A program made the translations under genes and the position numbers. The notes under the pieces were generated by a model, which saw nothing but the letters and a program-made list of their open reading frames with translations, was not told where the DNA came from and did not search any database. 64,000 bases of DNA from Deltaproteobacteria bacterium (lineage in GTDB: Bacteria; Desulfobacterota; GWC2-55-46; JAJCZF01), in contig JAJCZG010000019.1 of the NCBI GenBank assembly GCA_029262475.1, positions 5,789 to 69,788 of the forward strand. Direction: 5' to 3'. This document shows, piece by piece, positions 1-64,000 of this stretch. The stretch's first letter is position 1. The number at the start of each line of letters is the position of its first letter.

Positions 1-828
1 CACACGCAGGCGAGCCTTCCAAGCGCTTTCCATATGGCGAAGACCGAAGCGCATAACGCCTTTAACGACCCCGAGGTGTTTTTAGAGCGTTTCTGCGAGC
101 TCCCCCGCCATATAGAAATACAGATACTCGCCGACGAGCACGGAAACGTAATCCATCTCGGCGAACGCGAGTGTTCCATACAGAGGCGGCACCAGAAGAT
201 ACTCGAAGAAGCGCCTAGCCCCTTTATGGACGAAAAGCTCCGTAAGCAGATGGGTGATGCATCGATACAGCTCGCCAAGGCGATAGGCTACCATAACGCC
301 GGCACGGTGGAGTTCCTCGTGGATAAGAACCGCGAATTCTATTTCATGGAGATAAACACCAGACTCCAGGTCGAGCACCCGGTAACGGAGATGATAACCG
401 GCATTGATATAGTAAAAGAGCAGATACGCATAGCAGCAGGTAAAAAACTCCCGTTAAAGCAAAAGGACGTGACCTTTACCGGCCATAGCATTGAGTGCAG
501 GATAAACGCCGAAGACCCCAAGACCTTTCTTCCCTCACCGGGTAAGATAACCGAGCTTAATATGCCCGGTGGCCCCGGCGTACGCCTCGACAGCGCCGTA
601 TACTGTAACTCAACCGTCTCACCTCATTACGATTCGATGCTCGGCAAGCTCATCGTCCATGCCGGTACGAGGAACAAGGCAATCATACGGATGAGGAGGG
701 CCCTTGAGGAGTTCCACATCGAGGGGGTTAAGACCAATGTGCCCCTGCACATCGATATCATGAAGGACCACGATTTCATCGACGGCCATATTGACATTAA
801 TTTTCTCTCAAGGTATTCCACCAAATAA
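1..828 (+). CDS. accC: acetyl-CoA carboxylase biotin carboxylase subunit, C-terminal part (5' end outside window)
   Basis: Frame 1 is open from nt 1. The translation has PRHIEIQILADEHGNVIHLGERECSIQRRHQKILEEAPSP, GYHNAGTVEF and EINTRLQVEHPVTE, which are the ATP-grasp biotin carboxylase blocks. Confidence 0.93.
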   Translation, partial: HTQASLPSAFHMAKTEAHNAFNDPEVFLERFCELPRHIEIQILADEHGNVIHLGERECSIQRRHQKILEEAPSPFMDEKLRKQMGDASIQLAKAIGYHNAGTVEFLVDKNREFYFMEINTRLQVEHPVTEMITGIDIVKEQIRIAAGKKLPLKQKDVTFTGHSIECRINAEDPKTFLPSPGKITELNMPGGPGVRLDSAVYCNSTVSPHYDSMLGKLIVHAGTRNKAIIRMRRALEEFHIEGVKTNVPLHIDIMKDHDFIDGHIDINFLSRYSTK

Positions 829-881
829 AAAAAGCCCTACGCGCCGGCCCTAAATAATAGATACTCAAAAGGTAAAGAGAC

Positions 882-1685
882 TTGAAACGCTGGAGACTCA
901 TACTTGACCCACCGATGGAGGGGGTAGAGAATATGGCAGTTGACGAGGCCATACTCGGCCTCTTCGGCTCTCTCGCTGCCGAGGGGCTCGCACCCGTACC
1001 AACTCTCAGGCTATATAGCTGGAAACGACCTACGATATCCATCGGCTACACGCAGAAGTCGCGCCTCTTCAGGTGTTTAAAGAACCCTCTCCCGGTCGTA
1101 AGGCGCCTTACAGGGGGACGCGCCGTCCTCCACACAAAAGAGATCACCTACTCCGTAGTCGCCTCCACCGAAGACCCGCTCTTCGCGTCCGGAATAGGCG
1201 CGGCATACTCCGTTATAAGCAGCGCAATCGTAGGTGCCTTGAAGGGGCTAGGGATAGAAGCATCTCTAAGCCGGAAGGAGGATGGAGAGGGGAGCTCCAA
1301 CAAGGAAGCGTGCTTTCACGCGCCTTCGAGATACGAAGTAATTGCCGGAGGCGGAAAGCTCGCCGGGAGCGCGCAGAGGCGTTTTAAAGGGGTCTTTCTC
1401 CAACACGGCTCCATCCTCTTCGATGTGGACGAGGAGCTTAATGCGGAGCTATTCGGCAGAGATGTCGTGGACTCTATGAACTGGGTGAAGAGGCTCGCCC
1501 CGGCCATAGATATAGACGTATTAAGGCGGCTTCTCGTCCTCTCCATGGCCGAGGAGCTATCGGCTGAATTTAAAGAATCGACACTTACCCCGCCGGAGAA
1601 ACTCCTTGCCGAGCGCCTCGCCAGGGAAAAGTACACGGACCTTGACTGGAACGATAATATGCCGCTCTCCGAGACGCTCGTCTGA
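882..1685 (+). CDS. lipoate-protein ligase / octanoyltransferase family protein (BPL_LplA_LipB fold)
   Basis: NMAVDEAIL, LRLYSWKRPTISIGY and GGKLAGSAQRR motifs. TTG start. 267 aa. Confidence 0.72.
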   Translation: MKRWRLILDPPMEGVENMAVDEAILGLFGSLAAEGLAPVPTLRLYSWKRPTISIGYTQKSRLFRCLKNPLPVVRRLTGGRAVLHTKEITYSVVASTEDPLFASGIGAAYSVISSAIVGALKGLGIEASLSRKEDGEGSSNKEACFHAPSRYEVIAGGGKLAGSAQRRFKGVFLQHGSILFDVDEELNAELFGRDVVDSMNWVKRLAPAIDIDVLRRLLVLSMAEELSAEFKESTLTPPEKLLAERLAREKYTDLDWNDNMPLSETLV

Positions 1686-1696
1686 TTATTTATACG

Positions 1697-3220
1697 ATGA
1701 ATAATAAGCATAAAATAAATATTAAAACCCTCGTAACAGACCCTGTCATATTGATAGTGCGGCGGATTGCCTGCGCCCTTCCGTCTGTTAAAGACGGCGG
1801 TGGCGGCGTCGGGGCCTGGCTTGTCGGAGGAGCGTTAAGGGACCTTGTCATTACCGGCAGAGTGGATCGAGACTACGACTTCGCCGTAACATGCGAGTGC
1901 CGACTATTGGCTGAGGCTGTCGCAAAGGAGCTTGGAGCTAGTGTCTTTCCGCTCGATAGGGAGAGGGGGCTCTACAGGGTCGTCTCTAAAGAAGGCCTGC
2001 TATCCGGTAAGGGCGAGGTTTCCCGAGGGGCCGTGACTATCGACATAGGTCCTTTGAAGGACGAGACAATAACAGCGGATCTCCTTAAAAGAGATTTTAC
2101 CGTGGACGCTATGGCTGTGGATATATTCGCCCTCGGCGACGGAGAAGAGGATGGTATTACAAGTGAAGCGCTTATAGACCCGACCGGGGGGTTAGCGGAC
2201 GCTACTGAACTTAAGCTCCGCCCCGTTACGGAGACGATCTTTGACGACGACCCACTCAGGTGCCTTAGGGCCGTAAGGCTCGCCGCCACTATGAAGCTTG
2301 ATATCGCGCCCGCAACGCGTGAGCTCATTAAGGAGAAGGCTCTACTCCTGGAGCGCGTCGCTGCGGAGCGGGTAAGGGACGAGCTCCTTATTATATTCGC
2401 TTCAACGCTGGCGCTAAGGGGCGTGCGCCTCCTCTTCGAGCTCGATCTGACAGGTAAAATATTCCCCGCGTTATTCACCGGTTCTACCGGTAGCGTTACT
2501 GGCGCGTGGTCAGCTAACTTTGCATTAAGGAGATTGCAGAAGGCCGAAATATTCCTGGGTGAGATCAAGGACTCAGACGGCCCTTTCCGACGCCTTTACA
2601 ATTACCTCGCGGGAGGCACCGGCCCCGCCACAAATCTTGCACTCTTAAGGCTTTCAGTCTTCTTCTCTGAGGCTTCGAAGGAAGGTGTAGGCCAGGACGG
2701 TGGGCGTTTTGGTAATATAGCTGATACACAAGTGACAGGCCTTTCACCCTACGAAATCGTGGTAAGGAAAGACCTTTTGCGCCTTTGCCTTGGCACAGGT
2801 GCGGTCTCTGCCGTCCTTTCGGCTCTGAAATTCCGCCACGGGGTCTTCCGTCTTATGGCTCTGGAGAGGATCACCGACAGGTCACGCCATCGTTTCTTCG
2901 ACGCCGCCGGGGGTGGCACGGGGTTACTGGCCCTATCGCTGGCAGTCGCATGCGAGGGGTCGAGCTTTATCGACGTTGATCCAAGCTTTGAGGTATTTGT
3001 CCGTACGATGGTGGATTTTTATTTTGACGAGTATCTCCCGGAGCCCCTACCCCCTCTCCTTACGGGTAGTGAAATAATGGAGGTCTTCTCCGTTAAAGAG
3101 GGAAGTGTTGTGGGCGCGCTCGCTGGTGCGCTTAACTTTGCCGAGTCCGAGGGGATTGTAGATACAAGGGATGAGGCACTTGCGTTTCTAAAGGATTATA
3201 TAGAGCGAAGTACCACCTGA
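1697..3220 (+). CDS. CCA-adding enzyme / poly(A) polymerase-family tRNA nucleotidyltransferase with a long C-terminal extension
   Basis: GGALRDLVITGRVDRDYDF (pol-beta NTase G-G..D.D motif) and DPLRCLRAVRLA. 507 aa. Confidence 0.8.
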   Translation: MNNKHKINIKTLVTDPVILIVRRIACALPSVKDGGGGVGAWLVGGALRDLVITGRVDRDYDFAVTCECRLLAEAVAKELGASVFPLDRERGLYRVVSKEGLLSGKGEVSRGAVTIDIGPLKDETITADLLKRDFTVDAMAVDIFALGDGEEDGITSEALIDPTGGLADATELKLRPVTETIFDDDPLRCLRAVRLAATMKLDIAPATRELIKEKALLLERVAAERVRDELLIIFASTLALRGVRLLFELDLTGKIFPALFTGSTGSVTGAWSANFALRRLQKAEIFLGEIKDSDGPFRRLYNYLAGGTGPATNLALLRLSVFFSEASKEGVGQDGGRFGNIADTQVTGLSPYEIVVRKDLLRLCLGTGAVSAVLSALKFRHGVFRLMALERITDRSRHRFFDAAGGGTGLLALSLAVACEGSSFIDVDPSFEVFVRTMVDFYFDEYLPEPLPPLLTGSEIMEVFSVKEGSVVGALAGALNFAESEGIVDTRDEALAFLKDYIERSTT

Positions 3221-3258
3221 CCGAGAGCTCTCAAGGGCAGGCCGGTGCATCTTTATTA

Positions 3259-3287
3259 TTGACTTTCGCGCACTGAATGGATAGAGT
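3259..3287 (+). promoter_or_regulatory. candidate sigma-70 promoter, TTGACT-N17-TAGAGT, upstream of the cyclophilin gene
   Basis: Hexamers and 17-nt spacer read directly from the sequence. About 45 nt upstream of the ATG at 3334. Confidence 0.35.
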
Positions 3288-3333
3288 TTTAGACTGTTTG
3301 TCTGTTTTTTAACACATTTCAACGGAGGTTTTC

Positions 3334-3939
3334 ATGAGAAGGTTTATTCCTGATAGAGGTATTTATTCCAGGGCCGTTTTACTCGCAGCCCTATTAATGT
3401 TTACGTTACTGCCGCTCTATTCGAGTGCTGCGGACAAAGGAGATGAGATGGAAGCTTTAAAGAACGTTAGGGTGTTTATCGAGACGAACCTCGGTGAGAT
3501 TGAATTGAAATTCTTCCCTGAAGAGGCCCCAAACCACGTGAAAAGCTTTATTAAATTCTCAAAAGAGGGTTTTTATGACGGAACGATATTTCACAGGGTA
3601 ATTCCGGGTTTTATGATCCAGGGCGGCGACCCGAATACCAAGGGCACCGACACCAGCAAGTACGGCATGGGCGGCCCGGATGAAAATCTTGCCGCCGAGT
3701 TTAACGAGATAAGCCACAAGAGGGGCATTCTTTCTATGGCGAGGAGTCAGAGCCCCGACAGCGCGGGCTCGCAGTTCTTTGTCGTTGTAAAGGACTCGGT
3801 CTTTCTCGACAGGCAGTACACTGTCTTCGGCGAGGTCGTGAGCGGCCTGGATGTCGCCGATAAGATTGTAAACAGCCCGAGGAATTCGAGCGACCTCCCG
3901 AACGAGCGTATAGAGATGAAGATGCGGGTAGTCGAGTAG
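3334..3939 (+). CDS. cyclophilin-type peptidyl-prolyl cis-trans isomerase, exported (N-terminal signal peptide)
   Basis: FHRVIPGFMIQGGDP and SMARSQSPDSAGSQFFV cyclophilin blocks. Hydrophobic N-terminus AVLLAALLMFTLLPLYSSA. GGAGG RBS. Confidence 0.92.
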   Translation: MRRFIPDRGIYSRAVLLAALLMFTLLPLYSSAADKGDEMEALKNVRVFIETNLGEIELKFFPEEAPNHVKSFIKFSKEGFYDGTIFHRVIPGFMIQGGDPNTKGTDTSKYGMGGPDENLAAEFNEISHKRGILSMARSQSPDSAGSQFFVVVKDSVFLDRQYTVFGEVVSGLDVADKIVNSPRNSSDLPNERIEMKMRVVE

Positions 3940-3960
3940 CTCCGTATTCGCGACTTTTTG

Positions 3961-3996
3961 ACCCTGGGCCGCCTTACGGCGGCCCAGGGTTTTTTA
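3961..3996 (+). terminator. rho-independent terminator after the cyclophilin gene
   Basis: 13-bp GC-rich stem accctgggccgcc/ggcggcccagggt, loop ttac, then TTTTT. Confidence 0.85.
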
Positions 3997-4076
3997 AGCT
4001 CTCCCGTGCCACACTAAAGCGGCTTCATTGGCCTTAAAAGCTAAAATTATCAAATAGATGAAACCGGTTAATTCTC

Positions 4077-4105
4077 TTGCATTGCAATATTTAGTATGCT
4101 ATAAA
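4077..4105 (+). promoter_or_regulatory. candidate sigma-70 promoter, TTGCAT-N17-TATAAA (rimP-nusA-infB leader)
   Basis: Hexamers and exact 17-nt spacer counted in the sequence. About 420 nt upstream of rimP. Confidence 0.5.
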
Positions 4106-4136
4106 ATGTATAGGCGATTACAGACGCTTTAACTTT

Positions 4137-4165
4137 AAGTGGGCTATGGTCCACTTTTTTGTTTT
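4137..4165 (+). terminator. weak terminator-like hairpin 1 in the rimP leader
   Basis: Stem aagtgg/ccactt with an 8-nt loop, followed by TTTTTTgTTTT. Confidence 0.4.
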
Positions 4166-4184
4166 AAAAGCTCGTCGCTTGAAG

Positions 4185-4212
4185 GCCTCTAATTTTCATT
4201 TAGAGGTTTTTT
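4185..4212 (+). terminator. weak terminator-like hairpin 2 in the rimP leader
   Basis: Stem cctctaa/ttagagg with a 7-nt loop, followed by TTTTTT. Confidence 0.45.
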
Positions 4213-4523
4213 GTTTATAAGGGGGGCGGCTTGGGGGAGAGTCGGGTTTTATTTCTCGTGATCCTCTTTCGGGTTCTACGAATCCACCCTCTTTACGGAA
4301 GCCTTCTTCGCCGTGCGTTTCAAGCGCTTTGACTGCGGGTGGGCGTGAGCACGGGACGTGTTTTAAACTCCTTGATCTTACTTGTATATAAGCATTATTA
4401 GAGTTATAAAGTTCGCTCTCCGAGCCCCTTGGCGGGCTTCGAAACGGGATGGTTCACAAGTATTAATAGCGGGCGTAAAGAGTTTTGCCTGCAGGCGGCT
4501 AACGCTAGCGCTATCTGGTTGAT

Positions 4524-4994
4524 TTGATGTCTAGGGATATAGAGAATAAGATCATAGCGCTTCTGGAGCCGATGGTTGAGGACTGTGGGGCAGAGCTCCT
4601 CGATGTGCTTTTCCTCCAGGAAGACGGTCGCTGGGTGCTTCGCCTGTATGTGGATACCCCCGCCGGTATTACCATCGGCAAGGTTACCAAGATCACCAGG
4701 GAGGCGGGTCCGATCCTCGAAGAAGAGGATGTGATTTCGCAAGGCTATTCCCTTGAGGTAAGCTCTCCCGGTCCGGAGAGGCCCCTTAGAAAGCCCGGTC
4801 ATTTTACCTCGGCCATAGGTCACATGGCAAAGATCAAGCTCAAGGAGCCTATGGACGGCAGGAAAAACTTCAAGGCCGTTATAGACGGCTTTGAAGACGG
4901 CACGCTCACTGTTACGGATACGGCGGGTGAGGGTTTCAGGCTGGACTTTGAAAATATCGACCGGGCTAACCTCGAAGACGAGTTAAGAGCCTAG
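4524..4994 (+). CDS. rimP: ribosome maturation factor RimP
   Basis: 156 aa. The pattern G.ELLDV.F..E.GRWVLRLYVD and SLEVSSPG.ERPL is typical of RimP. It lies directly upstream of nusA. Confidence 0.9.
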   Translation: MMSRDIENKIIALLEPMVEDCGAELLDVLFLQEDGRWVLRLYVDTPAGITIGKVTKITREAGPILEEEDVISQGYSLEVSSPGPERPLRKPGHFTSAIGHMAKIKLKEPMDGRKNFKAVIDGFEDGTLTVTDTAGEGFRLDFENIDRANLEDELRA

Positions 4995-5059
4995 GGCATA
5001 GACCGGCAATTTAAGACTGATAAACTATTAATATAAATGTTTACGGAGGAATTTGAGTT

Positions 5060-6406
5060 GTGCTAAACCTAAGCAATATTATAGACCAGGTCGGTAGAGA
5101 CAAGGGCATTGATAAGGATATCCTTATAAGCGCCCTGGAATCTGCGATGCTTAAGGCCGCCGAAAAACGTTTCGGCGTCGGCAAGGATATAGAAGCGCAC
5201 TTCGACGAGGAGGCCAGTGAGATAGAGCTCTTTCTCTTTAAGACAGTCGTCGAAGAGGTTGATGACCCGGATGTTGAGATAACGCTCGAAGATGCGTTAA
5301 AGTCCGACCCAGATGCCGAGCTTGGCGATAGCCTTGGCGTAAAACTTTCTCAAGAAGAATTCGGCAGAATAGACGCCCAGACTGCGAAGCAGATAATAAT
5401 TCAGAAGGTGCGCGACGCTGAGCGCGACATAGTCTACAGCGAGTACTCCGAGAAGTCCGGCGAGATAATAACCGGTATCGTTCAGAGGTTTGAGAAGGGC
5501 GACATCATAGTGGACCTCGGCAGGACCGAGGCTCTCCTCCCGAAGAAGGAACAGGTACGGAGAGAGGGTTATCGTCAGGGCGAGAGGATTAGAGGCATAG
5601 TCGTAGAGGTAAACAAGGAGTCGAGGGGTCCGCAGATCATAATGAGCCGTACCCACCCCGGCTTTCTCATACAGTTATTCAAACTTGAGGTGCCGGAGAT
5701 ATACGAGGGCATCGTAGAGGTCAAGGGCGCGGCCCGCGAGCCGGGCGACCGCGCAAAGATCGCCGTATATTCTCATAACGCCGATGTCGATCCGGTAGGG
5801 GCATGCGTAGGTGTTAAGGGCTCAAGGGTCCAGTCCGTCGTCCAGGAGCTTAAGGGCGAGAAGATAGACATCGTTCATTGGTCGGACGAGAAGGCCATAT
5901 ATGTTAAAAATACCCTCTCACCGGCGCAGATATCTCGCGTCGTAGTCGATGAGGCCGAGCACTCTATGGAAGTGATAGTCCCGGACGACCAGCTCTCGCT
6001 GGCGATTGGAAAGAAGGGACAAAACGTTAGGCTGGCGGTAAAGCTCACCGGCTGGAAGATAGATATAAAGACAGAGACTCAGACGGAGGATGCCGGCAGT
6101 AAGAAGCTTACCCCTGAAGAGGCTTTGAGGCAAGAGGTCGAGAATGCCCAGTCGCTCGAGGAGCTCAGGGCCGCCGATGAAGAGGCAGTAAGCGTTGCCC
6201 CTTCAGGAGGTGACGCCCCGGATGGCGGCGCTGGCGTGGAAACGCTCGACGGCGTTGGACCGAAGACGGCTGAGGCCTTAAATAATGCCGGTTTTAAAAC
6301 CCTTGAAAGCATAGCATCAGTTGGTCTAGATGTGATAGCATCTATAGAAGGTATAGGCGATAAGAAGGCTGAAAAAATTATTAATGCCGCAAAGGCTGCC
6401 GTATAG
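5060..6406 (+). CDS. nusA: transcription termination/antitermination factor NusA
   Basis: GTG start. S1 and KH-domain blocks ([52 protein letters not shown]) and a C-terminal HhH repeat. Confidence 0.96.
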
Positions 6407-6435
6407 GCGGAAGGTCACTGGAAAAAGTTTATCTT

Positions 6436-8814
6436 ATGGTAGAAAATGAGACGAAAGACAAGGTAACGGTAGTAGGTGGGGTCGAGGAACGCAGGATTAA
6501 ATCTTCCGTTATTCGACGCAGGGCCAAGAAAGCTGAGCCTCCGAAGGAAGAGGAACCGAAGGTAGCGGCGGCCCCTGAGCCTGTAGCCGTGACGGAGACT
6601 CCGGTAAAGACCGAAGCTCCTGCCGTGGAAGCCCAGAAGCCAGCTCCTGCAGCCACTAAGCCTCCTGCGGATAAGTCGGCTGCCGCGCCAGCCGACTCAG
6701 GGGCCAAAGAAGAGGCTCCATCGAAGACGGCTGCTCCTAAAAAACCTCTAAAGAAGGGCGAGAAGGCCAAAGAGGCGGCTCCCAAGACAGATAAGGTCGA
6801 TAAGAAGAGCCCGGCAAAATTAAAAGTTGAAGCCAAGGAACGCGCCGATACAGAAGAACTCTCTGCCAGGAAAGAGGTGAAGGTCTTCGAAGCTGTTCGG
6901 ACTGACAGACACCTTGCGCCGGCCGCCAGGGCCTTTAAGATGGGCAAGAAGAGGAAGGGCAGGACGCAGGGCAGGTTCAGGTCTGGCAGGTCACAGAAGG
7001 CCCAGTCTTCGCGCCCACTTCTTAAGACGGAGATTACGACGCCAAAGGCCGCCAAGAGGGTCATTAGAATCCTTGAGGCGATAAGTGTGGCGGATCTCTC
7101 GCAGAGGCTCGGCGTAAAAGCCGGGGAGATAATAAAGAAACTTATGGCGCTCGGTATTATGAGCACCGTTAATCAACTTATAGATTTCGAATCGGCTGCC
7201 CTGGTGGCCGACGAGTTCGGATACGGTGTCGAGAGCGCCGGTCCGCAGGAAGATCTGCTTATAGAGGAAGAGGCTGGCGGCGGCACCGAAGATGATGCCG
7301 AACTCGTAAAGAGGGCTCCGGTCGTAACCGTAATGGGGCATGTCGACCACGGTAAAACTTCACTCCTGGACGTTATAAGGAAGACCAACGTCGTAAAGGG
7401 AGAGGCCGGCGGCATAACGCAGCATATAGGCGCTTACCATGTCTATCTTGATAAAGGAGATATAACCTTCTTAGATACTCCCGGACACGAGGCGTTTACC
7501 TCGATGCGGGCCAGGGGGGCGAAGGCCACGGATATAGTTCTGCTGGTCGTCGCGGCCGACGACGGCGTTAAGCCTCAGACCGTCGAGGCGATAAACCACG
7601 CAAAAGAAGCGAACGTTCCAATCATAGTCGTCATAAATAAGATTGATCTCCCCGAAGCAAACCCCGATAGGGTAAAACAAGAGATGAGCCAGCACGGCCT
7701 TGTAAGCGAGGACTGGGGCGGTGACACTATATTTGCAGAGGTATCGGCAAAGCAGGGCCTGCATATCCAGGAGCTTCTGGAACTCGTCATCCTCCAATCG
7801 GAGATTCTCGAGCTAAAAGCCCCGGTATCTTCCCAGGCCAGGGGCGTTATCATTGAGGCCAAGCTCGACAAGGGCCGCGGCCCGGTGGCGACGGTACTCA
7901 TACAGAAGGGTACCTTGAAGACCGGAGACGCCTTTGTCGTAGGAGATCAGTCCGGCAGGGTAAGGGCCATGATCAATGACCTGGGAAAGAGGGTTAGCGA
8001 GGCAGGCCCGAGTATGCCGATAGAGATACTCGGTCTCTCGGATGTGCCGAGTGCGGGTGATGATTTTACAGCTGTGAAGGACGAAGCCACGGCAAAACAG
8101 ATAGTCTCCATCAGAGAGCGTAAGCAGCTTGAGGCGGACAGGGCGAAGACCGCCAAGGTAAGCCTTGAAGACCTCTTCGATCAGATAAATAAGGGTGAGG
8201 TCAAGGAGCTTAAAGTAGTCATAAAGGGCGACGTTCAGGGTTCCATAGAGGCCGTCAAGGACGCCTTAAATAAGCTCTCGACCGACGCGATAACTCTCGT
8301 GCCTATACATACCGGCGCGGGCGCGATAAACGAGGGCGACTGCATGCTCGCCGCCGCTTCTAACGCGATCATTGTCGGCTTTAACGTAAGGCCCGACACA
8401 AAGGCCCAGCGCCTTGCCGAGCACGAAGAGATAGATTTAAGACTCTATAACGTCATCTACGATCTCGTCGAGGACGTAAGGAACGCTATGGAGGGCATGC
8501 TCGAGCCGATCATAAGGGAGAAGGTCATTGCCAGGGCCGAGGTTCGCGACGTCATAAGGATTACCAAGGTCGGTAACGTCGCCGGCTCTTATGTGGTCGA
8601 CGGGATCTTCAAGAGGAACTCGCGCGCGAGGCTCCTCAGGGAGAACGTCATCATATACGACGCTAAAATTGGATCGCTAAAAAGGTTCAAAGAGGATGTC
8701 AAGGAGGTAGCCGCAGGCTATGAGTGCGGTATTACCATAGAAGGATATAACGACTATAAAGCAGGGGATCATATCGAGGCGTATATCCTCGAGGAAGAGG
8801 CAGCGAAGCTCTAG
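6436..8814 (+). CDS. infB: translation initiation factor IF-2
   Basis: GTPase motifs [21 protein letters not shown] and NKID. Ala/Pro/Lys-rich N-terminal low-complexity region. 792 aa. Confidence 0.97.
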
Positions 8815-8948
8815 GGTCTTCGTGATGGATAAAGATGTTTCCGTCCTGCTGTTTCCTGGCTTTGGAGCGTGTTTTTATAGAACGGTAAGCAAAAAGGCCA
8901 TCCGGTCGGATAAAGGCCGGTAAGGCGTGTAACTTCCCCCGGTGTCCA

Positions 8949-9236
8949 ATGGTAGTCGGCGTTTGCCAGGTTACGATATTCTTTCACGACAACCACTCCT
9001 TAAAGGAAAAGAGGCGTCGAGTAAAGAGCATCATCAAAAGGACCACGAACCACTTTAATGTCTCCGGCGCTGAAGTCGCGGAGCATGAGTTGTGGCAAAA
9101 GGGGGTTGTCGCTTTTGTAACGCTCGGGACAGACAAAAGCTTCGTCAACTCCGTTCTCGATAAGATTCTTGATTTTGTTGAAGACCTGCACTCCGGAGAG
9201 ATAATAGATACGAGTGTGGAGATTATAGGATTATAA
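8949..9236 (+). CDS. DUF503 (YlxP-like) protein
   Basis: 95 aa. The SLKEKRRRVKSII motif is typical of the small gene found between infB and rbfA. Confidence 0.78.
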   Translation: MVVGVCQVTIFFHDNHSLKEKRRRVKSIIKRTTNHFNVSGAEVAEHELWQKGVVAFVTLGTDKSFVNSVLDKILDFVEDLHSGEIIDTSVEIIGL

Positions 9237-9237
9237 T

Positions 9238-9582
9238 ATGAGTTACAGCCGCGCCGACAGGGTCGGCGACCTGATAAGAAAAGAGATAGCCGATATCTTA
9301 CTGCACGGAGACGTCAGGGACCCGAGGGTGGGTTTTGTGACGATAACTACCGTGAAGATGAGTAAGGACCTTAAACACGCAAAGGTATATTTTAGTATCA
9401 TCGGCTCCAGGGAAGAGATGGAAGAGAGTGTTAAAGGGCTTATGAGCGCCAGCGGTTACATCAGAAGGCGTTTGGCAAAGACACTTGACCTTAAGACCAT
9501 CCCTTCCATCAGGTTTCTATTCGACGACTCCATAGAGTATTCGAGCCATATCGCGGATGTAATAAAGGAAATAAATGGATAG
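9238..9582 (+). CDS. rbfA: 30S ribosome-binding factor RbfA
   Basis: RADRVGDLIRKEIADIL, VTITTVKMSKDLKHAKVYFS and IPSIRFLFDDS. Confidence 0.94.
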   Translation: MSYSRADRVGDLIRKEIADILLHGDVRDPRVGFVTITTVKMSKDLKHAKVYFSIIGSREEMEESVKGLMSASGYIRRRLAKTLDLKTIPSIRFLFDDSIEYSSHIADVIKEING

Positions 9583-10546
9583 AAGGTTCGACGCAGCTAT
9601 AGAGAAGATGCGCGCTGGTAAAAACTTTATCGTAACCTCGCACGTAAACCCCGAGGGCGACGCCCTCGGCTCTCTTCTCGGGCTAACGCTCGCTCTAAGG
9701 CTCGCCGGAAAGAAGGTCACGGCGTGCATGGAAGATAATGTCCCGGATCTACTCAAGTTTCTGCCCGGTTCCGATACTCTTACTGGTTCCATTGACGGAG
9801 CAGGTCCCTTTGACGCTACATTTGCTGTGGACTGCGGCCAGAAGGACAGGCTTGCAGCGCCACTTGGCAGCCCGGCGGAGACCGGCACGCTTATAAATAT
9901 CGATCATCACGGCACTAACGACGAGTTCGGCGATATTAACATAGTTGAAGCGGAAGCGAGCAGCGCCGGCGAACTGGTCTATGATTTTATAATGGCTGCG
10001 GGCCTTGAGATTAATAAAGATATCGCTACTTGTTTATATGTCGCTATATCTACCGATACGGGCTCGTTTAGGTATTCTTCATCGAAGCCGGATACGTTTA
10101 GAAAGGCGGGTGAGCTCGTCGCCCTGGGCGCAGACCCCTGGGACGTAGCTTCACACGTCTATGAGAATCACCCCGAGAATAAGCTAAAACTCTTTTCGAA
10201 GGTGCTCGGCACCCTTGAGGTTATTTCGTGCGATACCTTTAAGGCAGCGACGATGTATGTAACCCTTGAAATGTTTGATAGCGTCGGGGCCGATAAAGAC
10301 CTCGCCGAGGGTTTCGTAAACTACGCGAGGGGCGTTACAGGTGTCGAAGTAGGGCTTATGTTCCGCGAGAGCGGGCCGGGGGAATATAAGGTAAGTATGA
10401 GGTCGAGAGGGCTTATAGACGTAGCGGAGATCGCTCAGCGTTTTGGAGGCGGCGGCCACAAGAACGCCGCAGGCTTTAAGATAAGCGGAGAGCTACCTGA
10501 AGTGCGTGAGCGCTTAAAGGCCGTTTTGAGCGGCACCGGGCAGTAA
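9575..10546 (+). CDS. nrnA: DHH/DHHA1-family phosphoesterase (NrnA-type oligoribonuclease / pAp phosphatase)
   Basis: VTSHVNPEGDALGS, NIDHH, DTGSFRYS and GGGHKNAAG motifs. Confidence 0.82.
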   Translation: MDRRFDAAIEKMRAGKNFIVTSHVNPEGDALGSLLGLTLALRLAGKKVTACMEDNVPDLLKFLPGSDTLTGSIDGAGPFDATFAVDCGQKDRLAAPLGSPAETGTLINIDHHGTNDEFGDINIVEAEASSAGELVYDFIMAAGLEINKDIATCLYVAISTDTGSFRYSSSKPDTFRKAGELVALGADPWDVASHVYENHPENKLKLFSKVLGTLEVISCDTFKAATMYVTLEMFDSVGADKDLAEGFVNYARGVTGVEVGLMFRESGPGEYKVSMRSRGLIDVAEIAQRFGGGGHKNAAGFKISGELPEVRERLKAVLSGTGQ

Positions 10547-10567
10547 GAAGTTAAGGACAAAAGATAG

Positions 10568-11482
10568 ATGGACGGAATACTTGTAATTGATAAACCTTGC
10601 GGCATGACCTCGCACGACGTTGTGGCCATTGTAAAGAGACGCCTTCGGGCACAGCGCGTGGGGCATCTAGGCACACTCGACCCGAATGCTACCGGCGTAC
10701 TGCCTCTGGTCATTAACCGCGCCACCAAGAGCGCGCGTTTTCTGGAGGGTGGCATTAAGGGTTATAGCGCTACGGCGAAGCTCGGAGAAGAGACAGATAC
10801 CTTCGACGTAGACGGTACTGTAACGGAGAGCCGCTCCACAGAGGACGTAACGCCCGAGGCGATAAAGTCTGTGCTTGCTTCTTTCATCGGAAAGATTTCG
10901 CAACTCCCGCCGATGTACAGCGCGGTGAAGCGAAAGGGCGTGCCGCTTTATAAGCTCGCCAGGAAAGGGATTGTAGTCGAACGCGAGCCCAAGGATGTGG
11001 AAATCTTCTCTGTAGATGTCGAGGAGATAGACCTTCCCCTCCTGCGTTTTAGCGTGACATGCTCGCGCGGCACCTATATAAGAACGCTTTGTCATGATAT
11101 GGGCATCACCCTTGGCTGTGGAGCTCACCTTACGGGGCTTAAGCGCACTATAAGCGGCGCCTTTACAATCGAAGACGCCATCTCACTCGACAGCTCTCCG
11201 GAGGATATGAAGGCCGCCATTATTAGCGTCGAGGATGGGATTAATAAATCCTTCAAGGGGCTTCAAATAACGTCGTCCGAGGCGGAGAGAATACAAAAGG
11301 GCGCGACACTCCTTGGCATTGAAGAATCCGCTTCCCTAAGCGAATCGGAGATGGTAAGGTTTGTATATTCAAATAGACTCGTAGCCTTGGCTGAGTTCAA
11401 GGGCGAGGGAATTTTTAAGATCGTAAAGTCGTTTCACTCTACGCAGCGACAGAAGATAAATAAGGTATTCGCAGTACAGTAA
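10568..11482 (+). CDS. truB: tRNA pseudouridine-55 synthase TruB
   Basis: [33 protein letters not shown], and [16 protein letters not shown]. Confidence 0.95.
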
Positions 11483-11511
11483 TCAATCAATTTTTTAAGG
11501 AGGTGAAGGAA

Positions 11512-11778
11512 GTGCTTAGAGCTGAAAGGAAAGAAGAGATAATAACGGATCATAAGCTTCATGACAAGGACACTGGCTCACCGGAGGTGCAGGTCGCACT
11601 CCTGAGCGAGAGGATCACGGAGCTTACCGGGCATTTCAAGGTCCACAAAGGCGATCACCATTCCAGGAGGGGACTCCTTAAGATGGTCGGCCATAGGAGA
11701 AGGCTCCTCGATTACGTGAAGCGTAAGGACGTGAATCGTTACAAGGAGCTCATTAAGACCCTCGGCCTCAGGAGGTAA
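11512..11778 (+). CDS. rpsO: 30S ribosomal protein S15
   Basis: [49 protein letters not shown] prefer the GTG at 11512 because it lies 8 nt after AAGGAGG. The ORF track starts at the GTG at 11503, which overlaps the RBS. Confidence 0.94.
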
Positions 11779-12007
11779 GAGGGCGGGTCTAACTGTAGGC
11801 AAGGATACACTCCTAATATACTATTATCCGTAGTTTTAAGGCCTTTTTCAGAGTTCTGATCACTTCCGTTTCGCCGTGATTTAGCGCTTGAGGGTTAATG
11901 GATACAATGAGGGGGGTATCAAGGGAAAAGTCCATTAATTTCAAGTTTGTTTAATCAGGCAAGGCATTTTAATTTTTGCCGGAAATAGTCAGGAGAAAGT
12001 AACCAGG

Positions 12008-14107
12008 ATGCATAAAACATATGAAGTGGAATTTGGCGGGAGACCCCTCCGGATAGAGACGGGCCGGATGGCCAAGCAGGCGCACGGCTCGTGTACTTTA
12101 ACATACGGCGACACCGTGGTCCTCGTCACCGCATGCAGGCAGGACGACCCGGTACTCGGGGCTGACTTTATGCCGCTTACGGTCAACTATCAGGAGATGA
12201 CATACGCCGCAGGTAAAATACCAGGCGGCTTCTTTAAGCGTGAGGGAAGACCTACCGAGAAGGAGGTTCTCTGTTCAAGGCTCATCGACAGGCAGTTAAG
12301 GCCGCTCTTTGCAGATGGCTACGCAACGGAGACCCAGGTCATCGCTACGGTCATGAGCTTAGATAGCGAGAACGAGCCGGAAGTGCTCGGCGCAATAGGC
12401 GCTTCAATCGCTCTCGGTATTTCGGATATCCCATTTGAGGGACCGACCGCAGCCGTACGCGTTGGCAGGATAGACGGAGAGTTCGTCGCTAACCCCAGCA
12501 TGGAGGGGATGCTTGATAGTGATATCGATGTTATCGTTGCCGCTTCCGAGAACGGAATCGCCATGGTCGAGGGCGGAGCGCTCTTCGCTAGCGAAGAAGA
12601 TATGGTAGATGCCCTCTTATTTGCCGAAGCCGAGATGAAGCCAATCCTCGCCAAGCAAAATGAGATTATCGCCGATATAGGTATCGAAAAGCTCGTACCC
12701 GTTGTAGTAGAGGCCGATCAGGCTCTCGTAGCCAGGGTAAACGATGTTGCTACGCCAAGGCTAACCGAGGCTCTCGCCTTAGTCGAGAAGCTCCCGAGGT
12801 ACGCAAGGCTTAAAGTAGTAAAAAAAGAAGTAAAGGCCGAGCTCGCTGAAGAGTTCGAAGGACGCGACTCCGAGGTAAGTGCTGCATTTGGAAATCTCAA
12901 GGCCTCTATCATGAGGACCGCCATCGTGGACGAGGGCAAGCGTGTTGACGGCAGAGACTTGACGACCGTAAGGCCCATTACCTGCGACGTAGGCGTTCTC
13001 CCGAGGACGCACGGCTCTTCTCTCTTCACAAGGGGCGAGACACAGGCGATGGTTATCGCCACACTCGGCACCTCGGAGGACGAGCAGAGGATCGACTCTC
13101 TGCTCGGATGGAAGGCCAAGAAGTTCATGCTTCACTATAACTTCCCGCCGTTCTGTGTCGGAGAGGCCAAGTTCTTAAGGGGCCCCGGCAGGAGAGAGGT
13201 CGGTCACGGCGCTCTCGCCGAGAGGGCTGTACTAAAGGTACTCCCTGGCGGCGAAGACTTCCCATATACCGTAAGGATCGTCTCCGATATTCTCGAATCC
13301 AACGGCTCTTCGTCGATGGCTAGCATATGCGGAGCCTCGCTCTCGCTCATGGACGCAGGCGTGCCGATTAAAGAACACGTTGCCGGTATCGCAATGGGGC
13401 TGATAAAAGAGGGCGATAAGATTGCCATCCTCTCCGATATCCTCGGCGACGAAGACCACATAGGAGACATGGACTTCAAGGTCGCCGGTACGGCGTCAGG
13501 AGTAACCGCTCTTCAGATGGATATTAAGGTAGACGGCGTAACGGCGGAGGTTCTAAGAGACGCCCTTCACCAGGCGAAGGAGGGAAGGCTCCATATCCTA
13601 TCCGAGATGAGCTCGTCGATAGCTACCCCGAGGGACGATATCTCCGAGTTCGCACCGAGGATCACCACCATTCAGGTAAAGCAGGAGAAGATCAAGGATA
13701 TCATCGGCCCGGGCGGCAAGGTCATAAAGGGCATAGTCGCCGAGACCGGAGCGAAGATAAATATCGACGACGACGGTATAGTAACGATAGCCTCCTCCGA
13801 TGAGGCTGCGACAAGGGCCGCCATCGAGATAATAAAGGATATCACCAGAGAGCCGGAACTTAATAAGCTCTACCTCGGCACCGTCAGGAAGATAATGGAT
13901 TTTGGCGCCTTCATCGAGATATTCCCCGGAACCGACGGGCTTTGTCACATCTCGATGCTCGCCAAGGAGAGGGTGGGGGATGTACGCGATATCCTCTCGG
14001 AGGGCGACGAGGTGCTTGTCAAGGTCATAGGTATAGAGAGGGACGGAAAGATACGTCTTTCACGCAAAGACGCCCTCGGAGAGAAGCTTCCGGAGATAGG
14101 GGAGTAG
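12008..14107 (+). CDS. pnp: polyribonucleotide nucleotidyltransferase (PNPase)
   Basis: Two RNase PH domains plus KH and S1 domains. FPPFCVGE and EDHIGDMDFKVAGT motifs. 699 aa. Confidence 0.97.
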   Translation: MHKTYEVEFGGRPLRIETGRMAKQAHGSCTLTYGDTVVLVTACRQDDPVLGADFMPLTVNYQEMTYAAGKIPGGFFKREGRPTEKEVLCSRLIDRQLRPLFADGYATETQVIATVMSLDSENEPEVLGAIGASIALGISDIPFEGPTAAVRVGRIDGEFVANPSMEGMLDSDIDVIVAASENGIAMVEGGALFASEEDMVDALLFAEAEMKPILAKQNEIIADIGIEKLVPVVVEADQALVARVNDVATPRLTEALALVEKLPRYARLKVVKKEVKAELAEEFEGRDSEVSAAFGNLKASIMRTAIVDEGKRVDGRDLTTVRPITCDVGVLPRTHGSSLFTRGETQAMVIATLGTSEDEQRIDSLLGWKAKKFMLHYNFPPFCVGEAKFLRGPGRREVGHGALAERAVLKVLPGGEDFPYTVRIVSDILESNGSSSMASICGASLSLMDAGVPIKEHVAGIAMGLIKEGDKIAILSDILGDEDHIGDMDFKVAGTASGVTALQMDIKVDGVTAEVLRDALHQAKEGRLHILSEMSSSIATPRDDISEFAPRITTIQVKQEKIKDIIGPGGKVIKGIVAETGAKINIDDDGIVTIASSDEAATRAAIEIIKDITREPELNKLYLGTVRKIMDFGAFIEIFPGTDGLCHISMLAKERVGDVRDILSEGDEVLVKVIGIERDGKIRLSRKDALGEKLPEIGE

Positions 14108-14129
14108 CTCTTTATAGTAATATCAGTAT

Positions 14130-14177
14130 AATTCACCGCACCGCATTGCCCCTTCGGACAGTACGGTGCGGTGAATT
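14130..14177 (+). terminator. long perfect hairpin immediately 3' of pnp (terminator or 3'-end protection structure)
   Basis: 14-bp perfect stem aattcaccgcaccg/cggtgcggtgaatt with a 20-nt loop. There is only a weak T-tract after it. Confidence 0.5.
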
Positions 14178-14213
14178 TCTATTAACCGGTTCACTCGTAA
14201 ATTTGGATGGTTT

Positions 14214-15473
14214 ATGTCACGAGTCCGCAAAAGTCTTCTAGGTAACGGTATAAGGGTCATCACGGAAGAGATGGCCGACGTGGAGAGCGCTACCATTGGC
14301 GTCTGGGTCAAGACCGGTTCCCGAAACGAAACCGCCCGCATCGGCGGTATCTCCCATTTCATAGAACATATGCTCTTTAAGGGCACCTCCAACAGGAACG
14401 CACTTGATATCGCAAGAGAGATAGAGAGCGTCGGGGGCGTGCTAAATGCCTTTACCGGCAGGGAGTATACCTGTTTTTACGCGAAAATCCTCTCCAAAGA
14501 CCTCCCTATTGCCGCCGACTTACTCTCCGATATGTTTTTGAACTCACTCTTTAACACTGAGGAATTGGAGAGAGAAAAGGGGGTCGTGCTTCAGGAGATA
14601 AAGATGGTCGAGGATACCCCGGACGACATCATCCACGACATCTTCTCCGAGACATTCTGGAAGGACTCCGCTATGGGTCGCTCCGTCCTTGGCACAAGGG
14701 CTTCTGTAAAGGCGCTTAAGCGTACGGATATAAAATCCTATATGAGGTCTCGCTACAACCCGGCCTCGGTATTTATAACCGTCGCCGGGGGGCTAAAGCA
14801 CGCCCCTCTCGTAAAGCGTCTCGAAGAGAGTTTTGGCACTCTAAAGGAACGCGGAGAGTGGAAGCTCCCGAAGAGCCCCTCTACCTCCACTGGCGTAAAG
14901 ATTGTAAAAAAAGACCTCGAACAGGTCCACCTCTGTCTCGGCGTAGAGACCGGCCCACAGAGCGACCCGGAGCGTTACCAGCTCTATCTCCTCAATATGA
15001 TCCTCGGCGGGGGTATGAGCTCAAGGCTCTTCCAGGAGATAAGGGAGAAGCGCGGGCTGGCGTATTCCGTCTACTCATATCTTAACCTCTGCTTTGATAC
15101 AGGCTCTCTTGTCGTCTACGCCGGAAGCTCAGCTGAGAGCTTTAAAGAGGTGCTCGATCTGACTCTCAAGGAGTTCCAGGGGATCGAGACGCTTACGGAA
15201 GCCGAACTGAGCGACGCAAAGAATCATCTGAAGGGGTCGATGATACTCGGCTTAGAGGCAACCGACAGCAGGATGATTAAGATGGCCAAAAATGAGATAT
15301 ACTTTGGCCGCACCATTAAGGTTCATGAGATGATGAAGGCTATTGACAGGGTCAAGGTGAGTGACATTAAGAGTGTCGCCGGGAGGCTTTTAAGGCCAGA
15401 GCGCACAACCCTTGCGGCCATCGGTAATGTGAAGAAGAGCGGTCTTCCAAAGCAGCTTAAGGGCGGAAGATAA
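14214..15473 (+). CDS. M16-family zinc peptidase (insulinase/pitrilysin-like)
   Basis: HFIEH (HxxEH) zinc motif, then LFKGT and the EREKGVVLQEI block. 419 aa. Confidence 0.86.
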   Translation: MSRVRKSLLGNGIRVITEEMADVESATIGVWVKTGSRNETARIGGISHFIEHMLFKGTSNRNALDIAREIESVGGVLNAFTGREYTCFYAKILSKDLPIAADLLSDMFLNSLFNTEELEREKGVVLQEIKMVEDTPDDIIHDIFSETFWKDSAMGRSVLGTRASVKALKRTDIKSYMRSRYNPASVFITVAGGLKHAPLVKRLEESFGTLKERGEWKLPKSPSTSTGVKIVKKDLEQVHLCLGVETGPQSDPERYQLYLLNMILGGGMSSRLFQEIREKRGLAYSVYSYLNLCFDTGSLVVYAGSSAESFKEVLDLTLKEFQGIETLTEAELSDAKNHLKGSMILGLEATDSRMIKMAKNEIYFGRTIKVHEMMKAIDRVKVSDIKSVAGRLLRPERTTLAAIGNVKKSGLPKQLKGGR

Positions 15474-15507
15474 CAGGCTCCGGCCCTGTTACGGAGGTGT
15501 TTTAGTT

Positions 15508-16179
15508 ATGAGGATACTTGTAATTGAAGACGAGAAGAAGGTAGCGGCCTTTATAAAACGGGGGCTCGAACAGGAGAGCTACGCCGTTGATATCGTCCAT
15601 GACGGCATTCAGGGCATTGATTACGCTGAGACGGATAATTACGATGCCATCATTCTTGATGTTATGCTCCCCGGAAAGAACGGTTTTGATGTCCTGGCCG
15701 AGATTAAAGAGAAGAACGTCAGCGCCCCGGTGCTGCTCCTCACCGCAAGGGATTCGGTGGACGACAGGGTCAAGGGGCTCGATACCGGCGCCGATGATTA
15801 CCTGACAAAACCATTCGCCTTTGAGGAGCTAATCGCAAGGCTAAGGGTTCTTATGAGAAGGGGCGGCTACGGTCTGCCGATACTAAAGTTCGCAGATCTC
15901 TCCCTCGACCCCGCGAGCAGGAAGGCAAAGCGCGGGGATAATGATATTGAGCTCACCGTTAAGGAGTACGCGCTCCTCGAATATATGCTCAGGAACCCGG
16001 GCAGGGTGCTTACAAGGACCATAATCGCCGAACACGTCTGGGATCAGAGCTTCGATAGCGAGACGAACGTCGTTGACGTCTACATAAACCACCTGCGCTC
16101 CAAGGTGGATAAGGGCTTTGATCTAAAGCTCATACATACCGTGCGCGGCGTTGGCTACGTGCTTAAAGACGACGAGTAA
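15508..16179 (+). CDS. OmpR/PhoB-family response regulator with no cognate kinase adjacent
   Basis: Receiver domain (ILVIEDE, the phospho-acceptor in IILDVMLPG, and LLTARD) plus a winged-helix domain (LTVKEYALLEYM, IHTVRGVGY). Confidence 0.92.
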   Translation: MRILVIEDEKKVAAFIKRGLEQESYAVDIVHDGIQGIDYAETDNYDAIILDVMLPGKNGFDVLAEIKEKNVSAPVLLLTARDSVDDRVKGLDTGADDYLTKPFAFEELIARLRVLMRRGGYGLPILKFADLSLDPASRKAKRGDNDIELTVKEYALLEYMLRNPGRVLTRTIIAEHVWDQSFDSETNVVDVYINHLRSKVDKGFDLKLIHTVRGVGYVLKDDE

Positions 16180-16396
16180 GGGTTTTTCCTCCCGGCCGCG
16201 ATGCAGGCCAAAATATAACTCACATCATACGTAAGAAAGCCTCAATCCTCTAAGTAGAGGTACTTCCCTAAATATTTTAAGATGGAATTACTATAACGCT
16301 ATGATTGCGAATGGAGAATCTTTGCCTTCGACTGGGAGTGTGCCGGGAGGGTTTCGTACTTCGTCGGCTGCGCCGTGGTACGGAAACGGTAAAATC

Positions 16397-16750
16397 TTAC
16401 TCAGGTGAAACCTCTTTGAATCTGTAGCTACCGACCTTGCCTTCACGGATGGTCACTTCCAGAACCTTCTCCGTCACCTGAGAGTTCCGTCTATTCTCTA
16501 CGAGACCGAATACATAGATAGGCACCGACGTCTCAGTATACCTGTAGACGAGCACCTCGCTCGCTAGAACCGTTACGACCTCGCTTGGCTCTCCGAAGAC
16601 GTTTATGATCTCCTGCTTCGTTGTAATGCCGGTCTTTATGGAGCCCATGAGGGCTTCGTCTATCTGGCGTCCCTCGCGGGTGACTTCGTGCATGGGCGCG
16701 CAGCCTGATAAGAGTAGAGCCGCAGTCAGGATGAAAAGAAGTTTCCTCAA
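16397..16750 (-). CDS. small lipoprotein, BamE/SmpA_OmlA-like
   Basis: Lipobox LLLSGC. GITTKQEIINVFGEPSEV resembles the BamE fold signature. 117 aa. It lies 13 nt downstream of the GGDEF gene. Confidence 0.5.
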   Translation of the reverse strand: MRKLLFILTAALLLSGCAPMHEVTREGRQIDEALMGSIKTGITTKQEIINVFGEPSEVVTVLASEVLVYRYTETSVPIYVFGLVENRRNSQVTEKVLEVTIREGKVGSYRFKEVSPE

Positions 16751-16762
16751 CCGTATCCTCCT

Positions 16763-17893
16763 TTATAGGAAAATTTTGCTGTTTTCGTCGCTGGAATTGT
16801 GGGCGGCCACGCCGTTTCTGGACTGGTTCTTTATGCTGTACATAGCCTTGTCGGTTACGTGAAGGAGCATGAGCTTGCTGGTTGCGTCCTCGGGGAATGT
16901 GCCGACGCCGAAGCTCGCCGTGATGCGGCAGTCAAGGCCGCTGTTCCTGAGAAACCTGGTCTTCTTTATGAGGACACGCAAGCGTTCGGCAACGAAGATG
17001 GCGCTCTTCTTGGAGGTCTCCGGCATGAGTATTACGAACTCGTCGCCACCGTACCGGCATGCGATATCTACCGTTCTCAGGGAGTTCTTCAAGAGTTCGC
17101 CGACCTCTTTTAAGAGGGTGCTTCCGTATACGTGTCCGTAGCGGTCGTTTATCTCCTTAAAGAAGTCAAGGTCCATAAAGATCATGGAGAGGTTATTGTC
17201 GTAGCGTTTGGCCTTCTTGAGTTCGTACTCAAGTGTGCTGTGAAAGAATCTGGCGTTATGGAGGAGCGTCAGGTCGTCGGTGATGGTGAGGTTCTGGACC
17301 TTCTTAAAGAGCATCGCATTTTCGATGGCTATGGCCGTGTAGTCGGCTATAGTCGTCAAGAGGTGCATATCATCGCTATTCTGGAGGTGTCCGTCCTCGA
17401 CGTTATAGAGCTCTATTACGCCGAGGGTCTTGCCCTTGGTCTTTAGCGGAACGCAGACGATAGGACCGGTTACGAAGCTATAGAGGGTGTCTATCTCAGC
17501 GGCGAAGCGCGGGTCTTCTTTAACATCCGGCACTATGAGCGGCACGCCCTGGTTGACGACGTAGCCGGCTATACCCTCGCCGAGCTTCGGCCTTAAACCC
17601 CTGATCTTCTCGGAGTCCTCTCCTACGACTATCTCGTACTTCAAGTCTCCGTTGATTTCGTCTATGAGAAGAAGGGACCAGTCCTTCGGGTTGAAGAGTT
17701 CGCTTACCTTCTCAAGGACTATCGCAAGAACCTCCTTAAGGTCCAGAGACGAGATTAACGCCTTGCCGATATCGCTGAATGTGTCGAGCCCAACGGTCTC
17801 TGTGTCTAGTTTGCCAGCGCCTGCTACAGTCTTAACGGCTCTAACCGGAGAAGCAGGCTTCTTATCGGTCGATCTTCGCCTATTGTCTTTCAT
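16763..17893 (-). CDS. GAF-domain diguanylate cyclase (GGDEF) with an intact I-site
   Basis: RTVDIACRYGGDEF has the RxxD site 5 residues before GGDEF. A GAF-like region covers roughly residues 45-200. Confidence 0.9.
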   Translation of the reverse strand: MKDNRRRSTDKKPASPVRAVKTVAGAGKLDTETVGLDTFSDIGKALISSLDLKEVLAIVLEKVSELFNPKDWSLLLIDEINGDLKYEIVVGEDSEKIRGLRPKLGEGIAGYVVNQGVPLIVPDVKEDPRFAAEIDTLYSFVTGPIVCVPLKTKGKTLGVIELYNVEDGHLQNSDDMHLLTTIADYTAIAIENAMLFKKVQNLTITDDLTLLHNARFFHSTLEYELKKAKRYDNNLSMIFMDLDFFKEINDRYGHVYGSTLLKEVGELLKNSLRTVDIACRYGGDEFVILMPETSKKSAIFVAERLRVLIKKTRFLRNSGLDCRITASFGVGTFPEDATSKLMLLHVTDKAMYSIKNQSRNGVAAHNSSDENSKIFL

Positions 17894-17899
17894 CCAAAA

Positions 17900-17928
17900 A
17901 TAATAACCTATAATACATTAAAAATCAA
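17900..17928 (-). promoter_or_regulatory. candidate minus-strand promoter, TTGATT-N17-TATTAT, ending about 7 nt from the GGDEF ATG
   Basis: Hexamers read on the reverse complement. There is no SD sequence before the ATG at 17893, so a leaderless transcript is possible. Confidence 0.3.
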
Positions 17929-17963
17929 GCTATAGCGGACTTACCCCTCATCTTATATTAACT

Positions 17964-18826
17964 TTAAGTAGCGGCCTCAAAATCCTTTAACGTGCCCCTG
18001 AGCTTAGCGGTTACCGGCCCGGGCGAGCCATCTCCTATGCTATTACCGTTTACGGAGATGAGCGGGAGAGGGCCTGTGATAGAATTTGAAATAAACGCCT
18101 CATCCGCGTTATAGAGATCAGTAAGGCTGACTTCTTCCTCAGTTACTCGGATGGAGAGTTTATTTGCAAATATTATCAGTAACTTACGCATGATACCGGG
18201 TAGTATAAGACCGTTGGCTGGAGGTGTTCTTAGAAGGCCGTCTTTTACGATAAAGAGATTTGACGCTGTCCCTTCCCGCACGATGGAACGCTCATCGGTG
18301 ACAATGGCCTCGTAGGCCCCGGCGGCTTCCGCCTCCATCATAGCCATGACGTTAGGGAGGTAGTTAAGTGTCTTGTGACTTGCAAAAGCACTTGCAGAAG
18401 TCTTAACATTTATTGCCGTAACGCCCCTGTAAGCGAGCCCGTCGAGATACTTATCGTCTAGTGCGGAGGATGTGATGATAAGCGTACCATCTGCGGCAGG
18501 GTCTGGCCTGTGACCGGTAAAGGAGACGCCCCTCGTCAGTACTATCTTAACTCGCGCGCTACCCTCGCCGAGGCCGTTTAGGCTGGTGAGCTCTTCCACC
18601 GCTTCGCCTATCCTTGATGGCTCGCCGAGATGAGACGAGCGGATGGAGAGGGCCAGGGCCGAGCTCTTTAGGCGCTCCATGTGTTCGCCGAAGTTTACCG
18701 GGCGGCCTCCTACGGCCTTGATCGTCTCGAATAGCCCGTCCCCGTAATTAAGTCCCCGGTCGAATACGGATACTGCCGCATCCTTGTCCGCAACGATTTT
18801 TCCGTTTATATAGACCTTACCCGTCA
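17964..18826 (-). CDS. pabC: aminodeoxychorismate lyase / class IV (fold-type IV PLP) aminotransferase
   Basis: VFDRGLNYGDGLFETI and the NLFIVKDGLLRTPP block. I prefer the TTG at 18826, which overlaps the pabB stop by 10 nt. The ORF is open up to 18869. Confidence 0.72.
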
Positions 18827-20238
18827 AGGTTCTTTTCCGTTTCTTTGGTAATAAAATTAAAGAAATCACCGGCTTTGAGCACTGTTTCGTCGTACTCCTC
18901 CTCCGGGTTAGAGTCGGCGACTATGCCGCTCCCCACGCTCAGGCTAAGATCGTCTTCGGTGTGGACTGCGGTGCGTATCGCCATCGATAGATCGATATCT
19001 CCGGAGAGGTCCACCCACCCGATAGCGCCGGTATAGATGCCTCGCTTACCGGCTTCGAGCTCGTCGATTATCTCGACGGCCCTTATCTTCGGGGCGCCCG
19101 TTATGGAGCCGCCGGGGAAGAAGCTCTTAAGGCACTCTGCGGCGTTAAACCCCTTACGGATTCGCCCGCAGATAGTGGAGACCATATGGTGGAGCCCCGG
19201 CAGGGTCTCGATGCGCTCAAAGCTCAGTACCTTTACGGAGCCCGTCTCGGAGAATTTGCCGATGTCGCTGCGTTCGAGATCGACTATCATGACATGTTCG
19301 GCGCGCTCCTTTGCGCTCTCGCTCAGTTCGTTAACGAGATGGCGGTCCTCTATACCGTCTCTTCCCCTCGGCCTCGTGCCCTTGATCGGCTCTGTCCAGG
19401 CATACTCGCCCTCGATTCTAAGGAGCCTCTCCGGGGTGTTGGATATTATCCTGAGCTCGCAAAAATCCATATAAGAGCTAAACGGCGCTGGCCTCTCCTT
19501 TAAGATTGCCGAGTAGAGGGCAAAGGGGTCTCCTTCGAAAGCGGCCCTGTAGTTCTGCGATATGTTGATCTGATATATATCGCCAGCTGAGATATATTCC
19601 TTGGCGCGCCTTACCCGGTCGATATACTCTTCCCTCGTTAGGTTTGCCGACGGGGCGGATATCCTAAATAGCGGCTCCGTACTCGCTTTTTCAGACGTTG
19701 CCTTATCTCTTGCGGTACTAATGGCGCTTTTAACGGCCAAAACGCGCGCCAGGCTCCCGTTATCCCCGGAAGAGACAATGGAGACGGTATTCTCACTATG
19801 ATCAACAACGATTACGGGGTCGTAGAGGGCGAGGATGGCCGCCGGGAGGCCGCCGGTTTTAACGGATGCGGAGACGTCCTTTAACGGAAGCGTAATATTT
19901 TTTAGATCGTAGGAGAAGTAGCCGACGGCCCCGCCGGAGAACGGGTAAGGGCCCGGAGCTCGCTTCTTCTCTTTTAATATATTCGAGAGCGCGGCGAAGG
20001 GGTCTTTGGTCTCTATTACTTCCTGGGCCGTTACTGAAATGCCTTCGGTGCCCGGAGTGGCGTTAAAGGACTCGCCTGCGTTGCCGCTCCTGATAACGAG
20101 GTAAGGGTCGCATCCAATGTATGAGTACCCCGAGTCGCCGAAGCCGAATGCGCCGGTGAGTATAAAAGGGGCCGTAAACCCCCTTATCGCCGAGAAAATC
20201 TCAAGCGGATCGGCTGTGTCGATTGTTTCTATCTTCAT
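18817..20238 (-). CDS. pabB: aminodeoxychorismate synthase component I (chorismate-binding enzyme family)
   Basis: PGGSITGAPKIRAVEII, RGIYTGAIGW and the SVGSGIVADS block. I prefer the ATG at 20238 (MKIETID...). The upstream TTG at 20265 lies in AT-rich foreign-looking sequence. Confidence 0.82.
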   Translation of the reverse strand: MKIETIDTADPLEIFSAIRGFTAPFILTGAFGFGDSGYSYIGCDPYLVIRSGNAGESFNATPGTEGISVTAQEVIETKDPFAALSNILKEKKRAPGPYPFSGGAVGYFSYDLKNITLPLKDVSASVKTGGLPAAILALYDPVIVVDHSENTVSIVSSGDNGSLARVLAVKSAISTARDKATSEKASTEPLFRISAPSANLTREEYIDRVRRAKEYISAGDIYQINISQNYRAAFEGDPFALYSAILKERPAPFSSYMDFCELRIISNTPERLLRIEGEYAWTEPIKGTRPRGRDGIEDRHLVNELSESAKERAEHVMIVDLERSDIGKFSETGSVKVLSFERIETLPGLHHMVSTICGRIRKGFNAAECLKSFFPGGSITGAPKIRAVEIIDELEAGKRGIYTGAIGWVDLSGDIDLSMAIRTAVHTEDDLSLSVGSGIVADSNPEEEYDETVLKAGDFFNFITKETEKNLDG

Positions 20239-21002
20239 TAATTTTTCTTTTTCTCCATCTGACAAATATACTTTTTCATCTTCTCCAGAAAGTTTGGATC
20301 GTATTTATCATTCACATGGTTCGAATTCCATAGCCTTGATTTTTGCACTTTCTTCCTACTACTATGTTGACCGAGCCAGCCACAAGACTGCCGATCAAGG
20401 ACTTCTTTGTCTTTTTTGCCATAGTTACTTAGAAGTGCAATAGCGTTTCGCTCGATATAGCCACGGTCACTCTCTTTGCCGGGCTCGTCATTTACGACAA
20501 GCCAGAGAAAAGGTATCTTGCCTATTACTTTGCTGACGTCCCTTTCCAAAGGGAGCTCGCGCTCCCTGTCTTCTTTGGATATAGGCTTATGCTCCCAGGT
20601 AGGGTATTCAAGATTATCTCTATTAATCAAAGCATCGCCAATAAGCCGTCTAAAGACTGATGCGCGATGGTTGCCTCCACCACTAAGGTTTCCCTTACTA
20701 CTGTTCCCCTTGGTCTGGCGAAAACGATTACACAGTGCTTTGCTGGTGCCGACCCGTACAATGCGCGGGCCTTCTCCTGTATCGCGCTGGTTCTCACTAT
20801 TTTCTTGAAAAAAATATACACCCATGTTTTGTTTTGGATCTACTCTATCTGACCAACCCATAGGACTTGGACACTTCATATGCCCGGGGCACTTTTTTCG
20901 CCCTAGGCATTCCGATAGCTTGTGTGCCCCTCCGATGATTATTTTAATTTCAGCTATAAGCTTGTAGAACTTTTTTAAGTCAGATAATCGGTCATCTTTC
21001 AT
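20238..21002 (-). CDS. low-GC orphan protein, GIY-YIG-nuclease-like (tentative)
   Basis: GVYFF...RIVRVGTS, then GGGNHRASVFRRLIGDAL and YIERNAIALLSNY. An upstream Cys/His knuckle reads ECLGRKKCPGHMKCP. The stop TAA overlaps the pabB ATG as TAATG. The ATG at 21002 follows a GGAG; alternative GTG/ATG starts are at 21029 and 21026. Confidence 0.5.
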   Translation of the reverse strand: MKDDRLSDLKKFYKLIAEIKIIIGGAHKLSECLGRKKCPGHMKCPSPMGWSDRVDPKQNMGVYFFQENSENQRDTGEGPRIVRVGTSKALCNRFRQTKGNSSKGNLSGGGNHRASVFRRLIGDALINRDNLEYPTWEHKPISKEDRERELPLERDVSKVIGKIPFLWLVVNDEPGKESDRGYIERNAIALLSNYGKKDKEVLDRQSCGWLGQHSSRKKVQKSRLWNSNHVNDKYDPNFLEKMKKYICQMEKKKN

Positions 21003-21053
21003 TTTAATAAAAGCTCCTATTAACATCACAGAAGTCCGTCATAAATTGATCTC

Positions 21054-21080
21054 TTGATAGAATAACGGCAATCTTATAAT
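21054..21080 (+). promoter_or_regulatory. candidate promoter, TTGATA-N15-TATAAT, upstream of ispG
   Basis: The hexamers are good but the spacer is only 15 nt. Confidence 0.3.
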
Positions 21081-21187
21081 CTTTTCTCTAAGCCGTCAAG
21101 GTAGAGCGATTTCGGTTGTTCCAATTCTTGTGTAATTATAGTATCTTAACTAGTGCCGTATTCACAGTAAAAGGAGGCATTATAGAG

Positions 21188-22255
21188 TTGAAGGCAAGAA
21201 GAAAGACAAGAGAGCTAAGTGTTGGCGGCGTGCTTATCGGCGGCGGGGAGCCCGCGCCGATTACCGTTCAGTCTATGACCAATACCGATACGAGCGACGC
21301 TCAAGCCACTATCGGCCAGATAGAGCGCCTGACGGCTGCTGGCTGCGAGATAGTGCGTGTTGCCGTATCTGATACGGCGGCGGCGGCGGCTTTGGGTGAG
21401 ATTAAAAAGGCCTCAACCGTCCCGGTAATTGCCGATATTCACTTCGACTACCGTTTGGCGCTAAAGGCCGTGGATATGGGCGTAGACGCGCTTAGGCTAA
21501 ACCCCGGTAATATCGGCTCGAAGGAGCGTATAGCGAGTGTAGTTGACGCTGCACGCGGGGCCGGCATTCCTATACGTATCGGTGTTAACGCGGGTTCTCT
21601 GGAAAAAGATATTTTAGAGCGTTACACCCACCCGACGGCTGAGGCGATGGTAGAGAGCGCCATGCGCCATATCCGAATACTCGAAGAGATGGATTTCCAT
21701 GATATAAAGGTCTCGATGAAGGCCTCCACCGTGCTCCTTACCGTGGACGCGTACCGCTTGTTGGCAGAAAAGGTCGATTACCCTTTTCATATAGGCATAA
21801 CCGAGGCCGGGACGATGATGGCCGGTACGGTGAAGAGCTCCGTAGGGCTCGGTATATTATTATCGGAAGGGTTAGGCGATACGCTAAGGGTCTCTCTTAC
21901 CGCCGACCCCGTTGAAGAGGTAAAGGTCGGCTTCGAGGTGCTAAAGGCGCTTAAGCTTAGAGAGAGGGGTGTAAATGTCGTAAGCTGCCCCACATGCGGG
22001 CGGATAAAGTACGACGCCGAAAAGATTGCCGTAGAGGTGGAGAAGAGGTTAGCTCATATTACAAAACCCCTTACCGTGGCCGTTATGGGCTGCGTGGTGA
22101 ACGGCCCCGGAGAGGCGATAGAGTCGGATGTCGGTATAGCCGGGGGGGACGGCTGCGCTATGCTCTACATTAAAGGCGTGGCGGTAAGGAAACTCGATGA
22201 GGCTGATATTATAGATACCGTCGTTCGTGAGGTCGAAAAAGCGGCAAAATTATAG
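21188..22255 (+). CDS. ispG: 4-hydroxy-3-methylbut-2-enyl diphosphate synthase IspG (GcpE)
   Basis: PITVQSMTNTDT, IADIHFDYRLAL, LRLNPGNIG, CPTCGR, and VMGCVVNGPGE. I prefer the TTG at 21188, which lies 10 nt after AAGGAGG. The ORF is open from 21116. Confidence 0.95.
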   Translation: MKARRKTRELSVGGVLIGGGEPAPITVQSMTNTDTSDAQATIGQIERLTAAGCEIVRVAVSDTAAAAALGEIKKASTVPVIADIHFDYRLALKAVDMGVDALRLNPGNIGSKERIASVVDAARGAGIPIRIGVNAGSLEKDILERYTHPTAEAMVESAMRHIRILEEMDFHDIKVSMKASTVLLTVDAYRLLAEKVDYPFHIGITEAGTMMAGTVKSSVGLGILLSEGLGDTLRVSLTADPVEEVKVGFEVLKALKLRERGVNVVSCPTCGRIKYDAEKIAVEVEKRLAHITKPLTVAVMGCVVNGPGEAIESDVGIAGGDGCAMLYIKGVAVRKLDEADIIDTVVREVEKAAKL

Positions 22256-22349
22256 TCTTAGCTATAATAGATTTTATTATTTTCTGGTAATTTTAGTCAA
22301 AAATTGATATAAAGTAAAATCCTAATAAGATAGTTTCAGGGGGTAAAAT

Positions 22350-22847
22350 ATGCACAAAACGTCAATTCTAGCCTATCATATCCGTAAGCGGAGAGATTCG
22401 AGGGCCGCAGTGGCCGTCTCCTCCAGCTCGGGTTTCACGCTGATAGAGTTAATGGTGGTAATCGTTATCCTCGGTATTTTAACCGCCATAATAGCGCCGA
22501 AGATAATCGGCAGGACGGACGACGCAAAGGTGACCGAGGCGAGGGTGCAGATATCGAACTTCGAGACGGCTATCAAGATGTATAAGCTAGATAACGGCTA
22601 TTACCCCACCACCGCGCAGGGGCTTACGGCCCTTGTAGCTCGCCCCGTAGGCTCTCCGGAGCCAAGGAGGTGGAAGAAGGGCGGGTACATAGAGAAGGGC
22701 AAAGTGCCTAACGACCCCTGGGGAAACCAGTATATATATGCCTCGCCCGGTATTAAAGGCGACTACGATTTACTCTCTTACGGTGCGGACGGCGTGAGGG
22801 GCGGCGAGGAGTACGACGCCGACTTAAGTAACTGGGACGTGGAGTAG
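22350..22847 (+). CDS. gspG: type II secretion major pseudopilin GspG
   Basis: The prepilin site G|FTLIELMVVIVILGILTAI, and PNDPWGNQYIY...GDYDLLSYGADG. An alternative GTG start at 22410 would shorten the 28-aa leader to 8 aa. Confidence 0.93.
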   Translation: MHKTSILAYHIRKRRDSRAAVAVSSSSGFTLIELMVVIVILGILTAIIAPKIIGRTDDAKVTEARVQISNFETAIKMYKLDNGYYPTTAQGLTALVARPVGSPEPRRWKKGGYIEKGKVPNDPWGNQYIYASPGIKGDYDLLSYGADGVRGGEEYDADLSNWDVE

Positions 22848-23387
22848 ATGGGTTTAGCGGGAAGGTTTTTTTCGGGCCGCTCTCACCCCGGCTCCTGTAA
22901 CGACCGGGGTTTTACGCTCATCGAGCTTATCGTTATTATGGTAATACTCGGAAGCGTGCTCATGGTCGCCATTCCCCGTATTCCGTCGTCTGAGGCGTTT
23001 TCATTCGGTTCGGAAGTGAGGCGCACGGCTACACTCCTTCGTTATATAGACGACGTATCGGGCTACACGAAGGACTACTACAGGCTTTCATTTTATCTCG
23101 ACGACGAGCTCATAACCGTAGAGAGGTCGGAGGACGGCGAGAACTTCACCCCGCCCGGCGACTCAAAACTCCAGGGTATTGAGTTTGGCGGTAATACCGA
23201 GCTGGTGGATATAGTCCTCCAGGAGCACGGCACAGTCGATGACGGTTCCGTCTCGCTCGTCTTTAACCCCTCCTTCGGTGCGGTGCCCTTTAAGCTTCAC
23301 TTAAGGGATGGCGCAGGAGAAGACATTTTGACACTTACTTACAACCCTTACTCCGGAAGGGTTAAGGTGATTGAAGGTTATGTATGA
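22848..23387 (+). CDS. gspH: minor pseudopilin, GspH-like
   Basis: G|FTLIELIVIMVILG prepilin N-terminus. Assigned to GspH by its position after gspG and its size (179 aa). Confidence 0.65.
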   Translation: MGLAGRFFSGRSHPGSCNDRGFTLIELIVIMVILGSVLMVAIPRIPSSEAFSFGSEVRRTATLLRYIDDVSGYTKDYYRLSFYLDDELITVERSEDGENFTPPGDSKLQGIEFGGNTELVDIVLQEHGTVDDGSVSLVFNPSFGAVPFKLHLRDGAGEDILTLTYNPYSGRVKVIEGYV

Positions 23388-23748
23388 CAGTAGCCCTTTA
23401 ATTAAGGGTGATAAGAAAGGTTTTACATTTATAGAGGTCATGATCGCTATGGCGATCATCTCTGGCGTGATAGTTACGCTCATAACGAGCCTCAATCTCC
23501 ATATGGGTTACGTTGATTCGAGTACGAACTCTGTTAAAGCCGTTATGCTTGGAAGCGAGAAGTTAAAGGAACTCGAAGGGCCAAGTTCGCCGGGAGTTGA
23601 GTCGGGGGATTTCGGCCCTGATAATAAGGACTTTAACTGGAGCTACAGCACTACCCCGACGAACTTCACCGGAGTGGTGAGAGGTCGGGTGACCGTTACA
23701 TGGGGGAGCGGCGGTGAGATTACGCTCTCCTCGTATAAGGCGGACTAG
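23380..23748 (+). CDS. gspI: minor pseudopilin, GspI-like
   Basis: G|FTFIEVMIAMAIISG. About 120 aa. The ORF is also open from the TTG at 23371. Confidence 0.65.
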   Translation: MYDSSPLIKGDKKGFTFIEVMIAMAIISGVIVTLITSLNLHMGYVDSSTNSVKAVMLGSEKLKELEGPSSPGVESGDFGPDNKDFNWSYSTTPTNFTGVVRGRVTVTWGSGGEITLSSYKAD

Positions 23749-24529
23749 GGTGGCGGAGAGTAGATGCGCCGGGCATGTGGAAGAGCAACTTAAGAGCCGC
23801 AGCCCGAAGAAAGGCCGAGACACTCTCGCCGGAGAGCGAGGCTTTACGCTCATAGAGGTATTAATAGCGCTCTTCCTTACGGCTGTGCTCCTGACCTCGG
23901 TCTACTATACATTTTTTTCCATGTTGGAGAGCCGTGAGGTCATAAGCGAAGAGTTTGAGAGGCAAAGGGAGGTAAGAAGGTTTATAGACCTTCTGGGGAT
24001 GGAGATAGAATCGGCTTATGTAAGCGGCTCAAATAAGAATACCCTCTTTACCGGATACGAGAGGGGTCTCGGCGCCAAGAAGTTCGCCCGTTTGGAGTTT
24101 ACCTACTTTACCCATACCGTGGTTGCTAAAGATAACCCCGCAGGGGACCTTAAGACCGTAAGGTACTCGGTTGAGGAGGGGGAAGAGGGCCGCACTTACC
24201 TCTTTAAAGAGAGGTGGGACGCATTTATCGGCCTTGGCGGCAAGGGCTCTTTTAAAGTCGAGGCCGTAGAGGATATTTTAGGTTTTAACGCCACCTACTT
24301 TAACGGCAATAGCTGGGTAAAGGCCTGGCAGAATTCTACCGGCATAGGCGCCCCGGAGGCCGTCAAGTTCGTACTTACCGTAAGGAAGGGCGAAGGTACG
24401 GAAAAATATACATTTACTTCAAGTCCGAGGATTAATGTTGTTGCGGGAGCAGTAAGGAGAGTAGCGCCTGTCCCCAAGACAAGGCGGAGAACCTTACCCG
24501 GAGCGGCTGGCATGGGGGGCGGCGGATGA
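23714..24529 (+). CDS. gspJ: minor pseudopilin, GspJ-like
   Basis: G|FTLIEVLIALFLTAVLL. The start is ambiguous, with in-frame GTG codons at 23714, 23750 and 23777. The C-terminus is Gly-rich. Confidence 0.62.
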   Translation: MRLRSPRIRRTRVAESRCAGHVEEQLKSRSPKKGRDTLAGERGFTLIEVLIALFLTAVLLTSVYYTFFSMLESREVISEEFERQREVRRFIDLLGMEIESAYVSGSNKNTLFTGYERGLGAKKFARLEFTYFTHTVVAKDNPAGDLKTVRYSVEEGEEGRTYLFKERWDAFIGLGGKGSFKVEAVEDILGFNATYFNGNSWVKAWQNSTGIGAPEAVKFVLTVRKGEGTEKYTFTSSPRINVVAGAVRRVAPVPKTRRRTLPGAAGMGGGG

Positions 24530-25455
24530 GAAAGTCCGTTACCTCAGAGGCCGGGATGGCGCTGATTATAGTCCTCTTTATCACAGCTTTCCTCGTGACT
24601 GTTATTACCGAGATCGTCTACGCCGTACACAGGTACGGAGAGATGGCATCGTTATATACCAACGGCGAGCGCGCGAGCCTGCTCGCCACCGGGGGTGTTG
24701 TGCTTACCGGCTCCCTCCTCTCTGAAAAGCTCGAAGGCGAGAGTGAGGTCACAGTCCTCTACGCCGACGAGACCGACAGGGTAATAAGGGACTCTGACGG
24801 AGAGGTAAGGATTACGCTCTCCGATGAGCAGGGGAAGGTATCTCTAAACTCCCTGGTGACGTCCGGCGGCGCGGTCAATTTCGAAAAGTTCGAGATATTT
24901 GCAAGGCTCGTCGATACGCTGGATCTCCCGCGTGAACTACCGGATACGCTAACGGACTGGCTCGATGCAGACAACAACCCGCGCGCGACCTTCGGCGCGG
25001 AGACAAAGGACTATTACAGCACCCTGAAGAAGCCGTACAAGGCGAAGAACTCCACGCTCGACAGCGTTGACGAGCTCTTGCTGGTTAAGGGTTTTATACC
25101 AAAGGCCGTCAAAGCCTTAAGACCTTATGTAACAGTCCATACCGACGGCCTTATAAATATAAATACAGCGTCCAAAGAGGTCATAATGGCGCTCGATAAG
25201 CAGATTACGGAAGATATGGCCGAGACGGTCATTTCGATGAGGGCGAATAACCCCATAAAGAGCGCAACCGAGTTAAGGGATATACCCGGCTTTACAACCA
25301 TAGCCATCGGCCTCCAGAAGAGGGTCACGGTCAAGAGCTCGAAGTTCGGCCTTACCTCAAGGGCTAATGTGGGGGGGTCGGTGAGGGTGGTAGAGGCTGT
25401 GATCTTGCAGGCTGGTAGCGTAGAACCAACGGTCTTATACTGGAGAGAGCGTTAA
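24526..25455 (+). CDS. gspK: minor pseudopilin GspK
   Basis: GMALIIVLFITAF N-terminus without the conserved Glu5, SVDELLLVKGF and NINTASKEVIMAL (helix-hairpin-helix-like block typical of GspK). 309 aa. Confidence 0.75.
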   Translation: MRKSVTSEAGMALIIVLFITAFLVTVITEIVYAVHRYGEMASLYTNGERASLLATGGVVLTGSLLSEKLEGESEVTVLYADETDRVIRDSDGEVRITLSDEQGKVSLNSLVTSGGAVNFEKFEIFARLVDTLDLPRELPDTLTDWLDADNNPRATFGAETKDYYSTLKKPYKAKNSTLDSVDELLLVKGFIPKAVKALRPYVTVHTDGLININTASKEVIMALDKQITEDMAETVISMRANNPIKSATELRDIPGFTTIAIGLQKRVTVKSSKFGLTSRANVGGSVRVVEAVILQAGSVEPTVLYWRER

Positions 25456-25482
25456 TTAAAAGGTTTAGTTGAGTTTATTATA

Positions 25483-26859
25483 GTGTCTAACCTGAATCTT
25501 ATAATCGATTTTGGAAGTAACAGGGTAACTGTCGGCGTCTTCGAAGTTGGCCCCTCGGATTTACCTTCTTCCATGCCGTCCCCGCTCTTTTCGGCCTCTG
25601 TCGCATGTGATGGGGATTTAGAGGCTGCTCTTAGTGAAGTGCTTCGGAGGGTGCGTGATGCCGGATACGGCGATTTTAAGCGCGTGGCCCTCGGCGTAGC
25701 GGCGGTGGAAGTATGCATGCGGGTTATAGACACCCCTATTACGGACAAGAAGAAGGTGGAGGAGATACTTCCGCTCGAGCTCTCTGATTTACTTATCGCA
25801 GATACCTCGGAGCTTAAGTTCGACTCCATAAGGCTCTCCGAAGAGAAAGTGCTCGGCGCCGCAGTGGAGAAGGATCGCCTGAGGCACTATATAGATCTGC
25901 TGGTCTCCTCCGGGGTGGATCCTTCATGGATTACAGTCTCTCTCTTCTCCAGGGATGCGCTCCTGAGGGGTTTTTTAGCGAGTTGCGACGGAGGAGACGG
26001 TTCAGTCTCCGCCGACGAGTGTGCGGCCTTCATAGATACGGAGTCGCTTACCGTCGTAAAGGACGACAGAGCGGTCTTCTTTAAAGAGCTTACAGGCTCC
26101 GGCGACCTTGCCCTCTCCATTGAGAGCCTCTCGGACGACGGGGTAAGAATAGATAAATTCTATGCTACAGGTGAGGCGAGCTACGGACTTAAGGGGCTCG
26201 GTATAGAGCCCGTCTCCATGGGAGACCTGCGCGATGATGAGGCAGGGATAATGGCAATGGCCGCCCGTATGAACGAGGGGCTCGCGGACGCCTTTAACTT
26301 TCGTTCGGGAGCCTTTGGCGGCACCCTTGAGAGCAACGCCGTAGACAAGGGGGCGAAGCTCGCCGTACTTTTCATAGCCCTTCTCGTAGTCTCCTGGGGG
26401 TTTCATACTTATTTGAGGAACAAGACCTTCGATATAGAGAAGGCGGCTATAGAGAGTGAGATAACCGGGACCTACAAGAGGCTCTTTAGAGGTGAAGCTG
26501 CAGCAGACCCTGTATATACACTTGAGGCGAAGTTAGCGGAGCTTCAAAGGCTCTCCGATGGAGTCTTTGTCGGCGTTGACGTTTTGGGCGTAATGCGCGA
26601 GCTCTCCGCCATTAACAAGGCCTCCGGCGGGAAGGCGGTGAAGATGGTCGAGTTCAAGGCCTCACCGGCCACCGTGATACTTAGGGGAGAGGCAGCCTCA
26701 AAGGAAGCCGCCGAGGTCTTTAAAACAGCCGTCTCCGGAAGCAGGGCTTTTAAGGACGCAGTGATAGAAGGTGTGACCTCTGGAGCCGCCGGAACCGTAA
26801 CCTTTAACATCAGGGCCTCCGTGGAGAAGGCATTCTTTTTTGGAGGCGTTCGGCGTTAG
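25483..26859 (+). CDS. gspL: GspL-like assembly-platform protein (cytoplasmic actin-like domain, one TM segment, periplasmic domain)
   Basis: GTG start. N-terminal IIDFGSNRVTVGVFEV. A TM segment AKLAVLFIALLVVSWGF lies near residue 300. Assigned partly by its position between gspK and gspM. Confidence 0.6.
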   Translation: MSNLNLIIDFGSNRVTVGVFEVGPSDLPSSMPSPLFSASVACDGDLEAALSEVLRRVRDAGYGDFKRVALGVAAVEVCMRVIDTPITDKKKVEEILPLELSDLLIADTSELKFDSIRLSEEKVLGAAVEKDRLRHYIDLLVSSGVDPSWITVSLFSRDALLRGFLASCDGGDGSVSADECAAFIDTESLTVVKDDRAVFFKELTGSGDLALSIESLSDDGVRIDKFYATGEASYGLKGLGIEPVSMGDLRDDEAGIMAMAARMNEGLADAFNFRSGAFGGTLESNAVDKGAKLAVLFIALLVVSWGFHTYLRNKTFDIEKAAIESEITGTYKRLFRGEAAADPVYTLEAKLAELQRLSDGVFVGVDVLGVMRELSAINKASGGKAVKMVEFKASPATVILRGEAASKEAAEVFKTAVSGSRAFKDAVIEGVTSGAAGTVTFNIRASVEKAFFFGGVRR

Positions 26860-27393
26860 ATGGAACTGGATATCAAGGAAAACAGGCTTTTTCAGGCAGC
26901 GATAGCGCTTATCGTAATCTTTGCGGTTCTCTTTGCCGCAACGAACATCTATCTTGGAAAGAAGAAGAAGGTAGTGCTCAGGAAGAGGGCCGAACTTGAG
27001 GTTTTCTCAAGGCTTAGGGCCGAGTATGAGGGCGTGTCAGGCGTTATTAATCCCTTTAAAAAGAGGGCCTCAGCCACGGGGCAGAACCTTAAAACCGAGA
27101 GAATACTCGGTGATATAGGGGAGACACTTGGCATAAAAGAGAAGATGGGCTCCTTTAAGACAGTCGCTGCCGGAGCAGCGAAAGGATACATAAAAAACGC
27201 CACGGAGTTAACTCTTACTGGAATAAGTTTGAACGAATTGGTAAACTTCCTGTACCGGGTTGAAGGTCACCGCAATATGCTCATGGTCAAGAGTTTTACC
27301 TTAAGGCCCGCAGGCGCTGGCAAGGGTAACGCAGGCGGAGAGCTGCTGGATGTAATGCTTTCGGTTGAAATAATATCAAAGGGGCGCGGATAA
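26860..27393 (+). CDS. gspM: GspM-like assembly-platform protein
   Basis: 177 aa with a single N-terminal TM segment (AAIALIVIFAVLFAATNIYL). Assigned partly by its position after gspL. Confidence 0.55.
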   Translation: MELDIKENRLFQAAIALIVIFAVLFAATNIYLGKKKKVVLRKRAELEVFSRLRAEYEGVSGVINPFKKRASATGQNLKTERILGDIGETLGIKEKMGSFKTVAAGAAKGYIKNATELTLTGISLNELVNFLYRVEGHRNMLMVKSFTLRPAGAGKGNAGGELLDVMLSVEIISKGRG

Positions 27394-27412
27394 AACGCGC
27401 CGGGTGTAAGGT

Positions 27413-28609
27413 ATGGAGATAAATCTTAAGAAGATAAGGATCATCAACGTCACCTTGAGTATCTGCGTGGCGCTTGTGATGTCGGGGATTGTAATGGATT
27501 TCCAGTTCATGGGAGATAGACGCGACCTCTCTATCCCCGAAGCCGGGAATACGCCCCCTCTTCGGACTCCGGCAAGGGCAGCGAGCGACTTTACCGAGAA
27601 CGAAGTGATACTTAAGGGCGGCCTCATTGCGCCGGGCGGCAGGCTCTTATATCTTAGGGACAAACCCAGGAAAAAGGTTTCCAAAGTCCCGGCAGTGAAC
27701 GGCCTGACGGTTAAGGCGCCGAATTCCAACCTCTCCCTAAAAGGTACTATCGTTAGTGATATAGGCAAAAGCCTTGCTATCTTCGAGGACAAACGCTCCA
27801 GGCGCCAGGAGATAATCAGCATCGGCGGTGACGTCTTCGGTGCAGGGAAGATTACTGTCATAGACGAAGACAGGGTCCTTCTGGCCGCCTCAGGAGGGGT
27901 CACTCACGAGTATTCAATGGATTTTGAAACAACTGGCGGTGCAAGAATGGGCAGGCCTGCAGGCGATGCAAGAAGGGCCAGGCCCGGGGGTGATGCAAGA
28001 AGGGCCAGTACTAGAGGCGGCAACGGTGTTGTGGCCAAAGCAAAGTGGGCCGATGAGCTTAAGATGATGCAGGATATGCAGCGCGTGAACGGCTCTGGCG
28101 CGGTAGGGCATCCTTACGACGACTCCGACTCCGACGCCGACGTGGTAGATGATGTGGTAGATGATTTTATCGATGAAGCATTGCTTCTTCCAGGCGCTTC
28201 GGAGAACTTTATTCTGCCCACCCGGGAAGACGGTACCGGGGGTCATCAAGCGCTTGCTTCCTTAAGTACCGCCACCAACGCCGCCTCCACGTCCAGAGAT
28301 GTCGACTGGTGGGACGTCTATGACGCCCTTGGAAACGGCACCGGCGACGCGCTTGCCTATGTCAGCTATGACCTGTATCCTTCCGAAGAGCCGATCTCCG
28401 GCTTTATGGTTCGCGAGTCCCGTGACGAACTTTTTTCTTCCGTCTTCGGGCTCGTTGCGGGTGACGTGATTATAAAGGTCAACGAGACTGCGCTCGACAC
28501 AGCCGGTGCGTGGCTACGCGCCTCCGACGGCCTGTGGAACGCTCGAAATATTAGGCTTTCGGTTCTAAGAGACGGAATAGAGGCCCACTTCGTCTTCCAG
28601 GTCAGGTAG
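27413..28609 (+). CDS. gspC: GspC-like protein (TM anchor, HR/PilP-like domain, charged repeat linker, C-terminal PDZ-like domain)
   Basis: LKGTIVSDIGKSLAIFEDKRSRRQEIISIGGDVFGAGKITVIDEDRVLL resembles the HR domain. GLVAGDVIIKVNETALD resembles a PDZ domain. It lies directly upstream of the secretin gene. Confidence 0.6.
   Translation: MEINLKKIRIINVTLSICVALVMSGIVMDFQFMGDRRDLSIPEAGNTPPLRTPARAASDFTENEVILKGGLIAPGGRLLYLRDKPRKKVSKVPAVNGLTVKAPNSNLSLKGTIVSDIGKSLAIFEDKRSRRQEIISIGGDVFGAGKITVIDEDRVLLAASGGVTHEYSMDFETTGGARMGRPAGDARRARPGGDARRASTRGGNGVVAKAKWADELKMMQDMQRVNGSGAVGHPYDDSDSDADVVDDVVDDFIDEALLLPGASENFILPTREDGTGGHQALASLSTATNAASTSRDVDWWDVYDALGNGTGDALAYVSYDLYPSEEPISGFMVRESRDELFSSVFGLVAGDVIIKVNETALDTAGAWLRASDGLWNARNIRLSVLRDGIEAHFVFQVR
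27935..28015 (+). repeat. 3 x 27-bp in-frame tandem repeat inside gspC (GGARMGRPA / GDARRARPG / GDARRASTR)
   Basis: The copies ggYgRtgcaagaaKgggccag... were aligned by eye. A second 2 x 12-bp duplication, gtggtagatgat, lies at 28142-28165 and encodes VVDDVVDD. Confidence 0.8.
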
Positions 28610-28660
28610 AGGCCATTCTCTCTCAGGAGAAGGTTAGAATAAGATATTATTTAAGATTGG

Positions 28661-31348
28661 ATGAGGATGCTCTTTAGTAAAAAACATTATATCTATTATA
28701 CCGCGTCTGTTTTAGCGTCGTTAGTTCTTATCTTCGCTTTCTATGGTTACGGGTTTGCCGAAGTCTCGCCTTCTGCGTCGGGTATCTATCAGGACGGAGT
28801 CTCAAGGCCGCTTGTAACCGCCCTCCGAACGCTAACTCCAGAGAAGCTTCCGGATAATAAATCAGGCGCCACGAGCACCGGGCGCGCCGGGGTGATTAGC
28901 AAAGCGCCGTCAGAGGCCTATGTCGTAAGTGTGACATCGATAAAGGTTCCGGCCAGGGCGGCGGAGTTTACGGAGAGGCTCAAGGCGGCCGGATATAACG
29001 CCTACACCTCCTCGGCGGTCGTAAAGGGCACGAGGTGGCACCGCGTAAGGGTCGGCTTCTTTAAGGACCGCTCCGTAGCTAAGCAGGTTTTAAGTAAGAT
29101 ACGTAAGGCTTACGGCAAGAAGGCCGCTTCGGCCTGGGTCGCCAGAGCACCTGGCACTGAGAGCGCGAAGCACTGGAGCGGCTCCTACGACCTCCCCATA
29201 ACCCCGGCAAACGCAGGGAAGAAGGCTAATACTATTAATAAAGCAGTCTCTTCGTCCGCTCCGGCTGCCAGGGCTGCCAGGGCTGCTAATAACAGACAGG
29301 CCCGGGCAGGGGCTATCCCTTCAGGTAATCCGCGTTTAAGAAATCAGGGGAGAAACAAGGCCGTCGCCAGAAGCGCCAAGCCCTCTAAAAGCAAGTCCCA
29401 ACCTTTAAACGATATGATCACCATAAATTTTATTGACGTGAACATTACGACTCTTGTAAAGTTCATTAGCGATACGACGGGCAGGAATTTCATCTTCGAT
29501 GATCGCCTTCGCGGTAAGGTCACCATAGTGGCCCCCAAACCAATAGGACGGGACAAGGCCTTTGACCTCTTTACTTCACTCCTGGCGTTAAAGGGGTTTG
29601 CTACTGTCAGGAGCGGCGAAGCCTATAAGATTGTTCCCTCCAGTATGGTCAAGCAGAGTTCCATCGATGTCCTTGGTTCGGACGCGCCTCTTCGTGTTAA
29701 CGAGAACTATGTCGCGCGCGTAATAGAGCTTAAGTACGTAAAGAGTTTTGATCTGTTGCCACTAATTAAGCCGCTCGTCTCATCCGATGGATACATATCG
29801 CCATTCGGGCAGAGCAACTCGATTTTAATCCTGGATACATCTCTAAATATCAAGAAGATTTTAGAGATTGTCGATCTTATGGACGTCAAGGGCGACGACT
29901 ATCTTCCGGAGCTAGTCTTCTTAACGCACGCAGACGTTGAGGAAGTTATTGGAATACTGGCCGAGGGGGCGGGGGGAGGAGGCGCCAAGAGGCAGGGCAG
30001 GGGAGCACAGGGGGGCGCCGGGTCCGCAGGCGGAGTAAAATTCCTCAGCGATAAGAGGCTAAACGCCATACTCATATTCGGTACACCTGCCGAGGTCACC
30101 CGTTATAAGGAATTGATCGCCGTCCTCGACGTCCCGTCAAAGGGCGAGAGTTCGAGGATAAACGTCTATTATCTTGAAAATGCGGACGCAACCGAGGTCG
30201 CCACCGTTATAAAGGGGCTTCTAGGCGAGACGACGACAGAGGGTGTAAAGATAAACGCTCCACAGCAGGGCGGCGGCGCGGGTGGTCAGCGCTTCGGCAT
30301 TAACCCCACCGAGCTTACCGGTAAGATAGCCGTAACCCCCGATGCCGCAACCAACTCACTTATCATCATGGCCTCTCTTGAAAGTTACACCGCCTTAAAG
30401 CGTGTAATAAAGATGCTCGACAGGCGTCCGAAGCAGGTTTTTGTCGAAGTGATGATAGTAGAGGTAAGGGTAAACGAGGCCATAAAGCTTGGAAATAAGT
30501 GGCGTACGGGCGGAACCTTCGGCTCGGATAACGTTGCGGTCGGAGGGCTAGGCACCGTCTCGTCCGGAGACATAGCGGGGATACTTACGGGCCTTGCGGG
30601 CTTCTCACTAGGCGTAACAGGAAACGCGATGAGCGTCCCTATAACCGCCGCCGACGGCACCACCAAGATGCTTACGACTCAGGGTTATTCCTTTATCTTC
30701 AACATGAGTGAACTTAAAGACGTTGTAGAAGTACTTAGCACCCCGCATATACTGACGAGCGATAATAAAGAAGCCGAGATCATCGTCGGAGAGAACGTAC
30801 CTTTCCTAAGCGAGATAGAGAGGAGCTCAAGTACCACGAGTCAGCCTCTTATTCAGTCCATAGAGAGGAAGGACGTTGGCATCACACTCAGGATAAAACC
30901 TCAGGTGAGCGAGGGAGATTACGTAAAGCTAGACCTCTACCAGGAGATATCAGCGATCTCGCCGAAATCTCTCGTCGGTGCGTCGGATCTTATTACGACC
31001 AAGCGTTCGGCTAGTACGTCGGTCGTCGTAAAGGACAGGCAGACCGTTGTCATAGGCGGCCTTATCCAGAACCAGGAGTTCGACATAGTAAATAAGGTTC
31101 CGATCCTCGGAAGCCTGCCCATGGTGGGATGGCTCTTCAAGAACAAGGAGACGGAGCATACGAAGACGAATCTCCTGGTATACCTTACGCCTACGATCAT
31201 AGATAATTTCAAGGAACTTGACGAGATCAAGGAGTTGCGTGAAAAGCTCTACGAGCAAGACGGTGGAAAGGTGCCTTCCAGTATTTCAATGAACTCATCC
31301 GAAGGCGAGGGGCAAGCGAAGGTCGATGCCATAGACGAGGAGTTTTAG
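28661..31348 (+). CDS. gspD: type II secretion secretin GspD with an N-terminal SPOR-like peptidoglycan-binding domain
   Basis: Signal peptide (...YGYGFA|EV). SPOR-like block at residues 86-162 (YVVSVTSIKVPARAAEFTERLKAAGYNAY...RWHRVRVGFFKDRSVAKQVLSKIRK). N0 domain from ITINFIDVNITTLVKFISDTTGRNFIFD. Secretin core blocks VPFLSEIERS, VVIGGLIQNQ, KVPILGSLPMVGWLFK. 895 aa. Confidence 0.9.
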   Translation: MRMLFSKKHYIYYTASVLASLVLIFAFYGYGFAEVSPSASGIYQDGVSRPLVTALRTLTPEKLPDNKSGATSTGRAGVISKAPSEAYVVSVTSIKVPARAAEFTERLKAAGYNAYTSSAVVKGTRWHRVRVGFFKDRSVAKQVLSKIRKAYGKKAASAWVARAPGTESAKHWSGSYDLPITPANAGKKANTINKAVSSSAPAARAARAANNRQARAGAIPSGNPRLRNQGRNKAVARSAKPSKSKSQPLNDMITINFIDVNITTLVKFISDTTGRNFIFDDRLRGKVTIVAPKPIGRDKAFDLFTSLLALKGFATVRSGEAYKIVPSSMVKQSSIDVLGSDAPLRVNENYVARVIELKYVKSFDLLPLIKPLVSSDGYISPFGQSNSILILDTSLNIKKILEIVDLMDVKGDDYLPELVFLTHADVEEVIGILAEGAGGGGAKRQGRGAQGGAGSAGGVKFLSDKRLNAILIFGTPAEVTRYKELIAVLDVPSKGESSRINVYYLENADATEVATVIKGLLGETTTEGVKINAPQQGGGAGGQRFGINPTELTGKIAVTPDAATNSLIIMASLESYTALKRVIKMLDRRPKQVFVEVMIVEVRVNEAIKLGNKWRTGGTFGSDNVAVGGLGTVSSGDIAGILTGLAGFSLGVTGNAMSVPITAADGTTKMLTTQGYSFIFNMSELKDVVEVLSTPHILTSDNKEAEIIVGENVPFLSEIERSSSTTSQPLIQSIERKDVGITLRIKPQVSEGDYVKLDLYQEISAISPKSLVGASDLITTKRSASTSVVVKDRQTVVIGGLIQNQEFDIVNKVPILGSLPMVGWLFKNKETEHTKTNLLVYLTPTIIDNFKELDEIKELREKLYEQDGGKVPSSISMNSSEGEGQAKVDAIDEEF

Positions 31349-31423
31349 GAACCCTTTGCCGCAGCTTTAAGCGGACGGAGTGCGTGCGAAGAACCGGCAG
31401 ACCTTTTACTGAGACGATACTAA

Positions 31424-32992
31424 ATGAGCAATGAAGCGGTTAATAGAGCCGGGGCCGGTGTCTCCGAGCAGACTGCGATCCCGAGGCTGGACGCCATCCC
31501 CGATAGCGAGGTTGACGCCTCTCTCGTTGGGAGCCTGCCGCTGAGCTTCGTAAAGTCCAATCTCATCTTCCCGATTAAAAGGGATGGGGACTCGGTAATT
31601 GTCGCCCTCGGCAGCCCGAAGAAGCTCTTCGCCCTCGATGACCTCGCACGCCTCTTTTCGGCGAAGATAAGGCCCGTCCTCGTACCCGAGAGAGAAATCC
31701 TCGACATAATAAATCGACACTACGAGCGTTTTTCGGAGACGGCCCAGGAGGTCGTTGACGAGATAGACGGCGACACCAGCATAGAGTCGATAGCCCACAG
31801 CTTCGAGGGGCCGAAAGACCTCCTTGACCTCACCGACGAAGCCCCGATAATTAAACTTCTAAATACCCTTCTATTCCAGGCCGTTAAGGAACAGTCGAGC
31901 GATATTCATATCGAGCCCTTTGAAAAAAAACTCGAGGTGCGTTTCAGGAAGGACGGCGTTCTTTACCCGATACTTTCCCCGCCAAAGATTGTTCAGGACG
32001 CCCTCATATCGAGGGTGAAGATTATGGGCGGCTTGGATATCGCGGAGAAACGCCTGCCGCAGGACGGGCGCATACGCCTCCTTGCCGGTGGGCGCGACGT
32101 GGACGTAAGGGTATCCATCATTCCGACCTCCTTTGGAGAGCGCGTCGTCTTAAGGCTCCTCGATAGAAAGAGGGGGCTTATCGGCCTTAAAAATGTCGGC
32201 CTCGACCCGGAGCAGGTCACCAAGATGGAGGCGTTACTAAAGCGCAACGAGGGCATAATACTCGTAACCGGCCCTACCGGCTCAGGAAAGACTACCACCC
32301 TTTATTCCGCGCTAAACAGGGTTAATTCCGCTGAGCGTAATATCATCACCGTAGAGGACCCGGTCGAGTACCAGTTAAATGGCATCGGCCAGATGCAGGT
32401 AAACCAGAAGATAGACCTTACATTCGCCGCCGGGCTCCGCTCAATTTTAAGACAGGATCCGGACATTATAATGGTTGGAGAGATCAGGGACGCAGAGACC
32501 GCGAATATGGCGATACAGGCCTCCCTTACCGGACACCTCGTCCTCTCTACCCTCCATACCAACGATGCCGCGAGCGCTGTAACGCGGCTCGTGGACATGG
32601 GCGTGGAGAAATTCCTGATATCCTCGACCCTCACCGCCGTCTTGGCCCAGAGGCTACTTCGTATGCTCTGTAATAATTGCAAGGAGGCGCTCCTCCCGAC
32701 CGACAGGGAGCGGGTGCTCTTTAAGATAGGACAGACTCCAGAGCTACTCTATAAGCCCATCGGGTGCGACGATTGCTTCCATACGGGATACCAGGGCAGG
32801 GTCGGCATCTTCGAGTTTCTTATCCTTGACCAGCCGCTCAGGTCGCTCATCTCCAAGAACCCCGACGCCGTCACCATCAAGGAGTACGCGCTTACTCAGG
32901 GCATGGGAACGCTCCGTGACGACGGTCTCTCAAAGGCAGCTGAGGGGCTTACGAGCATCGAAGAGGTCCTAAGGGTGACGTATATTGACTGA
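31424..32992 (+). CDS. gspE: type II secretion ATPase GspE
   Basis: Walker A GPTGSGKTTT, Asp box, Walker B ILRQDPDIIMVGEIRD, His box LTGHLVLSTLHTND, and a tetracysteine motif CNNC...CDDC. Confidence 0.95.
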   Translation: MSNEAVNRAGAGVSEQTAIPRLDAIPDSEVDASLVGSLPLSFVKSNLIFPIKRDGDSVIVALGSPKKLFALDDLARLFSAKIRPVLVPEREILDIINRHYERFSETAQEVVDEIDGDTSIESIAHSFEGPKDLLDLTDEAPIIKLLNTLLFQAVKEQSSDIHIEPFEKKLEVRFRKDGVLYPILSPPKIVQDALISRVKIMGGLDIAEKRLPQDGRIRLLAGGRDVDVRVSIIPTSFGERVVLRLLDRKRGLIGLKNVGLDPEQVTKMEALLKRNEGIILVTGPTGSGKTTTLYSALNRVNSAERNIITVEDPVEYQLNGIGQMQVNQKIDLTFAAGLRSILRQDPDIIMVGEIRDAETANMAIQASLTGHLVLSTLHTNDAASAVTRLVDMGVEKFLISSTLTAVLAQRLLRMLCNNCKEALLPTDRERVLFKIGQTPELLYKPIGCDDCFHTGYQGRVGIFEFLILDQPLRSLISKNPDAVTIKEYALTQGMGTLRDDGLSKAAEGLTSIEEVLRVTYID

Positions 32993-33017
32993 TCCTTTCC
33001 TAACGGTAATATGAAAT

Positions 33018-34238
33018 ATGTCAGTATTTCGCTATAACGCCTATAACGCCTCCGGCAAGGAGGTCGCAGGCTCCATCGAAGCCAGAAGCTCAAAGGAGGC
33101 GATGGAGCGGTTGAAGGGAGACGGCCTCTTCCCTAAAGAGATCACCTCCGCGTCGGGCTCGGCGCGCCGCACCTTTTCCGTCTCATCTCTCAGAAGAAAG
33201 AAGAAGATAGGGCCCGTTGAACTCGCCTCGGCCACAAGGCAGCTCTCCACGCTCCTTAGCTCGGGGGCGACACTCTTCGACGCGCTCGCCATACTCATAG
33301 AAGAGATAGAGAATAAGAGTTTTACCGACACTCTTACGACGGTCAAGGAAGATGTCTCGGCCGGAAGCACGCTTGCCGGGGCTCTTGCCGCTCACCCGCT
33401 GGTATTCCCGGAGATGTATGTAAGGATGGTCGAGGCCGGGGAGGAGAGCGGCACGCTCGATAGCGTACTCCTTAGGCTCTCGGAGCTCATGGAGGTACGC
33501 GCCGCCATCTCCGAACAGGTGCGCACGGCCTTCATGTACCCAATCGTCGTTACAACGGTCTGCTTCGCCGTCCTGGGGTTTCTCCTCGTATACGTTATTC
33601 CAAAAATAACCAGGGTATTCGAGAATAGCGAGGCAGCGCTCCCGCTTGTTACAGAGGTGCTACTCTTTGTAGCGGCCGCGCTCAAGAATTTCTGGCCGGT
33701 CTTTTTGATAATAGCCTTCGCAGCGTACTTTGCCTACAGGCCGCTTATGCGAAAGCCCGCCTTCAAGGCCGCCGTAGATAGGACACTACTAAGGCTCCCT
33801 TACATGGGCGGTCTCCTCAGGGTCTACTACGCTGCAAGCCTCTCCAGGACGCTCGGGAGCCTTCTCTCCACTGGTGTGCCAATACTTAGGGCCCTTGATA
33901 TGACCGCCAAGGTCTTAAATCAGAATGTCTACAACGGCATACTCGCAAAATCCGAGAAGCAGGTCACGGAAGGCGCGGCCTTATCTAACTCTCTAAGGGG
34001 TACGGGCCAGATTCCAGACCTCCTGGTTCACATGATCAGCATTGGCGAGAGGAGCGGGAAGCTCGACGAGCTGCTCATTAAGGCCGCCGACGCCTACGAA
34101 AAGGATTTCGAGCGATCTATAACCAGGGCGCTCTCCATGCTCGAACCCGCGCTCATAGTCTTCATGGGCGGTATCGTCGGCTTCATAGTGCTCGCGATAC
34201 TCCTCCCGATATTCGAGCTAAATCAGCTTATAAAGTAA
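33018..34238 (+). CDS. gspF: type II secretion inner-membrane platform protein GspF
   Basis: Two T2SF repeats (LSTLLSSGATLFDALAIL; LGSLLSTGVPILRALDM) and EPALIVFMGGIVGFIVLAILLPIFEL. 406 aa. Confidence 0.94.
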   Translation: MSVFRYNAYNASGKEVAGSIEARSSKEAMERLKGDGLFPKEITSASGSARRTFSVSSLRRKKKIGPVELASATRQLSTLLSSGATLFDALAILIEEIENKSFTDTLTTVKEDVSAGSTLAGALAAHPLVFPEMYVRMVEAGEESGTLDSVLLRLSELMEVRAAISEQVRTAFMYPIVVTTVCFAVLGFLLVYVIPKITRVFENSEAALPLVTEVLLFVAAALKNFWPVFLIIAFAAYFAYRPLMRKPAFKAAVDRTLLRLPYMGGLLRVYYAASLSRTLGSLLSTGVPILRALDMTAKVLNQNVYNGILAKSEKQVTEGAALSNSLRGTGQIPDLLVHMISIGERSGKLDELLIKAADAYEKDFERSITRALSMLEPALIVFMGGIVGFIVLAILLPIFELNQLIK

Positions 34239-34239
34239 A

Positions 34240-34773
34240 ATGGAAGTAATGACGGATAAAGAAGACAGTAGGTCTATATATGACTCAAACTCAAAATTAG
34301 TTTTTGAGTTTTTTAAGGTTTTTGCGCGCTTTGAGTACGCACTTAAAAGGACTGATGATTTCTTAACATTTGATCGATACGATAATGCGAAGCCGGATTG
34401 GGATACATTCGCCAAAGAACTAGATTCAAAATTTAAAGAAATAGGTTCTAAATACTTTTTGACGGCCGTCAAATACTTTAAGAGCAAACCTCCCAAAAAA
34501 CAGGTTAAAGATGATGCTAGGTTGCGCTTTAAGGTAGTATCGCCAAGGAAAACAACAGACACCGAGAACATTCTAGAATTAGTGCGACGAGTAAGGAATA
34601 ACCTTTTTCATGGCGGAAAATTCTCAAGTGGTCCAGTTGAAGGCAGCGAAAGGGATGAGACATTAATTAAGCATTCATTGGTTATACTTAGAGAATGTAA
34701 GTCTATAGATGAAGATGTTGAAAAAGACTTCGATGAAGATTTTGAGTACAGTACTTGTTCTTATTTTAAATAG
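34240..34773 (+). CDS. low-GC orphan protein with an R-x4-H (HEPN-like) motif
   Basis: 177 aa. LELVRRVRNNLFHGG places R119-N-N-L-F-H124 at nt 34594-34611. Sampled lines are 28-38% GC, against 57% in the last line of gspF. The ATG lies 1 nt after the gspF stop and no SD sequence precedes it. Confidence 0.45.
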   Translation: MEVMTDKEDSRSIYDSNSKLVFEFFKVFARFEYALKRTDDFLTFDRYDNAKPDWDTFAKELDSKFKEIGSKYFLTAVKYFKSKPPKKQVKDDARLRFKVVSPRKTTDTENILELVRRVRNNLFHGGKFSSGPVEGSERDETLIKHSLVILRECKSIDEDVEKDFDEDFEYSTCSYFK

Positions 34774-34812
34774 GCCGTCCTTACGTCCGGAATATTGCAG
34801 TGCTTAACGGTG

Positions 34813-34833
34813 ACGAACCTTGCGCTTGTGGCG
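34813..34833. repeat. dispersed repeat A, copy 1 (acgaaccttgcgcttgtggcg)
   Basis: Matches copy 2 at 35185-35205 in 20 of 21 positions. Both copies are preceded by ttaacg. Confidence 0.8.
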
Positions 34834-34966
34834 CTTTCGGGTGCGAAGGTCTGCTCCCTTCGGCCCAAAAACCTCAATTTAGTCGCGGGGTAAGACGCCG
34901 CTCCGTAAATTGACCTTGCTTATGGTCGCTGACCCCGCACCCTTGTTATTTTAAAGACAAAATTAA

Positions 34967-35018
34967 AACCGCACTGGTGCGGCCTCTCCCTTGATGCGAG
35001 GCGATATTGGGGAGGGTG
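34967..35018. repeat. double-hairpin repeat B, copy 1
   Basis: The sequence aaccgcactggtgcggcctctcccttgatgcgaggcgatattggggagggtg matches copy 2 in 44 of 52 positions. It contains the hairpin ccgcac-tg-gtgcgg. Confidence 0.8.
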
Positions 35019-35056
35019 CTGTCTTTGCGAGGAGCGTAGCGATGCGGCAATCTCTC
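35019..35056. repeat. palindromic-element fragment of the 'CEERSDAAIS / EIAASLRSSQ' type
   Basis: The sequence is ctgtctttgcgaggagcgtagcgatgcggcaatctctc. From memory, near-identical strings are scattered in intergenic DNA of many anaerobe genomes, where they are spuriously translated as ...HCEERSDEAIS... or ...EIASSLRSSQ. This recollection is unverified. Confidence 0.45.
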
Positions 35057-35131
35057 TTTAATATGAAGATAGCGTGTGTCGCTTAGTACGGAGATAATAT
35101 ACTCACATTCTTTGCGTTGCGCGAATTAAGA

Positions 35132-35161
35132 GCACACTGGTGTGCCCGCTCTGACGAGCGG
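35132..35161. repeat. double-hairpin repeat B, diverged copy 3
   Basis: gcacac-tg-gtgtgc is followed directly by ccgctc-tgac-gagcgg. This is the same two-hairpin layout as copies 1 and 2. Confidence 0.55.
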
Positions 35162-35184
35162 AAGTTTCCCATTTCTTTAACGAA

Positions 35185-35205
35185 ACGAACCTTGCGCTTT
35201 TGGCG
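35185..35205. repeat. dispersed repeat A, copy 2 (acgaaccttgcgcttttggcg)
   Basis: See copy 1 at 34813-34833. Confidence 0.8.
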
Positions 35206-35255
35206 GTAGGGGGAAAGGGTTCATCTTCGCCCATCCATGGGCTCGACCCTTCGGG

Positions 35256-35276
35256 CGGATGAGCTAGGCTCATCCG
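35256..35276. repeat. perfect 9-bp hairpin, cggatgagc-tag-gctcatccg
   Basis: Read directly from the sequence. Further short palindromes flank it: gcccat-cc-atgggc and atttctc-tatcct-gagaaat. Confidence 0.7.
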
Positions 35277-35503
35277 TGCAATTTCTCTATCCTGAGAAAT
35301 TGTCCGCTTCCTTTACCGCCCTAAAAGCGTCGGTTTATTCGCGTCGCTTTGCTCCGCTCTGTAAACCTCCCTCCATCTTATGTCAGCTAAGCCCTATCCC
35401 CCGAGGGGGTTTTTAAAGACTAAAGCAAAGACAAATCCCTATATTACCTCGCGCCGCATTGTGCGCCAGTGCTTGAAGCACTTTCTTTCGCTACGCGTAC
35501 CAG

Positions 35504-35555
35504 AACCGCACTGGTACGTCCCCTCCCTTGATGGGAGGGGATAAAGGGGTGGGTG
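35504..35555. repeat. double-hairpin repeat B, copy 2
   Basis: The sequence is aaccgcactggtacgtcccctcccttgatgggaggggataaaggggtgggtg. It contains a perfect 8-bp stem, cccctccc-ttgat-gggagggg. Confidence 0.8.
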
Positions 35556-35726
35556 AGAGACGCCACCTTTTGCACCTTGTTGCATAAAAAACAAGAAGAA
35601 ATAAACTTTATTAAAAACAGCCATTTATCCCTTTATCCGTGTCATAAATTTCCCATTATCACCCTTTTTATAGTATAATTTAATATTGAACACTTTAGTT
35701 AAATCAGCTAAGAGGATAGGTCTGTC

Positions 35727-37133
35727 TTGAATTACGCGACTATTACAGAAACGGATATGGAGGCACTTCGCGCCATCGTCGGCGAGGAGAATGCTTCCTT
35801 TTCAATAGAAGAGCGCCTCTGTTACGCCTACGACGCGACCAATAGGGATTATATGCCTGACGGCGTGCTCTTCCCGGCTACGGCGGCGGAGATATCGGAG
35901 GTATTTAAGCTCGCAAACGCGCGTCCCTTCCCGGTGATCGCCAGAGGCGCGGGGAGCGGCTTTACCGGCGGGAGCGTCCCGGTCGATGGCGGGGTCGTTC
36001 TCTCCACCGAGCGAATGAACCGGATTATCGAGATAGACACAGAAAATATGACTGCATTGGTCGAACCCGGAGTAGTAAACGGCGACCTCCAGACCGCCGT
36101 GGAGGCCGAAGGGCTTTTTTATCCGCCGGACCCGTCGAGCCTCAAATTTTCTACGATAGGCGGTAATATCGCCGAGTGCGCCGGAGGCCCGAGGGCTGTA
36201 AAGTATGGTGTAACAAGGGACTACGTTCTGGGGCTCGAAGTCGTCTTGCCTACGGGCGAGATAATCCAGACCGGCGTAAAGACGATGAAGGGCGTGGTTG
36301 GTTACGATCTAACGCGCCTTATCGTAGGCTCAGAGGGGACGCTTGGCGTGGTGACGAGGGCGACCTTAAAGCTCGTCGCCCTGCCTGAGACGGTAAAGAC
36401 GATGCTCGCTGTATTTCCGTCGCTATACGCCGCCGCGAGCTCGGTAAACGACATACTCCTCTCTTCGCCGCTCCCATCAACGCTTGAGATAATAGACGGC
36501 GCATGCATAAGGGCCATAAGGGATTTCTCGGGCGGCAAGGCGCTCCCGGAGGCCGAAGCGCTGCTCCTGATAGAGGTAGACGGCACTGATGAGACGGTCT
36601 TGTCGGGTACGGAGACGGTTCGCCGGATATGCGTGGAAGGCGGCGCAACTGAAGTCCGTATAGCCGCTGGTAAGAGAGAAGCCCGGGAGCTATGGCAGGC
36701 GAGGAGGGCGATATCGCCGTCACTAAAGAAGATTAAGCCCGATAAGCTAAATGAAGACGTCGTCGTACCGCGCTCCAATATCCCGGCGCTCATAGAGGGG
36801 ATTCAGGATATAGCCAAAGAGCGAGGGGTAATAATTGCGAGCTTCGGCCACGCCGGGGACGGCAATATCCACGTAAATATAATGATCGACTCCTCCGACC
36901 CGGATGAGGATAAGAGGGGACAGGAGGCGGTAAGGGACGTCTTCGAGCTGACGCTAAAGCTCGGCGGGACGATCTCCGGGGAGCACGGCGTCGGAACTGC
37001 CAAGGCACCATACCTAGGGATGGAACTTAGCGCGGATGTGATAGCCCTTATGCGGCGCGTTAAGGAGAGCTTCGACCCGAACGGAATACTTAATCCGGGG
37101 AAGATATTTTGCTCCGCGCCGATAGAGGGTTAG
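35727..37133 (+). CDS. glcD: FAD-linked oxidase (glycolate oxidase GlcD / D-lactate dehydrogenase family)
   Basis: FAD_binding_4 blocks ARGAGSGFTGGSVP and GVVGYDLTRLIVGSEGTLGVVT. C-terminal GGTISGEHGVG and FDPNGILNPGK. TTG start. Confidence 0.85.
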   Translation: MNYATITETDMEALRAIVGEENASFSIEERLCYAYDATNRDYMPDGVLFPATAAEISEVFKLANARPFPVIARGAGSGFTGGSVPVDGGVVLSTERMNRIIEIDTENMTALVEPGVVNGDLQTAVEAEGLFYPPDPSSLKFSTIGGNIAECAGGPRAVKYGVTRDYVLGLEVVLPTGEIIQTGVKTMKGVVGYDLTRLIVGSEGTLGVVTRATLKLVALPETVKTMLAVFPSLYAAASSVNDILLSSPLPSTLEIIDGACIRAIRDFSGGKALPEAEALLLIEVDGTDETVLSGTETVRRICVEGGATEVRIAAGKREARELWQARRAISPSLKKIKPDKLNEDVVVPRSNIPALIEGIQDIAKERGVIIASFGHAGDGNIHVNIMIDSSDPDEDKRGQEAVRDVFELTLKLGGTISGEHGVGTAKAPYLGMELSADVIALMRRVKESFDPNGILNPGKIFCSAPIEG

Positions 37134-37163
37134 GGGTAAAATGGGATATAAGGTTTTTTTACT

Positions 37164-38456
37164 ATGAAGAAACTCGAAGAATATAGAGACGACCTGGAGC
37201 GGTGCGTTAAGTGCGGCACCTGTAAGACAGGCTGCCCCTCATATACCGTCGCACAGAGGGAGTGGGCGAGCGCGCGCGGCAGGGTCTCTCTCATAAAGGC
37301 GCATCTTGACGGTGATGTCGATTTTTCCGAGAAGTATCTCAGGCAGATAAAAGAGTGCACGCTCTGCGGGGCCTGCTCTTCTGCGTGCCCTAACGAGGTG
37401 CCGGTTCCGAGTATCATCATGGCCGCCAGGGCCGAGCAGGTCGAAGCGGAGGGTCTGCCAACAGGTGCTGCATTCGTCATGAAGAGGATACTCGACTCAA
37501 AACGCCTCGGCCCCCTCGCCCTTAAGGCCGCATCAAAGCTTCAGGGGATAGTCTTTAAAGATGCAGGTGGCATGGAGGCGATGGAACAGAGCGGGCTAGT
37601 GAGCAGGTTTCAGATACCTTACATGCCCATAGGGTGTAAGGACCGTCTCGTGCCGGGGCTTGCTAAAACCTTCTTTATGGATACCCGTCTTGTAAAGAAT
37701 TTAAAGAAAGAGCACGGTAAGGGCGCTCGAAGCGGTGTTAAAGTTGCCTTCTTCGCCGGGTGCGCTATAAACTACCTCCTGCCGCGAATAGGCGAAGCCT
37801 CGCTAAAACTCCTTAATGAGGCAGGTGCGGTAGTAATTGTTCCGAGTGCCCAGGTTTGCTGCGGCATGCCTGCCCTATCCCTGGGCGACACCGATACCGC
37901 AAAGAGCCTGGCTCTTAAGAACCTCGAAGCCTTCGAGGCCGTAGAGGCTGATTTCATCACAACCTCCTGCGCTACATGCACCAGGGCCCTTAAGGACGGT
38001 TTCATGGCGGCCCTTACCGACGACCCGTCGCTTACGGAGAGGGTGCTCAGCTTCTCCGCTAAGGTTCGTGATATTACGGAGCTCCTTGCAAACGAATTCA
38101 ACATTATCCCGCGCCTTAAGGGGGCGGACTCGAAGACCGTAACCTACCACGACCCATGTCACCTGGGGCGCGGCGAAGGCGGAATACGCGACGAACCAAG
38201 AGAGCTTATAGAGAAGAGCGGCCACGCCTTCAGGGAGATGAAACACCCCTGCGGGTGCTGCGGCCTCGGCGGAGGGGTGAGCTTCACAAACTACGACCTT
38301 TCGATGGAAATAATGCGCTCCAAGGCAGAGAATATAAAAGATACCGGGGCCGATATTCTTGCTACCGCATGCCCCGGATGTATGATACAAATAAAAGATG
38401 GTCTGAACCGTTTCGAGGTTAAGGCCGATGTAAAGCATGTAGTCGAGCTCTTTTGA
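37164..38456 (+). CDS. glcF: Fe-S oxidoreductase with two 4Fe-4S motifs and two CCG domains (GlcF-like)
   Basis: CVKCGTCKTGCP and CTLCGACSSACP ferredoxin motifs. CCG-type motifs are present: CCGMP and HDPCH..., and CCG followed later by ACPGC. Confidence 0.82.
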   Translation: MKKLEEYRDDLERCVKCGTCKTGCPSYTVAQREWASARGRVSLIKAHLDGDVDFSEKYLRQIKECTLCGACSSACPNEVPVPSIIMAARAEQVEAEGLPTGAAFVMKRILDSKRLGPLALKAASKLQGIVFKDAGGMEAMEQSGLVSRFQIPYMPIGCKDRLVPGLAKTFFMDTRLVKNLKKEHGKGARSGVKVAFFAGCAINYLLPRIGEASLKLLNEAGAVVIVPSAQVCCGMPALSLGDTDTAKSLALKNLEAFEAVEADFITTSCATCTRALKDGFMAALTDDPSLTERVLSFSAKVRDITELLANEFNIIPRLKGADSKTVTYHDPCHLGRGEGGIRDEPRELIEKSGHAFREMKHPCGCCGLGGGVSFTNYDLSMEIMRSKAENIKDTGADILATACPGCMIQIKDGLNRFEVKADVKHVVELF

Positions 38457-38529
38457 GAGCCCTTGCCGATATGCGCCTTCATGGGCATATTTTTAACAAA
38501 CAAACCAAGAATGAAAGAGGGTTTAATAC

Positions 38530-40662
38530 TTGACGGACCTTATCTTTTGCCTGCACAATCACCAGCCTGTGGGGAACTTCCCGGAGGTGCTCGAAAAAGC
38601 TTACAAAAAATCATACCTTCCGGTACTGGAGACATTCTCAAGGTATCCGGAGTTTAAACTCTCACTCCATATAACCGGTTTTCTACTAGACTGGACCGAG
38701 GCCGAACATCCGGAGTTTATAACGCTCCTTCGTGAGATGATCGAGCGAGGGCAGGTGGAACTCATGGGCGGCGGTTTTTACGAGCCTATCCTCTCTGTCC
38801 TGCCCGAAAGGGACCGCGTCGGGCAGATCCGGATGATGAGCGACAGGATAGAGGAGCTCTTCGGCGTAAGGCCGAGGGGCATGTGGCTCGCCGAGAGGAT
38901 ATGGGACCAGTCGCTTCCGTCGACGATGAAGGCCGCCGGGATGGAGTATGTCGTCGTAGACGATTTCCATTTCATAAAGGCCGGTGTATCGCCCGAAGAT
39001 CTCTCGGGCTACTTTGTGACCGAGGACAGGGGGAGCCCGGTAAATGTATTCGCAGGCTCCGAGCGCATGAGGTATCTAATCCCCTTCCGCTCTCACGACG
39101 AGGTGGAGAATTTCCTCCGTAGCTCCAATGATGAGGATAAGACCGATCTCCTCGTCTACGCCGACGACGGCGAGAAGTTCGGTGTCTGGCCGAAGACCTA
39201 CGAGTGGGTCTTTGAAGAGGGTTGGCTCGAGGGTTTTATGGAGCGCGTCTGCGCCATTAAAGGTACCGTAAACTTCACCACCTTCTCGGAACATATGGAT
39301 AGCTCTGCTCCAGTAGGCAGGGTATACCTTCCGGGGACTTCTTATATGGAGATGGGCGAGTGGACGCTCCCGGCAGAGGCCGGGGCAGCTTACGCCGAGC
39401 TACTAAAATTTATTCATGAGGACGAGAGCCTAAAGCCTGTTAAGCGTTTCCTCCAGGGCGGGACATGGCGGGGCTTCTTCTCTAAATACCCGGAATCTAA
39501 CTGGATGCATAAACGGATGCTTCTGGCGAGCGCTGACCTCCTTGAGGTTGCCGGCAGCATTGACGCCCCGCAAAGGGAAGCCGCGACAAGGCTCCTTTAT
39601 ATGGCGCAGTGTAACGACGCCTACTGGCACGGCGTCTTCGGCGGGTTATATCTACCGCATCTCAGGGGGGCGATATACGACAGTATCCTAAATGCCGAAG
39701 AGGTAACGGATACGCTCCGGGGGAGACCACCCGTAAGTGAAGCCGATGTAGATGCCGACGGAAGCCTGGAGGTCATCCTGAAGTCCGAATCCTTAAACCT
39801 CTTTATCTCTCCCGGGGAGGGTGGTTCCCTGCAAGAGCTCGATTTCCTTCCAAAGAGGATTAACCTCTCGAATACGCTTACGAGGTGGTTCGAGGCCTAT
39901 CATCTGGGGCTCATGAAAGAGGATGATGACGTTGGAGTTAAGGAGCCGGTCGAAGATCTTCGTGAAGAGACCGGTGCGATAGCGACTATCCACGACGCCC
40001 CGACACTAAGCGGTGAAGAGTTAAGGGAATACCTCTTATTTGACTCCGACAAGCGCGCGTCTTTTGTTGAGAGGCTGCTACCCTGCGATATTTCTATCGA
40101 ATCATATAAGGATGGTTCTTTTGAGGAGCTTGATTTTATAAACGGCGGGCCTCTTGACTACGAACTAAGAGATAAAGGGATCGTATTTACGAGCGTAGAC
40201 GGCGCGGCCGGCACACACGCTCCACTGATGGATAAGGAATATACCCTGACAGGCCCCGGTTCATTCCGGGTCGATTACTCCCTTTCAAGGCCGCTTACGG
40301 TTGGAGAGGAAGAGGGCGCGCGTTTTGCCGTGGAGCTTAACCTTATACTTCCTGCATGCGACGGCCCGGCAACGCGTTTTCTCTTCGAAGAGGGCGCGCT
40401 TGTCGGTGACGACCACGGTCTTGCCGTAACCGGCGCTCTCAAATCCGTAAAAGAGATAGCCCTTGAGGACTTGCATACCGGCGTAAGGGTTACGATAGAG
40501 GCCGACAGGGCGGCTACCCTATGGCGCTTCCCCATAGAGACGTTATCCCAGTCCGAGGCTGGTTTTGAGAGGATATTCCAGGGCTCGTGCCTGGTCTTTC
40601 TATATGAGCCGGGAGATGCGCCTTTTAAGTGCGGCTTTAATGTCACTGTGGAAGAGATTTGA
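38530..40662 (+). CDS. glycoside hydrolase family 57 enzyme (alpha-amylase / 4-alpha-glucanotransferase type)
   Basis: N-terminal LHNHQPVGNF, GQVELMGGGFYEPIL, WLAERIW, and DDGEKFG (GH57 catalytic-region motifs). 710 aa. TTG start. Confidence 0.85.
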   Translation: MTDLIFCLHNHQPVGNFPEVLEKAYKKSYLPVLETFSRYPEFKLSLHITGFLLDWTEAEHPEFITLLREMIERGQVELMGGGFYEPILSVLPERDRVGQIRMMSDRIEELFGVRPRGMWLAERIWDQSLPSTMKAAGMEYVVVDDFHFIKAGVSPEDLSGYFVTEDRGSPVNVFAGSERMRYLIPFRSHDEVENFLRSSNDEDKTDLLVYADDGEKFGVWPKTYEWVFEEGWLEGFMERVCAIKGTVNFTTFSEHMDSSAPVGRVYLPGTSYMEMGEWTLPAEAGAAYAELLKFIHEDESLKPVKRFLQGGTWRGFFSKYPESNWMHKRMLLASADLLEVAGSIDAPQREAATRLLYMAQCNDAYWHGVFGGLYLPHLRGAIYDSILNAEEVTDTLRGRPPVSEADVDADGSLEVILKSESLNLFISPGEGGSLQELDFLPKRINLSNTLTRWFEAYHLGLMKEDDDVGVKEPVEDLREETGAIATIHDAPTLSGEELREYLLFDSDKRASFVERLLPCDISIESYKDGSFEELDFINGGPLDYELRDKGIVFTSVDGAAGTHAPLMDKEYTLTGPGSFRVDYSLSRPLTVGEEEGARFAVELNLILPACDGPATRFLFEEGALVGDDHGLAVTGALKSVKEIALEDLHTGVRVTIEADRAATLWRFPIETLSQSEAGFERIFQGSCLVFLYEPGDAPFKCGFNVTVEEI

Positions 40663-40686
40663 CTTTAAGAGAGGGGTTTTATTACT

Positions 40687-41223
40687 GTGGCTGCTACCGA
40701 AGACGAACTTAGAGAAAAGGCATCAAGGGTTAAGCTCTTGATCCTCGACGTTGACGGGGTCTTAACCGACGGCGGCATTATATATACCGCTAGCGGGGAT
40801 GAGTTAAAACGCTTTGACGTAAAGGACGGACACGGCATAAAACTCCTACAGCGATGCGGCGTGAGGGTAGCCATCGTCACCGCCAGGGAGTCGGAGGTGG
40901 TTTGTAAAAGGGCCGCTGATCTCGGGATAGAGTTCGTATACCAGGGCGCGAAGGAGAAGCTCAAGGCATTTAACGATATACTGGAGCGGACCGGCGTCTT
41001 ACCCGAAGAGACGGCCTACATAGGAGACGATCTTATTGATATTCCGGTTCTTAAGAGGGTCGGGCTCTCGGTAGCCGTAGCGGACGCCGTCGGCGAGACA
41101 CTCTTAATCGCCGATTACGTCACAAAGAAGCCAGGCGGGCGGGGTGCGGTTCGTGAGGCGACCGAGCTGATACTGAAGCTCTCCGGAAGGTGGGAGGAGG
41201 TCACCTCGCGGTATTTCGTATAA
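40687..41223 (+). CDS. kdsC: 3-deoxy-D-manno-octulosonate 8-phosphate phosphatase KdsC (HAD family)
   Basis: LLILDVDGVLTDG, FDVKDGHGIK, and YIGDDLIDIP. It lies upstream of lptC, as in the canonical locus. Confidence 0.9.
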   Translation: MAATEDELREKASRVKLLILDVDGVLTDGGIIYTASGDELKRFDVKDGHGIKLLQRCGVRVAIVTARESEVVCKRAADLGIEFVYQGAKEKLKAFNDILERTGVLPEETAYIGDDLIDIPVLKRVGLSVAVADAVGETLLIADYVTKKPGGRGAVREATELILKLSGRWEEVTSRYFV

Positions 41224-41252
41224 TAAGAGACGTAGCTTTGCGATTCTTACGC

Positions 41253-41289
41253 CGGAGGGGCGGATAAAGAGCCCTTCCGATGTTTTTTT
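41253..41289 (+). terminator. rho-independent terminator after kdsC
   Basis: 8-bp stem cggagggg/cccttccg with one G-U pair, followed by aTGTTTTTTT. Confidence 0.65.
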
Positions 41290-41357
41290 CTTATGCTGCT
41301 AAGTAAGTTAGCCTTGAAGAGACCACGACTTCCCCCGCGCTCTTATGGACAAAAACC

Positions 41358-41387
41358 TTTACACCTCGCCGCCCCTGATGGTATAAT
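41358..41387 (+). promoter_or_regulatory. candidate extended -10 promoter, TTTACA-N18-(TGg)TATAAT, for lptC-lptA-lptB-rpoN...
   Basis: Hexamers and spacer counted in the sequence. A TG lies at -15/-14. Confidence 0.5.
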
Positions 41388-41456
41388 TTCTTAAAAAGTA
41401 CGCCATGTTCCCTTCTTCGGGAACGGTTTTTGCTTGCATGCGTCGGAACGGTTTTC

Positions 41457-42026
41457 ATGAAGGGGATTCTCAGGAAAATATTACTGCTCGGTATAGTGAT
41501 GTCGATAGGCGCTCTCGCCTTCTTCGCCTATATGAGCTATAAGCTAAAGCATGAGATTCCGGTCTCCTTTGAGTCGATTGAAGTGACCGAAAGCGGCGGG
41601 GTTAAGATCAATAAGGTCTCTTACTCCGGCACCAGGGACGGGCGCATAGCCTGGGAGCTTGAAGCCGAAAGTGCAACCCACTTTAAGGCCGATGACCTGA
41701 CTCTTCTTGAGGATGTAAGGCTTACGCTCTACTCCAGTGCCGGAGACACCTTTCACCTGAAGAGCGATAAGGCGAGATATAACGGAGAAACGGAACTTAT
41801 AGAGGCCACTGGCGGTGTCGTCGTCGAGAGTAAGGACGGTTACCTGCTCGTTACGGATACACTTAATTTTCTAAACGGCTCCGGTGAGATAAAGACAGAC
41901 GCAGGTGTAAAGATCACGACGGATCGGATGGTCGTCGAGGGCAGGGGCCTTGTTATTGAGATTGAGAGCGGCAAAATGAAGATTCTGGGTAACGTAAGGG
42001 CGAAGGTCAAGGATGCTACTTTATAG
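41457..42026 (+). CDS. lptC: LPS export system protein LptC
   Basis: N-terminal TM anchor MKGILRKILLLGIVMSIGALAFFAY followed by an OstA-like beta-jellyroll region. Assigned partly by its position before lptA. The ORF is also open from the TTG at 41430. Confidence 0.75.
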   Translation: MKGILRKILLLGIVMSIGALAFFAYMSYKLKHEIPVSFESIEVTESGGVKINKVSYSGTRDGRIAWELEAESATHFKADDLTLLEDVRLTLYSSAGDTFHLKSDKARYNGETELIEATGGVVVESKDGYLLVTDTLNFLNGSGEIKTDAGVKITTDRMVVEGRGLVIEIESGKMKILGNVRAKVKDATL

Positions 42027-42564
42027 GGTTTTAACGGTTCTAGTAACGGTCTTTTTAGCGTCCATTGCCTTTTCTTCTCCGTCATTAGCTAAAGATATCG
42101 CAGGCGGTGTCGAGAGAGGCGCGTTTAAAAAGCCCCTTACTATTGACGCATCCGTAATGGAGGTCGATAAAGGCGGCGGTAAAGTCGTCTTCAAGGGAGA
42201 CGTGGAGGCTCGCGAGACCTTTATCCTCTGTTCGGATGAGCTTCATGTCCATTATAGTGAAGGCCAGGATGTAACGGATATTATCGCCATCGGGAATGTG
42301 AGGCTGCTTAAGGACGGAAAGGTCGCCAGGGCAGGCAGAGCCACTTACGGAAGGTTGGACGGCACAATGGTACTTACTGAGAACCCGAGCATAACACAGT
42401 GTAGCGACAAGGTCGTCGGCACGAAGATTACCTTTAACGTCAATAGTGAGACCGCCTTGATAGAGGGCGGCAAGGGCGGTCGCGTAAGGGCGGTAATAAT
42501 GCCTGGCAAGGAATGCACCGGAGAAGATGGTATTGAAGAAGATTTCTGTAAAAGGACTCGTTAA
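42013..42564 (+). CDS. lptA: LPS transport periplasmic protein LptA
   Basis: Signal peptide ...SSPSLA|K. OstA_N-type repeats (VFKGDVEA..., GNVRLLKDGKVARAGRATY). Confidence 0.82.
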   Translation: MLLYRVLTVLVTVFLASIAFSSPSLAKDIAGGVERGAFKKPLTIDASVMEVDKGGGKVVFKGDVEARETFILCSDELHVHYSEGQDVTDIIAIGNVRLLKDGKVARAGRATYGRLDGTMVLTENPSITQCSDKVVGTKITFNVNSETALIEGGKGGRVRAVIMPGKECTGEDGIEEDFCKRTR

Positions 42565-43264
42565 ATCATATAAACGCAGAGAGGTTGTATGTGGTATAAG
42601 CCTCGAGATGGCGTGCGGTGAGGTTGTAGGCCTTCTTGGGCCAAACGGGGCGGGCAAGACGACGACATTCTATATGATAGTCGGACTCGTCACCCCCGAC
42701 AGCGGGAAGGTTTTTATCTCCGAAGACGATATTACCGATATGCCGATGTTTGAGCGTGCCCGGGCCGGTATCAGCTACCTGCCGCAAGAGCCTTCCGTCT
42801 TCAGGAAGCTAACGGTCTCTGAAAATATCAGGGCGCTCCTTGAGTTCCAGAAGATTCCTGAGCCGGAGATGGCTATGCGCGAGTCTTTTCTCCTCGAAGA
42901 GCTTGGTATCTCGCACCTTGCCGATATAAAGGCTTACGCACTCTCCGGTGGAGAGAGGCGGCGTGTGGAGATAGCCAGGGCGCTCGTTAATTCGCCATCT
43001 TTTATACTCCTTGACGAGCCCTTCTCCGGAATAGACCCTAAGGCGGTAGAAGATATCCAGGGCATAGTCAAAGATCTCAGGGATAAAGGCATCGGCATAC
43101 TCATTACCGACCATAACGTTAACGCCACGCTCGGTATATGCGACAGGGCGTATATTATAGATTCCGGTAAGCTTTTAAAAGAAGGCACTCCACAGGATGT
43201 GCTCGGGTGTAGCCGCGTGAGAGAAGTTTATCTGGGAGAGGGTTTTAGCCCGCATATGATTTAA
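42527..43264 (+). CDS. lptB: LPS export ABC transporter ATP-binding protein LptB
   Basis: Walker A GLLGPNGAGKTT, signature LSGGERRRVEIARAL, Walker B ILLDEPFSGIDP, and H-loop ITDHN. Confidence 0.95.
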   Translation: MVLKKISVKGLVKSYKRREVVCGISLEMACGEVVGLLGPNGAGKTTTFYMIVGLVTPDSGKVFISEDDITDMPMFERARAGISYLPQEPSVFRKLTVSENIRALLEFQKIPEPEMAMRESFLLEELGISHLADIKAYALSGGERRRVEIARALVNSPSFILLDEPFSGIDPKAVEDIQGIVKDLRDKGIGILITDHNVNATLGICDRAYIIDSGKLLKEGTPQDVLGCSRVREVYLGEGFSPHMI

Positions 43265-43319
43265 GAGTATCTCCCTGGAAGTAACGTAAACTCTAACTTC
43301 TTTAAGGTAAAGGTTTTAT

Positions 43320-44768
43320 ATGGCCTTTGAACTCAGGCAGGAACTAAGACTCTCTCAGTCGCTTGTCATGACCCCCCAGCTGCAGCAGGCTATTAAGCTT
43401 TTGCAGCTTTCAAGGCTCGAACTCGTTGAAGAGGTAAAACAAGAGATCGAGGAGAACCCCATGCTTGAGTGCGCCGAAGTGACGGATACCGCCGAGGTGA
43501 CCAATGAGCTTGAGGCGAAGAGCGCCGATACCGCTGAGCTGGACTGGCAGTCGTATCTCGAAGGGATCTCCGGGGATTACAGTGGAAAGGGCTCTCTGAA
43601 CTTCAGCGACAGGGTTGAGGACAGCTACATCGATACGCTCTCAAACGTCTCGGGCGGGATAAAGGAACACCTCATGGAGCAGCTTAAGCTCTCCTCCCTG
43701 AGCGGAGAAGATATCGATCTGGGTTTTTTTATAATAGGAAATATAGACGACGACGGTTACCTGAGGGTGGTAGACGAAAACGACCTCGACCCGACCGTCT
43801 GCGAGGATATGGCCCTGGAGGAGATTGGCCGGAACACAGGCGCCTCTATCTGCGACGTAGAGAGGGTGCTCGGTGTTATTCAGGACTTCGACCCGGCGGG
43901 GGTATGCGCCAGGAGCACTCGGGAGTCGCTCCTTCTCCAGGCGGCACGGCTGCCCGTAAGGGATACCGTGGTTGAGGAGATAATAAGAAATCACCTGACC
44001 CCGCTTGCCAATAAGAACTATAAGCTCATCGCCTCCAAACTCTCCGTCACATTCGACGATGTTATTGACGCGGTGAAGATAATAGTAACGCAGCTTAACC
44101 CGATGCCCGGCTCCGGCTTCGGCGCAGATGAATCGAGGGCAGTGATCCCGGATGTCTATATCACCAAGGTGGACGGCAGATATGTTGTAAACCAGAACGA
44201 CAATGGTCTCCCGAAGCTAAAGATTAGTCCGTATTACAGGCAGCTTCTTAGCGCGAACGGCGGGATGAAGGGCGAGACCAAGGAGTATATTCAGGAGCGC
44301 TTCAAGAGCGCGCTGTGGCTCATCAAGAGCGTGCACCAACGCAGGAGGACGATAATACGCGTAGTGGAGAGTATAGTGCGTTTTCAACGCCAGTTCCTGG
44401 ATAAGGGCGTGCAATACTTAAAACCCCTTACGCTTAAGGACGTGGCCGAAGACATCGGCATGCACGAGTCCACCGTAAGCCGTGTGACGTCGAATAAATA
44501 CGCGGATACGCCGAGGGGGATACTGAGGCTCAAATATTTCTTCTCTAACTCCATGAGCGGCGTTGACGGCTCAGACGTGGCGGTAGAGTATATCAAGAAG
44601 AAGATAAAGGGGCTTGTGGAGGTGGAGAACTCCATGAAGCCGCTAAGTGACATGAAGATCGTCGATAACTTAAAAGGTGACGGTATAGTTCTTTCGAGGA
44701 GAACCGTTACGAAATACAGAGAGGCAATGGGGATATTATCATCCCACAAGAGGAAGAGTTATCTTTAG
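43320..44768 (+). CDS. rpoN: RNA polymerase sigma-54 factor RpoN
   Basis: N-terminal LTPQLQQAIKLLQLSRLEL. C-terminal HTH plus RpoN box ARRTVTKYRE-like (SRRTVTKYREAMGI). Confidence 0.96.
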   Translation: MAFELRQELRLSQSLVMTPQLQQAIKLLQLSRLELVEEVKQEIEENPMLECAEVTDTAEVTNELEAKSADTAELDWQSYLEGISGDYSGKGSLNFSDRVEDSYIDTLSNVSGGIKEHLMEQLKLSSLSGEDIDLGFFIIGNIDDDGYLRVVDENDLDPTVCEDMALEEIGRNTGASICDVERVLGVIQDFDPAGVCARSTRESLLLQAARLPVRDTVVEEIIRNHLTPLANKNYKLIASKLSVTFDDVIDAVKIIVTQLNPMPGSGFGADESRAVIPDVYITKVDGRYVVNQNDNGLPKLKISPYYRQLLSANGGMKGETKEYIQERFKSALWLIKSVHQRRRTIIRVVESIVRFQRQFLDKGVQYLKPLTLKDVAEDIGMHESTVSRVTSNKYADTPRGILRLKYFFSNSMSGVDGSDVAVEYIKKKIKGLVEVENSMKPLSDMKIVDNLKGDGIVLSRRTVTKYREAMGILSSHKRKSYL

Positions 44769-44878
44769 CGGAAGGGCTCCGTGAAATCGGCCTCTCATTA
44801 ATCTGGCTCATATAGGGCCGCCGTCAGGCGAGCGCCTATTTGTAATATCTAGAAAATATTATATATCAAGGAGGAAAT

Positions 44879-45433
44879 ATGCAGGTTACGGTTACATTCA
44901 AAAATATCGATTCATCGGATGCGGTAAGGGATCACGCGGTTGATAAGTCTCAACGTTTTTCAAAATACGTATCCGGAGTTATCGAGGTTCACTGGTTTCT
45001 TTCGGTTGAAAAAATAAGGCATCAGGCCGACGTCACGATCATGGCTAACGGCGTAAAGATACAAGCCCATGAAGTGAGTGAAGATATGTACAGCGCTATC
45101 GACATGGCCTCCGATAAGCTCGAAAAGCAGCTTCGTAAGCATAAGGATAAGATCACGGACCATCATAAGACTCCCCACGGTGGCGTTCCTGAGATGCCTT
45201 ACGGGGTGTCCGACGATGACGCTTCTCTTGAAGCGTCCGAGGAAAACTCTTCCCCGAAGGTGGTCGAGACCTCCAACTATTTCATTAAGCCGATGTCCAC
45301 CGAAGAGGCGAGCCTGCAGATGGGTATCTCCGGCGACGATTTCCTTGTCTTCACCAATGCGTCCACCAATGGCGTGAATGTGCTCTTCCGGAGATCCGAC
45401 GGTAATTACGGACTTATAGAGACTACAAGCTAA
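44879..45433 (+). CDS. hpf: ribosome hibernation promoting factor, long form
   Basis: The S30AE domain begins with (M)QVTVTFKNI at the N-terminus and includes AIDMASDKLEKQLRKHK. The C-terminal dimerisation domain includes KPMSTEEASLQM, FLVFTNASTNGVNVLFRRSDGNYGLIE. Confidence 0.92.
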   Translation: MQVTVTFKNIDSSDAVRDHAVDKSQRFSKYVSGVIEVHWFLSVEKIRHQADVTIMANGVKIQAHEVSEDMYSAIDMASDKLEKQLRKHKDKITDHHKTPHGGVPEMPYGVSDDDASLEASEENSSPKVVETSNYFIKPMSTEEASLQMGISGDDFLVFTNASTNGVNVLFRRSDGNYGLIETTS

Positions 45434-45520
45434 AGAAGGTTTTCACGGCGTTTTTGGCCGTCCGGTTACGAATATTACTAAGCGAAGGGGCCGCCTTGTA
45501 GCGGTCTAAGGTGATTATAG

Positions 45521-45982
45521 ATGAGACTCGAAGATCTACTGATCGAGAAGAATATTATTCCGGATCTAAGTGCGAGTGAAAAGCGCGGCCTCCTTGACGA
45601 GATGGTGGAGGTTATTGTCTCAAACGAGAAGTCCCTTGGCAGGGACGAGCTCCTGGAGATACTCCTCGAAAGAGAACAGCTTGGAAGTACCGGCATAGGT
45701 CACGGCGTGGCGATACCGCACGGTAAGATAAGCGGGCTGAAACAAATCATCGTCTCCTTTGGCAGGAGTAAAAGGGGTATTGATTTCCAGTCCATGGACG
45801 AAGAGCCCGTTCACCTCTTCTTCATGATAATAGCTCCCGAGAACTCCACAGCGGCTCACCTGAAAGTGCTCTCCAATATATCGAGGATACTTAAAGACAG
45901 CGCCATGAGAAAGAAGCTCCTTAAGGCCGCAAGCCGCGAGGATATCTACAGCATTATCATAGAAGCGGATAGAACGCTTTAA
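45521..45982 (+). CDS. ptsN: PTS IIA-like nitrogen-regulatory protein PtsN (EIIA-Ntr)
   Basis: REQLGSTGIGHGVAIPHGK contains the phosphorylatable His. 153 aa. It lies after hpf. Confidence 0.9.
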   Translation: MRLEDLLIEKNIIPDLSASEKRGLLDEMVEVIVSNEKSLGRDELLEILLEREQLGSTGIGHGVAIPHGKISGLKQIIVSFGRSKRGIDFQSMDEEPVHLFFMIIAPENSTAAHLKVLSNISRILKDSAMRKKLLKAASREDIYSIIIEADRTL

Positions 45983-46085
45983 CGCCATTAACTCTACTTG
46001 CGGAAGCTGCGGCTTCTTTCCCCTAATCGGTCTATTTTCTCCGGGAGAGAGGGGCTCGGCCTGGCGAGCGGGCGAGGACTTTAAT

Positions 46086-47030
46086 ATGGCAATGAAACTA
46101 AGAGAGCTTGCCGGTGAGGACGCCGTCGGGCTTATGAAGCTTTCTATATACGCCGGTGAGGACGGCCTCGATAGAGTGCTCACGAACCAGCACATACAGA
46201 AGCCCGGGCTCCTGCTGACCGGTATGCTCGAGGGGCTTCATGAAGACCGGATACAGGTCTTCGGCGCGGCTGAAGTGGGTTACCTTAAGATACTTAACTC
46301 GAATGACCTTACTAGAACCATCGGCCTTATAGACAAAGCGTCGATACCGGCCATTATAGTTACCAGGGGGCTTGAGCCGCCCGATGCCCTTGTGGAGCTA
46401 GCCGGCAGGAAGGCGATGCCGCTCTTTACCACCAAACTCTCTTCATCGGTCTTTATTGAAAGGCTTACGGGTTTTCTCGACGAGTGGTACGCCATGGAGA
46501 CGACCCTTCACGGGGTGCTGGTGGATGTGCTCGGTATCGGTATCCTGATAATGGGCAAGAGCGGGGTCGGAAAGAGCGAGTGCGCCCTCGATCTCATTAT
46601 CAGGGGATATAGGCTCGTCGCCGACGACGCGGTGATCGTCAAGAGGAAGCACCCTTATACGCTATTCGGAGAGGCCTCGGATATCATAAGCTATCATATG
46701 GAGATAAGGGGTCTCGGTATAATAAATATCAAGGATATTTTCGGTATTACGGCCATAAGGAAGAAGAAGCTTATGGACCTGGTCGTCGAACTCGTGGAGT
46801 GGGCCCCTGACGGTGATTATGAGAGGCTTGGCTTCGACGAGATGAAGTACGATATCCTCGGCGTGGAGCTTCCGTACCTGAGGATCCCGATAAGCCCTGG
46901 CAGGAGTGTAGCCACAATAGTGGAGATCGCCGCGAGGAACAGGATACTTAAGATTATGGGCTACGACTCCACAAGGCAGTTCGAGGCCCATTTAAATAAA
47001 GTCATTGCTTCGGAGAGCGGGAAGGAATAA
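46086..47030 (+). CDS. hprK: HPr kinase/phosphorylase
   Basis: GVLVDVLGIGILIMGKSGVGKSECALDLI (P-loop) and HMEIRGLGIINIKDIFG signature. Confidence 0.93.
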   Translation: MAMKLRELAGEDAVGLMKLSIYAGEDGLDRVLTNQHIQKPGLLLTGMLEGLHEDRIQVFGAAEVGYLKILNSNDLTRTIGLIDKASIPAIIVTRGLEPPDALVELAGRKAMPLFTTKLSSSVFIERLTGFLDEWYAMETTLHGVLVDVLGIGILIMGKSGVGKSECALDLIIRGYRLVADDAVIVKRKHPYTLFGEASDIISYHMEIRGLGIINIKDIFGITAIRKKKLMDLVVELVEWAPDGDYERLGFDEMKYDILGVELPYLRIPISPGRSVATIVEIAARNRILKIMGYDSTRQFEAHLNKVIASESGKE

Positions 47031-47032
47031 CA

Positions 47033-47896
47033 TTGGAGAAGGTACGTCTTGTCGTCCTAAGCGGCCCGTCCGGGGCCGGGAAGAGCACATCCATGAAGGT
47101 GATGGAGGATCTCGGCTTCTACTGCGTCGACAATATGCCCGTAGCGCTTCTTCCGAACTTTCTGGAGATCCTCGACGCCTCAAGCGAGATAACAAAGGCG
47201 GCCACCGTGATAGATGTCAGGGAGGGCTCTTTTTTAAAAGATTTCCCGGCGACATTTTTGAAGCTGAAGGAGGCCGGTTACGGTGCGGAGCTGATATATC
47301 TCGATGCGAATGACGATTCCCTCGTTAAGCGTTTTAGTGAGACGAGAAGACGCCACCCGCTTGCCGAAGCCAAAAGCCCTCTGGAGGGGATCGGCCTCGA
47401 AAGAGAACTCCTTGGCAAGGTAAGGGCGCTCGCCGACAGGGTAATAGATACAACTAGTTATAATGTTCACGATCTTAAGGATTTCCTGAAGGAAAACTTC
47501 GCCTCGCCTCTCATGGGAGAGAAGATGATAGTGAATATCATGAGCTTCGGCTACCGGTACGGCTTACCGACGGAGAGCGACATGGTGATTGACGTGAGGT
47601 TCCTTAAAAACCCGCACTTCGTAGAGGCGCTTAAGCCGCTTTCCGGGCTCGATACGGAAGTAAGTGATTACGTTCTTAAAAGTAAAGAGACCGGGGAGTT
47701 TATGGATAGATTTACGGGTTTTCTTCAGTACCTCATTCCGCTCTACTGGAAGGAGGGAAAGTCGTATCTTTCGATATCTGTAGGGTGTACCGGCGGGCGC
47801 CATAGGTCGGTAGCTATAACGGAGTTCCTTGCAAGCGTTCTCGGAACGGAGAAGGCGGTTATACGTCGCCGTCACAGGGATATTGACAGACTTTGA
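47033..47896 (+). CDS. rapZ: RNase adapter protein RapZ (YhbJ)
   Basis: LVVLSGPSGAGKST, FYCVDNMP, and C-terminal VGCTGGRHRSVAI. TTG start 2 nt after the hprK stop. Confidence 0.92.
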   Translation: MEKVRLVVLSGPSGAGKSTSMKVMEDLGFYCVDNMPVALLPNFLEILDASSEITKAATVIDVREGSFLKDFPATFLKLKEAGYGAELIYLDANDDSLVKRFSETRRRHPLAEAKSPLEGIGLERELLGKVRALADRVIDTTSYNVHDLKDFLKENFASPLMGEKMIVNIMSFGYRYGLPTESDMVIDVRFLKNPHFVEALKPLSGLDTEVSDYVLKSKETGEFMDRFTGFLQYLIPLYWKEGKSYLSISVGCTGGRHRSVAITEFLASVLGTEKAVIRRRHRDIDRL

Positions 47897-47954
47897 TTAT
47901 GATGGAAATTCGTTTCCATTCACACTTCTTTAGAATATTTTAGGGGATAACTTA

Positions 47955-48359
47955 ATGGTTGGAGCGGTCATAATTACGCACGGCTCTTTTGGGGCCGGCC
48001 TTAAGGAAGCGGCGGAGATAATCTCCGGTGAACTCAGTAATATCGAGACTATACCTGTAGAGGACGGCGGCTCTACGGATGAGATAAGCGTGAAGCTAAA
48101 GGCCGCTGTCAGAGCTGTAAACTCCGACGGCGGAATGATAATCTTTACCGATATGTTTGGCGGTACTCCCATGAATATAGCCCTTCCATTTCTTGACGAT
48201 GGAGGGGTGGAGGTTATGACCGGCGTTAATCTTCCTATAATAATCAAGTTCTTAAACTCAAGGGAAGATATGAGTGCTTCCGAGCTCGTGGGGGTGCTCA
48301 AAGAATGCGGGATACAGAGTATAGTGACGGCTAGTGAGATACTCAGTAAGGGGCAGTAA
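47955..48359 (+). CDS. PTS EIIA component, mannose/fructose family
   Basis: VIITHGSFGAGL contains the active-site His, and FTDMFGGTP is present. 134 aa. Confidence 0.85.
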   Translation: MVGAVIITHGSFGAGLKEAAEIISGELSNIETIPVEDGGSTDEISVKLKAAVRAVNSDGGMIIFTDMFGGTPMNIALPFLDDGGVEVMTGVNLPIIIKFLNSREDMSASELVGVLKECGIQSIVTASEILSKGQ

Positions 48360-48476
48360 GACCGGTTTGTGGTAGGGTAGTGTTCCCCGCCTGGCCTCTA
48401 AGCTGGCTTCCACCTGAGACGTCTTTCGTAAGTAAGAATAGCTTTGGCGGTAATAATCTATTTTCGGAGGTATTAA

Positions 48477-48758
48477 TTGGAAGACGATTTTACTTCAAGA
48501 ACCTATATAATTAAGAATAAACTCGGGTTGCACGCAAGGGCTGCTTCCCTTCTGGTAAAAACCTCCTGTCAGTTCAAGGCAGATATATTTCTCTCAAAGG
48601 ACGGTCAGGAGGTTAACGGAAAGAGTATTATGGGGATACTGATACTCGCCGCGGCAAAGGGTACTGAGATTGTAATTAAGGCGAAGGGTGAAGACGCCGA
48701 GTGTGCTCTCGATGCGTTAGGCGACCTTATAGACAGGTATTTCGACGAGGAACAATGA
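48477..48758 (+). CDS. ptsH: phosphocarrier protein HPr/NPr
   Basis: NKLGLHARAAS contains the His-15 site, and NGKSIMGIL the Ser-46-region site. TTG start 8 nt after GGAGG. Confidence 0.9.
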   Translation: MEDDFTSRTYIIKNKLGLHARAASLLVKTSCQFKADIFLSKDGQEVNGKSIMGILILAAAKGTEIVIKAKGEDAECALDALGDLIDRYFDEEQ

Positions 48759-50521
48759 GTTTTAAAAAAGACTCCATACTGATGAAGGGACTAGGCGTCT
48801 CTTCCGGGATAGTGATCGGAACGGTTCACTTATTCGATAGGGGCGAGCTCGAGCCGGTGCAGTACTGCCATCTCGACAGCCGAGCGCTCGACTATGAGAT
48901 CGAAAGGTTCAATAAGGCGCTTACCGAGAGCAAGGATCAGATATTAAGGATCAGGAATAAGCTCGAAGAAGAGGGCGGCCAGGCGAAGGAACATATCCAG
49001 ATCATCGACGCCAATCTCCTCATCTTCGAGGATCAGATGCTCATAGACGATACCATTAAGGTCATCCGCGAAGATAAGATCAACGCGGAGTGGGCTCTGA
49101 AGAAGGTTCTGACCCGTCTGATGGAGCTCTTCGACAATATGGAGGATGAGTATTTCAAGGAGCGAGGCTCCGACATCGAGCAATCGGTAAATAGAATACT
49201 CATAAACCTCATGGGGAAGAAGCATGAGAATATCTCCGAGATCGATGAGCCCTCTATAATCGTCGCCCACGACCTCGGCCCGAGCGATACGGCCCAGATG
49301 GCCAAGGGCAAGGTGCTAGCCTTCCTAACCGACGTAGGCGGGAGGACCTCGCACACCTCGATTATGGCTAGAAGCCTTGAGATACCGGCAGTCGTCGGAC
49401 TTGAGTCTGTAACGCACCAGGTCGAGACGGGAGATACCGTTGTAATCGACGGAACGACCGGCACCGTAATAATAAACCCTTCGGATAAGGTAATAGAGGT
49501 CTATCAGCAGAAGAGGGTTCGCTACGAGCAGTACAATCAGGACCTCCATCGTTACAGGGATCTGCCCGCAGAGACTACGGACGGTAAAATAGTAGAGATC
49601 ATGGGCAATATAGAGATCGTCGATGAGATGGGGTCTCTAATAGATCACGGTGCCGAGGGCATAGGTCTCTACAGAAGCGAGTTCCTATATCTTAACCGCC
49701 GGGAGCTGCCGACGGAAGAAGAACACCTGGAGGCCTACAAAAAAGTCGCCGAGAATATGGACGGCAAACCCGTAATCATCAGGACGCTCGATATCGGCGG
49801 AGACAAACCCCTTCCTTTCCTCGACCTTGACGAGGAGAGTAACCCGGCTATGGGGCTTCGGGCCATAAGGCTCTGCTTCGACAGAGTCGATATATTTAAG
49901 ACTCAACTAAGGGGCATACTTCGCGCTAGCGCCTTCGGCAATATAAAGGTCATGTTCCCGATGATATCAGGCGTTCACGAGCTAAGGCGCGCCAAGAGTA
50001 TCCTGGAAGAGACGAAGGAAGAATTAACGGCCGAGGGTATCGAATATAACCCCGATATGGAGGTCGGAATTATGATAGAGGTGCCGAGCGCCGCCCTTGT
50101 CGCCGATCTTCTGGCCAAGGAGTCGGACTTCTTCTCCATCGGGACCAACGACCTTATTCAGTACACCATCGCCATCGACAGGGTAAACGAGCATGTCGCA
50201 TACCTCTTCGAACCCTCACACCCTGCGATTTTAAGGGTGATAAAGCAGGTCGTAAAGGCCGCTAACGACGCCGGTATAAGCGTCGGTATCTGCGGTGAGA
50301 TGGCGGGTGAGCCTGTATACGCCATCGTATTCCTCGGCCTCGGTATAAAGCATTTGAGCATGAGCGCCGGCTCTCTACTTAAGGTGAAGAAGCTCATCCG
50401 TGAAGTAAGTTACGAAGACGCCAAGGATATCTGCGATACGATAATGACCTTCGATACCGCAAGGGAGATAGAGGAGTTTCTTGCAAGCAGGCTCGCCGGT
50501 ATTTTGAAGGAAGAATATTAG
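48755..50521 (+). CDS. ptsI: phosphoenolpyruvate-protein phosphotransferase (PTS enzyme I)
   Basis: GGRTSHTSIMARSLEIPAVVG contains the phospho-His. GIGLYRSEFLY and SIGTNDLIQYT are present. The ATG at 48755 overlaps the HPr stop as ATGA. The ORF track's upstream extension is unlikely. Confidence 0.95.
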   Translation: MSFKKDSILMKGLGVSSGIVIGTVHLFDRGELEPVQYCHLDSRALDYEIERFNKALTESKDQILRIRNKLEEEGGQAKEHIQIIDANLLIFEDQMLIDDTIKVIREDKINAEWALKKVLTRLMELFDNMEDEYFKERGSDIEQSVNRILINLMGKKHENISEIDEPSIIVAHDLGPSDTAQMAKGKVLAFLTDVGGRTSHTSIMARSLEIPAVVGLESVTHQVETGDTVVIDGTTGTVIINPSDKVIEVYQQKRVRYEQYNQDLHRYRDLPAETTDGKIVEIMGNIEIVDEMGSLIDHGAEGIGLYRSEFLYLNRRELPTEEEHLEAYKKVAENMDGKPVIIRTLDIGGDKPLPFLDLDEESNPAMGLRAIRLCFDRVDIFKTQLRGILRASAFGNIKVMFPMISGVHELRRAKSILEETKEELTAEGIEYNPDMEVGIMIEVPSAALVADLLAKESDFFSIGTNDLIQYTIAIDRVNEHVAYLFEPSHPAILRVIKQVVKAANDAGISVGICGEMAGEPVYAIVFLGLGIKHLSMSAGSLLKVKKLIREVSYEDAKDICDTIMTFDTAREIEEFLASRLAGILKEEY

Positions 50522-50724
50522 CGCATCGCCGGAGGATACCGCTGGGTCGCGGTGCGGGGTCTTTATCTTTCTTAACGGATTACTGCTGAAATAACTTCCG
50601 GGAGAGGTTCCTTGCACATATCACCGAGAAGGCTATATCCCATATTTATTCCGGAGCCTTTTTTAGTTGCTTATCCGGGTGGCGGGTAAGGTGAACGCCA
50701 TCAGTTAGCCGGTTTCTTTGCCCC

Positions 50725-50753
50725 TTGACCGCCTGGCGTGAATGTAGTAAATT
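50725..50753 (+). promoter_or_regulatory. candidate promoter, TTGACC-N17-TAAATT, about 12 nt upstream of tRNA-Gly
   Basis: Hexamers and spacer counted in the sequence. Confidence 0.4.
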
Positions 50754-50764
50754 CTAATTAACCT

Positions 50765-50838
50765 GCGGGCGTAATTCAGTGGCAGAATGGGAGCTTCCCA
50801 AGCTTTCTACGGGGGTTCGATTCCCCTCGCCCGCTCCA
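50765..50838 (+). tRNA. tRNA-Gly (anticodon CCC), with encoded CCA
   Basis: Hand-folded cloverleaf: acceptor gcgggcg/cgcccgc, D-arm attc/gaat, anticodon stem ggagc/gcttt with loop ttCCCaa, T-arm ggggg-ttcgatt-cccct, then discriminator t and cca. Confidence 0.9.
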
Positions 50839-50863
50839 TTCATTTTGTAATAAAATCAATAGG

Positions 50864-51067
50864 TTAACTTTTTGAATTAGGCTTGAATCTGCTTCGCAGG
50901 TGGTTCGTAACGTCCGCCGTCTCAAAGGCCCGGCGTTGGAGCGCTACGGTACGTCTGGCATATTTTTCTGTAGCTCTGGGGTCGGCGTGTCCGAGAACCC
51001 CGGCAATCGCTGCTATAGACACGTCACACCTCTCAATCCTTGTTCTGGAACACCTTTTGCATCTCTT
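50864..51067 (-). pseudogene. tyrosine recombinase/integrase remnant (about the last 55 codons only)
   Basis: The minus-strand frame reads ...CDVSIAAIAGVLGHADPRATEKYARRTVALQRRAFETADVTNHL...*. It contains the LGH-x(5-6)-T-x2-Y catalytic-Tyr box. The frame is closed by a stop 16 codons upstream and has no proper start. It ends 26 nt from tRNA-Gly. Confidence 0.55.
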
Positions 51068-51135
51068 TTACTGTTTCCATGATACTACTATAATGTATTG
51101 ATTATATTAATTGTTCTTTGTATTTGGGATGATCA

Positions 51136-52437
51136 ATGATGACGAAGATAAAGGTAGAAGACCTTCAGAAGGGTATGAGCGTGAAGGCCCTCTCCATTGA
51201 CGGAAAGAAGGCAGATCAGTCCTTTGCCAAACCACGTCGCGTTAACGGCCCCAAGGATATAAAAGATATTTACAGTAAGGGTTACAGGTATGCCCATGTC
51301 GTGATGTTAGAGGAAGCTACAGGCAAAGAAAGCTCCGGAAAGGCCATGGTCGTCGAGACCCTGGGGCGAGAGGTCGGTAAAGGAGAAGGAAGGCTTGAGT
51401 TTGTAGGAGGCTGGGATCTCCCCCCTGAAGACGGTGAGGTAGATGATAGCGACCTCATGGATGCGCAAGAGACAGAGGACGAGCTTGAAGAGCCTCCGGT
51501 CGAGACACCCTTCGCCGAAGAGATAAGATGCGCACAGAAGGTTAAAGAGGAGGCCGCAGACGTAGTTCGTGATTTCATGGAGGATGCGAGGACCGGGAAG
51601 GGGATGGAGACCGGGAAGGCTAAAGAGGTCGTCGGTAATATGATTGAGAGTGTCTTTAGGAACCAGGACGCCCTTCTGAGCCTCGCAAGGCTTAAAAACT
51701 ATGATAATTATACCTTTGGCCACTGCGTAAACGTCTCTATCTTATCCCTTGCGCTCGGCAGGTATCTCGGTCTCTCGAAGAGTGAATTGTACCTGCTCGG
51801 CACCGGAGCGCTTCTTCACGATACGGGAAAGATGCTTGTGCCGGATAAAATCTTAAACAAACCCGCCAAACTTACCCTGGATGAATTCGAAGAGATAAAA
51901 AAGCATGTCACCTACTCCATGGAGCTTCTCTCGAAGAGCGGTAATATAGACAAGAGATCGGTTAATATAGCCTACCAGCACCATGAGAAGTTTAACGGAA
52001 GCGGCTACCCACTGAGCCTCGCCGGAGAGAAGATCGATTTCTTCGGGCGCATGGTGGCAATCGTAGACGTCTATGACGCCATTACGAGCCAGAGGGTATA
52101 CGAGCCGAATAACAAGATGGCCAACGTCGCCATGAAGATGATATTTAATGTCAAAGGACAGCACTTCGACCCTGACATTGTCGACCCGTTCGTAAAGTGC
52201 CTCGGCATATACCCGGTTGGGAGTTTCGTAGCCTTGAATACCGGAGAGACGGCCCTTGTGAAGTCGGTAAACAGGAAAGATCTCTTAAAACCTACCGTGC
52301 TTGTAATCTACGATATATATAAGCTCAAGCTCAAGGGGCCCTACGAGATCAACCTGAGCCACATACCGTCGGTCAGCATAGAATCCTCTGTGAAATCACC
52401 GATAAGCGAGGAAGAGATAAGCAAGTATCTTGACTGA
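51136..52437 (+). CDS. HD-GYP domain c-di-GMP phosphodiesterase with a DUF3391-like N-terminus and an acidic linker
   Basis: HDTGKMLVP, HHEKFNGSGYPLSL (canonical HD...HHE..GSGYP) and N-terminal KVEDLQKGMSV. Confidence 0.88.
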   Translation: MMTKIKVEDLQKGMSVKALSIDGKKADQSFAKPRRVNGPKDIKDIYSKGYRYAHVVMLEEATGKESSGKAMVVETLGREVGKGEGRLEFVGGWDLPPEDGEVDDSDLMDAQETEDELEEPPVETPFAEEIRCAQKVKEEAADVVRDFMEDARTGKGMETGKAKEVVGNMIESVFRNQDALLSLARLKNYDNYTFGHCVNVSILSLALGRYLGLSKSELYLLGTGALLHDTGKMLVPDKILNKPAKLTLDEFEEIKKHVTYSMELLSKSGNIDKRSVNIAYQHHEKFNGSGYPLSLAGEKIDFFGRMVAIVDVYDAITSQRVYEPNNKMANVAMKMIFNVKGQHFDPDIVDPFVKCLGIYPVGSFVALNTGETALVKSVNRKDLLKPTVLVIYDIYKLKLKGPYEINLSHIPSVSIESSVKSPISEEEISKYLD

Positions 52438-52510
52438 TTTCCCTGTTTAATTACTATGCGCTACTCGAGTGCCGTTCATCTTACGCGCAGCGGTAGTGAA
52501 GATCCAAGCG

Positions 52511-52539
52511 TTGTTATTGCTGGTTTTACAAGTTATAAA
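52511..52539 (+). promoter_or_regulatory. candidate promoter, TTGTTA-N17-TATAAA, for the second HD-GYP gene
   Basis: Hexamers and 17-nt spacer counted in the sequence. Confidence 0.4.
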
Positions 52540-52542
52540 TAA

Positions 52543-52555
52543 TTGAATTATTCAA
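52543..52555. promoter_or_regulatory. perfect 13-bp palindrome, TTGAAT-T-ATTCAA, at the predicted transcription start (operator-like)
   Basis: Read directly from the sequence. It starts 4 nt after the -10 hexamer. Confidence 0.4.
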
Positions 52556-52586
52556 ATTTATTGTCATCTTAACTGGCGAAGGTTTT

Positions 52587-53732
52587 ATGTCAAAGAAGAT
52601 CGATACTTCCTCTACCGACGTCTCTTCCAAGAGCGGTCCTCCTGAGATTATAGGCCGGGCCGTTACTGTTATCGGTGAGGAGATAGACGGCGACGCTCTT
52701 CTCGTTATAGTGGAAGATACGGAGCCGGAGGTCGAAGCACCTGAGGGTGATGCCGCTACTCCTAAAGCCGTCAAGCGCCGTAAAATTGTAATAACCGATT
52801 CTATCGACTTCGGTGACGAGCTTGAAGATGCGCGTTCTATCCAGGATGAGGCAATCCCTGTCATAAAGGATTTTATGTCTCAAGCCTCTAACGGCAGTAT
52901 AGACGACGTAGACGCCGCAAAGGCGATAGTCGAAAAGGTCGTTAGCAGCATCTTCAGGAATCAGGACTCGATGTTAAGCCTCATCAGGGTTAAGAATGAA
53001 GAGCAATACACAATCGGTCACTCGCTAAATGTTGCTGTTATGGCGATTGCAATCGGAAGGCAGATGGGGTTCTCGAAGGAGAAGGTTAAGCTCCTCGGCC
53101 TCTCTGCGATATTCCATGACGTCGGAAGGGTGCTCGTCCCGGAAGCTCTCCTTAAGAAGAGCGGGCCGCTCACGGATGAAGAGTTTTCAGCCGTGAAGAA
53201 GCACACTTCGCTCGGCTCGGAGCTCCTTGGTAAGTGCAGCGCGCTGCCGGAGGAGGTCGCGAAGGTCGCGGCAGAGCACCACGAACGTTATGACGCCAGG
53301 GGTTACGAACTGGGCCTTGAGGGAAGAGATATCGCACTCTTCGCCAGGGTCGTCGCAATAGCGGATGTCTACGACGCCGCAACAACTAATCTTCCCTACG
53401 GAGAGACTTTAAAGCAGGCTGATGCTGTGAAATTCATCTATGACCGTGGCGGAAAGCAATTCGATAAGCGTATCCTCGAAAAATTTCTAAAATGCTTAGG
53501 GGTATATCCTATAGGTAGTTTTGTAAGGTTAAGTACCGGACAGGCCGCACTCGTCAGGGGACAGAACAGAAGTAACCTTCTAAGACCTAAGGTGCTCGTC
53601 CTCTTCGATAAGGAGGGTCTCAGATATCACAGGACATTCGACTTCGACCTCCTTCAGGAAGAAGACAAGCATGTCGTCTCCGCCATCGATTCATCCGAGT
53701 TCAAGGTGAATGTAGACGAATATCTTGTCTGA
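52587..53732 (+). CDS. HD-GYP-family protein with a degenerate GYP motif (HHERYDARGYE)
   Basis: HDVGRVLVP is retained. The GYP box reads ...DARGYELGL, with GYE at nt 53301-53309. The N-terminus is acidic and lacks the DUF3391-like block. Confidence 0.85.
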   Translation: MSKKIDTSSTDVSSKSGPPEIIGRAVTVIGEEIDGDALLVIVEDTEPEVEAPEGDAATPKAVKRRKIVITDSIDFGDELEDARSIQDEAIPVIKDFMSQASNGSIDDVDAAKAIVEKVVSSIFRNQDSMLSLIRVKNEEQYTIGHSLNVAVMAIAIGRQMGFSKEKVKLLGLSAIFHDVGRVLVPEALLKKSGPLTDEEFSAVKKHTSLGSELLGKCSALPEEVAKVAAEHHERYDARGYELGLEGRDIALFARVVAIADVYDAATTNLPYGETLKQADAVKFIYDRGGKQFDKRILEKFLKCLGVYPIGSFVRLSTGQAALVRGQNRSNLLRPKVLVLFDKEGLRYHRTFDFDLLQEEDKHVVSAIDSSEFKVNVDEYLV

Positions 53733-53822
53733 AGACAATACGCCGTACTATCATTGGCGTTACTAGCGCGCTCCGTTGCAACCGGACTTGGAACGGATTC
53801 TTTACGCGCCTTAACTGGCAAA

Positions 53823-53851
53823 TTGACAAGCCGTGCCACAATATGTAAAAT
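53823..53851 (+). promoter_or_regulatory. strong sigma-70-like promoter, TTGACA-N17-TAAAAT
   Basis: Perfect -35 hexamer and exact 17-nt spacer. It lies upstream of the lipoprotein gene. Confidence 0.55.
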
Positions 53852-53857
53852 ATAGAC

Positions 53858-53899
53858 TGGCATGAAATCCACCGGTAGTCTCACGCGTGTTTCATGCCA
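53858..53899 (+). other. 10-bp perfect inverted repeat, tggcatgaaa...tttcatgcca, forming a 5'-terminal stem-loop on the predicted transcript
   Basis: Read directly from the sequence. The loop is 22 nt. The structure begins at the predicted +1 and ends 16 nt before the RBS AAAGGAGAG. Confidence 0.5.
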
Positions 53900-53929
53900 C
53901 TTCTCACCGCCACAAAGGAGAGATTATAA

Positions 53930-54424
53930 GTGAAAAATATTCGTATTATAATAGCGGTATTTGCCTTCATGATTATCGCGGGATGTTCCCATATAGAGTC
54001 CTATGAGGGCTTTGTGAAGCGCGGGGATAGACTGGCCGAACGTGAGAAATACGCTGAGGCCGCTCAGAACTATAGTTACGCATGGCAGATGGTGGAGAGG
54101 GAAGGGGCGAATAAGCCTGTCAGTTATAGGAGCTCCAAGACTTTTATCCTCCAAAAGCGCGCTGACATGCGAGAAAAGCTCGGCGATGAGAAGGGTGTTG
54201 CCGATGACAGGAAGCTCGCCACCTACATCAAGACTAAGAACTACCATTACGAGAGAAATTATAAACGGCTTATGGAGAAGCTCACGGAGCAGGGCCTTTC
54301 GAGCTGCGGCCCGTTCCCCCTCGAGGAGTGCGTAAATAATCTCATCTTGCACGGCCCCCAGACAATAGAAGTACCCGACGGCTTCCTCTTCATCAACATG
54401 GAGGGTAACGTCTTATGGGAATAA
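53930..54424 (+). CDS. hypothetical lipoprotein
   Basis: GTG start after AAAGGAGAG. Lipobox FMIIAGC. 164 aa. I recognise no family. Confidence 0.6.
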   Translation: MKNIRIIIAVFAFMIIAGCSHIESYEGFVKRGDRLAEREKYAEAAQNYSYAWQMVEREGANKPVSYRSSKTFILQKRADMREKLGDEKGVADDRKLATYIKTKNYHYERNYKRLMEKLTEQGLSSCGPFPLEECVNNLILHGPQTIEVPDGFLFINMEGNVLWE

Positions 54425-54481
54425 CCTAGCCTGCGGGGCGCCAAGGCCTCCGGGATAAATTATATTGAATATAAATAAAGA

Positions 54482-54520
54482 CCCCCCTGTAGTTACAAAC
54501 TACAGGGGGGTTCGTTTTTT
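54482..54520. terminator. bidirectional rho-independent terminator between convergent transcription units
   Basis: 12-bp stem cccccctgtagt/actacagggggg, followed by ttcgTTTTTT on the plus strand and an A-rich tract upstream (a T-tract on the minus strand). Confidence 0.85.
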
Positions 54521-54653
54521 AGTCCTTACGCAAAAAATTAAGTGAAAATAACTATTGGAATTATCTTAAAGTAGCACTAACGCTTGCCGCGTAGAAGAAA
54601 GCCCCGCACTCCTCCGGCGATTAGCTTAGCGTATTAAGAGCAGGCTAGTCTGC

Positions 54654-55535
54654 CTATACCGCTTCGCTTTCGTCTTCCGGGAACTCAATCTCTACAGATG
54701 TATGGCCGTATTCCTGCAAGCGGTTTGTTTTGACCTTGATGTCGCAGGGGTTACAGTGTCCGTAGTCGTCGCAGGGGCGGTATATTTCTTCTATCTGGAA
54801 TGCGGGGTCGAGGATGTTCCCGACCGGCGCGCGCCCTTCGTAGAGGTCGCTGTGGCATCTATAGACAGAGGCGTCGGGCCCCATTATTAACTCGGTCGTC
54901 TTGCAGAGGACGTGTTTTTTGAAGGTCTTATCGCATGCCCCCTCGTAACGGAAGCTCCCGTATAACTTGCCTTCGTACTCGCCCAGAAATTCCTTAAAGC
55001 GGAAGTCGATGCCCTTTTCCGTACATATCGCCTGGGCTTCCCGTACGACGTCTTCTTGTGTCGGGTGGAGGACAGACCATATGCCGATGCTAAAGTTCGC
55101 CTCTAACATGCGCTGGACCTTTTCGATCAAGGGGTTTAGCTCCATCACCTCCGGGTGGTAGCTAACTCTGATGGAAGCGTACGGGGCGTCGCGCTTAATA
55201 CGCGCCGGGTCCATCTTGGCGATAAACTCCTCGACGTCGAATTGGAGGTTCGTGAGGATATCGATCTTTAGCTCCGGCTTTATATTATTTAGTATATATA
55301 TGAAGTCTTTGTGGATGCTCGGTTCGCCGCCCTGAAGCGTGAGCGGCAGATCCTTCCTGGGTACTATCCGGTTAAGCCCCTTTACCCACTCTTCGCCGGA
55401 GATATGCTTCTTTACGCTCGCCGGCAGGCCGAAGTGGTTAATGCAGTAGCTGCACGTAAGGTTACAGCCGAGTGTCAGGAAGGCCGCCACGTAGTTATGG
55501 CTAGCGGGTATTATAATGGGTTTAAGGTCGCTCAT
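54654..55535 (-). CDS. radical SAM protein (operon gene 7) with a Cys/His-rich C-terminus
   Basis: GCNLTCSYC (Cx3Cx2C), a LTLQGGEPS glycine-rich SAM motif, and C-terminal CHSDLY...CDDYGHCNPCD. Confidence 0.85.
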   Translation of the reverse strand: MSDLKPIIIPASHNYVAAFLTLGCNLTCSYCINHFGLPASVKKHISGEEWVKGLNRIVPRKDLPLTLQGGEPSIHKDFIYILNNIKPELKIDILTNLQFDVEEFIAKMDPARIKRDAPYASIRVSYHPEVMELNPLIEKVQRMLEANFSIGIWSVLHPTQEDVVREAQAICTEKGIDFRFKEFLGEYEGKLYGSFRYEGACDKTFKKHVLCKTTELIMGPDASVYRCHSDLYEGRAPVGNILDPAFQIEEIYRPCDDYGHCNPCDIKVKTNRLQEYGHTSVEIEFPEDESEAV

Positions 55536-55537
55536 GA

Positions 55538-56476
55538 TCAGCCCTTCTCATTAAAGAGTTTTTCTATGTTGGCGTAAACGGTCTCTACGCTTATGTCGTA
55601 CATGCAGCTTCTTTCCATGACGCACTCTGTGCTCAGGCACGGGAGGCAGTCGTACTCCTTCTCCGGGAGGAGCTTGACGCCGTTCTTAAGGTAAACTTCG
55701 GTGGAGATCGTCGGCCCGAAGAGGGAGACTATCTTCTTACCCAGCGCATGGGCGATGTGGAGCCCGAGCGAGTCGTTGGTTACGAGGAGATCGACGGAGT
55801 TTATCCAGTCGATATAATCCTCGATGGAGTTTTGACCCTCTTGCCAGCTAACGGTGCGTCTGCCTTTAAGCTTCTCTTCGAGCGCTTTCCAGTACTCCGT
55901 CGGCCATGCCTTGATGGGCCACTTATTACCGACGTTAAAGTTAAAGCCTATGTCGAACTTTTCTTCCCGTTCCTTTGGCTTGTAGCCGAGTACAGGGGCT
56001 TCATTTTGCCACTCGGAGCCTACCATCTCGAAGAGGATATGCTCCCAGTACTTGTTGCTTGAAATCTTATCGCCCGGGTTTACGCACATCTCTATAACGT
56101 GCTGTGAGCCGTCGTAGGCCTTGGCCGTGCCGCTATCCGGGTCGAAGCGGAAGCCGTAGCGCCGCCATGCCGTAATGGAGTCGGCAAGGGCGCAGAGCCC
56201 GGCGACCTTTTCGAGGTTTATGATCGTATCGAAGCGTTCGGCCTGGAGCTGAAGAACGCTCGTCAGGTCGTAGGGGAAGATCCTCTCGATATAGGGGTTG
56301 CCCTTGAGGAGAAGGATCGCCTTTTCATCGACGAGCCAGCTTACGCTCGCGTCTTTAAAGAGGTGAAGAAGTACCGTGCTCCTAAGAACGTCCCCGAGGC
56401 TCGTCGTCCTGCTTATCTCGTTAACGAGTGTCTCCGAGTAACCCGGTTTAATTATAAGCACTCTCTCTTTTGACAA
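55538..56476 (-). CDS. glycosyltransferase family 9 (heptosyltransferase-fold) protein (operon gene 6)
   Basis: RVLIIKPGYSETL..SLGDVLRSTVLL at the N-terminus. LLVTNDSLGLHIAHALGKKIVSLFGPT at the C-terminus. TTG start. Confidence 0.75.
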   Translation of the reverse strand: MSKERVLIIKPGYSETLVNEISRTTSLGDVLRSTVLLHLFKDASVSWLVDEKAILLLKGNPYIERIFPYDLTSVLQLQAERFDTIINLEKVAGLCALADSITAWRRYGFRFDPDSGTAKAYDGSQHVIEMCVNPGDKISSNKYWEHILFEMVGSEWQNEAPVLGYKPKEREEKFDIGFNFNVGNKWPIKAWPTEYWKALEEKLKGRRTVSWQEGQNSIEDYIDWINSVDLLVTNDSLGLHIAHALGKKIVSLFGPTISTEVYLKNGVKLLPEKEYDCLPCLSTECVMERSCMYDISVETVYANIEKLFNEKG

Positions 56477-56489
56477 AGATATAATTCCC

Positions 56490-57968
56490 TTATTTTGTCT
56501 GTTTAAGGAGCGACTGATCGTCCTTGTGCTTGAACTTTTCCAGTATGAATGATTCGTAGATGGTCCTTATGGTATCCAGGACGGAGAACTTCATCGGGTA
56601 GATGCTCTTCTTGATAACATACGCCTTTACCAAAAAGTATGATACGAAATAGAGCTTCGTTAGCGGTAGTTTTATAAGCTTATTTACTACCAGGTTCCGT
56701 GTGGACGGAAAAAGCAGGCAGACCGTGCCGAGGAGCGAGAGGTTCACCTGCATGAGCTTTTCTTTATCCGTAAAGCCGCTTAGAGGCGAGAAGGTCTGGT
56801 AGTTCATGTGGAGCTTGTCGAAGTCTCCGTCGAAGAAGCCGTGCTTTATGGCGTACTCGCCGAGCTCTGTCTTCGGGTACGGGAAGAATACAGGGAACTC
56901 TCCGAATGTGACTTTGCAGGCAATATTAAGGTCCAGGCTCTCGATGTCGTTTTCAATGGTAGAGCCTGGGGTAGCGAGTATCGTATTCGAGAATGTCGGT
57001 ATCTCGTGCTTCCGGCATAGTGCGAACGCGTTGGTAAGGACCTCTTCTGCCATGTTGCGCTTTAGGATGTCGTCGCGTATGTGCGCGTTACCGCTCTCTA
57101 TGGACATGCTTATGGAGGCCATGCCGGCCTGCTTGAGTTTCTTAAGTACGGACTCTGTAAGGAGGTTAGCCCTCATGAGACAGTGAAAGGGCAGGCCAAT
57201 CTCTTTTGGGAATTTCTCGACGAATTCGTCGAGCCACTCGTCGTCCTTTAAGACGAATATGTCGTCGTAGAACTTTATGAACTGTGTAGGGTAGTTACTT
57301 TTAAGCTCTTTTAGTTCGGCTATGATGCGGTCCACGCTTAAGCGGCTCATGAGCGGGCCGTTCCCTTTGTAGAGCTTGTTGTATATGTGGTTAAAGCAGT
57401 AGGTGCACTTGTACGGGCAGCCCCGGCTTATCATAAAGCTCCTCATCGGGAACCTCCCGAGCCTCGTCTGTCTGTAGACTAGCTCCCGGTCCAGGAAGGG
57501 CAGATCGTCTAAGGTTCTTCTCCGTTCGCGCATCTTAAGGGGTTTGCCCGGCTGGTAGTTCTTCTTGGTTACAATATTGGGGATTATCTCCAGGGGGCGG
57601 TTGTCTCTGAGGTTACCGAGGAGCTCGGGCCAGGCGTCGTCCCCTTCGCCTACGCAGAGCGCGTCGATATCGTGCTTCATTATGATATCCGGGAAGAAGG
57701 TGACGTGCGGGCCGCCGAATACTGTAAATATTTTCGGATCGATCTTCTTTACCGCGTCGTTTGCCGTAATGTAATATCTGTGTTCGCCTGTCTTTGCGCT
57801 GAAGGCGGCGACATCGGGCTTGAACTTTTTTATCGTCTTCTTTAATTTGCCGTCGGCAAGGACGCATAGCTCCGTCTCGTGCCCCTTCTCCTTAGCAAGC
57901 GCTGAGAGGAGCATTACCCCCATAGGGTCTATATACTCGACGTCTTTTATTACAAATAGAATTCTCAT
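56490..57968 (-). CDS. B12-binding-domain radical SAM protein, class B type (operon gene 5)
   Basis: N-terminal Rossmann-like module MRILFVIKDVEYIDPMGVMLLSALAKEKGHE...FGGPHVTF, then SRGCPYKCTYC. 492 aa. Confidence 0.82.
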   Translation of the reverse strand: MRILFVIKDVEYIDPMGVMLLSALAKEKGHETELCVLADGKLKKTIKKFKPDVAAFSAKTGEHRYYITANDAVKKIDPKIFTVFGGPHVTFFPDIIMKHDIDALCVGEGDDAWPELLGNLRDNRPLEIIPNIVTKKNYQPGKPLKMRERRRTLDDLPFLDRELVYRQTRLGRFPMRSFMISRGCPYKCTYCFNHIYNKLYKGNGPLMSRLSVDRIIAELKELKSNYPTQFIKFYDDIFVLKDDEWLDEFVEKFPKEIGLPFHCLMRANLLTESVLKKLKQAGMASISMSIESGNAHIRDDILKRNMAEEVLTNAFALCRKHEIPTFSNTILATPGSTIENDIESLDLNIACKVTFGEFPVFFPYPKTELGEYAIKHGFFDGDFDKLHMNYQTFSPLSGFTDKEKLMQVNLSLLGTVCLLFPSTRNLVVNKLIKLPLTKLYFVSYFLVKAYVIKKSIYPMKFSVLDTIRTIYESFILEKFKHKDDQSLLKQTK

Positions 57969-57972
57969 ATAT

Positions 57973-58740
57973 TTATCCGAATTGTCCTATGCGCCTCGGG
58001 CGTTTGTTGTATTTGGCGCGTCCTGTGACCCGTACCTCGATAAAGAGGCCCCATAGCGCCGTGAAGACGCTCAAAATGTTTCTCGGAGCGAATGCCTTGC
58101 TCTCGCCGGCCTCGCGCTGGATTATATCTACTCCCACTTCGGTATAACTCGACCCGGATTTAATGAGCCTTACGAGTATCGTCGCCATATAGGCAAATCC
58201 GTGAGTCTTTATGGGAATTTTCTTTATATCCGAGCTCTTTAAGACGCATGTACCGTTATAGTAATGAAGATCGAGCCCGGAGATGAGGTTCATCAGCATT
58301 ACGAAGGCCTTTGATACGATCCTCCTCGACATTGGTCTAACCCACATATTCGCCGTATAGGGGACTATGATGTCGGCCATGCCGACATGGCCGAATATCT
58401 TCGAGATCGCCGCTTCCGGTATCTCGTTATCACCGGGTACCATTATAACATAATCCTTGGAGGCGATTCTAACCCCTTCTTTAAAGTTGTAGCCAAAGCC
58501 CATGTTAGTGGCGTTATGTATTACCTTAATGTGCTGGTCTTTGGCGCTAAGGCTGTCTGCTACTTTGCCGGTGTCGTCGGTGCTTTTGTCGTTAAAAATT
58601 AGTATCTCGTGGTCGCTAAAACGCTCACCGAGGGCTTTATTTATGCACTCGACCGTGCCTTCGATATTCTCGGCCTCGTTATACGCGGGCACTACGACCG
58701 ATATCGTCTGTTTTAAGTCTGTCATATTGTCATCCGGCAA
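57973..58740 (-). CDS. glycosyltransferase family 2 protein, polyprenyl-phosphate glycosyltransferase-like (operon gene 4)
   Basis: ISVVVPAYNEAENI, FNDKSTDDTG and VPGDNE (DxD-like). The alternative ATG at 58725 would remove the 11-nt overlap with the upstream gene. Confidence 0.82.
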   Translation of the reverse strand: MPDDNMTDLKQTISVVVPAYNEAENIEGTVECINKALGERFSDHEILIFNDKSTDDTGKVADSLSAKDQHIKVIHNATNMGFGYNFKEGVRIASKDYVIMVPGDNEIPEAAISKIFGHVGMADIIVPYTANMWVRPMSRRIVSKAFVMLMNLISGLDLHYYNGTCVLKSSDIKKIPIKTHGFAYMATILVRLIKSGSSYTEVGVDIIQREAGESKAFAPRNILSVFTALWGLFIEVRVTGRAKYNKRPRRIGQFG

Positions 58741-59776
58741 TCACCCTCTTTACCGCGTTCTCAATTTCAGTAACACCGGGGTAGTAGGCCGCTTCAAGGA
58801 CGGGGCTCGCCGGTGTCGGGCAGTCGGGGATGTTAATCCTCTCCACCGGGGCTTTGAGCGCGCCAAAGGCGTCTTCAACGAGCCTAGTCGTTATCTCAGC
58901 CCCAATGCCGCCGTACTGCCAGCCTGTGTCGGCTACGACGAGCCTGCCCGTCTTCTTTACAGAAGATATTATAAGCTCCGTATCTAGCGGCCTAAGTGTC
59001 CTCGGGTCTATTATCTCGCACTCAATGCCCTCTTCGGCGAGCGATCTCGCGGCCTTTGTCGCCTCTGCTGCCATATGCGATATCGCGACTATCGTCACAT
59101 CCGACCCTTCGCGCCTTACAACACCCTTACCGAGCGGCACGGTGTAGGGCTCTTCCGGCACGTGGCCTGTGTGTCCGTAGAGCCATCGGTGTTCGATAAA
59201 TATTACGGGGTTTCCGTCGGCGGAAGCGCTCATAAGGAGCCCCTTGGCATCGTACGGGGTCGCTGGCATTACTACCTTTAGCCCCGGGATGTGGGCGAAG
59301 AGGGCGTGGATATTTTGCGAGTGCTGCGCCGCAGAACCCCAGCCCCGCCCGACTATGCTCCTTATGACCATCGGCACGTGAACCGCGCCTCCAAACATAT
59401 AATGCCACTTTGCGGCGTGGTTTAAAATCGGGTCCATCGTGAGCGGCATGAAGTCGATACGCATGTGGACAAGTATCGGACGCATCCCCGCCGTAGCCGC
59501 GCCTGCGGCAATACCGGTAAGTGCGTTCTCGGCGAGCGGGGTGTCGAAGACGCGTTCGTCGCCGAACTCTGTATGGAGCCCTAGCGTAGAGCCGAAGACG
59601 CCGCCCGGGTCGTCTATGCCTTCGCCGAAGATAAAGACGCGCTCGTCGTCCCTAAGGAGCTGCGCCTGCGCTTCCCTTAGGGCCTCGGCGTAGGTGATGC
59701 CGCGAAGCGGCACGCTTGAGGCCTTGGCCGCCTCTTCGAATTCTGTCTTGTCGCTATATATCTTAGTCCAGGGCAT
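58730..59776 (-). CDS. TPP-dependent 2-oxoacid dehydrogenase E1 component, beta subunit (operon gene 3)
   Basis: ITYAEALREA..., VFIFGEGIDDPGGVFGST, FDTPLAENALTGIAAGAA and a C-terminal transketolase-C-like block, EIIDPRTLRPLD. Confidence 0.85.
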   Translation of the reverse strand: MPWTKIYSDKTEFEEAAKASSVPLRGITYAEALREAQAQLLRDDERVFIFGEGIDDPGGVFGSTLGLHTEFGDERVFDTPLAENALTGIAAGAATAGMRPILVHMRIDFMPLTMDPILNHAAKWHYMFGGAVHVPMVIRSIVGRGWGSAAQHSQNIHALFAHIPGLKVVMPATPYDAKGLLMSASADGNPVIFIEHRWLYGHTGHVPEEPYTVPLGKGVVRREGSDVTIVAISHMAAEATKAARSLAEEGIECEIIDPRTLRPLDTELIISSVKKTGRLVVADTGWQYGGIGAEITTRLVEDAFGALKAPVERINIPDCPTPASPVLEAAYYPGVTEIENAVKRVIAG

Positions 59777-59861
59777 CTTTAATTTTATTTCCCTTTATAG
59801 AGTTGGCTTCGGTTGAAGCTCTTTAGTATCCGGGTTTTGTAATTATATCGTGCTTTTAGTC

Positions 59862-60845
59862 TTACTCCCCTTTGAAGTAAACTTCTGTTAGAAGATCTTC
59901 CGCAAGCGGGTAAGGAGCGGCCTTACTGAAGCGTACGGCCTCTTCTATCTCTTCCGCGATAACAGCACCTATCTCGATAAGCCCGGCCTTATCCGATACT
60001 CCCTCATTTACGAGCCTGTCATCGAAGCGTTTCACCGGGCATTTCTCCATCCAATCCGTTAGCTCGACTTCCGGCCTGCACCCTTTAAGGTGGTCAGCTT
60101 CCGGCCCGACATGCCCTTTCCATCGGTAGGTTACGGCCTCTATGAGGCTCGGCCCCCCGCCTTCTCTCGCAAGCCCTATCGCTTCCTTCGCGGTAGCGTA
60201 GACGGCCTCGACATCATTTCCGTCAATGCATCTCCCCGGTATCTTGTAGGCGTTAGCCATCCCTGATATATCGCATGTGGCGTGCCTTGCGTGCTGCGGG
60301 GAGTTGGTGGCATAGCCGTTATTTTCACAGATAAATACAACAGGTAGATTTTTAAGCGCTGCGAAGTTCATGGACTCGTAGAAGACCCCCTCTTCAGAGG
60401 CCCCGTCTCCGAGGAATATGACGGTCACAAAACCGTCCTTTCTTATGCTTGAGGCGAGCGCTGAGCCGACGCCCATCGGGATGCCCCCTCCGACTATCGC
60501 CGAAGTCCCGAGCATCCCTCTCTCTACGTCCACGACATGCATGGAGCCGCCCTTGCCTTTGCTGCACCCTGCGGCCTTGCCGTAGAATTCAGCCATAAGG
60601 GCTTTTATATCCGCACCCTTGGCTATTGCGTGGCCGTGGCACCGGTGGTTGCTTACGATGTAGTCGGTCTTCGTTAGGTTTGCGCAGACGCCGGCGGCTA
60701 TCGCCTCCTGACCGATATAGAGGTGCACAGGGCACTTCATCTCCTGCTCCGGGTAGAGCTCGACGATCTTCTCCTCGAAGAGGCGAATTTTAAGCATCGT
60801 GGAGTAAAGGCCAAGTAAAGTTTCTTTTGAGAGTTTGCTCGTCAT
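59862..60845 (-). CDS. TPP-dependent 2-oxoacid dehydrogenase E1 component, alpha subunit (operon gene 2)
   Basis: TPP motif FLGDGASEEGVFYESMNFAALKNLPVVFICENNGYA, and YRWKGH. Confidence 0.85.
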   Translation of the reverse strand: MTSKLSKETLLGLYSTMLKIRLFEEKIVELYPEQEMKCPVHLYIGQEAIAAGVCANLTKTDYIVSNHRCHGHAIAKGADIKALMAEFYGKAAGCSKGKGGSMHVVDVERGMLGTSAIVGGGIPMGVGSALASSIRKDGFVTVIFLGDGASEEGVFYESMNFAALKNLPVVFICENNGYATNSPQHARHATCDISGMANAYKIPGRCIDGNDVEAVYATAKEAIGLAREGGGPSLIEAVTYRWKGHVGPEADHLKGCRPEVELTDWMEKCPVKRFDDRLVNEGVSDKAGLIEIGAVIAEEIEEAVRFSKAAPYPLAEDLLTEVYFKGE

Positions 60846-60857
60846 CTTAATTCTTTT

Positions 60858-61922
60858 TTATATAAAGTTAACGTGTCCGGACGGGTTTTTAAGTTCCCAC
60901 AGGTATCTGTTCACCTCGTCCATGCGGCAGTTTTGTCTACAGTTGGTCGTGTCGAGCTCTTTTGAAACGTACTCCATCATCTTTCTTCTCTTCTCACCCT
61001 TCCATACATTCTCAAAGCCGTCCTTTATGACGTTACCGAGAGAGAATCTCTCGTCCCCGAGGTATGCGCTACAGCCCCAGAGCCCTCCGCCCGCGTCTAT
61101 ATACGACCAGTAGGGAAGCGCCAGACAGCGCGTGTAGCGGTCCTGGTCTTCGAGCTTCTTCATGGTGCGCGAGCGGAATATGACCTGAAAATCGTCCGTG
61201 CTAAGAGGAGCGAGCTCATCTTCCAAGTGCATGTAGTCGGAGTATTTAAAATCTTTATAGAGTGTCGTGTGGCTCTTTAGGTGCTGCGAGTAGGGTTTTA
61301 TCACCAGATAGTCCGCGCCTATCTCGCGTGCCTTCCTGGCGAGTGGAACGGCCTCGTCAATGTTTTCCGGGAGGAGTATCATCTGCATGCCGATCGCACT
61401 CTTTAAACCCTTTTCTTTACGGTACTTTACGGCTAGTGAGATATTCTCGATAACCTTCTCTACATCGTCGGCCGCAGTCCTGTGGACCTTGGCGTATATC
61501 TCCGGACTTAGGGCGTTTATGCTCACCTTTATCCATGTTATCGAGGCTAAAGTCTCTTTAATGAGTTTTTCCTTAAAGAGGACGCCGTTTGAGGTGATGG
61601 CGACGTCTATGCCGCTCTCCTTGGTGTGGTTTATGATACCGGCGATATCCTTATGGAGGAGTGGTTCGCCCTCTCCGGCGAACATTACGCTCTTTATCCC
61701 CAGACGTCCCATCTCGGTTAGACGCTCTTTAAGTATATCGGTCTCTAAAAAGCGCGTCTGGTACTCCATGTAGTCGAGGGCGCAGTATGTGCACCTGTGG
61801 TTACACGCCCCGGCAGGAGATATCTCCACGTATATAGGGTAGATGTCAACGCCGCTAAGCCAGTCGTTTACCCTCGGTATATGGTATATTAACTTGTGGC
61901 TGTCTATCCTGAATTTGTCCAT
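60858..61922 (-). CDS. radical SAM protein (operon gene 1)
   Basis: GACNHRCTYC (Cx3Cx2C), FAGEGEPLL, and extra C-terminal cysteines (RCLALP...WGCSAY...NCRQNC). I prefer the ATG at 61922, which lies 8 nt after AAGGA and downstream of the predicted promoter. The ORF is open to 61958. Confidence 0.85.
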   Translation of the reverse strand: MDKFRIDSHKLIYHIPRVNDWLSGVDIYPIYVEISPAGACNHRCTYCALDYMEYQTRFLETDILKERLTEMGRLGIKSVMFAGEGEPLLHKDIAGIINHTKESGIDVAITSNGVLFKEKLIKETLASITWIKVSINALSPEIYAKVHRTAADDVEKVIENISLAVKYRKEKGLKSAIGMQMILLPENIDEAVPLARKAREIGADYLVIKPYSQHLKSHTTLYKDFKYSDYMHLEDELAPLSTDDFQVIFRSRTMKKLEDQDRYTRCLALPYWSYIDAGGGLWGCSAYLGDERFSLGNVIKDGFENVWKGEKRRKMMEYVSKELDTTNCRQNCRMDEVNRYLWELKNPSGHVNFI

Positions 61923-61961
61923 GTAAGAATTCCTTTTATATAATATAAACTTTGACATTTA

Positions 61962-61991
61962 ATTATAGCATAGCTAACTATTGCAGAACAA
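61962..61991 (-). promoter_or_regulatory. candidate extended -10 promoter (TTGTTC-N18-TGcTATAAT) for the radical-SAM operon
   Basis: Read on the reverse complement. Its position argues against the 61958 start codon. Confidence 0.45.
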
Positions 61992-62046
61992 ATTAAAATG
62001 CGTTAATGCACATAGGGCATTCCGAGCCCTTATATATTAATTATTG

Positions 62047-62075
62047 TTGACGCATCTTTATCCTCCTGATATCTT
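62047..62075 (+). promoter_or_regulatory. candidate promoter, TTGACG-N17-TATCTT, for the aldolase gene
   Basis: Hexamers and spacer counted in the sequence. It is divergent from the minus-strand promoter. Confidence 0.4.
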
Positions 62076-62098
62076 AAATGCTTATAAAACTGCGTTAT

Positions 62099-62127
62099 AA
62101 AATAGGCTAATTAACCGAAAATAGGCT
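62099..62127 (+). promoter_or_regulatory. two copies of a 10-bp direct repeat, aaaataggct, 19 bp apart start-to-start, in the aldolase 5' region
   Basis: The copies lie at 62099-62108 and 62118-62127, between the predicted -10 and the RBS AAGGAGG. Confidence 0.4.
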
Positions 62128-62148
62128 CAATATAAGGAGGAACACGTT

Positions 62149-62964
62149 ATGGATTGGGGTATGCAGAATCGTCTATCGAATATTATAAAGCCGGATACCG
62201 GAAGGACAGTAATGCTTGCGGTCGACCACGGATATTTCCTCGGCCCCACTACCGGCCTCGAAGCGCCGGGTAAGACCGTCGAGCCGCTTCTCGAGTACGC
62301 CGATACGCTTATGCTTACTAGAGGAGTCTTAAGGAGCTGCGTGGACCCGAATACCGACGTGCCTATAGTTTTAAGGGTTTCGGGAGGGACGAGCATACTC
62401 GGTAATCTCGCAAACGAGGGGCTTACCGTATCGATGAAGGACGCGGTGAGGCTAAATGTTTCAGGTGTCGCGCTCTCCATATTTGTCGGCGACGCGCTCG
62501 AAAAGCAATCCCTCCTCAATATGGCAAAGCTGGTAGACGAGGCTACGGAGTACGGCATACCGACACTTGCGGTAACTGCCGTCGGCAAAGAGATGGTCCG
62601 CGACGCGAGATACTTAGGGCTTGCCTGCAGGATCGCCGCAGAGCTCGGCGTTCAATTCGTTAAGACATACTACTGCGACGGCTTTGAGAAGATCATCGAG
62701 AACTGCCCGGTGCCTGTCGTCATCGCCGGAGGAAAGAAGATCCCGGAAGCCGACGCCTTAAAGCTTGCCTATAACGGAATAAAGAAGGGTGCAGTGGGTG
62801 TCGATATGGGCAGAAACATCTTCCAGAGCGAACACCCTGTGCCTATGATAAGGGCCGTACGCGAGGTTGTACATAATAACATGACTGCGAAGAAGGCTCT
62901 TGACCTCTACGAGACACTTGCCGAAGAGGAAAAGAAGAAGTCCAGGCGTAAGAGCAAAAATTAA
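62149..62964 (+). CDS. class I aldolase of the DhnA/FbaB / LsrF / ADH-synthase family, with a Lys/Arg-rich C-terminal tail
   Basis: VMLAVDHGYFLGP, RVSGGTS, and FVKTYY (putative Schiff-base Lys region). GVDMGRNIF is also present. The tail reads EEEKKKSRRKSKN. 271 aa. Confidence 0.75.
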   Translation: MDWGMQNRLSNIIKPDTGRTVMLAVDHGYFLGPTTGLEAPGKTVEPLLEYADTLMLTRGVLRSCVDPNTDVPIVLRVSGGTSILGNLANEGLTVSMKDAVRLNVSGVALSIFVGDALEKQSLLNMAKLVDEATEYGIPTLAVTAVGKEMVRDARYLGLACRIAAELGVQFVKTYYCDGFEKIIENCPVPVVIAGGKKIPEADALKLAYNGIKKGAVGVDMGRNIFQSEHPVPMIRAVREVVHNNMTAKKALDLYETLAEEEKKKSRRKSKN

Positions 62965-63015
62965 TAACTTGGAAGATGAACTTTCATTAAAACAGATACC
63001 GGAAGGGGTTTATTT

Positions 63016-64000
63016 TTGAAGGCTGCCGTCTACTATAGTAATAATGATATCAGGGTTGAGGATGTGCCAAAACCAAAGCCCGGTCCGGGGGAGTTGCTCG
63101 TCCGCATTATGGCTAGCGGCGTTTGCGGGAGCGACGTCATGGAGTGGTACCGTATAAAGAAGGCCCCGATAATACTCGGCCACGAGATAGCGGGTATGGT
63201 CGAGGAGGCGGGTGAGGGTGTAACGCGCTTCAAGGTCGGCGACAGGGTGACGGTAGCGCACCACATTCCGTGTAATACCTGTAGCTCTTGCCTCGCCGGG
63301 AACCACTCCGTCTGCGATACTTTAAGGACTACTAACTTCGATCCGGGAGGGTTTTGTGAATTCGTGCGTGTTCCGGCGATAAATGTTGACCGTGGTGTCT
63401 TTACCCTTCCTAGCTCCATGACATTCGAGGAGGGTTCGTTTTCAGAGCCGCTCGGTTGCGTGGTGAGGGGAATGAAGAGGTCGGGCTTCTCGCCCGGTAA
63501 GAGCGTGCTTGTAATAGGGAGCGGCATCTCCGGCATCCTCCATATAAAACTAGCTAAAGCGCTCGGCGCCGGGAAGATAGTCGCAAGCGACATTAACCAG
63601 CACAGGCTCGACGCCGCCATAAAGGCAGGCGCAGACCTCGCCGTGCCGGCGACCGATGATGTGGCGGAGGCGGTAAAAGACGCAAACGGAGGCGCCAAGG
63701 CGGACTTCGTTGCAATATGCGCCGGGGCCGACGCGGCCATTAAGACGGGGCTTGCCAGCGTGGAGCGCGGGGGGACTGTCATATTCTTCGCGCCCAAGGA
63801 GCCCGGCGAAACCTACCCGATGCCGCTCTTTGATCTCTGGAGAGATAACATAAATATTGTGAACTCATACGCGTCGTGCCCGGCGGATACGCTAACTGCC
63901 CTTAAGCTAATCGAGACGGGGAGAGTAACGGTCGAGGATATGATAAGCGACCGCCTTTCGCTAGATGAAGCGGCAAAGGGTTTTAGGCTCGTTACAGAGG
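63016..64000 (+). CDS. zinc-dependent medium-chain dehydrogenase/reductase, threonine/sorbitol dehydrogenase-like (3' end outside window)
   Basis: My own translation from the TTG at 63016 reads LKAAVYYSNNDIRVEDVPKPKPGPGELLVRIMASGVCGSDVMEW...ILGHEIAGMV...CNTCSSCLAGNHSVC...VLVIGSGISGIL. The frame has no stop before the window end, so it is absent from the ORF track. Confidence 0.88.
   Translation, partial: MKAAVYYSNNDIRVEDVPKPKPGPGELLVRIMASGVCGSDVMEWYRIKKAPIILGHEIAGMVEEAGEGVTRFKVGDRVTVAHHIPCNTCSSCLAGNHSVCDTLRTTNFDPGGFCEFVRVPAINVDRGVFTLPSSMTFEEGSFSEPLGCVVRGMKRSGFSPGKSVLVIGSGISGILHIKLAKALGAGKIVASDINQHRLDAAIKAGADLAVPATDDVAEAVKDANGGAKADFVAICAGADAAIKTGLASVERGGTVIFFAPKEPGETYPMPLFDLWRDNINIVNSYASCPADTLTALKLIETGRVTVEDMISDRLSLDEAAKGFRLVTE

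Follow-up and report, generated by a model that had tools for sequence, protein, structure and literature searches.

Organization of the seven-gene locus

The window analyzed here is a stretch of 64,000 nucleotides from a Deltaproteobacteria bacterium. Between positions 54654 and 61958, its minus strand carries seven tightly packed open reading frames (ORFs), g1 to g7, listed below from promoter to terminator.

61962..61991, minus strand: candidate sigma-70 promoter (TTGTTC-18 nt-TATAAT by inspection of the letters)
60858..61958, minus strand: g1, radical-SAM protein with a SPASM/twitch C-terminal domain (Pfam Radical_SAM, 79 bits; SPASM, 26 bits)
59862..60845, minus strand: g2, thiamine-diphosphate E1 alpha-type subunit (Pfam E1_dh, 249 bits)
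58730..59776, minus strand: g3, E1 beta-type subunit (Pfam Transket_pyr and Transketolase_C)
57973..58740, minus strand: g4, GT2 of the polyprenyl-phosphate sugar synthase type (Pfam Glycos_transf_2, 81 bits)
56490..57968, minus strand: g5, B12-binding-domain radical-SAM protein, class B architecture (Pfam B12-binding, 52 bits; Radical_SAM, 64 bits)
55538..56476, minus strand: g6, GT9 (heptosyltransferase-family) GT-B glycosyltransferase (Pfam Glyco_transf_9, 45 bits)
54654..55535, minus strand: g7, small radical-SAM protein with a C-terminal auxiliary-cluster domain (Pfam Radical_SAM, 35 bits)
About 54480..54512, minus strand: intrinsic terminator, a bidirectional hairpin (stem of 14 to 15 bp with 8 GC pairs, 3-nt loop) followed by a T-run CTTTATTTAT

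From g1 to g7, the coordinates give intergenic gaps of +12, +85, -11, +4, +13, and +2 nt. The first-pass annotation, made from the letters alone, had described seven codirectional genes with gaps of -11 to +85 nt, and the ORF listing of the window agrees with it in every coordinate. The gene identities were borne out by Pfam domains above the gathering score in all seven products, and the motifs quoted for g1, g2, g5, and g7 are all present in the translations.

At the 3' end, the operon is closed by the hairpin about 140 nt downstream of g7, whose T-run agrees with the strong bidirectional terminator predicted earlier. The predicted promoter stood in part: its -10 element is a perfect TATAAT at the proposed site, but the -35 element matches at only 3 of 6 positions, which is why a consensus scan omitted it, and the promoter is weak by consensus. 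Since only 3 nt separate the -10 box from the annotated g1 ATG downstream of it, the true start of g1 is probably Met13 (61922), 12 codons further on. This codon is preceded by AAGGA, and a protein starting there would have about 354 aa, as seen for the orthologues (354 to 356 aa).

Conservation of the gene set

Next to the operon's internal layout, we examined related loci, and all seven genes were found in the same order in 25 of the 26 loci of one clade of uncultured Deltaproteobacteria/Thermodesulfobacteriota that had enough flank to be tested. All the close relatives are MAGs. Because of this shared order, which the first-pass annotation had proposed as a check, the seven genes represent a genuine operon and more than a chance assembly, with carriers among numerous uncultured anaerobes.

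Elsewhere, a smaller core was observed, consisting of the GT9, the radical-SAM/SPASM protein, the two-subunit thiamine enzyme, the GT2, and the small radical-SAM protein. Its carriers include Planctomycetota (among them anammox bacteria), Omnitrophota, Nitrospirota, Nitrospinota, and Geobacter MAGs. Among 36 testable loci of other phyla, g1 was present in 22, the thiamine enzyme pair in 20, the GT2 in 25, and the GT9 in 24, and the position of the thiamine pair inside the cluster was constant across at least five phyla. The cultured Helicobacter cinaedi carries a module of two radical-SAM proteins and a split transketolase (g7-g1-transketolase). Overall, these comparisons suggest that the seven-gene set is a clade-specific elaboration and that the phylogenetically deep unit is formed by the small radical-SAM protein, the radical-SAM/SPASM protein, and the two-subunit thiamine enzyme, usually accompanied by the GT9 and GT2.

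The related loci in other phyla also carry genes for GT4, DegT aminotransferase, NAD-epimerase/dehydratase, PMT_2, and DUF2079 membrane proteins and for a YerE-like thiamine enzyme of the ALS type. Minimal pairs of g6 and g7 (GT9 plus radical-SAM protein) are located among further glycosyltransferases, such as a second GT9 (locus L035) or a GT4 (L034), surroundings that recall LPS-core (waa) clusters. The window itself encodes kdsC-lptC-lptB and, therefore, the organism makes LPS. No enzymes for sugar activation or for making NDP-keto-sugars (nucleotidyltransferase, 4,6-dehydratase) were found in the operon or the scanned window ORFs, and the window showed no ADP-heptose genes.

Radical-SAM proteins

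The presence of three radical-SAM proteins was confirmed by Pfam, with a SPASM domain in g1 and a B12-binding domain in g5; none of the three reached an NCBIfam equivalog cutoff. The g1 protein harbors the motif GACNHRCTYC, and its CX3CX2C cysteines (52/56/59) are conserved in 24 orthologues together with cysteines 278, 296, 340, and 344. By sequence, its nearest solved relatives are viperin-like enzymes, BlsE, and MoaA; the core resembles those of viperin, BlsE, MoaA, and DesII, radical-SAM enzymes acting on nucleotides or nucleotide-sugars.

Of the seven proteins, the small g7 (motifs GCNLTCSYC and, in its tail, CHSDLY...CDDYGHCNPCD) has the widest conservation, with homologues in 2635 clusters and 387 species-representative genomes. 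Cysteines 24/28/31 and 211, 227, 255, 261, and 264 are invariant across phyla. The best Foldseek PDB matches of its AF2 model (pLDDT 81) were anSME, SkfB, PqqE, CteB, AbmM, and viperin, at a TM of about 0.5, and include peptide-modifying enzymes as much as sugar-modifying ones.

The g5 protein carries SRGCPYKCTYC. Its best matches, all subthreshold, include HpnJ, a lipid radical-SAM protein, methylases, and AprD4. All its NCBIfam scores fall far below the cutoffs (HpnJ, 85 of 578 bits; lipid B12-radical-SAM TIGR04072, 85 of 360; also KedN5 and HpnR), and the PDB matches are AprD4 (1e-12) and TokK. C-methylation by this protein is one option only. Orthologues with more than 45% identity were restricted to the delta clade and two further loci (L021 and L098), and g5 is a clade-specific accessory.

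Glycosyltransferases

Both glycosyltransferase families named by the first-pass annotation were recovered by Pfam, and the type of g4 could be refined. Over its whole catalytic domain (residues 8 to 216, up to R..GESK), the best PDB match of g4 was the Dol-P-Man synthase of P. furiosus (5mlz), and ArnC aligned over residues 12 to 220. Full-length but subthreshold NCBIfam matches include ArnC, PpgS, AglJ, and a Dol-P-hexose transferase. By these matches, g4 is nearest to the dolichyl- or undecaprenyl-phosphate sugar synthases, and a role as a chain-building transferase is improbable. For g6, the 30 best Foldseek PDB matches of the AF2 model (pLDDT 77) were all GT9 enzymes (WaaC, 3tov, WaaF, TibC). 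Its conserved features are four C-terminal cysteines and the motifs SLGDV and DSLGLHIAHAL...FGPT.

Thiamine enzyme pair

The g2 subunit has the GDG...ENNGYA motif and matches human PDH E1 alpha best in the PDB (4e-54), while scoring 326 bits against TIGR03182 (PDH E1 alpha), under the 394-bit cutoff. With 345 bits, g3 exceeds the 321-bit cutoff of NF006667 (PDH E1 beta subfamily). In line with the claim of the first-pass annotation, no E2 or E3 was found beside the pair: Pfam detected no such domain in 46 window ORFs outside the operon (most of the ORFs with 150 aa or more), and the called genes of two related loci (L049 and L051) list none. A lipoate-protein ligase-like gene at 882-1685 of the window indicates that lipoylated proteins exist in this organism, and an E2 may be encoded elsewhere in the genome, outside the window.

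In several otherwise matching clusters (e.g., L063 versus L064), the E1 alpha/beta slot is filled by a split transketolase, so the conserved feature would be the thiamine-bound C2 carbanion and not a dehydrogenase complex. Given this replacement and the lack of E2/E3 among the scanned ORFs, g2/g3 most likely form a stand-alone thiamine carboligase. The C2 unit normally delivered by E1 is hydroxyethyl, whereas that of transketolase is dihydroxyethyl; clusters of the E1 type and the transketolase type may, therefore, differ in their product.

Interpretation and alternatives

We give a probability of about one-half to the reading that the operon is devoted to making an unusual sugar for a glycoconjugate of the cell envelope and has no part in central metabolism. 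The glycan genes in related loci, the split transketolase in the E1 slot, and the waa-like surroundings of the GT9/radical-SAM pairs all strengthen this reading. Against it count the lack of sugar-activation, NDP-keto-sugar, and ADP-heptose genes described above, the absence from the window of a GT-C partner for a polyprenyl-phosphate sugar, the subthreshold radical-SAM scores and modest structural matches of g7, the different C2 units of E1 and transketolase, the g3 score, and the lipoate-protein ligase-like gene. Most likely, the operon yields a carbon-branched sugar by pairing radical enzymes with an E1-like thiamine enzyme that would not act as a PDH E1. Precedents exist in the literature. 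For the E1-like AviB1/AviB2, already invoked in the first-pass annotation, and for Pau11/Pau12, the proposed role is to attach a C2 (acetyl) branch, derived from pyruvate, to a keto-sugar (PMC4753412). Acyl-branched sugars of LPS are made by ThDP enzymes of the YerE/ErwE family (PMC9306805). A full-text literature search found no characterized cluster with this gene set, in line with the earlier failure to match it to a known pathway.

The same chemistry could serve another destination, with the GT2 loading polyprenyl phosphate and a periplasmic GT-C transferring the sugar to a surface protein, especially type IV pilin, instead of LPS. Most delta-clade relatives have, convergent with the operon, a gene of family c7, followed by pilA, pilR, pilS, pilC, pilT, and pilB. 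The c7 product, a multipass membrane protein with C-terminal TPR repeats, has an FV(F/Y)DD motif in its first loop and aligns with PMT_2, which is protein O-mannosyltransferase-like (hhalign probability 65%, E of 6e-5), although Pfam finds only the TPR repeats. In L021, a Planctomycetes MAG, and in L081, the rearranged cluster has three c7 copies after it, and PMT_2 proteins come after g7 in Brocadia and other loci. The likeness of g4 to Dol-P-Man synthase also fits, and the GT9 family includes protein heptosyltransferases, TibC being among the g6 matches. However, the c7-pil arrangement is absent from the window and from its closest relative, the 64 kb encode no c7 or pilin homologue, and pilin glycosylation is not known from these organisms. 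Adjacency within one clade may also reflect inherited gene order with no functional link. We consider a surface-protein destination possible but unlikely.

Tailoring of a membrane-lipid head group, in which the GT2 glycosylates a lipid and g5 rearranges or methylates the sugar in the manner of HpnI/HpnJ on hopanoid cyclitol ethers, with further elaboration by the other enzymes, seems to us decidedly improbable. It is suggested by the identity of the best g5 matches, yet their scores reach only 15 to 25% of the family cutoffs. Likewise, g4 adjoins g5 at 4 nt, g7 relatives are common in anammox bacteria with their unusual lipids, and the H. cinaedi module adjoins a PlsC-type acyltransferase; nevertheless, no hopanoid, squalene, or fatty-acid genes were found in the window or the syntenic loci, and the co-located genes of other phyla are of the kind usual in polysaccharide and LPS clusters. 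Moreover, most phyla with the core have no true g5 orthologue, and the pathway therefore cannot be defined by g5.

It is very doubtful that g2/g3 are an ordinary pyruvate or acetoin dehydrogenase E1 placed by chance among glycan genes, with E2/E3 elsewhere. The g3 score, the g2 match to the human enzyme, and the lipoate-protein ligase-like gene favor it; against it stand the subthreshold g2 score, the fixed position of the pair across phyla, its exchange for a split transketolase, the 11-nt overlap of E1 beta with the GT2 gene, and the lack of E2/E3 described above. Least credible is the maturation of a ribosomal peptide (RiPP) by the radical-SAM/SPASM enzymes, with later glycosylation. The SPASM domain of g1, the anSME/SkfB/PqqE/CteB-like fold of g7, and numerous subthreshold NCBIfam matches to peptide maturases point that way, but the operon, with gaps of at most 85 nt, has no short precursor ORF, protease, or exporter. 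The only extra small ORFs of relatives encode products of 166 to 187 aa that are hydrophobic and membrane-like by inspection and have no significant Pfam match. Moreover, it is thiamine enzymes and glycosyltransferases that are conserved as partners.

A putative route to a branched envelope sugar

For the envelope-sugar pathway, the substrate would be a sugar already nucleotide-activated or carrier-linked. Hydrogen abstraction by g7 and/or g1 (SPASM/twitch-type) would create a carbonyl or radical center on it, standing in for the usual NDP-sugar 4,6-dehydratase chemistry. Without E2 or E3, g2/g3 would act as a ThDP carboligase that decarboxylates pyruvate and adds the C2 unit to the sugar carbonyl, resulting in a branched or extended sugar, a course proposed for AviB1/AviB2 and demonstrated for YerE-type enzymes. 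In this clade, g5 would contribute extra radical tailoring by C-methylation or rearrangement. The Dol-P-Man-synthase/ArnC-like g4 could charge polyprenyl phosphate with a sugar to be used at the periplasmic side, and, at the cytoplasmic face, g6 could transfer a sugar to an acceptor anchored in lipid, the LPS inner core being the likeliest.

The first-pass annotation had proposed a branched or methylated sugar on a lipid-linked glycan, and the glycan-gene neighbors and synteny agree with its general direction; what the operon makes, which acceptor receives it (LPS core, protein, or lipid), and what each radical-SAM enzyme does are inferences. The product of the operon would be a C2-branched or extended, possibly C-methylated, sugar carried on the LPS core or a surface protein.

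Organization of the operon

The seven genes, designated g1 to g7, occupy positions 54654-61958, and each product carries Pfam domains above the gathering score, as follows.

60858-61958, minus strand, g1: radical SAM enzyme (Radical_SAM and SPASM)
59862-60845, minus strand, g2: E1 alpha subunit (E1_dh)
58730-59776, minus strand, g3: E1 beta subunit (Transket_pyr and Transketolase_C)
57973-58740, minus strand, g4: family 2 glycosyltransferase (Glycos_transf_2)
56490-57968, minus strand, g5: B12-domain radical SAM enzyme (B12-binding and Radical_SAM)
55538-56476, minus strand, g6: family 9 glycosyltransferase (Glyco_transf_9)
54654-55535, minus strand, g7: small radical SAM enzyme (Radical_SAM)

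These assignments agree with the first-pass annotation, every sequence motif that it quoted is present in the translations, and its layout of seven minus-strand ORFs was confirmed, the intergenic gaps calculated from the coordinates being +12, +85, -11, +4, +13, and +2 nt from g1 to g7. The terminator that it placed downstream was recovered as a GC-rich hairpin of 14 to 15 bp (54480-54512) with T-runs on both strands. The promoter that it predicted can be read as TTGTTC-18 nt-TATAAT but falls below the threshold of a consensus scan. Because its -10 box, the sole good one there, lies only 3 nt from the annotated g1 ATG, we consider that g1 probably starts at Met13 (61922) and that the annotated start was mis-set by 36 nt (61922-61958). 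The Met13 ATG is preceded by an AAGGA ribosome-binding site, and a protein starting there matches the length of the orthologues (354 to 356 aa). A DhnA/DeoC-family aldolase gene is divergent from g1. The GC content of the operon is 0.51 to 0.53, compared with 0.47 to 0.56 in the rest of the window; with no discontinuity, a recent horizontal transfer is unsupported.

Conservation of the gene set and its variants

Homologues of g7, counted at an E value of ≤1e-3, formed 2635 clusters, and those of g6 formed 2162. The best 120 of the 2635 g7 clusters showed 63 to 99% identity and came from uncultured Deltaproteobacteria, Thermodesulfobacteriota, and Nitrospirae. A search of one-genome-per-species contigs with the single g7 protein yielded 48 loci, and a g7 profile search found a relative in 387 species-representative genomes, the best 80 of which were retrieved. 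To evaluate synteny, all seven proteins were compared with these loci by tblastn, and a locus was counted only if at least 7.5 kb was available upstream of g7. In the delta clade (uncultured Deltaproteobacteria and Thermodesulfobacteriota relatives), all seven genes were found in unchanged order in 25 of the 26 counted loci, so the objection that the genes might not be syntenic in related genomes fails. All close relatives of the operon are metagenome-assembled genomes (MAGs).

The other phyla with the cluster comprise Planctomycetota (including Brocadia and Anammoxibacter), Omnitrophota, Nitrospirota, Nitrospinota, Elusimicrobia, and Geobacter MAGs. Among their 36 counted loci, g1 was present in 22, the E1 alpha/beta pair in 15, a split transketolase pair in 5, the GT2 gene in 25, and the GT9 gene in 24; a true g5 orthologue (at least 45% identity) was present in 0 of 36, and two loci with shorter flanks (L021 and L098) carry one. 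Loci outside the delta clade usually follow the order GT9, g1, thiamine pair, (second g1-like radical SAM enzyme), GT2, (two small hydrophobic proteins), g7. The seven-gene unit first described is conserved within the delta clade, but it represents the form taken in that clade by a smaller core with a much wider distribution. One Nitrospirae MAG (L049, 3175-10849) retains only a four-gene core, E1 alpha, E1 beta, GT9, and g7. There, the core directly follows thiS-thiG-thiE-thiC and an HD-domain gene, and HepT/MNT toxin-antitoxin pairs come after it; this adjacency to thiamine biosynthesis, seen at a single locus, is possibly a coincidence.

Several accessory ORFs were also observed. An ORF of 166 to 168 aa, hydrophobic by inspection and without a Pfam match, separates g5 from g6 in most relatives (8524-9024 in L003, 9505-10011 in L051, and about 28 other delta-clade loci) and is missing from the window, where the g5-g6 gap is 13 nt, and from its closest relative, L002. 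In non-delta loci (L081, L095, L096, L100, L021, L026, and L027), two hydrophobic proteins of about 175 aa with no significant Pfam match are encoded just upstream of g7, and in non-delta loci a second g1-like radical SAM enzyme of 367 aa adjoins the GT2 gene; these proteins may be functional counterparts of g5 and the 166-aa protein. The MAG OFTM14 bin (L001 and L002) contains two g6-g7 copies, 96% and 80% identical to the window, and probably mixes two related populations, the window coming from the population to which the 2.7-kb contig belongs.

Scanning DNA with a degenerate form of the GHCNPCDIKVKT motif extended the distribution to Campylobacterota, with the cultured carriers Helicobacter cinaedi CCUG 18818 (L124, NZ_DS990392.1) and H. 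valdiviensis (L143), as well as Arcobacter and Sulfurospirillum MAGs (the latter including L147). The module in this phylum consists of g7, g1, another SPASM radical SAM enzyme, a SAM methyltransferase, and a split transketolase. In H. cinaedi, the additional SPASM enzyme is split into two ORFs, possibly by a frameshift, and a PlsC-type acyltransferase is encoded beside the module; in L143 and L147, the neighbor is a large protein without a Pfam match that by eye appears GT41/SPINDLY-like.

The thiamine enzyme is exchanged between E1 and transketolase

Both E1 subunit types are encoded, since g2/g3 combine E1_dh, with its GDG...NN thiamine diphosphate (ThDP) motif, with Transket_pyr and Transketolase_C. 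Against the pyruvate dehydrogenase (PDH) E1 alpha equivalog TIGR03182, g2 scored 326 bits, below the cut-off of 393.85 bits. With 345 bits against a cut-off of 321 bits, g3 passed the subfamily model NF006667 (PDH E1 beta); this was the sole pass, and no operon protein reached an NCBIfam equivalog.

At the position of g2/g3, a split transketolase (Transketolase_N followed by Transket_pyr) was found in L027, L063, L068, L079, L084, L085, and L086. As seen for L063 and L064, both from Planctomycetota and otherwise matching in architecture, one locus has transketolase and the other has E1. This exchange is a non-orthologous displacement, which we regard as the most informative result, and we conclude from it that a thiamine-bound two-carbon carbanion is what the cluster requires, and not a dehydrogenase complex. 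The C2 units normally delivered by E1 and by transketolase are not the same.

No lipoyl/2-oxoacid_dh (E2) or E3 domains were detected in the 46 window ORFs scanned with Pfam, in line with the earlier observation that the window lacks these genes, and the gene calls of L049 and L051 list none. Nevertheless, the window contains a lipoate-protein ligase (LplA/LipB-like) gene at 882-1685, so lipoylated proteins exist somewhere in the genome, E2 or GcvH may be encoded elsewhere, and the absence of E2 applies to the scanned window ORFs only. Given the exchange with transketolase, the 11-nt overlap of g3 with the GT2 gene g4, the absence of E2/E3 nearby, and the E1 alpha score below the cut-off, a housekeeping PDH role for g2/g3 is unlikely.

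Three radical SAM enzymes

All three radical SAM proteins belong to the superfamily, with PF04055 scores of 79 bits for g1, 64 (63.9) bits for g5, and 35 bits for g7 at a cut-off of 29.5 bits, and their CX3CX2C cysteines are conserved in all orthologues. SPASM/twitch membership of g1 is indicated by PF13186 (26.3 bits; cut-off, 21.5 bits), and the protein has four conserved C-terminal cysteines. The nearest relatives of its core are viperin-like enzymes, BlsE, and MoaA in the PDB and DesII among the NCBIfam models. These are radical SAM enzymes acting on nucleotides or nucleotide-linked sugars.

Although Pfam gave no SPASM match for g7, five invariant C-terminal cysteines and the fold matches of its AlphaFold2 model (pLDDT, 81) place it in the SPASM/twitch class, and auxiliary-cluster binding is predicted. 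In Foldseek searches, the model was most like anSME, SkfB, PqqE, CteB, AbmM, and viperin at TM scores of about 0.5, matches that indicate the class and not a substrate. Sequence searches of the PDB with g7 and g6 gave weak matches only.

The domains of g5, PF02310 (51.8 bits; cut-off, 32.1 bits) followed by PF04055, correspond to a class B architecture. Among NCBIfam models, no characterized methylase family was reached (76 bits against a cut-off of 700 for KedN5, 72 against 650 for HpnR, and 68 against 600 for PhpK), and models of nonmethylases matched equally well (85 against 578 for HpnJ, 55 against 500 for AprD4, and 53 against 481 for BchE); the subthreshold matches also include a lipid B12-radical SAM family. 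In the PDB, AprD4 (1e-12) and TokK (2e-8) were matched. Cobalamin use by g5 is thus predicted from its domains, and its matches are compatible with methylation, rearrangement, and dehydration alike.

Two glycosyltransferases

The GT9 fold proposed earlier for g6 was borne out by Pfam (PF01075, 45 bits; cut-off, 22 bits) and by fold comparison, in which the top 30 Foldseek PDB matches of its AlphaFold2 model (pLDDT, 77) were all GT9 enzymes (WaaC, the Veillonella GT9 3tov, WaaF, and TibC). Like WaaC and WaaF, which act on the lipopolysaccharide (LPS) inner core, and the protein heptosyltransferase TibC, g6 has conserved the N-terminal GD and the C-terminal DSxGxxH...GPT (D-S/T-G-x-x-H...G-P-T) motifs. 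It differs from these enzymes in a 13-residue insertion before the catalytic GD, it is always paired with a radical SAM enzyme, and it scored far below the cut-off of every LPS heptosyltransferase equivalog (HepI, HepII, or HepIII; 42 bits against 135 for TIGR02195, 40 against 185 for TIGR02193, and 30 against 170 for TIGR02201). The window showed no genes for the ADP-heptose pathway. "Heptosyltransferase II" was found as an annotation among the g7/g6 homologue listings.

For g4, the GT2 family assigned earlier stands, and a candidate type can be proposed. Its best alignment was with the Pyrococcus furiosus Dol-P-Man synthase (5mlz; E value, 1.4e-10; residues 8 to 216, ending at RxxGESK), followed by ArnC (2.6e-6; residues 12 to 220), and it fell far below the cut-off of all NCBIfam equivalogs. 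Both alignments span the full catalytic domain of g4. Dol-P-Man synthase and ArnC work in two-step systems with PMT and ArnT, and we read g4 as a putative polyprenyl-phosphate sugar synthase, which would call for a periplasmic GT-C enzyme as its partner. In many genomes, PMT_2, DUF2079, and TPR-membrane proteins are encoded together with the cluster. In contrast to ArnC/ArnT and Dol-P-Man synthase/PMT, no GT-C gene lies in the 64-kb window, and unlike GtrB/ArnC-type enzymes, g4 (255 aa) has no C-terminal transmembrane helices.

Genomic context

The rest of the window holds housekeeping genes, including nusA, infB, truB, pnp, ispG, and trpE, together with the following features.

22350-34773: complete-looking type II secretion cluster (pseudopilins G/J/K, secretin, GspE ATPase, and GspF)
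40687-47896: canonical kdsC-lptC-(lptA)-lptB-rpoN-hpf-hprK-rapZ block
48701-50521: ptsI, after the rapZ block
50765-50838: tRNA-Gly(CCC), upstream of the HD-GYP pair
51136-52437 and 52587-53732: two tandem HD-GYP-type paralogues, by sequence inspection

The Lpt and KdsC genes indicate a diderm organism that makes LPS. The type II secretin has an N-terminal SPOR domain, and the ORFs at 25483-26859, 26860-27393, 27413-28609, and 34240-34773 of that cluster have no Pfam match. The HD-GYP-type paralogues, which have acidic, low-complexity N-terminal regions, also flank the operon in L002.

In other phyla, the loci with the cluster contain GT4, DegT aminotransferase, NAD epimerase/dehydratase, acetolactate synthase (ALS)-type thiamine enzyme, PMT_2, and DUF2079 genes. 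Loci in PVC phyla with only g6 and g7 lie amid further glycosyltransferases (a second GT9 in L035; GT4 and another glycosyltransferase in L034), in a layout reminiscent of LPS-core (waa) clusters. Most delta-clade relatives have, in convergent orientation to the operon, the gene for c7, a TPR-repeat multipass membrane protein, followed by pilA-pilR-pilS-pilC-pilT-pilB (L051, 11821-20933; also L003, L007, L055, and others). The c7 family aligns with a PMT_2 family (hhalign probability, 65%; E value, 6e-5), and three copies lie by a rearranged cluster in a Planctomycetes MAG. These observations raise protein (pilin) O-glycosylation as an alternative destination of the sugar. A whole-window search found no homologue of c7, the pilin c8, or the small hydrophobic proteins c10, c20, and c22 of the relatives. 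At the c7/pil position, the window has a 164-aa ORF without a Pfam match (53930-54424) and the two HD-GYP genes.

Comparison with known pathways

AviB1/AviB2 of the avilamycin pathway and Pau11/Pau12 of the paulomycin pathway are E1-like pairs proposed to install a pyruvate-derived acetyl branch on a keto-sugar (PMC4753412). As in those pathways, the operon has a two-subunit E1-type thiamine enzyme without E2/E3 in the scanned window, set within a sugar/glycosyltransferase cluster, and pyruvate would be the likely C2 donor (PMC4753412); the likeness is one of subunit type and cluster context. They are actinomycete antibiotic pathways without radical SAM enzymes, whose NDP-4-keto-6-deoxy sugars come from dehydratases of the same cluster, whereas the setting here is the envelope of anaerobic diderms, with two or three radical SAM enzymes as obligate partners. 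Neither an NDP-sugar 4,6-dehydratase nor any other enzyme that could supply an NDP-4-keto sugar was found in the operon or the scanned window ORFs, and an NAD epimerase/dehydratase occurs only in some loci of other phyla.

YerE, ErwE, and MMAR_2332 are ThDP carboligases that make acyl-branched LPS sugars (PMC9306805). They carry out the kind of thiamine-dependent C-C bond formation on a sugar that is proposed for the operon, and their products, yersiniose, erwiniose, and caryophyllose, go to LPS or lipooligosaccharide (PMC9306805). However, they are single-chain, acetolactate synthase-like flavoproteins and not E1 alpha/beta or split transketolase, use CDP-4-keto-3,6-dideoxyglucose, and involve no radical SAM enzymes; some related loci also encode an ALS-type thiamine enzyme broadly of this sort. 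By analogy, the operon resembles these ThDP branched-sugar pathways (AviB1/AviB2 and YerE), minus the NDP-keto-sugar supply and plus two or three radical SAM enzymes. The first-pass annotation could match the gene set to no characterized pathway, and our full-text literature search, which had subscription journals outside its scope, likewise returned no description of the cluster, only the AviB/Pau and YerE precedents.

Discussion

We propose that the operon encodes a dedicated envelope-glycoconjugate pathway, a general statement to which we give a probability of about 0.5, with less for each step. From the gene content, folds, operon structure, conservation, E1/transketolase exchange, and glycan context that we observed, we infer every chemical step, substrate, and acceptor. 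The radical SAM enzymes would generate a reactive carbonyl or radical center on an activated or carrier-linked sugar, to which the E1 pair, as a stand-alone carboligase, would add a pyruvate-derived C2 unit. A clade-specific radical tailoring step would be carried out by g5, a polyprenyl-phosphate sugar would be made by g4, and g6 would move a sugar onto a lipid-anchored acceptor, most plausibly the LPS inner core. The sugar or glycan setting suggested earlier is retained, and a carboligase-type E1 pair is favored, but methylation by g5 becomes one option among others. The main weaknesses of this explanation are an operon without sugar-activation or keto-sugar-forming genes, a window without GT-C, the distinct C2 units of E1 and transketolase, and close relatives represented by MAGs only.

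The same chemistry could instead supply a sugar destined for a pilin or another surface protein via a GT-C enzyme, as suggested by the convergence of the operon with c7 and pil genes in most delta-clade relatives and by the PMT_2 likeness of c7; with the c7/pilin accessory genes absent from the window, we consider this destination unlikely. Tailoring of a membrane-lipid head group is less likely still. It finds its model in HpnI/HpnJ/HpnK (hopanoid cyclitol ether) and in PtmJ/PtmC-type glycosyltransferase/radical SAM sugar rearrangement, since here too a GT2 adjoins a B12-domain-type radical SAM enzyme and the highest-scoring NCBIfam model for g5 is HpnJ, although far below its cut-off; unlike in the Hpn system, there are no deacetylase or hopanoid genes, and most clusters that retain the core lack g5. 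An ordinary dehydrogenase E1, the role that the E1 beta subfamily match would suggest, is very improbable given the exchange with transketolase. RiPP maturation was rejected as slightly more improbable again, there being no precursor, protease, or exporter.

Returning to the envelope-glycoconjugate pathway, we conjecture that what is new is a glycan-tailoring cluster in which thiamine-dependent C2 addition is coupled to radical SAM chemistry, all components being members of familiar superfamilies. More tentatively, the deep core, in which g7 and g1 are joined by a two-subunit thiamine enzyme of either the E1 alpha/beta or the split-transketolase kind, might be an uncharacterized, widespread route to a new class of carbon-extended or carbon-branched sugars, in which the electrophile would come from radical and not from NDP-sugar dehydratase chemistry. 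Such an anaerobic means of making higher-carbon envelope sugars, which would range from anammox bacteria to H. cinaedi, we regard as possible but less likely than not.

Radical SAM and thiamine diphosphate rank among the most versatile means of C-C and C-H chemistry in biology, and we found no characterized pathway that couples both in a glycan cluster. The module is present in at least 387 species-representative genomes, among them those of environmentally important and mostly uncultured groups such as Thermodesulfobacteriota active in iron and sulfur cycling, anammox Planctomycetota, Omnitrophota, and Nitrospirota, and the presence of its reduced form in a cultured pathogen, Helicobacter cinaedi, opens the question to experiment. 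If true, the proposal would correct the automated annotations "pyruvate dehydrogenase E1" and "heptosyltransferase II," would give functions to three large unannotated radical SAM families, and would establish a new logic by which branched or higher-carbon envelope sugars are made in the absence of oxygen.
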